Both the position numbers and the translations under genes were made by a program. A stretch of DNA of 63,839 nucleotides, the filler included, from Craspedostauros australis (lineage: Eukaryota): assembly GCA_030167865.1 (NCBI GenBank). It is 8 parts of 8 records of this genome, joined end to end, with 100 filler letters (N's around TTAATTAATTAA, not from the genome) between each part and the next. Parts side by side here need not be neighbours in the genome. Positions count along the whole stretch, not along the records: positions 1 to 16,087 come from JALAGF010005682.1; 7 more parts are not named here. One strand, written 5' to 3'. A model generated the notes under the pieces. It had not been told where the DNA came from, searched no databases, and worked only from the letters and a program-made list of their open reading frames with translations. Below, in pieces: positions 1 to 63,839 of the stretch (within the stretch, counting starts at the first letter, position 1; each line of letters begins with the position of its first letter).

Positions 1-820
1 ATGAAGGAGAATACGGAATCTCCGGAGTTGGTGGAACAAAATGTGAGGACACAATTGCTTCGGCGAGTCAGAGCTGCAATGGAGGGACTAAAAAAATAAA
101 TTAGCACTGCAATTGACATCGAGAATTCTTCTTTTGGCGATCCGAATCAAGGTACAAAGACACTGAATCTGGCCGTTGTGCGCTAGTCGTGTCTAGATGA
201 GCGCGAAATCAATGGGTCCATAAAAATTAAAATTCGACAATAAAGAAAAATCGGCGTCCACTGTGATTCTTATATTTTTCTCTAGTTTATGAATATGTGG
301 GTGGTTTGGTTGAAAGCCCCGTAAGTTGCCACCCCTTCAGGACCGACTGCAGGTCCCGTCACACAACCGGGTCATATCTCCCTATTGATCTGTCGCATTC
401 GTTGATCTTCTTCGATGGTCTTGATCGTAGTCGAATCGGTCGAAGATTCGGGTTTTCGAAGATCCGCAAAAGAGAACTCTGTTGTGGTGGGAACGTGTTT
501 CCTTCCTTCTTGTTGTCTGTGTCCATTTCCGTGATGGATGAGAACAGAAGGATCCAAACCACACGATCTTGACGCGTACGATCAAGAGGAGGCAAACACA
601 AACAACAACACACACCAATCAACCCCATAATCGAGCACATCAACAACAGACATCGAACTGCCACTCATAGTCATCACACAGCGAATAGTACTCATCCTAA
701 TACAAGCTATTGAAGACACCACCATTGATATCTCTGCCATAGTAGATAGCTCAGACAACACACTTCCTTGACAGCCAATCCCACACCAGTCGTCCAGCAA
801 CCATCGACCAGCCTCTCAAA

Positions 821-2463
821 ATGCCGAATATCACAGACTACCAACTCCTTGATGCTGCCAGTGCAGGTGACTTGTGGGTGTTGAAGGAATGGAAGAAGCA
901 GAACAAGACGCAGAATGAAGGAGTTGACATCAACAAGGTTACAGACGACATGGGTTCCACTCCCCTTCATGAGGCATGCATTGAGGGCCACCTGGAGTGT
1001 GTGAAGTACCTCTTCGAATCATGTGGGGCTGACGTCAACCGCAAAGCCAGGCTTGGTTCTACTCCCCTTATTGATGCATGTGGCAGGGGCCAGCTGTGGT
1101 GTGTGAAGTACCTCATTGAATCATGTGGGGCTGACATCAACTGCAAAAGCTGCGATGGTGACACCCCCCTTCAGCAGGCATGCAAACACGGCCAACTGGA
1201 GTGTGTGAAGTACCTCATCGAATCATGTGGGGCTGACGTCAACTGCAAAGGCAAGTATGGTGAAACTCCCCTTCATCATGCATGCCTGTACGAGCACGTG
1301 GAGTGCATGAATTACCTCGTGGCATCAGCCAATGCTGATACCGGCATCCAAAACAACGACAACAAAACACCCCTCGAATTCTTCAATGCAAAACTTCGAA
1401 TCATTTCTCAACATCTCAACCATCTGAGTCGCTGCAACTCGCGACTGCGGCAACAGTTGGAACGGGAGAAGCAGGAGAACGAACAACTGAAACACCAGTT
1501 GGGACAGAAGTTGAAGCGGAAGGAACAAGAGAATGAACAACTGCAACAACAGTTGAGACACCAGCCGAAGCGAAAGAAGCAAGAGAATGAACACAACACA
1601 GTAGCCACAAGAGGACCAACATCAGCATCGGAGAAGACTGGCTCAGATCCTTCCAAGCCGAGAACAGGACAGGCACCATCTTCTTGTGCGAACAAGGAGA
1701 CAACCAACAACAGCCAATCAAGGCCAACTCTGGAGTCCTCATGATCACCGTCCCATCCATTGAGACTCTGATCAACTCTGGAATCCAACACCAGCACGCG
1801 AATGATGACACCGAAGACGGCGCAGCTCCCATGCAAACAACCATTCCTCTTCCCAACCTTCAACCAAAACACGTCCGATACGTCCTCCAATGCATCTACA
1901 CAGGTGAGATATCCTTCGACAACAACAATCATGATGACAACGCCAATACCGGTGACACAAACCAGCCAACTCCCACCCTCACTGGACAAGATCATCTGCA
2001 ACAGCTGATCCTTGTGGCCAACGAGTTCAGCTTCTGGCGACTCAAGCTTGTTCTTGAAGCAGAGTTGGCCCGCAAGCATCTCACAGAGGACACCATGATA
2101 GATGTGTTGATATTCGCTCATCAGCACAACTGCGTGGTGTTGAAGGATATGGCGATGAGAATGGCAGCTGAAAGTGAGAAGGATACGTTCACTCATCTAG
2201 ATTTAAGCAAACTAATTCTACAACCTCAACTGATGGGAGGTATTTGTGTCCTCCGCAATGGGGGAGCGGAGAGTGATGGTATTGAAGATGAGTACAGTCA
2301 TATGTCCATGATGGAGCTGTACAAGGTTGTCGATGAGGACAAGGGTACAGAACAAATGGATTCATACATGGATCGGGTGACATTGGTGGACTTCGTCTGC
2401 TCTATGACTACCAAATCATCCATAGTGGTTGAGACGGATGGTGCTGGTGCAGAAGAGGAGTGA
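821..2463 (+). CDS. Ankyrin repeat-coiled coil-BTB/3-box protein, paralog 1 (frameshifted at ~1591-1615)
   Basis: Four 34-aa GxTPLHxAC..GHLECVKYL repeats and a Q/E/K coil (ORF 821-1744). BTB-like IKANSGVL..LPNLQPKHVRYVLQCIY..LILVANEF..RLKL lies in another frame (ORF 1684-2463). Paralog 3 has both parts in one frame. Confidence 0.85.
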
Positions 2464-2579
2464 AGCGCCACACCAGACCATGCCATGCCATACCGTACCA
2501 GAAATCTTCCACAAGTGAACGCATGACAGAATTGAGTCGACGGATAAAATAGTCGTCAGAATAGTCATTAGGATAGTAA

Positions 2580-3830
2580 CTATGTGAAAGGAGGTGGAGC
2601 AACTTGAGATCCAATCATTGAATGGTGCGTCCGGCATGCCTTCACCGTCGCCTTTGGTGATATGCACAGCATGCTGCTCCATGCAGTCCCGTATCGTTCG
2701 CAGCGCGGTCTGGCTGGGCCGCGAGATGCGCATGATCTTCTGTGCATGAATTGCAGATGATCCCGGTTGGCGCACGGCACGTTGGTGTGCAGCATCATTG
2801 GCCAATGCGACATGAAGAAGATGGTTCAGCCACCGCTGTCATCGCCGTGATCGTCGTTGCCGATCATATGGTTTCCACGTTCGTTGGTTTCGTTAGTGTG
2901 GAAGGAGTTTTTGCGGGAAACGATGGTGGACCCCGCGGGCATCATGCATGGCTTGTTGGACTCGAATCCAACTTGATGAAGTGGAGCGTACTGCGACTGT
3001 CAGCTTGTTGTTGTTGTTGCTGTTGCTGTTAGTGCAGTTCGTGCATGATGTTGCGCAAGGTACAAGCGTATGCCAGCAGTTGCATGGTTTTCGATATGGC
3101 CGACAAAGATGACGAGCAAAGGGAGAAGTCGCCGATGCCATTGCACAGGATTTCAATAATGGTGGATCCAAGGAGACAGTGCCTCTGTCTCATCATGTGC
3201 GGTTTGTGGTGGGGACGTATCGCTTTGAGCATCGGTATGAACAAGCGTGGCTGGTTGTGGTACGTGTTGTGGAAACTGAGGAATATCTCCGAGCTGATGG
3301 CTCTGCAATTCTCGAAAGAAGTCGCTGCGGCCGATCTCACGGATGCACCCGTCCAACATTTGCTGCATCTCCGTTTCCGACAGTGCATCGGACGTTTATG
3401 TGCGTGCGTGCGGCTGCTGATGACTTGAATCCAGACCGCACCATGGGCCATGACATGTCTTGCCGTTGCTGTTGCCATTACAGTTGGTTCTGTTGTTGGC
3501 GCTGCCATTGCCCATGTCCCAAGCTCTCCTCTACTCCGGAGCAATTGGTTTGACATCTTCCTTTCTGATGTTGTTGAGCGATCTGACAAGTTTGGGAACG
3601 CTGTTTGTCGCCGCTTGCCACTCATCATCAGCGTCATCATCATCATCAGCATCATCGGCATCATCATTGTCTCTTGCAATGGTCGCCTTCGTTGATTCTG
3701 GTTGGCGTGCCATAATTTGCGCAGCCGCTACTTACTTGATTACTTCATTGCTTCGCTGCCTTGTTGCTTCGTTGCGTGACGGACAATGTCTCAGTGTTGG
3801 CTGATACCTCCATCAATGCAAACATAGTCA
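2580..3830 (-). pseudogene. Degraded gene of unknown family, copy 1
   Basis: Protein-like fragments (HNQPRLFIPMLK..RHCLLGSTIIEILCNGIGDFS..) conserved with copy 2 but split by stops and frameshifts; ends approximate. Confidence 0.5.
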
Positions 3831-4066
3831 TGCCATTTCATTTTTCTTGCTCTCTCTTTCTCGCTCTCTCTCGTTGTGTTGAAGTCGCTTGATGGATCAT
3901 GGGTGCAAAATCGAAGATTCGTTGTTTTGGGTGGTGTCAAGAATTGTTGGCGTGTTTGTTGAGTACTCGTCTGTCTGCCATCCGTAGTTCATTCAACCAA
4001 TGACGCACACAAACACTCACAACGAACATCTCTCTGTTCTCTTCATTCGACACAACTCTGTTCGAC

Positions 4067-6480
4067 GATGGTGATGGTGATGGCGACCCCTCCAACAGCG
4101 CCGCATCCCTTCACAATTGGTACCACCGACGCAAACACCAACACAAACAATCAGACAAGATGATGAGACATCGACATCCAAGAGGAACTGTGGGAAGCCT
4201 CGCCAGTTGCTCCGCATCTTGACCCACCCGTCCTACGACCAAGAGTATTACTATGGAACCTTCCATGAGCACGATCTACTCTGGGAGTTGCCACAGCCAA
4301 GCGTCCAGCCTGATAGGTACTCTGTTCGAACCTTCGTCCAGCCCGTGCGGTCATGCGGTCATGACGATCGAAGTTGCTGGAAGAGGACGGTGTCAGACTG
4401 ATAGCTGAGAAGCAAACGGAGACCAAGCAATCGCAACAGGCCGACACGAAATCGAAGGCGAGCAAGCCCACAAGCGTAGCCAAAGAGGCCAAAGCAGCTG
4501 CAAAATCAGGTCGTCGTGCGAGTGTCAGCACAGATACACCAAGCAGTGCCAACAGAAGTACAGCAAAAGATGCGAAAGCTTCGGCTGTGAAACGATCACA
4601 TGCGAAGAGTCTGGACATGCTCGACATTCTTGACATGCAAGCTCACGAGATGTCATTCAGCTCCTTTGATCCCAGCAAGTTCATCAACAACGAATCGATA
4701 CCGTCGCCAAACACCCCAGATGGACTCAGCTTCGCCACAGCCCCAGCACTCGGCGCAACCCGCGAACGGAGCAGCCAAGACAAGATGATGCTTGCCCAGA
4801 GTCGGAGACGCAGGCCAACGACACAAACGAATTCCAACGGAACGACCAGCACCGACAAATCGAGGAGCAAGAGTTTGGAATTCTTGGAATTCTTGAAAGA
4901 CGGGCACATCCGGCACACCAGGCGCGATGAGCGCAGCCAGCACGCTGGCCCTACCTCGAGTTGCGACAACGAAAAAGTCTCGCAGCAAGAGCCCGGAGTC
5001 ACTCTCCAATCTGCCAAGTCTCCAAGACGACGACGATGGCAGCGTCGACGTTGCGCCAAGTGTTGCTGCAACGAACGGTGGGAGAAGCTCTGCGGCCCCT
5101 GTCACGCCTGGAGGTCAGAGCGCGGCATCTACACCAGCCCCCTTCAGTCGCACACATGAATAGAGACAGCAGTCTTTGTCGTTGAACAAGTGCAGGTCGG
5201 CGTTGGACAGCATCCTCAAGGTCAAACGATCATCAATACGTGAAGTGTCGTTGACCCATCCTCCCAAATCGAAGCAACGACCATCTCTCGAATCTTGACC
5301 ATCGCAATTGGCCGATCTTGCCTTGACTGAAGCATCCGCAAAGGCGTCATCATCGCCGTCATCATCGCCGTCGCCACCGTCATCATCATCACAGTCCAAA
5401 TCCAAACTCAATCTTCAACAGTTCGAACGCAACCACGAACATGGAGGTGTCTCGGCCACAACCCCAAGCCCCATCCAGTCCTGGAGCCTTGAGTTTGGCA
5501 ATTGAATTGAAATCGAACAAGAAGGAACGAGGGGCTCCTTCTCACAACAGATCTGCACGCAGTTCGTTGCGCCCAAGTGAAGACTCAAAGCAACGACGTT
5601 CACGTGGACGAAGCACGGGTGCTCTGCGCGATGAGATGAAGGAAAGGATCTCCAAGGTGCTTGGCAATGGGTCCCGACGTCACCACTCCAGCAAAACATG
5701 AGGCGTGTCATCACCATTGATATTACCATCGATATCACCGTCTCCACGGCACTGGCGGAGAAGCGCACAGCACACCAGTGGCAAGCCGCACTCGACATCG
5801 TCAAGATCAAAGAGTGTGGAGCGTTCGCCATCATTGAGTCATCGTCGCGACGGAGCAATGCACACTTGCTCCTCTGGAAGAAGCTGCCGCTCGCCATTGG
5901 CGTGGAGTCGTCGAGGCCCGTCTGATCGCTACCGCAGAAGAACTGCGCAAGTATCGATGGACTCATCTCCATCATTGCAGAGACAACGAACATCTGGCTG
6001 TTTGGATGATATGAACGCAGCCTCGCGTTCACGCCAATCCAACTCAAATGCGCACTCCACTGGTACTGGTTTGCAACGGCGCAACGGCTCACCTTCGTGA
6101 AAGCATGACCGAGGAAGGTCGCGAAGACCAAATCAACGTGACCGTAGCCAATCGACACCATGTGGCGAAGATCAACGAAGGAAGTCCTCCGATGAACGAT
6201 CACCATCGGCGCGACAACGAAACAGATCAAGAGGATATCGAATTGACAGCGTCGAACGGCACAGCAATGAGCGAGATGAAGATGGACGGCATTGTAAACA
6301 ACGACATGGCAAGGAACGCCCGTCATCACACGGGCCCTTCAATCAAATCGCCGTGGACGAAGCAGATCGTCGACTCGCGATGCTGTCTACCATGAGAAGC
6401 TGTCTGACACCAAGCCACTGCAACTCACACCAAATAAAGCGGTCAGGAGCAAAAGCTCATCTCAGTACCGCAATCGCTTG
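4067..6480 (+). pseudogene. Degraded Ser/Arg-rich, probably disordered protein gene, copy 1
   Basis: ORF pieces 4374-5159 and 6048-6395 match 14026-14640 and 15650-16084; several stops and frameshifts. Confidence 0.5.
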
Positions 6481-8260
6481 ATGAATGGTACCAAAACTCT
6501 CACCTGTGATGCATCACGACACGATGGGATGGAATGAGATGAGATGGATGGGCCGCTCCGTACTCGTATCATATGCATAGAGGTGTGGTAGACTCACGTC
6601 GCTGTAATATAATACACCTACGAATAGACTGTAATGTTCTATGATATATAGGATTGGAACAGTACCGCAAGCATTGTATCTGCTTGTGCCATAGAATGCT
6701 GAGATGAAGGCACCGGATGTTTCAAGAGATTGAAGGGTTGGATACTGCTCCCACGCTGCCTCCACCTTGTGTACGACGAGTCTGGTCTGCTCTCTGCGGT
6801 ACAGTACATACCCACACAGGGATGTTGCCGATGTCATTCATGAGCAGATTGAACGTCCGTGGTTCCATCCACACTCCGCCATCAGCATCGTTGTTGGTTC
6901 GTTGCGCAGACAAAGGACGAATGGCAACAGCATTGTCACAAGCCGTGCGGTCGTCACAGGGCAGTCGTCACCGTACCACCGGATTCGCACACAGAGCACT
7001 CTACTCCAAGTCACACTACCAAGCAGATGCAAAGCAACAGTGCCGATGCCAGCCGATCCAAGTTTGTGGAAGAGACGATCTACGAAGAGCACATGGCGAA
7101 CATGGTAGAGGGAAATGATGGGAAGCCATGAGGAGCATGGTTGCTGCGCGATTCCATCGACCGTCCCGTATCACGCTATTGTCCTCATCTCACCATGAGT
7201 TGCACTCCGCCATTGCGCCAACACTGCAGTCGAGACCCTTATCAAGTCCCAGGAGGAGCGATCACTCGCGGTTACAGCAACAATTGCCAGGGTCACCATC
7301 CATTCCATTCTTCGAAGCGACCAGTGCCAGCGTGGCGGAAATACAAGAACCGACGAGCCAGCGCAGTCCAAACATCCAGAGAGCTTGACGAGCAACAGAA
7401 GAAACCAACGAACCAACCAACAAGCAACCCCATGCAGAGTGTGAGTACTGTATTGCGGATCATGGTTGATACAGAGTTTCCATATGGTGCAAGAAGTACG
7501 TGGTCAGCGATCCATGGCCCATGCGCGCACCGTACACCCACATATCCTCCTTTGTGGTGCTCCCAACTTCGTTCGTGAGGCGGAGGTTCTTGTCGATCGC
7601 CTCGGTTGAGCATCGATGCTCTGGAAGTCACGAGCCAAGATGGCGGCACTCATGCCTATTGATAGAATGCGCATGGTGTTGTGTGTTGGTGGTCCGTGCG
7701 GCAGGAACAGTGGAGGCGGCACGGTATCACTCAGCTTGTTGATTGCTGAACGTGTCAACTCATCCCAATACGCAATGTGGTGTTGGTTGGATGTGGAGGA
7801 CTCTTGTTGCCCGCGCGGATGGTGATGGTTGCAGTGCGGTGGGATGGCAACCAGTCAAATCCAAATGAGATGGGTCGCAACTAACAAAGGCAGTCACATC
7901 GGTGGCTTCATGGTTGTTCAAGGCATTGGTTCACACCTCCAGTTGGTGCTTGCGATGGCAGGCGGACAAGGGTCAGCGGTCTTGCAGATGCCACGATGAT
8001 GCAAGCAAGCGTGGGCCATGATGCACATGGTGGTGGCGGCGGTGGTGGCGACGATGACAGCTGTCTGTGTTTCCGAAGACTTTCACGTTGTTTGCTTCGG
8101 ATTGGTGTTGCNTTGATTGTGGCCAAACGAGAACTCTGTTGTGGTGCTTCTTTCTTGTTGTTGGTCGCACGCATTTTCGTGATGGATGGGAACAGAAAGA
8201 TCCAATCCGTGCGAACCAGACGTGTTTGATCAAGAGAAGGAGACAAACACAGGCAAACAG

Positions 8261-8619
8261 TGTTAAAATAGCGCGCTGCGGAATCGAACCACGGAGCCAG
8301 TCCACGCCCTGCATGAACACAAGAAATTAACGCTTATAACCCATGTCGCGACACCCTCCCTAATTCTTGGATTCATGCCCTTGAGCCCCCCTATCATGAG
8401 GACCCCCCNNNNNNNNNNNNNNNNNNNNNNNNNNNNNNNNNNNNNNNNNNNNNNNNNNNNNNNNNNNNNNNNNNNNNNNNNNNNNNNNNNNNNNNNNNNN
8501 NNNNNNNNNNNNNNNNNNNNNNNNNNNNNNNNNNNNGCGCGCTGCGGAATCGAACCACGGAGCCAGTCCACGCCCTGCATGAACACAAGAAATTAACGCT
8601 TATAACCCATGTCGCGACA
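8261..8619 (-). mobile_element. LTR retroelement with 93-bp LTRs, interior mostly hidden in a gap
   Basis: Direct repeats 8261-8353 and (8537)-8619 with TGT..ACA ends. Minus-strand PPT AGGGAGGG at 8354-8361. AAACAG flanks both sides (8255-8260, 8620-8625). Confidence 0.75.
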
Positions 8620-8915
8620 AAACAGAAGGAGGAGACCATGCGAACAAGACAACAACACACACACATCACTCAACACCATACTCAACCGCGTGAACAACAG
8701 ACATCGAATTGCCACTCATCCTACTATTCATCACACAGCGTATGGTACTCATACTCATACTAATACAAGCTGTTGCATACACAAACATCGATATCTCTTC
8801 CATAGGCAGCTCCGACCACAGACATCCTCGACAGCCAATCCAACGTAAATCGTCCAACGTCCAACGTCCAACGTCTATCGTCCAGCAACCATCGACCATT
8901 CACCACACTCTCAAA

Positions 8916-9589
8916 ATGCCGAGTGTTACCAACCAACAACTCATTGATGCTGCCAAGGTCGGTGACTTGTCAGTGTTGAAGGAGTGGAAGAAGCAGAACA
9001 AGACGCAGAATGAAAGAGTTAATGTCAACAAGGTTACAGGCTGGCTTGGTCGCACTCCCCTTCATGAGGCATGCGACAACGGTCACCTGGAGTGTGTGAA
9101 GTACCTCATCGAATCATGTGGGGCGAATGCCAACTGCCAAAGCAACAATGGTTGGACTCCCCTTCATCATGCATGCTCCAAAGGCCGCCTGGAGTGTGCG
9201 AAGTATCTCATCAGATCATGTGAGGCAAACATCAACTGCAAAAACAACGATGGTTGGACTCCCCTTCATGATGCATGCTACAACGACCAGCTGGAGTGTG
9301 TCAAGTACCTCATCGAATCATGTGAGGCGGACATCAACTGCAAAAGCAACCATGGTTGGACTCCCCTTCATTGGGCATGCTACAATGGCCACCTGGAGTG
9401 TGTGGAGTACCTCGTTAAATCAGCCAATGCCGATACCGACATCCAAGACAACAGCAACAAAGCACCCCTCGATGTAATCGGTGTGAAACTTGCAATCAAG
9501 ATGATAAAACGTCTCGATCATCTGAGTCACCGTAACTCACAACTGCAGAAGAAGAACGAACACCTGGAACAGCACTTGGAACGGGAGAA
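8916..9589 (+). CDS. Ankyrin repeat protein, paralog 2 (3' end lost in gap)
   Basis: ATG in the same CTCAAAATGCCG context as paralog 1; four ankyrin repeats and the start of the coiled coil. Confidence 0.85.
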
Positions 9590-9640
9590 GNNNNNNNNNN
9601 NNNNNNNNNNNNNNNNNNNNNNNNNNNNNNNNNNNNNNNN

Positions 9641-11384
9641 AGAAGCAGAACAAGACACATCATGAAGGAGATGGTGTCAACTGCAAAGACATCCACGATT
9701 TCACTCCCCTTCAATGGGCATGCTGCTACGGCCACCTGGAGTGTGTCAAGTACCTCATCGAATCATGTGAGGCGGACATCAACTGCAAAACCAACTATGG
9801 TTACACTCCCCTTCATTGGGCATGCTACAACGGCCACCTGGAGTGTGCCAAGTACCTCATCGAATCATGTGAGGCGGACATCAACTGCAAAAGCAACGAT
9901 GGTTCCACTCCCCTTCATGATGCATGCTCCAAAGGCCAGCTGGAGTGTGTTGTGTACCTCGTTGCATCAGCCAATGCCGATACCGACATTGAAAACAACA
10001 ACAACAAAACGCCCCTCGATGTGATCGATGCAACACTTCAAATCAAGATAAACCGTCTCACACATCTGAGTCGCTGCAACTCACAACTGAAACAGCAGTT
10101 GAAATGGAAGGAGGAAGAGAAGACACAGAAGGAGGAAGAGCATGAACAACTGAAACAGCAGTTGGAACGGGAGGAGGAAGAGAAGAAGCAGAAGGAGCAA
10201 GAAAACGAACAACTGAAACGGCAGTTGGAACGGAAGGAGGAAGAGAAGACACAGAAGGAGCAAGAAAACGAACAACTGAAACAGCAGTTGGGACGAGAGG
10301 AGGAAGAGAAGAAGCAGAAGGAGCAAGAAAACGAACAACTGAAACGGCAGTCGGAACAGAAGGAGCAAGAGAAGACCCAGAAGGAGCAGGAGAACGAACA
10401 ACTGAAACAGCAGTTGGAACAGCAGAAGGAAGAAATGCAGCACATGCTCTCGAAAAGTCAACAGGAGAACGAACAACTGAAACAGCAGCTGAAACAACAT
10501 CTCAAGATCAGCATCGACCAAGATCGTCTCGTCGCTATTCGTGCTGAGGCCATCGCAGACATTACCTTCCTGTGTGGACAAGGAGACGAACAACAAGCAA
10601 TCAAGGCCAACTCCGGAGTCCTCAGGGTCACTGTTCCATCCATTCAGACACTGATCAACAAAGGAATCCAACATCAGCACNCGAATGATGACACCNAAGA
10701 CGGCGCGGTCCCCATCGAAACAACNATCCCTCTCCCCAACCTTCAACCAAAACACGTCCGATATGTTCTCCAATGCATCTACGCAGGCGAGATATCCTTC
10801 AACAACAACGCTCATAATGGCAACGCTGCTGCTCACGTCAGCGCTCACATGGGCGCTCACTCCAACTCACACCACGATACAAATGCCTCTCACCAGCCAA
10901 CTCACACCCTCAATGGACAGGATGATCTGCAACAGCTCATCCTTGTGGCCAACGAGTTCGGCTTCTGGCGACTCAAGCTTGCTCTTGAAGCAGAGTTGGC
11001 CCGCAAGCATCTCACAGAGGACACCATGATAGATGTGTTGATATTCGCCCATCAACACAACTGTGTGGTGTTGAAGGATACCGCAATGAGAATGGCAGCT
11101 GAAAATGAGAACAAATTGTTCAGTCATCCAGATTCCAAGCAGCTATTTCATCACCCTCACCTAATGGGAGTCATTNNNNNNNNNNNNNNNNNNNNNNNNN
11201 NNNNNNNNNNNNNNNNNNNNNNNNNTCCATGATGGAGCTGTACAAGGTCATAGATGAGGACAAGGGTACAGAACAAGTGGATTCATACATGGATTGTGCG
11301 ACATTGGTGAACTTCGTCCGCTCTCTGAGTACCAAATCATCCATAGTGGTTGAGACGGACGGTGCTGCTGCAGAAGAGGAGTGA
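9641..11384 (+). CDS. Ankyrin-coiled coil-BTB protein, paralog 3 (5' end in gap)
   Basis: Frame open from 9643 (KQNKTHHEGDGVNCK..) through three ankyrin repeats, coil and BTB to a gap at 11176. C-terminus ..AAEEE* matches paralog 1. Confidence 0.85.
10084..10420 (+). repeat. 63-bp coding tandem repeat (21 aa, three heptads), about 5 copies
   Basis: Unit ENEQLKRQLERKEEEKTQKEQ; GAACAACTGAAAC recurs every 63 nt. Confidence 0.9.
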
Positions 11385-11590
11385 AGTGTCAGACCATTTC
11401 ATACCATGCCATACCGTACCAGAAATCTTCCACAAGTGAACGCNNNNNNNNNNNNNNNNNNNNNNNNNNNNNNNNNNNNNNNNNNNNNNNNNNNNNNNNN
11501 NNNNNNNNNNNNNNNNNNNNNNNNNNNNNNNNNNNNNNNNNNNNNNNNNNNNNNNNNNNNNNNNNNNNNNNNNNNNNNNNNNNNNNNNNN

Positions 11591-13491
11591 GCATGCTGCT
11601 CCATGCAGTCCCGTATCGTTCACAGCGCGGTCTGGCTGGGCCGCGAGATACGCATGATCTTCTGTGAATGAATTGCAGATGATCCCGGTTGGCGTACGGC
11701 ACGCTGCTGTGCATCATCATTTGCCAATGCGACATGACGAAGATGGTCCAGCCACCGCTGTCATCGTCGTGGTCGTCATTGCCGATCATATGGTTTCCGC
11801 ATTTGTTTGTTTCGTTGGTGTGGAAGGAGGTGNNNNNNNNNNNNNNNNNNNNNNNNNNNNNNNNNNNNNNNNNNNNNNNNNNTCATTAGGATAGAATCTG
11901 TGTGAAAGGAGGTGGAGCAATTCGTAATCCATTCATTCAATGGTGCGTCCGGCATGCCTTCACCGTTGCCTTTGGTGATGCGCACCGCATGCTGCTCCAT
12001 GCAGTCCCGTATCGTTCACAGCGCGGTCTGGCTGGGCCGCGAGATACGCATNATCTTCTGNGAATGAATTGCAGATGATCCNGGTTGGCGTANGGCACGC
12101 TGCTGTGCATCATCATTTGCCAATGCGACATGANGAAGATGNTNCAGCCACCGCTGTCATCGTCGTGGTCGTCATTGCCGATCATATGGTTTCCGCATTT
12201 GTTTGTTTCGTTGGTGTGGAAGGAGGTGCGTGGGAAACGATGGCAGACCCCGCTGGCGTCATGCATGGCTTGTAGAACTTGAATCCAACGTGACGGAGCG
12301 GGATGTACTACGGCTGTCAGCTTGTTGGTGGTGGTGGTACTGCAGTTCGTGCATGATGTCGCGCAGGGCACAAGCGCATGCCAACAGCTGCATGGTTTTC
12401 GATATGGCGGACAAAGATGACGAGCCATGGGAGAAGTTGCCGATGTCATTGCACACGATTTCAGTAATGGTGGATCCAAGGAGACAGTGCCTCTGTCTCA
12501 TCGTTCGCGGTTTGTGGCGGAGATGCATCTCTTTGAGCATCGGTATGAACAGGCGTGGCTGGTTGTGGTTCGTGTTGTGGAAACTGAGGAACATTTCCAA
12601 ACTGATGGCTCTGCAGGTCTCGGGAAAGTCGCTGCGTTTGATCTCACGGATGCACCCGTCCACCATGTGCTGAATCTCCGTTTCAGACAACGCATCGTAC
12701 GTTTCTGTGCGTGCGCGCGGCTGCTGATGACTTGAATCCAGACCGCANNNNNNNNNNNNNNNNNNNNNNNNNNNNNNNNNNNNNNNNNNNNNNNNNNGAG
12801 CCATGGGAGAAGTTGCCGATGTCATTGCACACGATTTCAGTAATGGTGGATCCAAGGAGACAGTGCCTCTGTCTCATCGTTCGCGGTTTGTGGCGGAGAT
12901 GCATCTCTTTGAGCATCGGTATGAACAGGCGTGGCTGGTTGTGGTTCGTGTTGTGGAAACTGAGGAACATTTCCAAACTGATGGCTCTGCAGGTCTCGGG
13001 AAAGTCGCTGCGTTTGATCTCACGGATGCACCCGTCCACCATGTGCTGAATCTCCGTTTCAGACAACGCATCGTACGTTTCTGTGCGTGCGCGCGGCTGC
13101 TGATGACTTGAATCCAGACCGCACCATGGGCCATGACATGTCTTGCCATTACTGTTGGTTCTACTGTTGGCGCTGCCATTGCCCATGTCCCAAGATATTC
13201 TCTACTCCGGAGCAGTTTGTGTGATATCTTCCTTTCTGATGTTTCTGAGCGATGCGGCACGTTGGAGATCGCTGTTCGTCGCCGCTTGCCATTCATCATC
13301 TGTATCAGCGTCATCATCATCATCATCATCATCGTCTCTTGCCATGGCCGCCTTCGTTGATTCTGGTTGGCATGCCATATTTGCGCAGCCGCTGCTTGCT
13401 TGATTACTTCATTGCTTCATTGCTTTGCTGCTTGACGGACAACGTCTCAGTGTTGGCTGATACCTCCATCAATGCAAACATAGTCATACCA
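11591..13491 (-). pseudogene. Degraded gene of unknown family, copy 2 (with assembly-overlap duplicates)
   Basis: Homologous to 2580-3830; ORF pieces 12259-12855 and 12683-13186. Confidence 0.5.
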
Positions 13492-13717
13492 CTTCATCTC
13501 TCTTGCTCTCTCTCTCTCTCTCTGTGTTGATGTTGTTTGATGGGCCATCGTGCGAAATCGAAGATTCGTTGGTTTGGGTGACATCGAGAATTGTTGGCGC
13601 GTTTGTTGAGTACTCGTCTGTCTGTCATCCGTTGTTCATTCAACCAATGACGCACACAAACACTCACAACGAACATCACCAATGTGTTGTCTTCGCGCAA
13701 TGCAACTCTGTTCGACG

Positions 13718-16087
13718 ATGGTGATGGCGATGGCGACCCCTCCAATGAAGCCGCATCCCTTCACAATTGGTACCACCACCAACAACACAAGCACAAACAA
13801 TCAGACAATCAGACAAGATGATGAGACATCGACATCCAAGAGGAACTGTGGGAAGGCTTGCCAGTTGCTCCGCATCTTGACCCACCCGTTGTACAACTAT
13901 GAGTATGGGACCTCCCATGAGTATGATCTACTCTGGGAGTTGTCACAGCCAAGCGTCGAGCCTGATAGATACTCTGTTCGAACCTTCGTCCAGCCCGTGC
14001 GGTCATGTGATCATGACGATCGAAGTTGCTGGAAGAGGACGGTGTCAGACTGATAGCAGAGAAGCAAACGGAGACCAAACAACCGCAACAGACCGACACG
14101 AAATCGAAGGTGAGCAAGCCCACAAGCGTCGCCAAAGAGGCCAAAGCAGCTGCAAAATCAGGTGGTCGTGCCAGTGTCAGCACAGATACACCAAGCAGCG
14201 CCAACAGAAGTGCAGCCAAAGATGCGAAAGCTTCGGCTGTGAAACGATCACATGCAAAGAGTCTGGAGATGCTCGACATGCAAGCTCATGAGATGTCATT
14301 CAGCTCCTTTGATCCCAACAAGTTCAACAACAACGAATCGATGCCGGCGCCAATCACCCCAGGTGGACTCAGCTTCGCCACAGCCCCAGCACTCGGCGCA
14401 ACCCGCGAATGGAGCAGCCAAGACCAGACGAAGCTTGCGCAGAGTCGGAGACGCAGGCCAAGGACACAAACGAATTCCAACGGAACGACCAGCAGCGCCA
14501 AATCGAGGAGCAAGAGTTTGGAATTCTCGAAGGACGGACACCACATGCCAGGCACAATAGGCGCGATAAGTGCAGCCAGCACCCCGGCTCTATCCCGGGT
14601 TGCGACAACGAAGAAGTCACGCAGCAAGAGCCTGGAGTGACTGTTCAATCTGCCAAGTCTCTACGACGACGACGATGGCAGCGTCGACGTTGCGACAAGT
14701 GTTGCTGCAACGAACGGTGGGAGAAGCTCTGTGGCCCCTGTCACGCCTGGAGGTCGGAGCGCGGCATCTACACCAGCCCCGTTCAGCCACATACATGAAG
14801 AGAGACAACAGTCTTGGTCGTTGAACAAGCGCAGGTCGACGTTGGCAAGCATCCTCAAGATCAAACCATCATCATGACATGAAGTGTCGTCGACCAATCC
14901 TCCCAAATCGAAGCAACGACCATCTCTCGAATCCCGACCATCGCAATTGGCCGATCTTTCCTTGACTAAATCATCCGCAAAGGCGCCATCATCGTCATCA
15001 TCGCCATCATCATCGCTGTCATCATCACAGTCCAAATCCAAACTCAATCTTCAACAGTTCGAACGCGAACACGAACACAGAGGTGTCTCGGCCACAACCC
15101 CAAGCCCCATCCAGTCCTGGAGCCTTGAGTTTGGGAATCGAATTGCAATCAAGCAAGAAGGACCGGGCGTCCCCTTCCCGCAACAGATCTGCATGCAGTT
15201 CGTTGCGCCCAAGCGAAGACTCAAAGCAACGACATTCACGCGGACGAAGCACGGGTGGTCTGCGCGACGCGATCAAGGAAAGGATCTCCAAGGTGCTTGG
15301 CAATGGGTCCCGACGTCACCATTCCAGCAAAACAAGAGGTGTGTCATCACCATTGATATTACCATCGAGATCACCGTCGCCACGGCATTGGCGGAGAAGC
15401 GCATAGCACACCAGTGGCAAGCTGCATTCAACATCATTGTGCCATCGTCGTGACGGAGCAATTCACACTTCCTCCTCTGGAAGAAGCCGCTGCTCGTCAT
15501 CGGCGCGGAGTCGTCGAAGTCCGTCCGATCGCGGCCGCAGAAGACTGCGCAAGTATCGATGGACTCATCGCCATCATCGCGACGCCAACGAGCATCTGGC
15601 AGTTCGGATGATGTGAACGCAGCCTCGCGTTCACGCGAAACCAACTCAAATGCGCACTCCACCGGTACTGGTTTGCAACGGCACAAGGGCTCACGTTCCC
15701 GAAAGCATGACCGAGGAAGTTCGCAAAGGCCAAATCAACGTGGCCATGGCCAATCGACACCACGTGGCGAAGATCGGCGAAGGAAGTTCTCCCATGAACG
15801 ATCATCATCGGCGCGACAACGAAACAGATCAAGAGGATATCGAAATTACAGCGTCGAACGGCATAGCAATGAGAGAGATGAGAATGGACGGCATGGCAAA
15901 CAACAACATGGCAACAAACGTTCGTCATAACACGAGGCCCTTCAATCAAATCGTTGTGGACGAAGCAGATCGTCAACTCGCGATGCTGTCTACCATGAGA
16001 AGCTGTCTGGCACAAAGCCACTGCAACTCACATAATAGAAAGTGGTCAGGAGAAAGAGCGCGTCTCAGTGCCACCATCCCTTGATGA
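13718..16087 (+). pseudogene. Degraded Ser/Arg-rich protein gene, copy 2
   Basis: Homologous to 4067-6480, with different stop and frameshift lesions. Confidence 0.5.
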
Positions 16088-16187
16088 NNNNNNNNNNNNN
16101 NNNNNNNNNNNNNNNNNNNNNNNNNNNNNNNTTAATTAATTAANNNNNNNNNNNNNNNNNNNNNNNNNNNNNNNNNNNNNNNNNNNN
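16088..16187. other. Artificial scaffold spacer
   Basis: 44N-TTAATTAATTAA-44N. Confidence 0.97.
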
Positions 16188-17444
16188 CTACAAAGTGCCA
16201 AAGATGTACTTCACAGCAGAGTGCATCTACGGAGTCTATGGTTATGACAAAGGGTTTTCTACAAGCCTTGCAGCAGCTAAGAATTATTTCCAAGATCTCG
16301 CTCGGAAGGTCACCGACGATGCAGGCGAGCTCGTCGTCAGCTGTCAGTTCAGCCTCCCAAGGAAGATTGACAGTCTCTTCCGCAACGTCAAGACCAAGGA
16401 CCTCGAGGAGCCCAACTTCGAGATAGTTGAGAACTATCTCGGCACCACCACGCTGGTGACATTCTGCTTTTTCCAAGAGAGCTTCAATCAGCAGCAATTC
16501 GGGACGGCTGGTCGTCGTGGCGTCCGCGGCTTGGATGGGATGGTGTACTCCTTCAATCCCACCATGCCTTTGCCTGCAGCCCCAACTGCACAAGGATTCG
16601 GGCCCCACCCCTTTGGCCATCCTGCTCCAACCCAACCAGGCGGCGCCAACGGCAACCATCATCCTGCTCCGTTCGGATCTCCGATTCCAAATCCTGGTGG
16701 CGGGTTTGCCAGCCCTGCAGCAGCCACCCAGAANNNNNNNNNNNNNNNNNNNNNNNNNNNNNNNNNNNNNNNNNNNNNNNNNNTCATCCTGCTCCGTTCG
16801 GATCTCCGATTCCAAATCCTGGTGGCGGGTTTGCCAGCCCTGCAGCAGCCACCCAGAATGCTGCCCAAACTGCTGCGCAGACTGCTGCGATCCGCCAGCA
16901 GATGGAGCGCGAGGCCGCAGCCCAAGTTGCTCGAGCGCAAGAGCTAGCTCGCAAGGAACGGGCGGAATGCGAGGCTCTCTTGCGCGCAGCAAAAGAGCGC
17001 TCCCAGCTTGATGCTCAGGCCAAGGCCCGAATTGAGCATGAAGCTCGGGCCCAGTTCGAGGCCATGCGCAACGAAGCTNNNNNNNNNNNNNNNNNNNNNN
17101 NNNNNNNNNTGGCTGAGCTTGAGGCGCAGCTCCTTCAAGCTCACACCAACGCATCCCTGGCTTCCCACAATCCCAGCGGGTTGCCTGGTGGTGGCGTTCC
17201 CGACCCAGTCTGGAGCTCTTCTCAATCCAGCAGTGCTGGAAGCTCCATCCCCACTGTCGAGATGGAGATGACACCTCTGACTGGCTCTGTGCGCCCCCGC
17301 AACGGTGAGGACGCCCCGCGTCGTGATGATGTGCTCCGCCTGAAAGTGGATGAGGTATCAGGCAGAGCTGCAGCAGGAATGCCTGATGGAGTGAATGGCA
17401 GTGTTGTGTCTGCCGATGCAACAGGGCACACTGTGAACGCCTAA
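16188..17444 (+). CDS. Hypothetical protein, 5'-partial (globular N-part, Pro/Gly linker, Ala/Glu coiled coil)
   Basis: ORFs 16195 and 16902-17444 join once the duplicated gap flank (~16660-16733 = ~16784-16857) is removed; no family recognised. Confidence 0.55.
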
Positions 17445-18512
17445 GTGCAGCGNNNNNNNNNNNNNNNNNNNNNNNNNNNNNNNNNNNCAACAACAACAAC
17501 AAAATCACCGCATCAGCGTGAATGCGTCAACACCAGAAACATCACACGAGAAGCAGCAAAGCACACAGAAATCACAGACAGAGAGCACTACTCCCCAGAG
17601 TAGATCACACAGAATCACGACAACAGTACGAACAAAACCAAAACAAACACCAAAAAACAACGAAAACAACAGAAACAGAAACACAAAGGAGAGCACTAAC
17701 TAAGTACTCAATAGTAGTAGGAACAAACAAAGTACCATGATGGGTGCAAATCACATATTTATGTCTAATCAAGTACTTAGTCTTGCCAATTCCGACATAA
17801 AAAGTAAGCTTTTCTCCTTTTCCGACAACTCCCGGGGTTCTTTTGCCGTTGTTCGCGAACACCCGCATCCCCATTTCTCACAGGTTTGTCTTTGTTTTCG
17901 GTGCTTCCATTCGTGTCAATCAAAACCAGCTCTTCGCTGGCAGCAAGTTTTCGGACACTCTTCGAACATCTTCCGGAAATCCCCAACAATCGGTGTCTGC
18001 CGCTCAGCATGAAATGTTGTGTACTTGGAATGATTCTTTTGCGGAGAACCGTTGTCGTGCCTCGAATTCAATCGACAAGATGACTCGTTTGACCATGAGT
18101 TCGCTTTCATCTCGTGATTCAATCATGCATGATTCAACCTAGGTAAATTCTAGCTAGAAACTGAAGAGCAGAGAACGGACAGAACACGAGATGGAATGCG
18201 CATACCCTGAATGTAACAAGCCAACTCTTGACTCCATTCACACCAGGAGAAGTACCAAGGCAAGTATTATATGTATATGCACACCATGCAGGCTCACAGT
18301 GGACAGAGTAGCCTCCCATAACTTCTCTATTATTAACTTGAGTAGTACGGAATGGGAGCGATTCATCAAATCAGTTGTTTGGAGTAATTCATAGGTACTC
18401 TGACTCACTCGCTCTCTCTCTTTCTCTCTGTCGGTCTGTGGGTAGAGATTCACTGAGGATTCCCCCTTTTGATTCGAACCAAATCTCACACCCGTCCCAC
18501 CACATTTACGAG

Positions 18513-21500
18513 CTACCTACTTGTACGGTTGGACCAGTTGGGATCCCTGACGACCTCCACCATGATGTCAATCTCCTGCTTCAGACGGAAGAGCACCATG
18601 CGGAGCGTCTTCAGCTCGTCCGATCCAACGCGCGAGCCGTTCAATGACACGACCGTGTCTCCCACCTGAAGTTTCATTGGATCCATCGTCATGGGCCGGG
18701 CCTCCGTGGAAGACACAGTCGACGCATCCGGAACGGCACCAGCTTGGACCGACGAGGAGGCCGTCACACCCCCACTGGTTTCCTCCTTGTCATCCGACTC
18801 TCGAACAGGACCCACGGATGCCACCAGCAGGCGGCTCGACGCGGTCTTGCGACGTCGATCCTGGATCACTTGCAACGTCAGATTCCACAGATCTTCGCGC
18901 GACGGGCGTTCCAACCGGACCATCAGCTTGCTGCCCGGGATGTCGCTGGCCAACGGCAGGTCCAGCACCTGAAGTCCTGAACCGTCGTGGCCGTGGTAGC
19001 TCTCATCTGAGTCGGACACCAGGTCGATCACCCCATCTTCATCCTCCGAGCTTTCGTAGTCAGATTCCTTCGCACCTCCGATGTCATCGTTGGCCGCCTT
19101 GCTCTCGAATCGAATGTTTGGCCGCGCAGTGCTCGTAACGAAGTCGGCTGTGGCTGCATCGTCCTGCGCGGTGTCGGGGCCGCCGCCCTCAGCGTCATCA
19201 TTGCCCCCGCCCCCGCCGTCGCCATTGCTGCCATTCCCGTTGATGACGGTGGCACCGAACCGCGCAAAGAGGTTGTGCTTGAATGGGGACGGTGTTGCTG
19301 CCGCCGCCGCTGCGACGGGAGCTGGTTCGCTTCCGCTCTTTGGCTGAGGGGATCTGGATGCTGATCGTGTGGAGTACGCAGGCGAGCTTCGGGTTGCCAT
19401 CCTGGTCGGCGTGGTCTTGCCGCTGCCGCTGCCGTTGGGCGTCGCGGATGCGTCACGAGGCGGTGTCGATGGTGCCTCGGCCTTGGCCTTGGGCGACGAG
19501 CTTGCGGATCTCGCGGTCGCAAGAGCATTCCGATTCTTCGGACTGCCACTGCTACTGCCACTGCCACCGCTGCTTTTCTGGTGATGAGTCTTGGATTTGG
19601 AGAATCGATGTGTGATGCACCGGAAATGGCGCTTGCCATTCCTCCCAAACTTCCAGCCCGACTCCATGGCGCACGAGATGTGGTAGAACAAGTAACAATC
19701 GTCCTCCATGCACTTCACAGTGGCACCGGTCTTGCGGCATTCGTTGCACCGTTTCGCTTGGCGAATGGCAGCGAAGATGTTTTGGTACTCCATGCCCATC
19801 CGCGAGGATTCCAGCGGCTTGGTCTCCACAATGTTCGTGTACTTCGCACACAAATTGTGAGCGCAAACCTGCTGCTGCCTCGCGGAGGATAGCGAGAATG
19901 CGAGCAGCTGACCAAGTCCATGATCACGGTCGGTCCCTTCGGGGGCCTTGCAGAATCCGCAGATCATCTCGGAGGCAGGATTGTGCGCCAAGAAGAATGG
20001 CATGGAGACGCGATCGCACGCACCCTTCGACACCTCGTCGTTCGTCGTTTGACGGTGAAGGTCGCACAGGAACACCTTGCCATCCCGATCGAACCTCCAG
20101 CCGGTGTCTTCGGCGCAGCCAAAGTGATGGATGCGGTAACAACCCTCGGCTGTGCAACCGATGGTGGCGCCTGTCACGCCGCAGATGTAACACTCCAGCT
20201 GTCGTCCGCGGGTCACGGCACGGAGAACGTTCTTCCACTTCCCGTCGATGACTTCCACCTCAGGCGAGTATTCCGCGCAGTTGCTGTGCGCAAGTGTCTG
20301 CCTCGCACCGCGTTGGAATGCGAGTAAGGCTCCCTCTCGGATTTGGCTGCCTTCCTTGTGGCACAGCCGACACGTGAGCTGTTCGTGTCGATTCTCGTAT
20401 CGGTACACCACCATCGGGATGTTCTTGTCGAGGCTGGCGTCTTCCCTTTGGCCGGACTTCATGGCCGACACGATCTCCTTCGCTGCGCGCAGTCCCGAAA
20501 TCATCGCCCCATGCGCCATGCTGGGGTGGAGCACCGACGTGTGCTCGCCAGCAAAGAACAATCTCATCGTGCCTGATCTCTCCGACGTGAGCGGGTCGTT
20601 TTCGGCGTTGATGGGTGATTTCAGAAGATGGAAGTCTTGATCTGTCGCACCGGGCGGCAGGTATGTGTAGCAACCTCTGGAGAACTTGTCATGGCCCCAC
20701 CGTGTGATGCGATGTGCGATGGGTTCGGGGACCTCCATCTTGGAGAAAATCTCTCGCAGGGTCGACATGACTTGCGCCACCATGTCTGCATCAGTCAGCC
20801 GTTCGCAGGCGACCGCCTCCTTGCCGGAGATCAGGGTCATCAAGATGGCGGGGCGGCTGTCCTTCGTGCCGAGGATCTTGCCCATGTCGAAGAACATGTA
20901 CTGGTGAGGGTTGACGCCGGTGGAGTTTCCAAACACGCTCTTCACCGGATCGTCGCCCAGAACATCCAGCTCCCTCCAAAACGGCTTCGCGAACTGCACG
21001 TACACCTTGTTTAACAGACCGAACCCCACATTCTGGATCGCATCGCGTTTCGGGAACGGCAGGTTGGGAGAAAATGTGACCTTCTCCGTGGTGTGGACGT
21101 CGTACGCCTTCGCCACGGAATCCTTCAGCACACCCAGTGGCAGAGCGCTGACAAGGAAGTCGAAGTACATCGTTTGGGTGCCGTCCTGCCTCGACACGCT
21201 ACACGTATCGGAGAGCTCCACCAGTCTGCGTATCCTCCCAGACATTCGGTCGCGTTCTGAATGCGGCTCGGTGGACGACTTGCGGGCGTACTCCACCCTA
21301 CCGATGGGGTAGTTGAGATGGCACTGGAATCGATCTGGCCCCGTCTTCTCCAATTCCTTTCTGATGTGCTCAACGACGCTGGAGTAACCTTGGGGGAGGA
21401 GGACGTGGTCACCCTCGAAGGCATGCCGTTCGTCGGAGTCCCAGTGCCTCATGGAAAGATCAACGATGTTGGCTCCAAGTGCGTACTCGATGTTCTTCGT

Positions 21501-24206
21501 GTTCCACAGCAGCATGCGATGTTCTGTTTCTCCGATCTTCGAGAACTCCCTCTGCTTGTGCTTTGCGATGGCGTTGCCAATCTCAAAGTCGATTGAACGA
21601 TCGGAGGATCTGCGATGTGGTGGCGTGCTCGTCGTCTCGACGATGCCCTCCGGAATTGTAAGCCTCGATCTCTCCTTCTCCTTGATCCGCGTGCTCGTCC
21701 GCACACCCTCACGAGGCGTCGTTGTCGCTGTTGCCGCTTTGCCTGCTTCTTGCGTTGTCGTTGTTGCTGCTTCCGTTGCTGCTGCTTCTGCTGCTGCGGA
21801 TGGGGTTGATGGTACCAGCTTGGATGCGTACCATCGAACAGCGGCCTGCTCCTGCACGAACTTCACGGTCGTTTGGTGCTTGCGGTTGGTTTTGGAGCCA
21901 AAGGTGGAGTCAGCGAACTCCGGTTTCGCCCAGCTCGCATCCGCTGCCAAGTCCAGCAAGTCATCGAACAGCTTCTTCATCGATTCATCTTTGCTGTGAT
22001 CCACGGTCTGACATCCCGATGACAGCATGACGACCTCTTCGGAGGCAGTTGCGAAATCCAATCCAGCCTTCTTTGCGAGGACTGCCAATGGGTTGTGATC
22101 GATACCGTGGATCCAGGACGCACCCAGATCCACTGGGAAGGTCGCGGCGGCTGATTGTCTGGTCTCCAGGGATCTTCCGTTCGGGTTTTGCGGTTTGAAT
22201 GTCGTCCTGTCCGTGTGCAAACGGCCTCCCAATCGATCCCGCCCTTCCAGCAGCACCACCTGCGCATCGATGTTTTGCTCCTCGAGCTGACGGATCAGTT
22301 CCAAGCAGCACGAGAGCCCAGCGATGCCTCCGCCCAACACGCCGATTTGGTACCGCTTCGAGGCTCGCGGTTTCATGGGCACGTAGGTCCCCGCTAAGAG
22401 TGCTGCCGCGCTGGTCGTCGCCGCAACACGTGGTGGCGACCTGGATGGTGTCGGCTTTGGGGATGGCGATGGCGACGACGAAGATCGCAGAGATTGTGCG
22501 AGCCTACCTCGTCTCGATCTTTCGTTGGGCGGCGTGGGTGCATCCGTGGTCATGATGTCATCACCTACGGCAGCTGATGGTTGGCGCGACGACGACAACG
22601 ACGATGCCGAAGTTGCAGCGGCGGCAACCGCTCCATCTCCCTGTGCGATCATGTGATCGAGATCTGGAGTATTGACGTCCCATACCACGTTGCCCTGGCT
22701 GTCCTGCTTCATGCTGAGGAGATCGAGGATCTTGCTCTTCGATCCTGTTTGATGGTTGGAGAGAGGGAACCACGGTGGCAAGGGCGTGTTCTGCAAGAAC
22801 TCGTGCATCCCCATGCTCATATGCAAGCCTGTATCGTTCCCCTTGCCCTGGCCGTCCCGTCTCGGCTGTCTGCCGTCCTCCTGTCCAAACTTGAGCTCTT
22901 GGTCCTTTTTGGAGGTGACTGAGAGTGCTGTCGGCAGGACTTCGTACTGATAATAGTAGGGTGTTGCAGTGGCGGGTGAAGCGTCGTTCGCACCCACTAC
23001 AAAGTTCCCACCGTCGTCGCATGCCTTCCATATGCGCTGGGCAAAGTCCGGGTCGCCCTCAGCAGCCTGGTACATGTTGCAGTAGGTGGCGATCAGCACG
23101 CGATATCCCGTGTCCACAACTTGATTCTGCGCGGACGAAGATGATGGTCGCGTCGTCCCTGCTCTCTTGGGTGGGGCCTTTGTGCTGGGAAAGTACTTCA
23201 GCTTCTGGATTGGACGGTTGGGGAAATCCTCCTCTCCGAGTTGTGGCTGCTGTGGTGGCTCGGGAGCAGGCGGAGATGTCCTTTGTCGTTTACGTTGAGG
23301 CGTCTCCTTGGCAATCGATGCAGGTGTGGCTGTGCTCGCTTGGTTTGCTGCATTGGGTGTTCGTGGTGGTTGAACTGCCGCTGCTCTCGCGGTTGCTGCT
23401 GCTGTGGAGGCACTTGGTGTAGATGCTGTTGCGCTTTTGTCCATGGCTTGCGCCGTTGTTGACACTGGCGCTACTGGCAAGGCTTCGCTCGCGGTTGCTG
23501 CATCCAATGATCGTTTCTTTCGAACTGTACCCCCATCAGCAGTATCATTGCCATCACTATCGCTCCCGCCATCTGTACCGTCCTTATCGTTCTGCGTCGT
23601 TTCTACTTGTGCGGCAGCACTTGCTCCAGTACTCGCCGCCACCTGTTGCGCTTGCTCTTGCTTCTGGTGCTCAAGTCGCAACTGCTTGTGATGTTGAAAG
23701 TCGAACAGGACCTTCATGCGCCGGTTGAGATTCAGGGACTGCGCGTAATCTCGGAACCACAGGTCGGACGCCTCTTGCAGAGACGCCTGGTCCACAAGAA
23801 CACCGTAGTATCGTTTGTTGTTCGCCATGGCACGGACGTAGCAACCTTGACCTGTGAATTCTATCCGAGTGCCGTTGTCATCATCATTCTCATCATCTTC
23901 GATGACCTCGCGATCACTCCTTCGTGACCCCTTTTTGCGAGCGTCCCTGGAGCTGCCGCCGCCCACAAATCCAGCATTGTCATCGTCGCTGTTGGTTGGC
24001 GAGGGGTGGTTCGTCGCGGAGGGCACCGATTTGGCCAGCGCGAATGGTTCCTCCACCAGCACTGAATCGAGGTTGGCTGACTTGCGCAGCCCTCCACGCG
24101 AACGTCCGGGACGTGATGATTTGCGTGAGCCTCTCTGCTGGTCATGGATGATAACACGATGGGCATGTGTATATGTGTATGTGTGTAGTATGACGCCAGG
24201 TTTCAA
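18513..24206 (-). CDS. LSD1: LSD1/KDM1-like FAD amine oxidase (putative histone demethylase) with two extended PHD fingers and a PDZ-like C-terminus
   Basis: GGGIAG..LEGRDRLGGR, DLGASWIHG, NIEYA..LSMRHWDSDE..FEGDH, GFGLLNKV, RGCYTY and RLFFAGEHT..HGAMISGLRAA, plus two C2HC+PHD modules. True start uncertain (the ORF begins at TTG; a 5' exon is possible). Confidence 0.85.
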   Translation of the reverse strand: MKPGVILHTYTYTHAHRVIIHDQQRGSRKSSRPGRSRGGLRKSANLDSVLVEEPFALAKSVPSATNHPSPTNSDDDNAGFVGGGSSRDARKKGSRRSDREVIEDDENDDDNGTRIEFTGQGCYVRAMANNKRYYGVLVDQASLQEASDLWFRDYAQSLNLNRRMKVLFDFQHHKQLRLEHQKQEQAQQVAASTGASAAAQVETTQNDKDGTDGGSDSDGNDTADGGTVRKKRSLDAATASEALPVAPVSTTAQAMDKSATASTPSASTAAATARAAAVQPPRTPNAANQASTATPASIAKETPQRKRQRTSPPAPEPPQQPQLGEEDFPNRPIQKLKYFPSTKAPPKRAGTTRPSSSSAQNQVVDTGYRVLIATYCNMYQAAEGDPDFAQRIWKACDDGGNFVVGANDASPATATPYYYQYEVLPTALSVTSKKDQELKFGQEDGRQPRRDGQGKGNDTGLHMSMGMHEFLQNTPLPPWFPLSNHQTGSKSKILDLLSMKQDSQGNVVWDVNTPDLDHMIAQGDGAVAAAATSASSLSSSRQPSAAVGDDIMTTDAPTPPNERSRRGRLAQSLRSSSSPSPSPKPTPSRSPPRVAATTSAAALLAGTYVPMKPRASKRYQIGVLGGGIAGLSCCLELIRQLEEQNIDAQVVLLEGRDRLGGRLHTDRTTFKPQNPNGRSLETRQSAAATFPVDLGASWIHGIDHNPLAVLAKKAGLDFATASEEVVMLSSGCQTVDHSKDESMKKLFDDLLDLAADASWAKPEFADSTFGSKTNRKHQTTVKFVQEQAAVRWYASKLVPSTPSAAAEAAATEAATTTTQEAGKAATATTTPREGVRTSTRIKEKERSRLTIPEGIVETTSTPPHRRSSDRSIDFEIGNAIAKHKQREFSKIGETEHRMLLWNTKNIEYALGANIVDLSMRHWDSDERHAFEGDHVLLPQGYSSVVEHIRKELEKTGPDRFQCHLNYPIGRVEYARKSSTEPHSERDRMSGRIRRLVELSDTCSVSRQDGTQTMYFDFLVSALPLGVLKDSVAKAYDVHTTEKVTFSPNLPFPKRDAIQNVGFGLLNKVYVQFAKPFWRELDVLGDDPVKSVFGNSTGVNPHQYMFFDMGKILGTKDSRPAILMTLISGKEAVACERLTDADMVAQVMSTLREIFSKMEVPEPIAHRITRWGHDKFSRGCYTYLPPGATDQDFHLLKSPINAENDPLTSERSGTMRLFFAGEHTSVLHPSMAHGAMISGLRAAKEIVSAMKSGQREDASLDKNIPMVVYRYENRHEQLTCRLCHKEGSQIREGALLAFQRGARQTLAHSNCAEYSPEVEVIDGKWKNVLRAVTRGRQLECYICGVTGATIGCTAEGCYRIHHFGCAEDTGWRFDRDGKVFLCDLHRQTTNDEVSKGACDRVSMPFFLAHNPASEMICGFCKAPEGTDRDHGLGQLLAFSLSSARQQQVCAHNLCAKYTNIVETKPLESSRMGMEYQNIFAAIRQAKRCNECRKTGATVKCMEDDCYLFYHISCAMESGWKFGRNGKRHFRCITHRFSKSKTHHQKSSGGSGSSSGSPKNRNALATARSASSSPKAKAEAPSTPPRDASATPNGSGSGKTTPTRMATRSSPAYSTRSASRSPQPKSGSEPAPVAAAAAATPSPFKHNLFARFGATVINGNGSNGDGGGGGNDDAEGGGPDTAQDDAATADFVTSTARPNIRFESKAANDDIGGAKESDYESSEDEDGVIDLVSDSDESYHGHDGSGLQVLDLPLASDIPGSKLMVRLERPSREDLWNLTLQVIQDRRRKTASSRLLVASVGPVRESDDKEETSGGVTASSSVQAGAVPDASTVSSTEARPMTMDPMKLQVGDTVVSLNGSRVGSDELKTLRMVLFRLKQEIDIMVEVVRDPNWSNRTSR

Positions 24207-26547
24207 ATCGAGATTGTGCGGAGTAGGTCAGAGCAAAGTGCATATCACACGTGCATGGTGTAAACGGCATGGAGATTGGGTTTGGATGGGCAGTGGTTGG
24301 GTTGGTGTTAGGCTGTTGCCATCAAACAAGATACGCCTACATGCGTCGAGTATCCACAAGCTATGCGTGTGATGCGATTACTCCTGTGGCGCCATACTTT
24401 TCCAATCCCATCCCATGATCTGACGCAAACAACGAATGGCACGCTCGGTGCACTTGTAGCTTGTCACACTCTCTCTCTCTCTCTCTCCAGAACGCGCATA
24501 GTACGAGAGTCTATTGAATGATGCTCTAGGTCATTGGCATATCGTGGAATGACCACATGTGGGTGCTGTCGTGAGTCGGTGCTGTGACATCTAATACGTA
24601 AGATAGTTCCAGAAAGACGCACTTACCTCCGACATGATGGCGAATGGATTCTTTCCAAAATCGTCCTGGGATTCTGGCAGTTGGGGTTGGGGGGAGTTGG
24701 GTAACTGGATGGATCGACGTTAGGGATCTCGTGAGTTGCAGATTCGGTACGGGTACGATTCCAGAGTGTCGCCCCTATGCATGGATACTGGGTCTCAGCA
24801 ACACGGTGAGAGTTAGAAGATAGCAAAGGTGACGAGCCAGCGAGAGAGAGAGAGAGGCATCACTTGCAAGTCTTCGCAGGGGTGACGGAGGTGATGGTGA
24901 TGACCGTCACGCCATGGTGGATGCTCCCGTTTGCCACTTTTTCGTGGGTGGTCTTCACGGTGGTGGTTTCTCTCTTGTCTTGTGTGCACAAAAGCGAACT
25001 TGGACAGAGGAGGGAATTTCCGTGGAGAGGAATCGTAGTTTTCGTTGTTGTTGGAGGGAGCTGACGAAGAACGACAAATTGATGTACTCGTGATTAAATC
25101 AGTCTTGTATAAAACACATAATTGTAAATTCGAAGTAGTCGATTGTTCGAAACAACGAGTCGTGTATTACTGTCAACCACGTTTGGATTCGAAACAAGAT
25201 CGACATGAAACAAGACGCGCACCAAACACGTTTTCGGTTGTGCTGTGTTGGACTGCGGTTCTGCTGTCTACGGGCTCTCTGACAAGAGAGAGAGAGAGAG
25301 AGAGAGGATACTGAATGCTGTCAGCATTCTTCTCCTTCCTCCCGCACACCCTCCAAGCTGCATCATAGAATATTCTATTTTATGACATAATAGCTCGATG
25401 CACTCTCTTGTTATATGTTCCAGGTATCACATCTACTAGTACCATATGATTGAGTTCTTCGCCAGGTTCGGGAGTCGGGAGGTTGGCGGATGAATGTCGC
25501 TGGTCATGAATTGGGGGTACTGGTGAGTTCCGCTCTCTGCACCGGTTGTCGAACTATCAGCGTTCATGGTATGTGTATTGGTACGTACATGCACGCCAAG
25601 AGGTGACAGATGTTCGCTAACCAAGATTGAGCATCATCGTATTGTGTATACGAGCTATGATACGAGTGCAAGCATTCCGCTTGACGTTGACCAGTACTCC
25701 TCGAATTGGTCTTGGAAGTGATTCGAAATGGGAGAAGACATCGCGTCGTATTTTCGATGCCTGTCTCAGATGCGAGTTTTAATATCATTATGATACAAAG
25801 AGCCAATGTTTCCAATCACAAGAGATTCAATCAGTCCACCACCCCATTGCTTGCACGAGTATTATAATAGTGTATTACTTCCCAAGGGCTCTCACCCTGC
25901 TTTGGAGGGGAACTGTCCCTCTCACGAAGTGTGCGGCTCCGCCTCCGAGAATGGAAGAGAACAAACAGGCTACCAACAAAAGGTGTGGAAGTCCATGGTG
26001 AAAAAGAATTATATCATTGTTTTTCATATCATTCTTGCTGCCGTTCCAACAATCAAAAACTCGATAATGAAGAGCCATCGTTTGTCAGTTCTGTATGTTT
26101 TTGTTCGTTACCGAGCGGACAGTCAAAAAGTACTCATACTCTCGCTGATGATGAGATGCACGTTCTCTTTCGTCTCGTTTTAGCCAACCTGTTCTGCTAA
26201 AATGTGTTGTTCGGGTCGAAACGGAAGAATGACAGTAGTTAATTTGCCAACGGCCTGCACAATTTGAGTGTTATTGTAATACACCTTAGATCCTCCAATC
26301 GGAGGGAGAAGAGGAAAAAGACAGGCAACAAGAGAGAAAGCTGAGCAAAAGCTGCCCAGGCGATGTCAGTCCCCATGACGCCTTGCCCTCTTCGTCGCGC
26401 TGTTGCCACAAGCAGGGGCCTGAAGATCAACAGAAGCTGTCCGAACGCATCTGCACCTCTCCATAAATCCAAAGTGGAGCAAGTCCTCAGGCACTTTCAC
26501 ATCCAGACAATCAATCATCCACAATCGAACCAACATCAACAGTCACC

Positions 26548-29500
26548 ATGATGACTCCTGACAGCACTAGCAATAGCATCAACAATGGCGCCAACAATGG
26601 CGGCAACAACAGCGTCGATGATCCCAGCAGCGTGAACAGGAACATCCGCACGATCCACGTTCACGTGGACGGCATGATGTGCCAGAAGAACTGCGGGTCG
26701 ACCGTCCAGAAGGCGCTGCAGCACTTCGTCCCGCATTGTGCACAAGCCGCTTCGTCGTTCCAGGAATCGCGCGCGTGGCTGACGGTGGACGATGCGACGA
26801 ACGATGCCTCGCGGCAGCAGCTGCTATCGAGCGCGATCGAAGAGATCGGCGATGTGGGATTCCGTGCGCAGTCAGCTTCCTTCGTCGTCCACCTGCGCGT
26901 GGAGGGCATGATGTGCCAGAAGAACTGCGGCACGACCGTGCAGAACGCGCTGCTGCGCATGGCGTTCGAGGATGCGGCGCTGCAGTCGTCCTTTCATGTT
27001 GTGCATGCGGCATCGTCCTTCAAGGAGTCCCGAGCATGGTTGCTGGTTCGGGACGATGACTACGAAGCGAAGATGGGTTCCATGTTGCCGGCAGAAGCAG
27101 CAGCGTCGTCTGAGGCGCGGCAGTACGCTGCATCCCGCGTCTCTCTCGTCCACAAGCAAGCCCTTGAGGAGATTGGCGATATTGGATTTCATGCCTCTAT
27201 CATCGACGATATCGATCACTACAAAGCGCAGCTTGTGACCGAGAAGAAGCCATCCTCGTCTGATTCAGAACAGTTGGCAATTGAAGTGGAAGAGGCGGCT
27301 GCAGCAGCTCTCGCAGCAGAAGAACAGGCGGCGCCTGCAGATGGCGAGGCGATCATCACGCTGCAGGTCCTGGGCATGTCTTGCGCCGTTTGTACGGGCA
27401 GAGTAGAAACGGCGCTGGATTCTTGCACGGATGTCCACAGCGTTGTCGTCACTCTGCCATTGCATCAAGCAACTATCATCACTTCGTCTCCAATTCCAGC
27501 ATCGGTTCCAGCATCAGCAGCAGCAGAGTTCGACGACAGTCTTGACCCGCTGACAAGTAGCGACCCGCTGGAACGGCTGCGACAGCGAGCCCAAGAGTAC
27601 CAAGCTGCGGTCCAAAATGCAGGCTACGAATGCGCTATCTTGGATGTTCGCACGGCTGCTGGCGATACCGCAGGCAACGGCAACGTCGGTCGATCGCTGG
27701 CGGCAACCGCGCGGCAGCTCGAGGATGCTCGCGTGCAGGAACTGCAGACGTGGCAGACGCTGTTTCAGCGTGCCACCCTCTTCACGATGCCCATCGTTAT
27801 CATCCACTTCGGCCACGTGTCCATCGACGCATGGTTCTTTGCCGACGAACAATCGCAACCAATGCCAAGCCTCACGCTGTGGATCATGATGATCCTTTCC
27901 ACGTTGGTGCAGTTCATCGTCGGCAAGCGATTCTACGTCGCCGCCTACAACGGCTGGCTGTCCAATTCCTACGGCATGGACTTCCTCGTCGTTCTCGGCA
28001 CCACGGCCAGCTACACCTATTCCATGTTTGCCTTCGTCTACATGCTCCTTTGGGGCTGGGGCCATGCCAACGGCACCTCCGACTTCTTGCAAGATTCCGT
28101 GGCCACCACGGTCGGCAAACCCACCTTCGAGACCTCTGCCATGCTCCTGTCCTTCGTCACCTTGGGCAAGTGGATGGAATCGTACGCGAAGGGAAAGACG
28201 GCGAACGCACTGCAATCGTTGCTGCGACTTCAACCCACCTTGGCGCTCAGGATAAGTACCGATCAACATCAAGATCTACAACTTGCGATCGACACATTGG
28301 TCAAGCACAACCACAACAACACCAACGGCAGTAGCAGTAGCAGCGACGATGGCAGAAGCGTCCTCACATTCGAACAGCAACAGCGCGTCTTGCAACTTGA
28401 CACCGACGAAGTCGACCTGGACCAACTACAGGTGGGCGACTTATTGCGCGTGCTGCCTGGATCCAAAATCCCAACCGACGGGATCCTCGTCGCATGCAGC
28501 AGCGGCACTGCCAGCAATGGAACGGCTTCGCGCAGTCCAACGGAAGCATCGAAAACAAAGGTGCACACACCCGTCGCGTACATCGACGAGTCTATGCTGA
28601 CGGGTGAGCCGCACCCGGTTGCCAAGGCCGTGGGCACCAAGGTCTTCGGCTCCACCGTCAACCAGCTCTCCGGATTAGTCATCTGCGTGACGCATGTCGG
28701 TCACGACACCGTCCTGGCCAAGATCTGCCATCTCATGCAGCAGGCGCAGATCCAGAAGGCGCCCATCCAGGCCGTCGCCGATTCCATCGCCGGCATCTTT
28801 GCACCGACCATCATCGTCCTGTCGAGCCTGACATTCCTGGCGTGGATGGTATGCAACTACCAGTGCGACACCATGGTGGAACGCATCGTCCAATCTCTCA
28901 TGTGCGCCATCTCCGTCGTGGTCGTCGCCTGCCCATGTGCCTTGGGATTGGCCACGCCGACCGCCATCATGGTGGGTACTGGCGTGGGTGCGTCGCACGG
29001 ACTCCTCATCAAGGGCGGTGCAGTTTTGGAGGGCATGCATGCCGTGTCCACCGTTGTCTTGGACAAGACGGGCACACTGACCACCGGCGCGGCGGTGCTG
29101 CAGGACACCCACGCTTTGGAAAATGCGCAAGCCCTCCAACGTCTCATCGAACACTTCCGCAACCGCCTGTCGGCTACCCAAAATCCGTTGCGATCTTCCG
29201 AAACCCCGCAAGATTGGCTGCTGTGGATCGCCGCCTGCGCCGAGGTGCAATCAGAACACCCGCTGGCGCACGCCATCGTCAATGCAGCCAAGATGAGATG
29301 GGGCAGCTGGCAGCAGGGCGTCCAAACATCCGAATTCTCTGTTGTGCCGGGATCCGGCGTGGAATGCCACATGAAGGCAAGCGGCTGTGACGACGTTGCC
29401 TTCCGGATTCGGGTTGGAAGCCATTCCTGGACGTCGCCATCAAATCATGCTTCTGCTGCGAACCCGGAAGCGCAAGAAGTGGTGGATCAATTGCGCACCG

Positions 29501-30552
29501 GTGGTAAGATCGGTATCTACGTCAGTGTCAGGGTTGTGGAAGGCAGCGGGGGAACTGTCACCGCCGTCGATGACGAATGGAGCTTGGCTGGAGTCATGGG
29601 CATCATCGATCCCATCAAGAAGGAAGCGGCTTCCTCTATCCGAGCGCTGCAGCGCATGGGCCTGTCCGTTTGGATGTGCACGGGTGATCATGCAAGGACG
29701 GCAAGCGCCGTTGCGCGGCAGCTGGGGATTGATGCCGACAAGGTCGTTTCCGGAGTCAAACCAGAAGGCAAGGCAGCCCTCGTCACGCAGCTGCAGGAGG
29801 AATCTGCCGTGATGCCGATGGAGCTCAAGGCGGATAGCGCCCGCTGGCACGACGGCTTGCTCCAAAGATACCAATCGAAACCACAAGCAGGACGCATCGC
29901 CTTCGTGGGGGACGGGATCAACGATGCCGTCGCTCTGGCACGTGCCGACGTCGGCATCGCCATCGGCGCTGGGACAGAGGTCGCGGTCGAGGCTGCTGAC
30001 ATCGTGCTGGTGAAATCATCGCTGCACGATGTCGTCGTCGCTCTCCACCTTTCCAAGTATGTCTTTCAGCGCATCCGGATGAACTTCGGCTGGGCCATGG
30101 GATACAACATCATCGCCGTGCCCTTCGCGGCCGGCGTCTTCTACCCCTTCACGTCCTTCCATCTGCCGCCAGCATTCGCGGGGCTCATGATGGCATTCTC
30201 GTCCGTCAGCGTCGTCACGAGTTCGTTGCTGCTGCGCCAGTACCGCAAACCGAGAATCCGGAGTGACGGCACGCTGTACTACGATCGAAATGAGATGGGA
30301 TGCTGCTCGCTGTGGACTACAAGGCTGCATGACACTGTCTCGCGATGCTTTTGCAGATATCAGCGGTATGGTCGCGTCGGCGATAGTGATGGCACCATCA
30401 GCGACAACAACAACAACAACAACAACGTGGATTCTCGGTGGCTTGGGGATGCGGGTCAAACCACATATCCGGGCAGCGACAGCGACGCTGAATCATCCGA
30501 AGGCAGCGGAACTGGGAGCGGAAGCGATGGGCCTTTGTTGGAGATGGTGTGA
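26548..30552 (+). CDS. ATP7: P1B-type Cu(I)-transporting ATPase (ATP7/HMA5-like)
   Basis: Three HMA domains (GMMCQKNC x2, GMSCAVC), TGE, CPC, DKTGT, SEHPL, TGD, GDGIND, and YN and MAFSS transmembrane Cu ligands. Confidence 0.95.
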
Positions 30553-30600
30553 GATAGTGTGAGATAGTGTGAGATAGTGTGAGATAGTGTGAGATGGTGA
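30541..30600. repeat. 10-bp tandem repeat (GAGATAGTGT) x6 overlapping the ATPase stop codon
   Basis: Directly visible. Confidence 0.9.
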
Positions 30601-30960
30601 GCTGAGTTGAGGTGAGATACATTCAAAACGGAGACGATGTACGAGTGCTCGTACTATGGTAGTATTACACAAGCATGGACGAACAACACCTGAAGGACGT
30701 CGTGTGCAACATCTACGAACGGGATATGGTCCTCCAATCTACTCCTATACTCTTACTCGTAGAATAGAGTGTTCCTTTGCTGATGCGCTCGAGGGAACAA
30801 TGCGAACAACAGCCAACATCGTGATTTTTTGGAGCTTGTCCACAATTCCACTCCTTCATCCTCCGTGTTTGTACTACACAACGGCCAAGTTAACGGCGAC
30901 ACTCGCATTGCAACAGTGCCGAACACCGAGCATCAAACAAGGAACAAAAGAAAGAGCACC

Positions 30961-31353
30961 ATGGAGACCGAGACCAAGGCCGAGAGAGCCGGTCGCGGCG
31001 ACACCAAGCAAGACGAGGTTGAGTGGAAGGTTCCAGTGTTCGGACTGGGGTGCAACACACCCACTCTTGAGGTTTCGGGACGCCCGGACAATCTCCCAGA
31101 TGGAGTCGATGCTTTCCTGTGGGGCAAGCTCAGCTATCACGTCACGCTGGCGCTAAAAACACACTGTGCAGCTGTAGATTCCCTCAATCGGCGGTTGTTG
31201 GGCATCGGGGCATTGCAGTTCCTCTCCATCCTTGCCCTAGCTTTGTTTGGGTGCCTCTCCAATCTGAGGGTGTTGGCGATCGCGATGGGTGGATCCATTC
31301 TTGGTACTATTATACAACATTATTATACTTCCCGAAGCTCTCTGCATGGTTGA
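30961..31353 (+). CDS. Small hypothetical membrane protein
   Basis: ATG after an A-rich leader; two hydrophobic segments near the C-terminus; 3' end uncertain. Confidence 0.35.
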   Translation: METETKAERAGRGDTKQDEVEWKVPVFGLGCNTPTLEVSGRPDNLPDGVDAFLWGKLSYHVTLALKTHCAAVDSLNRRLLGIGALQFLSILALALFGCLSNLRVLAIAMGGSILGTIIQHYYTSRSSLHG

Positions 31354-31755
31354 AGTCGACGAGAACTATGCTGTTTAGGAGAGAGAGAGAGAGAGTTTGC
31401 AGTTTCCCACACTGATTCATGACAGTGTCCCAGCGTTTGTGGTTGAGTTGGTGCCACAGGACTCTTGAAGTTTTGAGTTCCGGAGGTTTGGTACGGGGCC
31501 ATCACATCTCGCCGCACCTTCGAAAACAACAGCTGCAACCGCCGAAGTAAACTCGTACACCCGTGGTACCAGATGGGGTGAGAACAGTGCCGTCCCACTC
31601 CATCATACAGCACTCGTGTTGGTATTCGTGCTCATTTCGTATCTTAGCATAAGTGGTTGTAGCGGTCGTAGCAGCATGTCGACACAAGCGATGTACTTCA
31701 TGTGGGAGATGAAATCCTACTATCGGTATTACGATTGTGTTATTTCTTGTGAGTC

Positions 31756-34700
31756 TTAGCTGCAGGAAGATAGGTCTGGACCAGGACAACCAACCTTTGG
31801 GGCGCTGACGGTGTATGTTTCTGAGGGCAATGCACATGACTGGGCGTTCTTCAAGCACCGTGCGCATACATAGTTACCAACGCAGGCGCCTTCTTCGACG
31901 ACAAGGTCATTGCCTCTAGAACCGTCCAGATGAAGTTCATTGCACGTTTCACGTCCCTGACATGCATTCCTCTTGACGGTAAAACTTCCCGTTGTGATGG
32001 CAGTATTCTTGTACAATTCTCTGCAAGCGAAGAAGCCCTGGCACGCGTTGGTCTCGATACTGATATCGACTCGGATTGGTGCTGCGGTGTTGCCTTGACT
32101 CGTGCGTTGTCCCAGCCTTACACAAGCATTCAACCCGCCAGTGCAAGCCCCGTTTGCAACTCTCACATTACCATAGACGTCTATGCCTATTTCCCTGCAA
32201 TTCCCCGCATCGCTACAAGTGTTTGGACCAATCACCTTGTAGCCAAGCTGGGCAGCCGGGTTTGGCGTCGTGGTGAACGAACCAAAACCGGCGCATGAAC
32301 CATTTGCGTTGCAGCTGTCAATGATGATAGTGTTTTCGGCCACAAGATTGCAGGCATTTTCTGAGGCGTTGCATGAACCTTCGGTAATCGTCATCACGCC
32401 AGTGGAAGGACTGACCACACACGCGTCGCTTCCTGTGCAGCAATTGCCATTGCAGGCTGTCGTCAACTGGGGTCCACCACCAGTGAGGAGTTTCTCGGCC
32501 GCCACTCTTGTCAACAATAGTTGGGTCACCTCTGCGTCATTCTTGATACTGTTGAAGCGTTTCTGGGCCACATCCTGCGACACAGCCCCCCCTGATGGTC
32601 CGCAGCCAAAGATACTTTTGATCATCTTGGCTTTGCCATCGTCGAGTCCGTTGATGGAATCGACAAAGTCGGCACATGTTCCGGTCGCGCCGTCGCAGCT
32701 GATTAGGTAGGCGACGGGGTTGAATTTCGATGATCCATTTCCAGGAGTTTCGAGACAGCCAACTAGAATGGTGGCTGGGGAACCGGTTGGCGCCATCGTG
32801 ATCGTTGGTACTTCACTTGGTACTTCACTCGGTGCCATGGATTCCGAAGGAGCTAAGGTGGGGGTGTCTGACGGCACAGTCGATGGGCTGTCAGATGGGG
32901 TTTCAGTCGGCATTGAGGTCGGTTGGTCAGACGGAAGATCAGATGGTTGGTCAGATGGGGCGCTGGAAGGTTGGTCGGACGGAGTGTCGGACGGTTGGTC
33001 GGACGGAAGATCAGATGGAGTGTCTGATGGGAGTGAACTTGGGTTGTCCGAGGGCAGTGAGCTTGGGACATCAGATGGTTCGCCAGATGGGATATTGGAA
33101 GGTTGGTCGGAAGGAGCGACGGACGGGAGTGAACTTGGGTTGTCCGAAGGCAGTGAGCTTGGGACATCGGATGAAATTTCGGAAGGAATGCCGGAAGGAG
33201 CCGTGGAAGGTGATGCGGTTGGCATATTCGACGCCAAGATCGTTGGATTAGAGGTAGGTATTCCTGTGGTTGTCGGAAGAGGAGTTGGAAAGAAGGTCGG
33301 GGTCTCTGTGGGCAAGCTGTCTCTCTCGATGCAGTACTCCTCCACCTTCTTTCCAGTTGGGATGCCAATGGATCCCTTGGGGCAAGCTCCATCGGTGTTG
33401 CTGATGAGATACGCCCCACCGTTGTCGCAGTCGTCTGCGGTGATGCATCCCCTGCAGGTGCCGGCGACACTGCACTCACCAGGAGCGACGATGATATCCA
33501 TTCCCAACCTGTCGTTGAAGCCAATCTTTTCGCAGGAGCGGTCCTGTGTGCAAGTGCCGTCGCCGATGGTCAGACTCCCTTTGTACTTGCCGGCAGTGCC
33601 ATAATTTACTGTAGAATGGGCATCCTTGCAGGCATCGATGCCAACGCATGCATTCGGTCCAATGTTGATGTGGCTTTGGAAGCGGATGGGGAGTCTCTGC
33701 TCACTGCGGCGTCCGGTTGCGTTGCATGTGTCTGGGCCAACACAAGAGGCATCCAGGACGACGACATTGCCGTAAGAGCGATGCCCCACTCCCTCGCATG
33801 ATCCTGGATTGGTGCACGAGTCTTCACCCACGAAGGTGATTCCCACAACGGATGGATTGAGATCATTTTCATTCAATGATTCGCATGCACTCACGCCAGT
33901 GCAGGAGGAATCGAGGATGAGGGGATTGGGTCCAATGTTCTTGCATGCGCTATCGCCGGTGCAACCAGTGATGGCGACGGTCATGAATGGTGGAGAGCTG
34001 GAAGCGGAGGCGGCGGCAGAAGTGCACCCCGAGGATCCCTGGCAACATGGGTCTGCGACGGCAGGCGATTGCATCGCAGCGATGGCCGCGCATGCTGCCT
34101 TCATGGCATCCGGACGTTCGGTGACGAGGATCGCGTTGGTGGCGACGATCATCGTGAGTTGCTCAGCGAGCACGGCGTCCGTTGCGTACTTGTTAAAGAG
34201 CTTGCGCGCGGCGCCTTCGCCCAGATCTCCAGCGCAACCGAAGAAGTTCTGCAGCTCTGCGGATTCCTTGACAGCGGTCACGGCCTCGCGGCACGATGGG
34301 TTGGTGGCATCGCAGATGATGGTCTTGGTGCTGGCTTCGGCAAGGGCGGTGTCACCGTCCGGCTTACAAGCGACTTCGATGGTGGCATCGAAGGAGTCTG
34401 GGTCAGATGTTGGTTGAGTAGTAGGCGACATTGAGGGCATCTCAGTTGGAGGGCCCGTCGGAGGGGCAGTCGGTTCATGCGTCGGCGAGGCAGTCGGCGG
34501 ACCCGTGGGTCCAGCAGTCGGCGAGACAGTCGGCAACGCGGTTGGCGCAGACGTCTCGGGAGCACCCAGGTTGTCTGTGGGAGGCTCCCGTTCGGCCTTG
34601 TTTTGTTTCGCCGCCTTCTCGTTGCCATCAACGCCGATCTTGAGGGCGCGGATCCTGTTCGTCGCCGTGCGGAGTTCCTTGGTTGGATCCACGGGGGTCC

Positions 34701-34863
34701 GGTTGCCACGGAGAACGGCGTGAGTCAATGCCATGTTGGAGAGGAAGAGCACAGCCACGATGGCTGCCTTCATGTTGATCATGCGGATCATGGTTGCTGT
34801 TTGCTGCTTGCTGCTTGTCGGTTGCTTGGATTGTGTGCTGCGATTCATTTTCGCGTTGGACAT
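31756..34863 (-). CDS. Secreted Cys-rich protein with two homologous modules and mucin-like (S/T)xxP linkers
   Basis: Signal peptide MKAAIVAVLFLSNMALTHA (true start probably 34791 or 34773); PT/PS tetrapeptide tracts; repeated [SA]C-x-G-x-x-[AS]C motifs. Confidence 0.85.
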   Translation of the reverse strand: MSNAKMNRSTQSKQPTSSKQQTATMIRMINMKAAIVAVLFLSNMALTHAVLRGNRTPVDPTKELRTATNRIRALKIGVDGNEKAAKQNKAEREPPTDNLGAPETSAPTALPTVSPTAGPTGPPTASPTHEPTAPPTGPPTEMPSMSPTTQPTSDPDSFDATIEVACKPDGDTALAEASTKTIICDATNPSCREAVTAVKESAELQNFFGCAGDLGEGAARKLFNKYATDAVLAEQLTMIVATNAILVTERPDAMKAACAAIAAMQSPAVADPCCQGSSGCTSAAASASSSPPFMTVAITGCTGDSACKNIGPNPLILDSSCTGVSACESLNENDLNPSVVGITFVGEDSCTNPGSCEGVGHRSYGNVVVLDASCVGPDTCNATGRRSEQRLPIRFQSHINIGPNACVGIDACKDAHSTVNYGTAGKYKGSLTIGDGTCTQDRSCEKIGFNDRLGMDIIVAPGECSVAGTCRGCITADDCDNGGAYLISNTDGACPKGSIGIPTGKKVEEYCIERDSLPTETPTFFPTPLPTTTGIPTSNPTILASNMPTASPSTAPSGIPSEISSDVPSSLPSDNPSSLPSVAPSDQPSNIPSGEPSDVPSSLPSDNPSSLPSDTPSDLPSDQPSDTPSDQPSSAPSDQPSDLPSDQPTSMPTETPSDSPSTVPSDTPTLAPSESMAPSEVPSEVPTITMAPTGSPATILVGCLETPGNGSSKFNPVAYLISCDGATGTCADFVDSINGLDDGKAKMIKSIFGCGPSGGAVSQDVAQKRFNSIKNDAEVTQLLLTRVAAEKLLTGGGPQLTTACNGNCCTGSDACVVSPSTGVMTITEGSCNASENACNLVAENTIIIDSCNANGSCAGFGSFTTTPNPAAQLGYKVIGPNTCSDAGNCREIGIDVYGNVRVANGACTGGLNACVRLGQRTSQGNTAAPIRVDISIETNACQGFFACRELYKNTAITTGSFTVKRNACQGRETCNELHLDGSRGNDLVVEEGACVGNYVCARCLKNAQSCALPSETYTVSAPKVGCPGPDLSSCS

Positions 34864-37800
34864 GAATAGAGCAGCGCAGCGTAGAGCAGTGCGGAGTGGG
34901 GGAGCATGCGCACTCGTACCGGTGGGATACGAGAGGTGCGGGATTGAGTTGAGTTGGGCGGAGCAGAGTAGAGCGGGGTTGGGGGCGATGACACATTATG
35001 CCACCAGCATGCAAAGCAAGCACATGATCGGAACGACAAGGGCGGGGGGGGGGGGGACGCGTGACATCACTACGCATCACACCTCCCATGACGATGGCAT
35101 CTGACCCGGTGGGAGCGTCCTCCCCAGATGCTGCTGGTGATGCTGCTGGTGATGCTGATGCTCCAGATGTGTGTGTCTGCTTGAGGCAGCACGCTGTGTC
35201 GGGCAGGACGAGCGCTGCGAACGAATCCTCCCGACATTGGTTCCTCGCCATGCAGACATTCAGTCATCCTGCCAACCTGCATTTGCAATTGATCGACGCC
35301 CGCAACGCACCTTTGGTTTGTATCTGGCTTTGGCCGGAGAGAAGCTTGTGATCACCTGGCAATGCTTGTCCATTGCAGCGTGGTGATGCTGTGCTTTTCT
35401 GTACAATCTGTTCGTCGATTGTTTTTGTGAGAGATGCTGTGTGGATGTTGTCGGAGGCAAGGAAGTGATCTTCGCAGACGCAGACGCAGCGTGCGATGGA
35501 CACTGTGGTATTGTTGTTGCATCAACGACAGATGAACACTCCTCCCTCCGCTACTCTGCTCGTGCGTGCCCACACCCACACCCACTTGTGAAGTCGAGTA
35601 TTTGGAGGGACATTGCTCGTTCGTTCGATCCTTCATCTCTTCAACATGGTCCACCCGGCGTGATCCGCACCAGCGACGGCTGGTTCCAATACAAAGAGAT
35701 TCGTTCCAGTGTTGTCGGTGCGTGTGCGTGATATTCATACGAATTGGAGCAGTTCGACCCCGCTTCGTTCGCGCTCGCGTTGATGGCGTGCTTGGTCCAA
35801 GTTGCACTCTGGTGCACCAACTGTTGGGGATGGTTGGTCAGCCCCAACAGTTTCCACCCCAACAGTGTCCACCCCAACAGTTTCCACTTGCGACACATGA
35901 CTTTGACCACGATGCGTCTATTTTCTCCATGACCACCTTCACTCATGGCTCAATGTTCTCGCTCCGAGGTGTGGTCACCACCACCTCCACGAGAGCTAAT
36001 CGCTCCGCCAATAGCATTTCCCGATCGGCTTGATTTATTGGTTTGTGCCGCGAAGAAACTCCAGGAATGACATCTGCGTTGAATTGGTGGCGCGGCCAGG
36101 ACACATGACCGTGGGCGGTCTGCGAAAATCAGGCCTGGCGACAACAAAGGATCTGTTGACTTCTCATCACGGGGTTTAGGACGAGGAAAGTGTGTTGGCA
36201 TGTTTGTACAGAGGTGTGTTGGCGTTCTTGTTGCCGCTAATGCTGGCAAACCAATTCTCCGACTCGTGCCATTCTCCCGATTCGGACATTCGTTGGATGG
36301 AACTCGTAAGATCGACCAAGGGCTCCAATGTGACAACCTGTGTCATCATCTCGTATGTGGTCCTGTTGCAACCATCCGATTCATTGGTAGAAGACAGAGA
36401 CATACTGGAATGCAACATGAGAGAGCCAGAGCGTTGGATGGAGTTGCCAAGAGTCATGCCGCAATTCAACGTGCTCCATGGTGCTATGCTTGCGGATAAC
36501 GCAGTCGAACAGTCCTCTCCATCATTCTAAGCCCATGTTCCGTCTCTGCCAAAGTAACTCTGCCATCCCAAAAAGCAGCGTAACAGCAGCGACGTTTGTA
36601 TCAGCGTAATTATTCGCAGCGACATTGTTAACCGCATCATGAGTGTGTGCACGATCAGGAGCGCAGCTGAGAGCAAGGCCAAGACCAAGCTCATCGCCAT
36701 GGACGTCACCGTTGTTTGTGGGCAAAGCGCACCCTCCACGGAGATCGGAAAAGCCTGGGCCCGAGAAACGCGGACGTGAAGGCAAACTCGTGCGCCCTGG
36801 ACTCAACAAGTGATGTGACGAGACGACGAAAGCAGGAAGTGTTCGTGGCGACTTCGCAGCCCCTCTGGGGCGCATCAATTCCCACTTGCGACTCGCGACG
36901 AACTATCAACGCTCCAGAAACAGGAAAAGACAGACAGAGAGAGAGAGAGAGCGACAAGATCAACTCACAGCGGACGCGCTGGCCGATTCGCACGTGTTGA
37001 GTGCGAGGCATGATGCTTCACTCCGGCGTTGAGTGCTCTCTCTCCCACACACACAGTTCTGCACGTTGCTCAAAATGACTGCTGGATACTTAAGGAACGG
37101 CATCATTCGAAAATCGGATCCATGACCACCGGAAACCACAAACGCAGATCCCATTTCAATGAGTACCAGTCGGAGAGCGTGAACCCATTTTTCAATAGTA
37201 CCCGCAGACAAAGTGTGTACTCTGTGTCTGTGGTACCAAGTGGAATGAGATCAGGCAAGTCCTGAACCTTGGCGTCCTGGGGTTCCGGTAGTGTTGCAAT
37301 TGAATATCAAATTGAGTTTCTTCGCATGTTCACACATGTCACATGATTTCAGCATCCACACCTGTGCAACCCATACAGAGCCCCGCGCCACAATGGTTGG
37401 CGAGACAAACCAGAGTACACAAACAGGAGGATAGTAGTTGTACCAGTGTCAGGCGGCACAAATAGAGAGCAGTCATACGATCTAGGCATCGCCAAGCCGT
37501 CAACCCACTTGCTCACAAATCGGCAATGGACAACCATCAATCACCCACTGCAACGCCTCTTGCGATGTTCATTCATTCTGGAATAGTTCGTAGATCATGC
37601 CTTAGCTCTGTGAGCCTGCATCACCCCACGCAATGTCAGACCTGCAAGGCACAGGGATTCCACTGAAACTGGTGTCCGGATGTTTGTGGTCAGTCCCCGA
37701 TTCAATCGTGTTTAGGACAATTGACCTCCGGCCGATCTCGCCAATCCCACATTGCTGACTTTCATCTGAACCGTTTATTTGACGCTATAAGCGGTATTCA

Positions 37801-38264
37801 TCAGCCGAGTACTCTCAACGTTTGCCAAGGAACATGAGAGGCTCCCGCTTGTGGGCGTTGGGGTCGAAAGTTGAGATGGCTGATTTCGAAATGTTTGTTG
37901 CCCAATTATTGGGCACTCTGTACCTTCACAAGGCTGCCCAGAGACATTTTTGGCGCGAAACGACGTTTGGAAGCTTTCGTCTCCCCGAAGCAAATGGCTT
38001 CCCTAGTTCAACCACCTCAGCGAGGCAGGTACACAACAATCGCAGACACGACCTTGAAGGGGTGATGCGACTGCTCGTGTTTTCACTTTTCTGTCGAAAC
38101 GGGACCACGCCAATTCGCTTTCGTTCCCGAGGTCGAACGGGAAGATCGCAACGCAAGAGGAAGGGTCGGCTGATGGAATCTCGCCACAACATGACCAAAG
38201 GAGACAGAATGCATCCAGAGCGGAGATTGCGCAAGATGATCAAGGGCAGACAGAGAACCCTTTG

Positions 38265-38341
38265 AGCAGAGCACTCGTTGAGCACAACACTCGTTGAGCA
38301 GAGCAGAGCAGAGCAGAGCAGAGCAGAGTAGAGCAGAGCAC
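38265..38341. repeat. (AGCAG)n microsatellite just upstream of the STAND gene
   Basis: Directly visible. Confidence 0.85.
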
Positions 38342-38352
38342 AAGTTGGAGCC

Positions 38353-41300
38353 ATGAAGTCAAGCAGATCATCTCCGGCCATTGCGCTTGATGTGCTCACG
38401 TCAGGGCGTGAGTTCTACGATGATGGATACACGGAGCAGGAGCAAAACGAAGTTAATCTGCCGTCCACGTACCAACCCGTTCCCATCGGGTCGCCCAGCA
38501 GCAGTATCTACAGGGCCAGCAGCAACAGCACTCGGAACGGGAATCGGACTGTGCATGGGAATGACAACAGCAGCCATGATGGCGGTTTCGTCAGCCACAT
38601 AACCAAACCGTCCTGTGATGCAACTCTATCGGCGTCGACCGCCACAGACAAAGACACAGACGCAGGAGCTTCATCCGAGATGGTCCATCAGCCATTCTTC
38701 GGAAGGACGGCAGAAATCAACAAGCTCAAATCCATCCAACGCAGAATCATGAAGGACAGCAGCGATTCAAGCCATTCATCGACCGCATACCCAGCCGTGC
38801 TGGTGTGGGGAACAAGCGGAACGGGAAAATCCTGCATGATCGAGCAGTTCATCGATGAAACCTGCTGCACTTGCAAGGCAGCAACGACGAATACGCCATC
38901 GCGGGCATCAGCGGACGCAGACAATGGGACCAACCACTGTTCGTGTTGCTACGTCTTGCGCGGAAAGTACGATGAAGGAACAGGTGGAAGCGAGCCATTC
39001 TCTGGCATCATCCAGGCTCTCGATGATTTGGCCATGCAACTCCGTCACGGTCCGCAGGAGGAGCTTGACCGAGTGCGATCTTTGATTCGGAATGCGTTCA
39101 GTAACAACAGAAAAAGGGCGAACAAAGCCAACAATGCTGCAGGTCTCACCCACAATACTCATAATGACGATGAGCAAGCGAAGAAGCCAGGCACGGACTC
39201 TGGACTGGAGCTCTCTGGTCTCACGACGTTGGTGCCGTCGCTCTCCATTCTCTTGAGTACTGGTGGTGCCGTGACTAGCCCATCCATCGTATCTCAATCA
39301 ACCAAGTCTCTTGCATCAGGGGGTAACACCAACCCACATGACGACCAGGCATCTTTGGCGCATGTGCCGATCTCCGCTTCTTCATCAGCTGGAAGCTCCC
39401 GAAACGCGTGGAACCGTCTCCAGTACGTCTTCATCCAGTTCATGAAGGCCATCTCCACGCCCACCAAGCCCATCTATCTCTTCCTCGACGATTTGCAGTG
39501 GTCATCACCTGTGGGATTGGAGCTGCTTGCAGCGCTCATCTCGGATTCCGACATGAACAGTTTCATGTTGCTTGGTGCCATCCGGCAGGACACGGATCCA
39601 CACAACGATGAGATCGTCGAGCTGGAAGTGGACGCACCTTTGCGGACGTCATTCCTCGATCGTTTGGTGTCGTCCGATGATGATGATGACGCGGCCGCTG
39701 TTGATGTTGCTGGTGGTGGCATCGGCGCAAATGCCGCGGACACTCACCAAGGCGAAAAGAACTCAAGCGGAACAGGTCAACATGCCTCAGGCAAGGCAAT
39801 GGAAGGACACCATCAGCCACATCTCGAACAGATCACCATCGCCAACCTCTCCCTGGATGACACGACCCAGTGGCTCTCCGACATGTTCGACCGTTCGCAA
39901 GATGATGCTGACTTGCGCGTCCTCACGAAGAAGCTCCACAAGAAGACACGCGGCAACGTCCTCTTCACGCTCCAAGCCATCGAGGAGCTGAAGCGCAAGA
40001 ACATCATCGTGTTCAGCCGCATCACGTTCATGTGGGAATGGAATCTTCCAAGGAAGAACAAGCGCCAGAACGCAAACGTATCGATCGGCTTCGAGAACAA
40101 CAGTGCTCCTCATGGTGGCCTTGGTGGCACCGGCCACGATGGTGGGAGCGATGCTCGGAATGATGACGACGAGGATGACGATGATGATCTTCCCATCAGC
40201 GACAACATTGTCGCTATCATCGAGACTCAGCTCAGACAGCTACCAGATGATGTTCAGCACGTGCTGTCGATCGCATCGTACATTCGAGCTCGCTTCGACC
40301 TCTTCACCCTCCACAAGGTGCTGGAACACGAGCAAGCACATGCTGTCAACATCAGCGACGCCAGCGACGCCAGCGACACCAGCAACACCAGCAACACCCA
40401 CGCTGGTGGCCCCAACAGCAGAAAACAGGCCACCGATCAACCTGCACAGACGGGTTTATGGACACAATCCAGGGTCGCATCTGTCCTGCAACAAGCCGTC
40501 ACTGAACGACTCGTTATCAAGTCAATCACCGCCAAGGACAGATACCAGTTCGTCCACGATCGAATCCAGCAAGCCGCATCCGGACTCGTTCCGTACGGCG
40601 AGATCAGGGACAAGCTGAGGGTGAGGATCGGCCATTGTCTGCTGGACATGTGCACAGCATCACAACCAAGCTCCCCCGTTGAACTTCCAGCCAGGCATCA
40701 GGATGGCCGACAGGATGATCAACACGACATCCGCCACGAGCGTGCCAAGCACAGTGCCAAGGATGATGGAATCGACAACGTCGAACCATTGCAGATGGAA
40801 GACTCGCAAGAAAAGTCTCCGCATGACCATCCACATCCATCCCAACAGGACGACGCACTCCTCTTCGTCGCAGCGGACCATCTCAATAGCGTCCAAACGA
40901 AGGATCACATGTTCTCCGTCACCATGAACCTCCGAGTTGGCAAGAAGGCACTGCAGATGGCCGCCCTCGCGGCCGCCGCTGGATATCTGCACAAGGCGTC
41001 CAACGCTCTCAAGCGAGTACGAAAGCCGTGGGAAGACCACTACGACCTATCACTCCAACTATGCCAAGCCAGAGCTGAGGTCGAGCTGTCTCTCGGCCAC
41101 TTCGAGCTTGGATACAGGCTCTGCAACGAAGTGGTTGACAAGGCCAAGACGCTGGACCAGAAGCTCCAGACGTACTTCTTGATGGCGCATGCATTGGGGC
41201 GAGAGAACAAGCACGTGGAGTCGCTGTCATTGAGTCTGAGTGTGGCTCACATGCTCAATGTCCTTCCCCGTCGCTGTTACCTAATGCACATCACGAGGGA

Positions 41301-42195
41301 CATACTGAAGATCAGGTCGTACTTGAAGAATCACACAGATGACGAGATCTTGGAGTTGCCGTTGTTAGATGACCAGCGGATGGGTATTGCCATGCGAATA
41401 TGTAGCGAAATCGTGTATCGAGGCATGATTGTGAATGATACCATGCTGTTTCTACTCCAGGGATGCAAACTGATCAAAATGACCATGAAGTACGGAATTT
41501 GTGTGGGATCGGCCATTGGCTTCATGACGATGGGCATGATATTCGACAGGCTCATGAACGATTACGCTTCTGCGTTACGTTGTGCCAACATCGCACTGAG
41601 GATGATGAAGCTGACGGGTTGGGACTACTTTGCTGGACTGGTTGACATCGGCACCAATGAGTACATCTACCGATTCAGCCTGCCGGATGAAGAGATTGAT
41701 CGCCTCAATCGCAGCGCATATCACCGTTCAATGAAAGCAGGCGATTTCGAAGTTGGACTTCTGATGCTGAAGTTTCGCTACGTCGCCCACTACTTGCAGG
41801 ACTACACTTTGCAGGAGATGGGCGAAAGCATCGAGCATGCCTTACAACAATCACAAATCTACCGAGTGACCTCCATGGATGAGACTTCAATTACACTCCT
41901 GCGACTTTCGAAGACTTTGAGATGCGCGGAGAAGACTGATTGGGCGCGCATCGAAGTTCAGTCGCAAAGAGATCTCAGGAGGGATCCGCCAGATCTCTCG
42001 CGACTGTACGACATCAAATGGGAGTTCTTCACCTCTTCCGCCTTGGCCTACTACGATGGGAGGCATGAGCTTTCCTACCGGTTGATGCGGCTTTTCCGGC
42101 ATGTGGCAGACAAGAACGAACCATTCCAACTCATCAAGCATCGCCTGTTCCTGTCAGGTTTAACAGCGTCCGCCATGTACAAGCAGACCAAGCAA
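38353..42195 (+). CDS. STAND-class P-loop NTPase (AAA_16/COG3899-like) with TPR-like helical C-terminus, 3'-partial
   Basis: FFGRTAEI, Walker A GTSGTGKS, GKYDE..EPFSGI, Walker B LFLDDLQW, TRGNVLF and YQFVHDRIQQAA; runs into the scaffold end. Confidence 0.85.
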
Positions 42196-42295
42196 NNNNN
42201 NNNNNNNNNNNNNNNNNNNNNNNNNNNNNNNNNNNNNNNTTAATTAATTAANNNNNNNNNNNNNNNNNNNNNNNNNNNNNNNNNNNNNNNNNNNN
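42196..42295. other. Artificial scaffold spacer
   Basis: 44N-TTAATTAATTAA-44N. Confidence 0.97.
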
Positions 42296-43244
42296 CTTTC
42301 GTGCGGATGTTGCGTGGATCGCACAGATGTTGCCAGGGCCATTCCATTTGCGGATTGCAATGTCACGTGCACACCGAAGATGTCCAACTCTCGGTTGGTC
42401 AGCGATTCTGGAAGTTCCAGCGCAATTTCGATGGCGTACGGTTGGTTTGCCTTCAACGCGGAGCGAGGTCGTGGTTTGGGGTGATGGCGGTCAAGGTATG
42501 GTTCCCATTGCGTGTGCTTGGTGAAAAGATCGGCAGTTGCTCAAGGCGATCGTTGCAAGGCACGCCGCTGATCNNNNNNNNNNNNNNNNNNNNNNNNNNN
42601 NNNNNNNNNNNNNNNNNNNNNNNNNNNNNNNNNTTGAGCTTGCCCATGCGATGGTGGTGGTGATGAGTGGGAGACTGTCTCCTGTTGCGACTCGACGCCA
42701 GCTTCATGACTGCTCTCGCTGTTGCTGCTGCTGTTGCTGCTGTCATGATGGCTATATCTGTCTCATATTGTTTGCATTCTTGTAACCCTTCTTTCTCCAT
42801 TTGGTGCTTTCCGTCCTCCCTCATCCGCACTCGGATCTGTTTCTGCTGCTGCTCCAGCCACCATTGTTGCACGAGATGATGTTCAGTTGGATGGATGGAC
42901 ATCTCAGTGGAATCGAAGTAGAGTGGCATCGTGATGTCGTGGGATGGCATCACAACGATATCGAACAGTCCGTAGGACAACACGGATGTCAAGAGGATCA
43001 CCATGACTATGCTCCAGCAGATGACGAGCTTTTCCAACAAGGGAATGAAGCCCATGAATCCATCTGCGCTGGTTCTGCTGTCATTATCGTTGTCATTGTT
43101 GTTTGCACCGTGGTTGCCATCTCCGTCTGTTGCATTGTGCACGAAAGATGAGCGATGCAAGATGCTGGAGTTTCCATTGCTCATCGCGATGGCTGTCGTT
43201 GCCCATGATGGCACGGGCAACCCGTACGCAGACGAGAGCAACAG
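42296..43244 (-). pseudogene. Seipin (BSCL2/Fld1 family) fragment, frameshifted near 42455
   Basis: TM helix followed by MPSHDITMPLYFD, then in another frame LKANQPYAIEIALELPESLTNRELDIFGVHVTL..GMALATSVRS (seipin lumenal ELPES-x2-N motif). Confidence 0.7.
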
Positions 43245-43995
43245 NNNNNNNNNNNNNNNNNNNNNNNNNNNNNNNNNNNNNNNNNNNNNNNNNNNNNNNN
43301 NNNNNNNNNNNNNNNNNNNNNNNNNNNNNNNNNNNNNNNNNNNNNNNNNNNNNNNNNNNNNNNNNNNNNNNNNNNNNNNNNNNNNNNNNNNNNNNNNNNN
43401 NNNNNNNNNNCGCTTCCACTTCCAAGGATGCTTGCGCTTGCTCGTCGCAATCAGTATCATCCACCACAACAGTCCTTCTGTGCTCTGCTTTGCTCCGTCC
43501 AACCCTCCTCTTGCAGGTCCAAAACAATCATTGCCGCAAGGTGCTTCCTCTTGTTGTGTCGTCTTCCTCCTTTGATTCTTGGTAGCGACGTGGTGTTGGG
43601 ATTGTTGGCATACATACGTTGGCCATCGGTTGGCCATCGGTTGGNNNNNNNNNNNNNNNNNNNNNNNNNNNNNNNNNNNNNNNNNNNNNNNNNNNNNNNN
43701 NNNNNNNNNNNNNNNNNNNNNNNNNNNNNNNNNNNNNNNNNNNNNNNNNNNNNNNNNNNNNNNNNNNNNNNNNNNTCTCCAAAGACGTACACTTTGTGAG
43801 TGTTGGTAGTCGCAAGGCACATAATTTCACAACTGACGAGCCTCACTCATCCTGATCTCAAGTGGCGATTACGAGTCTTGTGGAGTATTGACAACACAGA
43901 CTCAGCGGAAATGAGTCCCGTGGAGCTACTGACTAAATGCATGTTGCACACAACTCGTTATGAAATTATGACTGGTCTCCCAGAAGCGTTCAAAA

Positions 43996-44095
43996 NNNNN
44001 NNNNNNNNNNNNNNNNNNNNNNNNNNNNNNNNNNNNNNNTTAATTAATTAANNNNNNNNNNNNNNNNNNNNNNNNNNNNNNNNNNNNNNNNNNNN
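43996..44095. other. Artificial scaffold spacer
   Basis: 44N-TTAATTAATTAA-44N. Confidence 0.97.
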
Positions 44096-46721
44096 ACGGA
44101 TGCTACGTGCAAGACAGCTCGAGATCCGGGCCGAGATGCGCAGGGAACAAGAGGAGGCAGCGGCCGATGAAGCAACATCCCGGCATGAACACCACATCCT
44201 CATGATGAGCAACCAATCCGACTCGTCCTCAGAGGACGACGACTCATCCCCCGGCTACACCATGGACCCCATCGACATCGGTCACCTGTGGCCACACCAC
44301 GTNAACATCACTCGNCACATCCGCCACTACTTTGACCATGTGGTGCAGTTCCGATTCCCAACGGAGGCTGCAAGAAGCCAGTGCATCTACTACGCCATCC
44401 GCAGGTTTGTTGACGCCGTCGACGAAATGCTCGAGACAGGTGAGTACCACCTCCCCGTCTCGTACTTTGGGTTTATACCAAGAACACAAGGCCAGCGATA
44501 TACTCTGGAGCGAGCCATTGCGGCCATGGAGAACGGTCTGCGACCGCCGGACGAAGATGAACGGGTACAGGACTTCATGCGACGAGCAGGCTTCGCGTGG
44601 CACCTCATCACGCACGACGAGCGATTTGAAATCGGAATACTCCACTTACACATCCAGCTTGGAGTCGCACCCGAGGTACCACCAACGATCATGGCTCCAC
44701 CAAGCGAATTCGAACAGGCCGAACAGCACGTTTCGGCACCAACTCACCACGCCCACCATCCACCACAGCATGACGATGAAACCGACGAACACTACGCAAT
44801 GGCAGCAGCGGTCGAGCACGACGACAACGACAACCACAGTGCCTTCATCACATACGACCTGCTCAGCTTCTTCACCAGCGGCGGCGATCTCGACATCACG
44901 GACCGGCATTTCAGCTACAAGGCGTCGAAAGCCGACCCCGACACTCTATCTTTCAGCGAGGCCATGAATGACGACAACAAGAATGAATGGATGGCCGCCG
45001 CACACAAGGAAATCCACGATCTCACCAACAAAGGGACGTGGATTGAAGTGCCAAAATCCTCCACCACCGATCGCATCTTCCCGGGGACATGGGTATTCCG
45101 ACGCAAGCGAATGCCCGACGGGACGGTCAAGAAGTATAAAGGCCGATGGTGCTGCAGAGGCGATATGATGACCGAAACGGAGGCAACCTACGCTCCGGTT
45201 GTCGCATGGTCATCCGTCCGCGTCTTTCTCATCCTTTCCATTTTGCTCCGCTGGGTCACGACGTCGATCGATTTTTCGAACGCGTTCGTCCAAGCCGACA
45301 TCCACCGGCCTGTCTACTTACACCTTCCTCGCGGCTTCCGATCGACGAATGGACCTGACACGTGCCTCAAGCTGATTAAAAGCCTTTACGGCCTAACTAT
45401 AGCTCCCAAGCTATGGTATCAGCACCTCGTGCGCGCCCTCCTTGCGGAAGGGTTTCGTGCGTGTGACCAAGAGAAGTGCCTGTTCATGCGAGACGGCATG
45501 ATGATCGTTCTCTACGTGGACGACGCTGGCATCGCTTCGCGTACGGAAGAAGAGGCAGACGCATTCATCGAGTCCATGCGCAAACGCGGATTTGATCTCA
45601 CACGAGAGGGCACGTTCACGGAGTTCCTGGGAATATCACTACACCGAGACCCCAAAAACAACACCATCCACCTCAAGCAGACCGGATTAATCAACAAGAT
45701 CATCGAGGCCACCGGCATGCAGCATTGCAAACCAAACGTAACACCAACAACACAACTTGCCCTCGGCGCCTCAACCGACCAACCGCCAATGAAGGAAGCA
45801 TGGAACTACCGCTCCATCGTCGGCATGATGCTCTACTTGACTACGAACACACGCCCCGACCTGGCCTTCGCCGTATCTCAAGTGGCCCGATTCAGCAACG
45901 AACCCCGCCAACCGCACGCAAAGGCCATCAAGATGATCGTGCGATACCTCCGCCACACAAACACCATGGGTACTATCGTACGACCAACGGGCCAACTCAA
46001 CTTGGAGTGTTACGTCGATGCCGATTTCGCTGGTCTGTACAAGCGCGAGCCCGACGATTCTCCCAACGCAGTACGCTCACGTACCGGCTACGTCATCATC
46101 CTCGGTGGCTGCCCGCTCGTGTGGAAATCGAAGCTGCAGACGGAGATCGCCTTGTCAACTATGGAATCGGAATACGCCGCGCTGTCTCTTGCCATGCGCG
46201 CCCTCATCCCAATGCAACAGCTTATCAACGAAGTGAACGCATCAACTAACCTCAATCAACCGCTGCAAACAAACATCCAATGCACCGTCTTTGAGGATAA
46301 TGAGGCGTGCATCTCACTGGCAACAAACCACAAGGTCACGGCGCGAACCAAACACTTTCTCACCAAGTGGCACTTCTTCTGGCACTGGGTCAAGGAAGGC
46401 TTCATTCGAATCCTACATGTACCAACACCACATCAGGTCGCCGACATCTTCACCAAGGGCCTTGCGCGGGATGCATTCGAGCACCTGCGAAGGATGCTCA
46501 TGGGATGGTGATGGCACCACAAAATGTGAACTATTGATCGAACGATGGAGGTTTTTACACCGGGGACATGCTTCGCACTACACCGAGAGGGAGAGTTGGG
46601 ACAGACTAGCTCCGGGACTGACTCGGGACCTGACTGTCCATTCCGCGTACGCAGTATTCGGTACCCAAGACCGATACTGTGATGAAAGGCTACCACACAC
46701 ACGATGTGTAGTTGAACTGCA
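44096..46721 (+). mobile_element. Ty1/Copia (CoDi-like) LTR retrotransposon, 3' half with PPT and putative short 3' LTR
   Basis: pol ORF followed by PPT GAGAGGGAG (46585-46593) and a ~125-bp candidate LTR. Confidence 0.85.
44100..46511 (+). CDS. pol: Copia Pol, reverse transcriptase + RNase H (5'-partial)
   Basis: KYKGRWCCRGD, TYAPVV, IDFSNAFVQ, LIKSLYGL, LYVDD, TRPDLAFAV, YVDADFAG, LSTMESEY, FEDNEAC, RTKH and QVADIFTK; no internal stops. Confidence 0.95.
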   Translation: MLRARQLEIRAEMRREQEEAAADEATSRHEHHILMMSNQSDSSSEDDDSSPGYTMDPIDIGHLWPHHXNITXHIRHYFDHVVQFRFPTEAARSQCIYYAIRRFVDAVDEMLETGEYHLPVSYFGFIPRTQGQRYTLERAIAAMENGLRPPDEDERVQDFMRRAGFAWHLITHDERFEIGILHLHIQLGVAPEVPPTIMAPPSEFEQAEQHVSAPTHHAHHPPQHDDETDEHYAMAAAVEHDDNDNHSAFITYDLLSFFTSGGDLDITDRHFSYKASKADPDTLSFSEAMNDDNKNEWMAAAHKEIHDLTNKGTWIEVPKSSTTDRIFPGTWVFRRKRMPDGTVKKYKGRWCCRGDMMTETEATYAPVVAWSSVRVFLILSILLRWVTTSIDFSNAFVQADIHRPVYLHLPRGFRSTNGPDTCLKLIKSLYGLTIAPKLWYQHLVRALLAEGFRACDQEKCLFMRDGMMIVLYVDDAGIASRTEEEADAFIESMRKRGFDLTREGTFTEFLGISLHRDPKNNTIHLKQTGLINKIIEATGMQHCKPNVTPTTQLALGASTDQPPMKEAWNYRSIVGMMLYLTTNTRPDLAFAVSQVARFSNEPRQPHAKAIKMIVRYLRHTNTMGTIVRPTGQLNLECYVDADFAGLYKREPDDSPNAVRSRTGYVIILGGCPLVWKSKLQTEIALSTMESEYAALSLAMRALIPMQQLINEVNASTNLNQPLQTNIQCTVFEDNEACISLATNHKVTARTKHFLTKWHFFWHWVKEGFIRILHVPTPHQVADIFTKGLARDAFEHLRRMLMGW

Positions 46722-47277
46722 ATCCATGCGTTGCTCGCCCTCCAGCTCATGCACCCCTGCCACCTGTCCATCTCGTCACTCTGTTGAACATGCATCTATC
46801 TTGAAGCATATCCATGTGAATGGATTAGCTGCTGCTCTATGGGTGACGATACTGGAAGACTGTATGTGTGCAGGATCACCACGGCATGCTGCTGCGCAAC
46901 AAAGAACGGCNNNNNNNNNNNNNNNNNNNNNNNNNNNNNNNNNNNNNNNNNNNNNNNNNNNNNNNNNNNNNNNNNNNNNNNNNNNNNNNNNNNNNNNNNN
47001 NNNNNNNNNNNNNNNNNNNNNNNNNNNNNNNNNNNNNNNNNNNNNNNNNNNNNNNNNNNNNNNNNNNNNNNNNNNNNNNNNNNNNNNTGTCCTCAACATC
47101 AAACGGCGTCAAAACCGGTTGAAGGACAGACCATCCTCCTGACAACGTGCGAAAGACACGGAATACCAACTATCGCCATCATTTCGCAAATTTGTGCCAT
47201 GCTTCGGCTCCATTCACTACTTGCCTCGCCAATGCCCTGCACACTCGCCCTTTCGCTCCATGCCCGTTCTCGTCAGA

Positions 47278-47370
47278 ATAGTAGTAGTAGTAGTAGTAGT
47301 AGTNNNNNNNNNNNNNNNNNNNNNNNNNNNNNNNNNNNNNGTTGTTGTTGTTGTTGTTGTTGCTGTTGCT
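47278..47370. repeat. (AGT)n and (GTT)n microsatellites flanking a gap
   Basis: Directly visible. Confidence 0.9.
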
Positions 47371-47477
47371 GAATGATCGGCCTTCATCCTATGCTCTCCT
47401 TCCTCACTTCGTCTCAACCTGTGCAGTTCATCACATCCACCTAGCAAACAACACTACTCTCCACCAACAATTCCACC

Positions 47478-50460
47478 ATGTTTCCCTCCGCTGCTGCCAA
47501 GGCCCTCTCCAAGGATGGCAACCCCTCTCCTCGTAAGAAACCATGTTCGGCTCGCCCTGTGTCTGCTCCTCCTGTCGATTCGAAGGGGAACTTGCTGCCG
47601 ACTGCAGAGCAACTGTTGCCTGACAAGCCGTCCGCTGCATTGCGGAAGCCGACCATCATCACGCAAGTGATCGATGTGAAGCCGATGCATGCAGCGGATG
47701 GCGACCTCGTCCCGAACAGTACGCATGCGCACGCTCGCGAGCTGCACGTGTTCGTACACATCCTCGACAACAACGGAGGCGTCTTCGACGACTCCAACGT
47801 CAGGGTGCGCTCGGAGGGACGAGGTGTCGGCGATGGTACGTTGGTGAGCGTTATCGTGAACGCGCCACCCCCAGCTGCGCCTGACGTTGCACCACCTGTC
47901 GCGCCTACCCCACCAGCGAGGCTCCCTCGTCGCTGCAATGCTGTTGGTACTGGGGGCTACGCAGATGCCTCTGGCGATAGCGACAGCACGTACGACGACA
48001 ACGGCAGGGGGGAACGAACACGCGCCAGCAGGAACAGGAGAGGAGGCCAGTTCGGGTACGATCTGGAAGAGGCGGGAAACTGGAGGCGTGATGCCATCGN
48101 NNNNNNNNNNNNNNNNNNNNNNNNNNNNNNNNNNNNNNNNNNNNNNNNNGGGGTTCCTGCTGCCTACTGCAGAGCAACTGTTGCCTGACAAGCCATCCGC
48201 TGCGTTGAGGAAGCCAACCACCATCACGCAAGTAATCGATGTGAAGCCGATGCTCGCAGCGGATGGCGGCCTCGTCCCGAACGGTACGCATGCGCACGCT
48301 CGCGAGCTGCACGTGTTCGTACACATCCTTGACAACAACGGAGGCGTCTTCGACGACTCCAACGTCANNNNNNNNNNNNNNNNNNNNNNNNNNNNNNNNN
48401 NNNNNNNNNNNNNNNNNNNNNAGGTGTCGGCGATGGGACTTCGGTGAGCGTTATCGTGAACGCGCCACCCCATGCTGCGCCTGACGTTGCACCACCTGTC
48501 GCGCCTACCCCACCAGCGAGGCTCCCTCGTCGCTGCAACGCTGTTGTTGCTGGGGGCTACGCAGATGCCTCTGGCGATAGCGACAGCACGTACGACGACA
48601 GCGGCAAGGAGCAACAAACACGCGCCAGCAGGAACAGGAGAGGAGGCCAGTTCGGGTACGACCCGGAAGAGGCGGGAAACCGGAGGCGTGATGCGATCGG
48701 TCGTATCATGGTAGCGCTTCGATCTAACCTAGATCCTAAAATCCTCCAGCAAATGCCGACAACAGGATTCGTTCTCACAGGCCAACACGATCGGACCATC
48801 TGGAGCTCTGTGAAACAGATGTGGAGTGTCGTATCATCTGCACTCTGGACTGTCCTGCTTCCAGAAGAGGAGGCACCAACTTGTCAGATGGAACAGGTGG
48901 TTTCATACGTACGCGGCAATGTGGAGCTTCCTCCAACAATGTTGGCATCTAACCTGTACACCCTCTGCTTGCTTGGACAAACTACAACATCCCACATGGT
49001 GAGAGCTGCTTTGGCCATGTCTGCACCACATGCACTGTGCACTGCTATCTTGGGCAAGCACGCACATGGGCTGTCGGAGGAACAGAAGGCGCGCATGCTT
49101 TCCAAACGCGACATCATCACGCAGAGCCAGGCCTGCACCTTGCGCGGTTACTATGACATCTTGAGCCACGGCGAAGTCATCCCATCACGGGTTCTCCAGT
49201 ATCGCGTGCGTGCCAGTGATCTCTCTGGTGTGGTGTCCTTCCTCATGACAACTACTACATACAAGGCAGGGTTGAGTCACATGGTACAGTATGGGGGGGT
49301 TGAATTTGAAAATGTCCCAGTGTTCGATCGAGGTGGCACGACCATCCGAGAATTATTCGGCATGTACTCGTCCACTACAAACAACGCAGTGNNNNNNNNN
49401 NNNNNNNNNNNNNNNNNNNNNNNNNNNNNNNNNNNNNNNNNGACAACTACTACATACAAGGCAGGGTTGAGTCACACGGTACAGTATGGGGGGGTTGAAT
49501 TCGAAAATGTCCCAGTGTTCGATCGTGGCAGCACTACCATCCAAGAATTATTTGGCATGTACTCGTCCACTACAAACAACCCAGTGAGAAGGCTGGCGTT
49601 CACCATCATTACTAACCTCCTCACACGCAAAAGCAAGATCAAGACAGGGCTTTCTTCCTTCGAGAGTTACTTCTGGATGGCAACAGAGAAACTCAAACAG
49701 GCAATTTCGCGCCTAGTCGAGCTGCTGGAGGCTAAGTATGAAGCGGATGGGGAGGAGAAAAACGATGATACTGTTGATGCCAATGACGAGCCGGATGACG
49801 TCATCTTGTCACATGTGTGCACGGCAAAGTCCCTCTTGCATGCGCTTGAGCTGATTGTCGTCTTCCTCAAATGGGAATTCACCGCGTCTCACTTGCAGCA
49901 TGAGTGTGATGACCCAATGCATTCGGCCACGTTCGCTCTCACCACCAACAAGGAGAAGAAGAAGGCAACATCCACATCAACCAATCAACGCAAACCACGC
50001 ACCAACAAGCACAAGCGGAAGAAGACCACCACCATCACAAACGACATCCCAATCATCACAAATGACATTCCTGTGACCACCGCAAGCGAACAACCACGTA
50101 AAGTATGCAACCGTTGTGGCGCAGCAATGCGATTTGTGGATGATCGTTTTGTTCCTTTTGTCACAATGCTTAAGGACAACGAACTCGCAGAACACACAGA
50201 CGAATTGCAATCAATGCTTGCGGCGGCACCGGGATTCTCCGACGAAATCGTTAATTACATGGCTCACAAAGTGCGTGCCAAAGTGCAATTCCGACAAATC
50301 GCTTTTTATCAATCCGAGCTCAACGAAAAGCCTGAAAGAGCCTATGTGGTACTCGACCATAAGCAAAAAATTCTAACGACAGGCCAAAGCGAAGCCCAAC
50401 AAGAATATTGGGGGAAGAAGGGAATGTCACTGCTTGGGGCGATGGTCATCACGTGTCGCA
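47478..50460 (+). mobile_element. Putative DNA transposase (Sola-like), 3'-partial, assembled from overlapping variant copies
   Basis: H-x3-FAL, CxxC, YMAHKVRAKVQ and VVLDHKQKIL..EAQQEYWGKKGMS recall the D[WF]AMK..E.Q..[WY]FGK.G.S transposase-like family; recognised from memory only. Confidence 0.5.
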
Positions 50461-50560
50461 NNNNNNNNNNNNNNNNNNNNNNNNNNNNNNNNNNNNNNNN
50501 NNNNTTAATTAATTAANNNNNNNNNNNNNNNNNNNNNNNNNNNNNNNNNNNNNNNNNNNN
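50461..50560. other. Artificial scaffold spacer
   Basis: 44N-TTAATTAATTAA-44N. Confidence 0.97.
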
Positions 50561-50877
50561 GCCAGATTCGGGAATTGGCACTAAATCTGCACAGACACCA
50601 GCCAACAGCCGAACCCAAAAGAAACAGAACGAAACCCCAAAGGAGCCAAGAAAACAACCAAACACCTCCACGAAACGAGTCAATGCGCGGGTATACAGGT
50701 ATTACCACACTCACCCACGCAGTCTTCGGCGAATCGAGTAACTGTTGCTGCAGCGGACCCTGTCGTTCCCTTCCTTTTTCGCTTCGCGGAGGATTCAAAT
50801 CAAGACCTTCGAACTGCCACTTTCCTTCAGGGGTGAACGGTTCACAGTCGCAACATTGACTCCAATTTCAGCCAACC

Positions 50878-53800
50878 ATGCGCTCCCACGCTCCCCCCAC
50901 CACGACACTCATGGCAACGATGACGATGATGGTCATCATGGTGATGACGATGATGGCGATGGAAGTCAGATCCGTGGCGGCATTCACTGCTCCATGCCCT
51001 TGGCTACCGCGCCTGTCGTCAATGCCATCGCACTCTCTTCTCTCTCAACAACAGCTGCGATGTGGGTCCAGCTCTCGTCTCCGTGCAGACGGCAACAACA
51101 ACTCGGAAGCAGAAGAACCAGCCGCTGGCGAGCCCACATTGGCAGAAGTGCCGACGGATCCAGCCCAGTACGCAGACCTCTTCAACAATGATGACTTCTG
51201 GGACGCGAATTTGGACGAGGAAGGTGTCAAGGAGATGCTGGACAAGCACTTCAAGATATCTGCTCCGAATGATGGCTTCTGGACAAGCGTGATTTTTTCC
51301 AGGGAAGACATCGTCGATGCCGCAAAAAGAGAAGGCAGCAATGAGGGCGCGTTGAAGAGTACAGCATCTGTCATCCAACGTCTAATTCCCAACGATGTCA
51401 CAGCCATATGGATCATGGGCGAAAATCACGACCCGAAGCACAGAGAGAAAGTCTTGGTTGCCGTCAAAAGATCGCTGGTGGTTGCCAGTAAAGATAGACC
51501 GACAACCCTCCGTGATTCGATCTTGATGATATTGGGAATCGTCCATGACTCCCAGAAGAAGAAGTCATTCGGCATGCTCCGCGTAGGCGAAGACGAATCA
51601 ACATTCTTCTTTGGTGAAGCCAAATTTCGACACAAAGGCAACTTTAGACAGCAACCAACTAAGGTGTTTCTGAAGCCGCTGAAGCTTGGCGCGAACCGCG
51701 ACAGGGTGGCGATTTTCCACACCGAAAGTGGAAGCGGCAAGACTGTCGAGCTGGCTGCAAGCGCTCATCTGAGAGATGCCGTGATCAGCATCGTGGAGAT
51801 CATCGATGTAGACATACGGACGAAAGAATCAGGCGATCAACGGTACAACGAGGCCTATGAAAGCTTGAAGAGCCGTTTGAAACGTGACGTGAAGTCGAAG
51901 CCCATCGCCTTCCAAACCATCATCAAAGAAATGAATGCTTGGGCGGAACCGACTGCAGATGGGGCCCAGGGAGACCCCGGCTCCATCCGAATCGTGTACT
52001 GTCTCGACGAAGCATCCGGATGTCCAAACCTCGTGCGGGAAATCATCCGAAATTACAGTCGACTCGGTGATGAGATGGGAAAGTACATTGCGAACGGATG
52101 CGATGGCACAATTGAGACTACCAGCCGAGATATCCAAGTTGTGTTTTCTGTTGCAGGCACAGGAACGCATGGAAACGTCGTCGGAAGCTTGGGTGCAAAC
52201 TACCGAAGTCTTGAGCCAAGTGGCCGAAAGGTTGACAAAGAAGTCTACGAAGCACTCGTTTCGGAGTATGACAAGGGTGATGCCAGATACCAGAAAATTC
52301 CATCACAGGAAGACCTGGTGAAATCCACAGCCCTTCTTGGGATCGTNNNNNNNNNNNNNNNNNNNNNNNNNNNNNNNNNNNNNNNNNNNNNNNNNNTCCA
52401 TCCGAATCGTGTACTGTCTCGACGAAGCATCCGGATGTCCAAACCTCGTGCGGGAAATCATCCGAAATTACAGTCGACTCGGTGATGAGATGGGAAAGTA
52501 CATTGCGAACGGATGCGATGGCACAATTGAGACTACCAGCCGAGATATCCAAGTTGTGTTTTCTGTTGCAGGCACAGGAACGCATGGAAACGTCGTCGGA
52601 AGCTTGGGTGCAAACTACCNAAGTCTTGAGCCAAGTGGCCGAAAGGTTGACAAAGAAGTCTACGAAGCACTCGTTTCGGAGTATGACAAGGGNGATGCCA
52701 GATACCAGAAAATTCCATCACAGGAAGACCTGGTGAAATCCACAGCCCTTCTTGGGATCGTTGGAACACACAACGCAAGGATGGCATCCATCTTGATCGA
52801 TCAGCTCTTCCATTCGCCATTCTCGTACACCCATCCACACGAAAGAGCCAAGCTCATGTCGTTGGTCTTCCAGAAGTTCATCGGGTGCAATGCAATGGCA
52901 TCGCTGTGGAATTACTCCCCCGCAAACACTGATAAAGAACTGGCTTGCACAAAGACGCGCATGTTGGTATCGGGACAGTCACTTGCCACTTTTCTCTTTC
53001 CGCAACCCTTCACACTACCATCCAAGGATGACGAAGCGGCAGAAAAGGTACGAACACTCAACTACGGCATCAGATTCGATGACGACGAAGATCCCGACGC
53101 CAATATTTATGACGACGAGCCAACATCGATGTACTACCTTGTGCGGAGATACGGATTGGTAGCTCCCAACGATTTTCGTCATAGCAGCAGCAAGGATCGC
53201 ACTCTGGACCAGCCGTTCGAAGTGAGCGAGGCAATGCAACTACTCTGTGTCTGGCTCATGCATGGCGGCACGCGATTGGCAGACGGCGAAACGCGGTTGG
53301 GAACAGCTCCGCACGCTTTCGAGGTGTTGTCGACTCAGCTCGTCAGTTGTACTATTTCAGCAGCCATGACAGTGGCATTGGAAGACCGGCCAGACGCTCA
53401 TCACATCTTGAAGAAGGCTCTCGGGATGTTCCTGAGAGAAGGCACTGTCGACGGTNNNNNNNNNNNNNNNNNNNNNNNNNNNNNNNNNNNNNNNNNNNNN
53501 NNNNNGTTCCTGAGAGAAGGCACTGTCGACGGTAAAGGTGAGCATGGGACTCCACATGTGGATCCGGAGATCGAAGAAGCGTGGGCAGCACTTGAGGATG
53601 TGATCCCCGTGTCGGTAGACTACGATCTTGCGTTCAACGGCATGTACTACCACAAATCTGAAATGAAGCTGAGGCAAGAGAAGGAGAAAGATACAATGTC
53701 AGACTCAGACTCGGAGCCAGAGCAAATCAATACGGTTTGGCAGAACATACCGACGATGGAAGTCGACCGAGACGGGGATTTGGACCTGACGGACTTGGAA

Positions 53801-54454
53801 AACAGGCGAGATTTCAACGCTGCAGAGGTGGTGTCAGGCAACACGGAAACGACTCTTGTCATGGACCGGGATCTGTTGGAAGGACTGATGCAAATGAAAG
53901 GTAAGAACACTGCAGCACAACGTTTCAGCCCAGCTCTTGCGTGCGTGACAGAAGGCAGGTGCAACTTGGCAGATGGGATCGTCGCCTTTGTTGGTGCGAA
54001 GCGCAACAAAAATGGCGAGCTGGTTGACTATGCGCTCTACACCATCTTCATCCAATCCGAGGATCATTTTGGAGATTCCGACATTGACACTGCAGGTATT
54101 CGCGACAAGAAGAACAGGGTCGATCAGGAGGTGCTGGATATTCCGTTTGGGAATACCCGACTGTACTGTGTGGCCAGTCGATCGGAAGCGTTGTCAACGA
54201 ACATGCTGGAGATCAGTGAAACCGACGAAGCCAACAACGAAGAATTGAATGGCGACGAAGTCAAAGATGGCATCCAGAACGAACAAACGAACAACAAGGC
54301 GAAGAACACGAGAATGCCGTTTGTTTCATATCCAACTGATGAAGGCATGATGCTGCCAAATGTGATGTTGGCCCTTGATCAACTTCGCAATCAGCAGCAG
54401 AAGTTGGATGACAACGCAGTGATGTTGAAATTCTCCAACAGCGAAGATGAGTGA
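50878..54454 (+). CDS. P-loop NTPase with a degenerate restriction-endonuclease-like domain and a bipartite plastid-type presequence (1027 aa after removing gap-flank duplicates)
   Basis: Hydrophobic leader + VAA|FTAP + Ser/Arg-rich segment; Walker A ESGSGKT; Walker B IVYCLDE; VAGTG; NLADG..IFIQSED. Removing the 365-bp and 28-bp duplicates and gaps gives 3084 nt in frame. Confidence 0.75.
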
Positions 54455-54773
54455 TGAGGCGGTGGTGGTACTACCAACGGACGAGATGACAATGATGCAG
54501 GATGGATTCAATCTCCACTTCATCCTTATGACTATGTCGAACTATCTAGCAATAGCGTATTCCAATGCTGATCTTGATCTGATTGTTGATACTGTGCATG
54601 GTAACTGGTGTGTCTTCATGATGGGTAGATTGACATCTGGTGGATGGTGTTTCTTTGCCTGTGCTGTCGGATCTTGCCTCATGCGATACAAGGTTCGGTC
54701 CTGCTCAAGCTCCAACCCTGGTCTCTTGTTTCATTGCCGTCTGATCAGAGTGGGTGATGCCTCTCATGCCAGC

Positions 54774-54873
54774 NNNNNNNNNNNNNNNNNNNNNNNNNNN
54801 NNNNNNNNNNNNNNNNNTTAATTAATTAANNNNNNNNNNNNNNNNNNNNNNNNNNNNNNNNNNNNNNNNNNNN
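54774..54873. other. Artificial scaffold spacer
   Basis: 44N-TTAATTAATTAA-44N. Confidence 0.97.
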
Positions 54874-54883
54874 CTTACTTTGT

Positions 54884-57270
54884 TTACTCTTGGCTTGCGT
54901 TCTGGGGGACGCTGCCTGTTGGGTTGTTGGTGTCCATGAGGTTGGACCCACCTGATTCGGCATCACTGCTGTTCTTGGCCACTAACTTGGATGCCTGCTT
55001 TTCATGCACTTCTTTGCTGCTACCATCCTTGCTATCTTCTTCGCTGTCCTCCTCGCTGTCGTCACTGTTGTCATCACTCATGTCATCTCCTTCTGGAATG
55101 GTATTCTCTGGGGCAGACAAGTCGAAATCCGTTTTTGCTTCGGCGGCCGTCGCGAACCTACCTGNGTTGGCAGTCTTGTGGTGGGATGTACGCGTGATGG
55201 CTTGCGCGACGTGATCAGCTTGTTGGACCACTGATGCCATCGCAAATGTGCCTACGGTGTTGTTGTCCCTGTTTTTAGTGTGGGGGTTGCTTTCCATTTG
55301 CACTTCAAACTTCAACAGCAGGACAGGTTTCATGTTCCCATCCTTATCCACATATCCTTCCCACCCCACGTCCGCTGGGGTGAGCCCCACCATTTCCTCT
55401 GCATCGAGGTCGAGGAAGTTGGCACCAGCTTGGACCAGCTGCCCCATCTCCCATTTCCTCCTTGCTCCGAATGAGGCCCGTCTCCCAGTCTACTTCATAA
55501 TACTGGTTCTGTGCCCACGCCTCTGGTGTGAACCACCCTTGACAATTATGGTCAAACTTCTTGCTGCAAAAGAAGGTGAGCTTCGAAATGAGTTCCAGCG
55601 CTTAGATTCTCCGTTTGGGATGGAATACGAAGACAATTCTGTTGCGGTCCATCCTGCCTGTGTCAATCGACATGAAGAGAGCGAAGTCTGGTTTCCTGGA
55701 CGATCTGAGGTTCATGATCACCTCCCTCAGGGTCAGATTCCATATAGGCAACTCCACATCGAGCTGTTCAATCAAGTACACTCCTTGGGTTTTCATAGTC
55801 TTCTCGAATTGAACCTGGTGGGCTGCCATGGAGCTCAGACTAGCAAGTTCTCCAGGGGGTGGTGGAATCTTTGGTCCAGCGTGTCAGGCATGAACCGCAT
55901 CTGCTTGTCAAGCAACCGGACCTTGTCGGCACAGTTGTTGAAGAGTTCTTTCATGTCTGTTCGGCATTTGAACGAGCGCGACTCTCCGCACATGACGTGT
56001 GTCGCTCTCGGTCTGTTGCGGTAGTCTTCGCCTTCTACCTGGTGTTGCCCTTGNNNNNNNNNNNNNNNNNNNNNNNNNNNNNNNNNNNNNNNNNNNNNNN
56101 NNNNNNNNNNNNNNNNNNNNNNNNNNNNNNNNNNNNNNNNNNNNNNNNNNNNNNNNNNNNNNNNNNNNNNNNNNNNNNNNGATATCTGACTTGCGAAAAT
56201 GAATGGCTGCCATGCTCAGGGTACTGTCATTGTCGAATGCTTCAATCTCCTGCATATGAGCAACCCACAGTCTGCTGTACATCATCGATCCCGTCTTTGC
56301 ATAGAGACTCTCCACAATTTGTTTCAAGGTCTCCCTCGTGGACCATGGTATGTCAGCGGAGGTCCATGGAGGCATTGTGTTGTTCTTATGCCACGCCATG
56401 ATCTGCGCCTTCGAGTCCGCCCTGAAAATGAATGCACGAAGGGCGTTCATACTGGCGAAAACCTGCACCAGCAGGGAGGCATGGCCTTCACGCGTCATGG
56501 GGAGTTGGACGTCAAAGAACATCTTGTGGTACTTGCTGATCACATCATTCACACTGTGGAGGTCTTGCGGTTTTGGCTGCTTGTGCGGAAACGTCACAAC
56601 CTTGTGTCTTTGTTTTCACTGTTTCTTGTTTTGCCACCAGGTTGGGGGATTTCGCCTGTTTTTCTTTTTCGTTGTCCAGAGGCATGCCTTTGACCATCAT
56701 GAGTGCCATCCTCACACCAATCCATGCTGCTGTCTTGTGTGTTGCCTTGATCTGCTTGGACTTCCACAGCCCTCCGGAGAATTTGTTGGAGGTGGCAACC
56801 AGTCTGACCATCAGCTTGACCATGCGCAGGCTCATGTCTGCGGACATCTTGTTGAAGTACACATCGTGAAACATGCCCGTCCAGTCATCAAGAGAGGCGC
56901 CCTCTTTCAGGGCCTCGTCCTGGTCCTTCACAAATGCCAGCACTTCATCCATAGCGCCTTCTTCCCCCATCATGTGCACAAAGGGTTCAGACCCTCTGAT
57001 CAGCAGGTTGCGTTCCTGGAGGATGTTGCCCCATTTTTGCTCCAGCTGGTGGCTCCAAATCCAACGGTTCTCATCCTCTGTGGGACAAGTTGACACCCCC
57101 TTTTTTGTTGGTGAGATCCTGGCCTGTTGCTTTCCTCCTCAATCACCTCCTCATCCGCTGTCACCACCAGTGTGACACCCTCCTCTTCCTGTACCCGCAC
57201 GGGGTGTTGTCTGTTTCTTTCGGGTCCTCTGAGAGCCTCTCCCAGAGTCATTTGTAGCATCATTGCATGC
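54884..57270 (-). pseudogene. Degraded ORF, probably non-LTR retrotransposon ORF1-like
   Basis: Colinear fragments in shifting frames (56545-57096, 55908-56597, 55602-55829, 54884-55447) with motif TLREVIM..LFMSID..WFTPEA..YEVDWETG; the ORF1 identity is inferred. Confidence 0.5.
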
Positions 57271-57880
57271 CATGGTAAAATATGTGTTCTAGTGCAGTTT
57301 CTACTTGTTCTAAGTAAATTGTACTGGTCCTACGTACGTCTTCAACTGTGGGAGGGTCACAGGACTGTAGTTAGATTGCACTATTTTTTCGAGTGTTCCC
57401 CTGTCTTGGCTTTCACAGAAACTATCAGTGGACTCACCAGACTCAGGATTTGTGGCAAAGGTTTGCAGGCATTCGTTGGAATTCTGTTTTAATTTCCCAC
57501 ACCCCAACAGCAAGAAAAGACCGTCACCAAGAAACCAAACACAACAACACGACAATGGGAAACAAAACAAGACACTGCGAGAACCGCCAAATGTCATGGA
57601 CAGCATTGCACCAACCATCAGTCCAATACCAAATCCAAGCACATCAACGGAACCGCCATGGAAAGCTTGGTGGATGGGCAAGAGGGCGCTGTCAGAGCGG
57701 TTCATTTGAATCAGCGATAGCGAAACGAGCAAAACGCGCAAAAAAGCGTCAACCATGCACGTTGGGTACGGGCTGTGTGTGGACGATACAACCCAGTTCG
57801 ACAAACATGGATGGGCAAGACGCATCAAGGGGATCAAGATGAAGGGTTCTACGAAGTTTGAGGCTGAAAGACTGCCTGGA

Positions 57881-57980
57881 NNNNNNNNNNNNNNNNNNNN
57901 NNNNNNNNNNNNNNNNNNNNNNNNTTAATTAATTAANNNNNNNNNNNNNNNNNNNNNNNNNNNNNNNNNNNNNNNNNNNN
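57881..57980. other. Artificial scaffold spacer
   Basis: 44N-TTAATTAATTAA-44N. Confidence 0.97.
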
Positions 57981-58330
57981 ATCAATCGTGTGATCGTACT
58001 ACTAGCAACATCGTGAGAAGACGTAATTCGCAACACGGGCTATCGCGGTGTTTTGTTCATTGACCTTTTGCACCTCATCTTCACGCAGTAACACGCACAT
58101 TTGCCGTGTTGTCTCCGTGTTAATTTCANNNNNNNNNNNNNNNNNNNNNNNNNNNNNNNNNNNNNNNNNNNNNNNNNNNNNNNNNNNNNNNNNNNNNNNN
58201 NNNNNNNNNNNNNNNNNNNNNNNNNNNNNACAGTAAACAAACACTCTCCTCACCAACAACAACGACTTGATCACTCTACGTTCTCGGTGCGGTATCCTTC
58301 ACACCCATCTACGATTACGTTCTAACAACA

Positions 58331-59128
58331 CGCAAACACAAGCACTACGTACGCCAACTCAAACGGTTCCAGCTGGACGGCGACGTCTCGCTCGACACTC
58401 CAGATGAGAGGACAAAATCGACCATGCTGGGAACGTTCCTGAACCAGCAAAGGACGCCAGAAGGAAACCCCTACTTCCATGACGTCAGCACGACCCACAT
58501 GGCGGACGGGGACGAAGACGCCCTGAGCATAGTGGCCTTTGACGATCGGTACGACCAAGCCAAGAACATTTTGAACTCCATCGCAATCAGGTGCAGAACG
58601 GAAATCAACAGCTCCACAGACGACTGGTTTGACAATAACATCTTGGAGATGAGTGCGGGATACGCCAAGGACGCCACAGGAAAGGGGTACGAAGACGTCG
58701 AATTCGAAGGAGAACTCGACTACATCGTCAACGAAGACATGGGTTCGGTAGAGATCGAAGGTATGGAAGAAATCAACGACGACTCTCCGTCGGGATCCCC
58801 GGTAGCCAAGAAGCCCAGACTCGAGGATGAGTCCTTCAAGACTTTCAGCTCGGAGTGTGGCAAATCGAGGGCATCCACCATCTTCAGCATCCAAGAATCC
58901 AAAGACGACAGCGCCGAGATCAAAGAAGACGAGCTGGCGACAGCCATGCGGCAGGCAAGGGAAGCACAACAAGCAGAAGCCAACAGAAAGAAATTGGAGG
59001 ACCAGAGGCAGGAGCTCATCAAAAAAGACAGAATCATCGAGGAGCTGAGAGCCAAACACGCAGAAGCAGAACCCGGGAACTCCGACTCCCCCGGCGTAAG
59101 CATGGACAGGGGCCAATCAACTGATTAA
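58331..59128 (+). CDS. 5'-truncated ORF, distant homolog of the scaffold F ORF1-like protein
   Basis: Frame open from ~58331 (RKHKHYVRQLKRF..) through WFDNNILEMSAGYAKDATG to an acidic, coiled-coil tail. Confidence 0.55.
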   Translation, partial: RKHKHYVRQLKRFQLDGDVSLDTPDERTKSTMLGTFLNQQRTPEGNPYFHDVSTTHMADGDEDALSIVAFDDRYDQAKNILNSIAIRCRTEINSSTDDWFDNNILEMSAGYAKDATGKGYEDVEFEGELDYIVNEDMGSVEIEGMEEINDDSPSGSPVAKKPRLEDESFKTFSSECGKSRASTIFSIQESKDDSAEIKEDELATAMRQAREAQQAEANRKKLEDQRQELIKKDRIIEELRAKHAEAEPGNSDSPGVSMDRGQSTD

Positions 59129-59156
59129 TGCAAGGCTGGAGGTAGGGGAAGCATTA

Positions 59157-60434
59157 TGTTGGCAAGTTCCACTCACGGTAACCTACGATCGTGGAAGATG
59201 GTGTTGGTTGATAGTCGTTCGTTTGCTATTTCATTAGTTGGCTACTCCGATGCTCTCGGTGTACGCCCGTTCTCTTGCTCGATGCTCTCGGTGGTTCAAT
59301 CTGTTTCGTAGATTCGGTCTCCGACTATGAGTCGGTACGCGAGATGCTCTCTCGCTCCTCTCTGTATTCTCTCTCTCTCAACGTCGTGTGCTCGTGCTAC
59401 ACGATACTCCGTGTTCGATACGTACTCCGCATTCGACACTCCGTTCATTCAGTACTGGCTCCTACTCTATGAGTACTCGCCATTTGAAGTTCATCTCCCG
59501 TATCCATGATCCTGATGCCCTTCGGTCATCGGATCTTCGCCTCCTTCTCTGACTTGGAGACAGATGTCGACGTGGTGACATGATGACATCCTGTCGATGT
59601 CAGTAGGCGTCCTTCTGCTCTCCAGATGTCACATTCCATTGGTGATGCAGTAGTCTGTCAGATGATATCGTCATCTGAGGTTTAGTTGGGAAGTACCTCA
59701 AGATTCACTTGGTACCATACGTATCCATTGATGGATGGACGGACGATCTTCCAATTCTCTCAGAAATCGTCGATTGCAAATTTCCTCCAGAAATCTTGCT
59801 CCTTTTCGTGTGTTCCATTTCCCCTGTAATTCTGACGAATCACAGCATACTATCTACACGAGTGTAGTTATACCGTCCAAGTGCGTATGAGAGAATAGCG
59901 GGTGAACGATGCACATATACTCGTACATCTCGACATATANNNNNNNNNNNNNNNNNNNNNNNNNNNNNNNNNNNNNNNNNNNNNNNNNNGCACATATACA
60001 CGTACATCTTGACATATACTCACATGTACATCTCGACACCCTTCCTGTGTGTATTCGGTCATTCGAATGTTCTTGATGTGTCAAGGTACGACTTCTCATG
60101 TTCACGTTGTAAGTCGGCCTTGATGTTCTTGGTGAATCTGTCGCTTGTGTTTTGCTCGGATTTGACGAAAATGATCTCGATGGTTTTGTTGATTACCATG
60201 TTCCTCACGTAGTGATGGCGCACGTCGATGTGCCGCGATCGTTGGGATGTNGATGGGTTCTTGGCGATGAAGATCGCTCCGATGTTGTCCACACGGACCT
60301 TGATCGGCGTCTTCACTGGGACGCCCACACTTTCGAGTAGCTGTACGACGAAGAAGATCTCTTTTGCCGCTTCGGAAAGGGCAACGTATTCTGCTTCGGA
60401 TGAGCTGAGTGTGACGGCCTTCTGTGCCTTGGAT
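59157..60434 (-). mobile_element. Ty1/Copia retrotransposon 3' end: RNase H, PPT and a ~0.88-kb 3' LTR
   Basis: PPT AGGAAGGG (60039-60046) abuts TGTCGAGA at 60038; candidate far end ..CCAACA at 59157; short internal tandem repeats near 59910-60038. Confidence 0.75.
60059..60434 (-). CDS. pol: Copia RNase H C-terminal fragment
   Basis: SKAQKAVTLSSSEAEYVALSEAAKE..VDNIGAIF..RSRHIDVRHHYVR..NTSDRFTK*. Confidence 0.9.
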
Positions 60435-60534
60435 NNNNNNNNNNNNNNNNNNNNNNNNNNNNNNNNNNNNNNNNNNNNTTAATTAATTAANNNNNNNNNN
60501 NNNNNNNNNNNNNNNNNNNNNNNNNNNNNNNNNN
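60435..60534. other. Artificial scaffold spacer
   Basis: 44N-TTAATTAATTAA-44N. Confidence 0.97.
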
Positions 60535-62240
60535 GGACGACCATCCGCTCCACATCACATCACACCCATCGGTCTCTCCCATCTGAACGACCATCCGCTC
60601 CAAATCGCATCACACCCATTGGTCGGTTGCACCTGGAAGAGAATCCGCTCCAGATCACATCACACCCATTGGGCGATTGCACCTGAACGAGTATCCGCTC
60701 CACATCACATCACACCCATCGGTCTCTCCCATCTAAACGAGTATCCGCTCCAGATCGCATCACACCCATCGGTCGATTGCACCTGGACGACCATCCGCTC
60801 CAGATCGCATCACACCCATCGGTCTCTCCCATCTGAACGAGTATCCGCTCCAGATCGCATCACACCCAATGGTCGATTGCACCTGGACGACCATCCGCTC
60901 CAGATCGCATCACACCCATCGGTCGATTGCACCTGGACGAGTATCCGCTCCAGATCACATCACACCCATCGGTCACTCCCACCTGAACGACCATCCGCTC
61001 CAGATCGCATCACACCCATTGGTCTCTCGCACCTGGACGAGAATCCGCTCCACATCACATCACACCCATCGGTCTCTCGCACCTGAACGACCATCCGCTC
61101 CAGATCACATCACACCCATTGGTCGATTGCACCTGGACGAGTATCCGCTCCAGATCACATCACACCCATCGGTCACTCGCACCAGAACGAGAATCCGCTC
61201 CAGATCGCATCACACCCATTGGTCAATTGCACCTGGACGACCATCCGCTCCAGATCACATCACACCCAATGGTCGGTTGCACCTGAACGACCATCCGCTC
61301 CAGATCGCATCACACCCATTGGTCTCTCGCACCTGGACGAGTATCCGCTCCAGATCGCATCACACCCATTGGTCTCTCGCACCTGGACGAGAATCCCATC
61401 CAGATCGCATCACACCCATTGGTCTCTCGCACCTGGACAACCATCCGCTCCAGATCTCATCACACCCATCGGTCTCTCCCATCTGAACGAGTGTCCGCTC
61501 CAGATCGCATCACACCCATTGGTCAATTGCACCTGGACGAGTATCCGCTCCACATCACATCACACCCAATGGTCGGTTGCACCTGAACGACCATCCGCTC
61601 CAGATCGCATCACACCCAATGGTCGATTGCACCTGGACGAGTATCCGCTCCAGATCGCATCACACCCATTGGTCGGTTGCACCTGGACGAGAATCCGCTC
61701 CAGATCGCATCACAGCCATTGGTTGATTGCACCTGAACGACCATCCGCTCCAGATCGCATCACACCCATCGGTCTCTCGCACCTGGACGACCATCCGCTC
61801 CACATCACATCACACCCATTGGTCTCTCGCACCTGGACGAGTATCCGCTCCAGATCGCATCACACCCATTGGCCAATTGCACCTGGACGACCATCCAGTC
61901 AAGATCACATCACACCCAAAGGTCGATTGCACCTGGACGAGAATCCGCTCCAGATCGCATCACACCCAATGGTCGATTGCACCTGGACGAGTATCCGCTC
62001 CAGATCGCATCACACCCATTGGTCAATTGCACCTGGACGAGTATCCGCTCCAGATCGAATCACACCCAATGGTCGATTGCACCTGGACGAGAATCCGCTC
62101 CACATCACATCACACCCATCGGTCTCTCGCGTCTCAACGCCCATCCGCTCCAGATTGAATCACATCCATAGGTCTCTCGCATCTGAACGCCTATCCACTC
62201 CAGATCACATCACATCCATCAGGCTCTTGCATCTGCATCC
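60535..62240. repeat. 50-bp tandem satellite, 34 units
   Basis: Typical unit CCATCCGCTCCAGATCGCATCACACCCATTGGTCGATTGCACCTGGACGA, in exact 50-nt phase from 60541 to 62191. Confidence 0.97.
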
Positions 62241-63244
62241 ACCATTCATCGCATGCATGTTTTGATGCACCACACTTTTGTCAAATCAATAGCACTTGCT
62301 GTCACGTTTTGGCACTCCAGTGTGAGACTTGTTAGCTTGGACAGTTCAGTCCAGAGCAACATTGCATTAGATCCCAAGAAGCGCTTATCATGCTATGTGT
62401 CAGCGCAGGATCATTCGAAAAGAACATGAAGTGTGCCATGCGAACACCTCACTGGCGATGTATAAGAATATTGAATTTAAATTGAAATTGACTTTAAATG
62501 TAACATCATTCCCGATGATAACATGAGGTGTGCTCCCCCAAAACTATGGAGGGCATCATACAGCTGTCACTTCGTCATCCAAGATGATGTGTGCCATCAA
62601 GTCATTCCTTCCACCTACTTGCCACATTGTCTCCATATACCCTAAACATAGCCACCCGTGACAAGCATGCCACATTATATCGCCATGCAATGCACATTGT
62701 CAGTCCACAGTTGAAAACCAATATGTTTGGCAATGAAGGTCGATCCGGAGGTGGCTGCTGTGCTGGATCATATCTCTTGCTCGCAACCATGTCAGTTCTC
62801 CTCATGCAGCACACCCCAGAACCTGATGTATTGAGGACACCCCGATGTATCCCAAATTGCTCCAAGTTGCATCTCTGCAATTCAATCCATCCTGATGCTG
62901 GTGCCATTGTCAATTGTCTGTCATGTCAATAACATGCATTTGCTGCATTTGATCGATTGCAACCTCTTCCATTCAATAAATCTAATCCCCACTTCTCCAT
63001 CCCATTCGTGGCTTGATGCTTCACATAGCTTGCATGGGTGGGTTGGCAATGTGGTGGACGTTCATATGCACCACCACACCAGAAAAAGTCATGTGATAGG
63101 TGCTTCACCATCCCTCGGAAACCGATTGTCCTCTGCTTGTTCCTTTCTGTCAACGCTTTCCGCGCAGTCTTTCAACCTCCAACTTCGTAGGAACCTCCAA
63201 CTTTATTCCTTTGATGCATCCTGCTCATCCATAGTTGTTGGAAT

Positions 63245-63839
63245 GTCAATGTGGAGGTGGGTTGTCTGGCGGGCGCGGCGAGAGTGTCCTTGCCAGAGGA
63301 GCACGTCTACCGGGGCTATATATATGGGGAGCAAGTGTCATTTCATCGTCAGTCCAAGCTGATGTCGGTACGGTTTGCCAGTGTTTTGGAGCGGCACGCA
63401 GCCCAGGAGGCCATTGGGGTCCTGCAGGCAAGGCGAGTGCTCCATCACGGCGACCAGGTACATTGGGCAGCCGTCGCGGGAGCGTTGCAAGGCCTTGACC
63501 ACACAAAGAAGATTCTCTCAATCAAGCTCATAGCTGGAGAGGCGGCTGCAGGCCAACAAATGAAGCGATGGGGCCTGTGCGACTCTGATAAGTGTCCCAA
63601 TTGTGGGGAACGGGAGAGCAGTGAGCACTTTTGGGAATGCAGAGACCGGGCGAGAGTGCAAGTGGCGACCAGGCACGTGGCAAGCATATGCGGCTGGATG
63701 CAGAAATATCCCACAAGCCCGGACGTCATGCAGGCGATAGTTTCAGCGCTGTGCAGCCAAATCAGCACCATGGTCCTGTTACGTCCGGCGGATATGAGTG
63801 CGGGCATGCAGACAGCGTTGGGAAGCCAGCAGTCCATAG
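63245..63839 (+). mobile_element. Non-LTR retrotransposon ORF2 C-terminal relic (CCHC zinc knuckle)
   Basis: GQQMKRWGLCDSDKCPNCGERESSEHFWEC..WMQKYPTSPD..QQSI from ~63550; frameshifted upstream. Confidence 0.7.

Follow-up and report, generated by a model that had tools for sequence, protein, structure and literature searches.

The 63,839-base stretch of DNA analysed here (the window), from a gapped draft assembly of the diatom Craspedostauros australis, contains three copies of one type of gene, all with the same plan: an N-terminal cap, three to four ankyrin units, a coiled coil and a BTB region. These ankyrin–coiled-coil–BTB genes are a lineage-specific diatom gene family. The reading that we favour, with a probability of roughly 0.6, is that the family is under diversifying selection on the ankyrin binding face, that its arrays arise by duplication and exchange, and that its products possibly dock to Cul3. 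The three copies lie within a duplicated segment of ∼8 kb detected by self-BLAST, and the coordinates of all features are collected in the table.

A six-frame motif scan of the window located exactly 11 ankyrin units, each of 102 bp (34 codons), all in register and on the + strand, and Tandem Repeats Finder reports a period of 102 at 959–1318, 9047–9413 and 9677–9949. The encoded units match the Pfam ankyrin families (PF00023/PF12796) above the gathering score, with E values of 2.6e-36, 1e-46 and 2.1e-29 in copies 1, 2 and 3. The scan recovered everything that the preliminary description of this DNA had listed for the units, namely the hairpins (in unit order DDMGS, ARLGS, SCDGD, GKYGE, GWLGR, SNNGW, NNDGW, SNHGW, DIHDF, TNYGY and SNDGS), the residue preceding AC (E, D, Q, H or W), the pair following it (IE, GR, KH, LY, DN, SK, YN or CY) and two recurring blocks, of which HWACYNGH is shared by the units starting at 9345 and 9790 and ACSKG by the units starting at 9141 and 9892. 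Allowing no more than one mismatch, the pattern ACTCCCCTT-N6-GCATG has 11 matches versus 0.01 expected from 100 shuffles, and the 21-mer CTGGAGTGTGTGAAGTACCTC, with up to three mismatches, is matched in 10 of the 11 units versus 0.00 expected. The DNA had also been called near-constant, which for the eight internal units amounts to 74–92 of 102 bases identical; the three last, cap-type units share only 60–79 of 102 bases with the internal ones.

At the amino-acid level, identity between internal units is 56–79%, with within-gene means of 53–61%, and the framework has four cysteines per unit. Leucine codons are fixed by position, with CTT at codon 8 in all 11 units and CTG at codon 17 and CTC at codon 23 in 8 of 8 internal units. 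Since even such silent choices are shared, all of the units are, judged by their sequences, descendants of a recent common ancestral unit. Pooled dS is 0.21 for the internal units versus 0.28–0.34 in the flanks between gene copies, and the units at 9243, 9688 and 9790 combine a pS of 0.00 in 26 framework codons with a pN of 0.19–0.38 at the a-priori sites.

Table. Coordinates of the features in the window
Feature	Position	Strand	Description
Duplicated segment, first copy	601..6484	.	Matches 8651–16087 (self-BLAST)
Duplicated segment, second copy	8651..16087	.	Contains gene copies 2 and 3 and the gap between them; true gap size not given by the assembly
Gene copy 1	821..2463	+	N-terminal cap, 4 ankyrin units, coiled coil, BTB region
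Ankyrin units of copy 1	944..1351	+	Four 102-bp units at 944, 1046, 1148, 1250; last is cap-type
Coiled-coil coding repeat of copy 1	1467..1593	+	54-bp period, 2.4 copies
BTB, best Pfam stretch of copy 1	1708..1941	+	Residues 9–86 of ORF 1684..2463; weak BACK_BPM_SPOP-like stretch after it
Gene copy 2, 5' part	8916..9590	+	N-terminal cap, 4 ankyrin units, start of coiled coil; truncated by N gap 9591–9640
Ankyrin units of copy 2	9039..9446	+	Four 102-bp units at 9039, 9141, 9243, 9345; last is cap-type
Gene copy 3	9641..11384	+	End of its own N-terminal region, 3 ankyrin units, long coiled coil, BTB region
Ankyrin units of copy 3	9688..9993	+	Three 102-bp units at 9688, 9790, 9892; last is cap-type
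Coiled-coil coding repeat of copy 3	10083..10433	+	63-bp period, 5.6 copies; an expansion compared with copy 1

Copy 1 is read in two ORFs (821–1744 and 1684–2463), the first-frame ORF stopping at 1744. A one-base frame shift near 1594–1595, in an A run ahead of the BTB region, separates the two, and tblastn places the change of frame between 1591 and 1621. Four contigs of an outside run (X1) have an extra A behind 1594 that leads to the reading found in transcript P0001. The ATG of copy 2 at 8916 parallels that of copy 1 at 821. The gap between copies 2 and 3 consists of 50 N, so the order of units across it is unreadable. Copy 3, which has lost its 5' end in that gap, contains an internal N gap (11176–11225) and ends with a stop codon at 11382–11384, is treated as a separate copy because the translation after the gap opens with the N-terminal motif that precedes the repeats in this family; its C-terminus parallels that of copy 1. 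The two segments differ by a mismatch fraction of 0.17–0.21 over the promoter, ankyrin and BTB parts and of ∼0.10 downstream of the gene. Craspedostauros transcripts are the closest proteins; P0001, P0002 and P0179 make up the three diatom-type sequences nearest to the family. In addition, 1,419 of 30,610 contigs of the outside run fall on 600–8100 at an identity of at least 85%. They have the same framework with other letters at the unit junctions, decoded by hand as further hairpins. The term 'library', used earlier, is too strong for the 11 units in three genes of the window; the outside run does have many related contigs with other hairpins.

Codon site models were fitted with a purpose-written implementation, not PAML or HyPhy, to a sample of 11 units by 34 codons; the units are paralogous repeats whose tree is uncertain (bootstrap values of 17–67% at most nodes). 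The selection signal is independent of unit order. With all 11 units, M2a is preferred to M1a with a likelihood ratio (LRT) of 34.98 (p=2.5e-8, ω2=6.5, p2=0.19), and codons 3, 5, 10, 13 and 14 have posteriors above 0.95. With the eight internal units the LRT is 24.0 and codons 1, 2, 3, 5, 10, 13 and 14 lie above 0.97. Alternative (bootstrap) topologies gave an LRT of 34–45 in 5 of 5 cases. At the a-priori sites, dN is 2.9–4.3 times the whole-unit dS, and in a tree-free minimum-change test the non-synonymous rate is 1.9–2.8 times the synonymous rate (p=0.001–0.018). In these comparisons, five to seven codons of the hairpin and helix 1 change amino acids several-fold faster than silent changes occur, which, at codons of the ligand-binding face, we read as diversifying selection on binding specificity. 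The preliminary description had partly staked its case on a non-synonymous excess over the synonymous background at the variable sites, and that excess is present.

The AlphaFold model of the 5' part of copy 2 (mean pLDDT 74.8) predicts a helix pair per unit and a long helix at the C-terminus, with helix 1 formed by codons 7–13 and helix 2 by codons 17–27, and places the selected codons before and within helix 1. Its best fold matches are the designed ankyrin proteins 4QFV, 2XEH and 9GTK (E∼1e-8), and designed proteins of this kind also lead the sequence matches of the predicted domain, with an identity of 41–44% for 4QFV and ∼34% for DARPins. Codons 2, 3, 5, 10, 13 and 14 each take five to eight different residues and codon 1 is also variable. 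DARPin libraries randomize positions 2, 3, 5, 13, 14 and 33, a set that takes in codon 14 of the diatom unit. The earlier proposal that the variable sites are binding-face positions agrees with the ANK-N5C library, for which the excerpted text of PMC4308713 gives positions 2, 3, 5, 10, 13 and 33 as randomized, since codons 2, 3, 5, 10 and 13 are among these. Like DARPins and ANK-N5C, the diatom units vary mainly at positions 2, 3, 5, 10, 13 and 14 of a consensus-like framework. Unlike them, they are natural, are 34 rather than 33 residues long, the additional residue lying between helix 2 and the loop, and vary at position 1 but not at the equivalent of position 33 (codon 34, only K, Q or E). 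Cysteine, present four times per unit in the diatom framework, is excluded from the designed libraries in the same excerpt (PMC4308713).

Repeat shuffling, as proposed in the preliminary description, is no more than suggested. The PHI test reaches significance when all 11 units are included (p≤0.001) but fails to do so with the eight internal units (p=0.06–0.26), and in our own GENECONV-like test the clustered fast sites act as a confounder. Unit numbers differ, with 4, 4 and 3 in copies 1, 2 and 3 and a single unit in the Craspedostauros transcript P0001. The cap units group with one another in their 3' 33 nt (28–29 of 33 identical), and their 5' 48 nt come nearest to internal units from copies 2 and 3 (42–43 of 48; copy 1 cap, 32–33 of 48). 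Together with the shared variable blocks, the unequal unit counts and mosaic caps suggest exchange between repeats. We propose segmental gene duplication as one source of new arrays and, as another, unequal recombination or conversion among the units' stretches of near-identical framework DNA; different unit numbers and hybrid units would result. A diversity-generating retroelement or other targeted mutator, for which a template repeat and a reverse transcriptase would be expected beside the variable region, was considered and rejected: the sole reverse transcriptase is a copia-type RVT_2 ORF at 44052–46508, ∼33 kb away, and the changes seen in the variable codons extend to all bases.

The BTB region matches the BTB/POZ family (PF00651) with 24.2 bits in copy 1 (E=3.9e-05) and 23.6 bits in copy 3 (24.4 bits on the ORF at 9952–11232), compared with a gathering score of 20.5. 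The match is real but weak and covers profile positions 8–86 of 110. Among the relatives, P0179 scores 28.0 bits over positions 6–108, and P0001 and P0002 (20.0 and 19.5 bits) fall just under the cut-off. A BACK_BPM_SPOP region after the BTB scores 17.0–22.2 bits, below its cut-off of 27.4. In a protein atlas, the BTB region falls nearest to a BTB/POZ cluster of diatoms (score 0.92), and BACK_BPM_SPOP carriers make up 23% of the members of the best BTB cluster and 97% of the one at rank 21. A PDB sequence search with the BTB region returned no match. From its domain family, the protein may be a ubiquitin-ligase adaptor, as put forward in the preliminary description: coiled coil and BTB would oligomerize it and may link it to a ubiquitin ligase of the Cul3 type, and each ankyrin variant would bring a different fast-changing ligand, such as a pathogen or partner protein, to a common effector.

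It is possible, though unlikely, that in this same diversifying family the BTB and coiled coil only oligomerize or scaffold the protein, as in a BTB transcription factor or KCTD-like protein, and are not a cullin adaptor, in which case a function in signalling, or in sexual or partner recognition, is conceivable. The weak BTB match and the sub-threshold BACK match fit such a role, as does a BTB fold model (pLDDT 39.3) that is too poor to inspect and gives no structure-level support. The excerpt of PMC7335047 likewise counts BTB/POZ families among those expressed in sexual stages of Seminavis robusta, with genes of high piN/piS enriched there. The atlas clusters argue the other way, the nearest being BTB clusters of which some have BACK_BPM_SPOP members. 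Less probable still is that these are ordinary recent paralogs in which the least constrained surface positions drift neutrally (ω of about 1) over a framework under purifying selection, with no diversifying selection and no special mechanism. Natural ankyrin repeats in general have their highest entropy at the same positions 2, 3, 5, 10 and 13 (excerpt of PMC4308713), M0 gives an overall ω of 1.16, M1a assigns half of the sites to ω=1, and single close unit pairs show no significant non-synonymous excess (p=0.12–0.67). Neutral drift is nevertheless hard to reconcile with the preference for M2a in both unit sets, with the excess of dN at the a-priori sites and its tree-free counterpart, and with neutral M1a simulations including a mid-unit recombination break, in which the LRT was at most 3.5 in 13 of 13.

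We consider it very improbable that short-read assembly of multi-copy repeats produced chimeric units, a false arrangement and unreal unit numbers. The window does contain 53 N runs, and 50-N gaps are flanked by exact (12422–12747 and 12798–13123, 100%) or near-exact (51982–52346 and 52397–52761, 99.5%) duplicates; in this gapped draft, the gap-divided copies 2 and 3 may represent alleles or mis-scaffolding, and the frameshift in copy 1 also fits an artefact. However, copies 1 and 2 (821–2463 and 8916–9590), including their arrays, are free of N, the internal units differ enough for unique assembly (at 10–27 of 102 bases), the same framework recurs with other hairpins in the outside run, and the inference of selection does not rest on the order of units. 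The claims made here are limited by the assembly gaps and the small sample, and within these limits diversifying selection on the binding face of an ankyrin–coiled-coil–BTB family is the reading that we retain.

Proteins combining ankyrin repeats and BTB domains elsewhere include animal ABTB1, ABTB2 and BTBD11 and plant NPR1 and BOP. In NPR1 the BTB domain is N-terminal, and the domain order and linkers of the known proteins differ from those of the diatom genes; beyond the shared domains, no sequence relationship to these groups was seen, the nearest proteins being the three diatom-type sequences. The precedents are the fungal NLR repeats and the MATH-BTB adaptors. The parallel with the former, already drawn in the preliminary description, is apt. 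In Podospora's highly conserved repeats of the ANK, TPR and WD types (Dyrka et al. 2014; excerpt of PMC4986451), a conserved unit framework of 33–34 residues occurs in variable repeat number, positive selection acts at a few concave-face positions of the inner helix and hairpin, and recombination between units is proposed as a source of diversity. Concave-face positive selection was found here by the site models and the tree-free test, but the at least 85% identity across 100 amino acids or more that defines the fungal repeats (PMC4986451) is not reached by the diatom internal units. A Pfam search of the diatom proteins detected no NACHT or NB-ARC domain, only Ank, BTB and weak coiled-coil-type matches. 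The diatom repeats, in a diatom host, lie on the N-terminal side of a coiled coil and BTB, and come in arrays of 3–4 units, where Podospora has from 7 to more than 16 (PMC4986451, in part). Polymorphism of repeat number between alleles or strains is among the marks of the fungal repeats; the diatom numbers are those of paralogs. The MATH-BTB and F-box adaptors of nematodes and plants (Thomas 2006, Genome Res 16:1017, as summarised in part of PMC1866355) are likewise multi-copy local duplicates that join a conserved ligase-docking domain to an adaptively changing substrate-binding domain, and an anti-pathogen role has been proposed for them on indirect evidence. In the diatom genes the binding domain is an ankyrin array rather than MATH or FBA, cullin docking is putative, and variation extends to the level of repeat units. 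The pattern in the diatom genes is as expected of a rapidly evolving family of recognition proteins.

A six-frame motif scan of the whole window recovered 11 ankyrin units and no others; each is 102 bp (34 codons) long and lies on the + strand. Tandem Repeats Finder recovered the same three arrays, with a period of 102. The window is draft sequence from a eukaryotic nuclear genome and is interrupted by 53 runs of N. The hairpins, the residues before AC and the residue pairs after AC that had been listed in the preliminary description are all present in these units. Framework DNA motifs gave 11 matches against 0.01 expected by chance, and 10 against 0.00 expected. The eight internal units, which exclude the cap-type unit that ends each array, are identical pairwise at 74–92 of 102 bases and at 56–79% of residues. 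For the distant diatom-type relative P0179, the comparison is a single in-register unit pair with 11 of 34 residues in common.

Features of the ankyrin–coiled-coil–BTB genes and of the remainder of the window
Feature	Position	Strand	Evidence or content
Copy 1	821-2463	+	cap, four units, coiled coil with 54-bp repeat, BTB region
Ankyrin array, copy 1	unit starts 944, 1046, 1148, 1250	+	motif scan
Copy 2	8916-9590	+	cap, four units, coiled-coil start; then 50-N gap
Ankyrin array, copy 2	unit starts 9039, 9141, 9243, 9345	+	motif scan
Copy 3	9641-11384	+	three units, coiled coil expanded by 63-bp repeats, BTB region
Ankyrin array, copy 3	unit starts 9688, 9790, 9892	+	motif scan
Amine oxidase with PHD-like fingers (LSD1-like)	18516-24227	-	
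Heavy-metal P-type ATPase	26467-30549	+	
AAA_16 (STAND-type ATPase) match	38332-42240	+	E 2.3e-15, 1303-residue open frame
Copia-type reverse transcriptase	44052-46508	+	
Tandem array	60535-62250		self-matches at multiples of 50 bp, 83–88% identity

Units were numbered from the hairpin, such that Gly is codon 4, TPL is codons 6–8 and AC is codons 11–12. The randomised positions of DARPins were taken to be 2, 3, 5, 13, 14 and 33. Passages of a paper on the ANK-N5C library give its binding positions as 2, 3, 5, 10, 13 and 33 (PMC4308713). Library position 33 corresponds to 34 in the present units owing to a one-residue insertion after helix 2. With Nei-Gojobori pooling, dN over the DARPin set was 0.87–0.92 versus a whole-unit dS of 0.21–0.30 (ratio 2.9–4.3), and the 26 framework codons gave a dN/dS of 0.52–0.70. 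A tree-free minimum-change count likewise placed the replacement rate at the a priori sites, which are the codons randomised in the designed libraries, at 1.9–2.8 times the silent rate (p 0.001–0.018). Site models (Goldman-Yang, our own code, IQ-TREE topology) were fitted to a sample of only 11 units; M2a (lnL −688.57) was favoured over M1a (lnL −706.06) with an LRT of 34.98 (p 2.5e-8), assigning ω2 = 6.5 to 19% of codons, with posteriors above 0.95 at codons 3, 5, 10, 13 and 14. Posteriors for codons 1 and 2 were 0.75 and 0.59. For the internal units only (n=8) the LRT was 24.0, and codons 1, 2, 3, 5, 10, 13 and 14 all exceeded 0.97. Alternative bootstrap topologies gave an LRT of 34–45 in 5 of 5 cases, and neutral-model simulations, with halves on label-permuted trees, gave at most 3.5 in 13 of 13. 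The non-synonymous excess in the closest unit pairs was not significant in pairwise tests (p 0.12–0.67). Copy 2 as modelled by AlphaFold (pLDDT 74.8 on average) has helix 1 at codons 7–13 and helix 2 at codons 17–27, so that the hairpin and helix 1 contain the selected sites and helix 2 contains none. The best fold matches of the copy 2 ankyrin model are designed consensus ankyrins. The expected excess of non-synonymous change over the synonymous background at the variable sites is present. The ankyrin repeats form a binding module that is subject to diversifying selection.

Silent sites are also alike between units, each Leu position keeping its own codon, which argues for common descent or homogenisation of the units rather than codon bias. 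Pooled dS was 0.21 among the internal units versus 0.28–0.34 in the flanks between gene copies. The units at 9243, 9688 and 9790 have zero silent differences across the 26 framework codons, and 19–38% of their replacement sites differ at the a priori binding positions. Each internal unit carries four cysteines, at codons 12, 19, 27 and 33 (contexts AC, EC, SC and NC), and the cap-type units lack the framework cysteines at codons 27 and 33. Four cysteines per unit are unusual among ankyrin consensus sequences. Designed ankyrin libraries avoid cysteine, according to passages of PMC4308713.

The evidence for exchange between repeats, which the preliminary description had proposed as repeat shuffling, is suggestive: it is carried by unit numbers, mosaic caps, recurring blocks and the PHI test on all units, and it is not extended by the same test on the internal ones. 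The copies hold 4, 4 and 3 units, and the Craspedostauros australis transcript product P0001 holds 1. The 3' 33 nt of the cap units cluster together (28–29 of 33), and their 5' 48 nt are nearest to internal units of copies 2 and 3 (42–43 of 48) and match the copy 1 cap at only 32–33 of 48. Variable blocks are identical between non-corresponding units. PHI was significant for all 11 units (p<=0.001) and not for the 8 internal units (p 0.06–0.26). Informative differences in the 5' half fall mostly on the selected codons, which counts against exchange or is neutral to it. A GENECONV-like fragment test was left out as evidence because long common tracts fall in the half of the unit that holds the slow framework, which makes site permutation anti-conservative. 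A targeted mutator (DGR-like) was considered and dropped, there being no nearby reverse transcriptase or template.

A coiled coil and a BTB region are common to the gene copies. Copy 3 is treated as a third copy since the sequence after the gap opens with the N-terminal motif that precedes the repeats in this family. Pfam matches to ankyrin are strong; those to BTB score 24.2 and 24.4 bits, barely over the gathering score of 20.5, and a BACK-like match falls under its cut-off. The nearest language-model neighbour is a diatom BTB cluster (score 0.92). An AlphaFold model of the BTB part from a 5-sequence alignment had a pLDDT of 39.3, too low for use; a single-sequence search of this part against the PDB gave 0 matches at E up to 5, and ankyrin columns dominated the results of a PDB profile search with the 5-sequence alignment. 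Between copies, the BTB dN/dS is 0.45 over 204 codons. The coiled-coil linker is made of DNA repeats: 2.4 copies of a 54-bp unit in copy 1 (1467-1593) and 5.6 copies of a 63-bp unit in copy 3 (10083-10433). As these differ, the length of the ankyrin-to-BTB spacer varies between copies. The frame of copy 1 changes by one base in a short A run near 1594-1595 (window 1590-1600), before the BTB region. Either a sequencing error or a genuine frameshift could explain the change; the latter would leave an ankyrin–coiled-coil protein without BTB. In four contigs of an outside sequencing run (X1) an additional A follows 1594, and with it the reading agrees with that of P0001.

All three copies sit inside a duplicated segment (601-6484 versus 8651-16087). 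Over its gene part (601-2239) the segment copies mismatch at 0.17–0.21, and at 0.26 in one 300-column coiled-coil window, with a dS within the gene of 0.31–0.34. Over the 4 kb downstream (2305-6484) the mismatch is about 0.10, about half that of the gene part, and the switch lies near 2239-2305. The downstream DNA has no Pfam match. The two levels of divergence could reflect a mosaic history, or the downstream DNA could be under constraint. Duplicates also flank 50-N gaps, at 12422-12747 versus 12798-13123 (100%) and 51982-52346 versus 52397-52761 (99.5%); these look like scaffolding artefacts, so that copy number in the assembly is unreliable near gaps.

Word-indexed searches of 5.8 billion proteins gave three relatives and no more: P0001 and P0002, both Craspedostauros australis transcript products, and P0179, an unnamed JGI fragment; P0001 has one ankyrin unit and the units of P0179 are divergent. 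Scoring a search on the ankyrin region, with length limits chosen for full-length proteins, gave 88 ankyrin proteins; identity did not exceed 48% in any of them, and all lacked BTB. The best 150 HMMER matches of the ankyrin part among 1.84 billion representatives consisted entirely of giant ankyrin proteins with many repeats and held no family information. Metagenomes yielded no matches to a protein pattern or to the framework DNA pattern, and Rfam gave 0 matches over the whole window. X1, which consists of contigs of uncertain kind that may come from the source organism or a relative, contains a 0.12 fraction of the words sampled from 700-2500, and no RNA run is listed as containing those words. 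Over 600-8100, 1419 of its 30,610 contigs match with at least 85% identity (190 with 99% or more, 358 with 95–99%, 529 with 90–95% and 342 with less than 90%). Contigs at unit junctions, decoded by hand, show additional variants of the hairpin and of helix 1 within the same framework, and one contig joins segment end to segment start, matching the arrangement in the window. This spread and these variants point to many related copies, contig counts not being gene counts. Summed contig depth is high at 6373-7878 (about 390–2700), like the depth over the gene, and is 2–180 at 2859-5619. The interval 6373-7878 has no long ORF with a Pfam match and no Rfam match; a further element of the segment, transcribed or repeated, could lie there.

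Apart from a copia element, the remainder of the window comprises ordinary nuclear genes. The AAA_16 open frame is possibly an NLR-like gene, about 27 kb from the ankyrin–BTB genes. The tandem array near the end is satellite-like DNA with a strong C over G skew.

BTB domains often form oligomers, and many of them dock substrates to Cul3. Diatoms are major primary producers, and little is known at the molecular level of how they defend themselves against viruses, parasites and bacteria. The ubiquitin-ligase adaptor role put forward in the preliminary description is suggested, for Cul3, by the BTB domain match and the language-model neighbour. A rapidly diversifying binding module joined to a constant BTB effector module would be a concrete candidate for recognition in such defence or of sexual partners. 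Passages of the Seminavis genome paper place BTB/POZ among the sexual-stage families (PMC7335047). We give a chance of roughly one in five to the reading that this family is, in diatoms, a large set of intracellular variable receptors encoded in the germline, whose binding face would be diversified by positive selection and by recombination between units of identical framework and which would pass fast-evolving foreign (virus, parasite, bacterium) or mating-partner proteins to a Cul3 ligase. If this is so, stramenopile algae would have an immune-like recognition system of a type not described in them before. The natural variants also reveal which framework and variable positions are tolerated in a 34-residue ankyrin unit.

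Full-text searches of a limited literature collection found nothing relevant on ankyrin or BTB diversification in diatoms. The closest functional parallel is with the MATH-BTB and F-box adaptor families, whose proposed role in pathogen defence is summarised in PMC1866355. The closest evolutionary parallel is with the ANK, TPR and WD repeats of fungal NLRs, where concave-face positive selection, repeat-number polymorphism and concerted evolution are described in passages of PMC4986451. Unlike the fungal NLRs, the diatom family lacks an NTPase domain and its arrays are short, and the identity of its units is under the 85% criterion that appears in those passages. The family would carry the principle of fungal NLR repeats and of nematode and plant ligase adaptors into a new eukaryotic supergroup and a new architecture.
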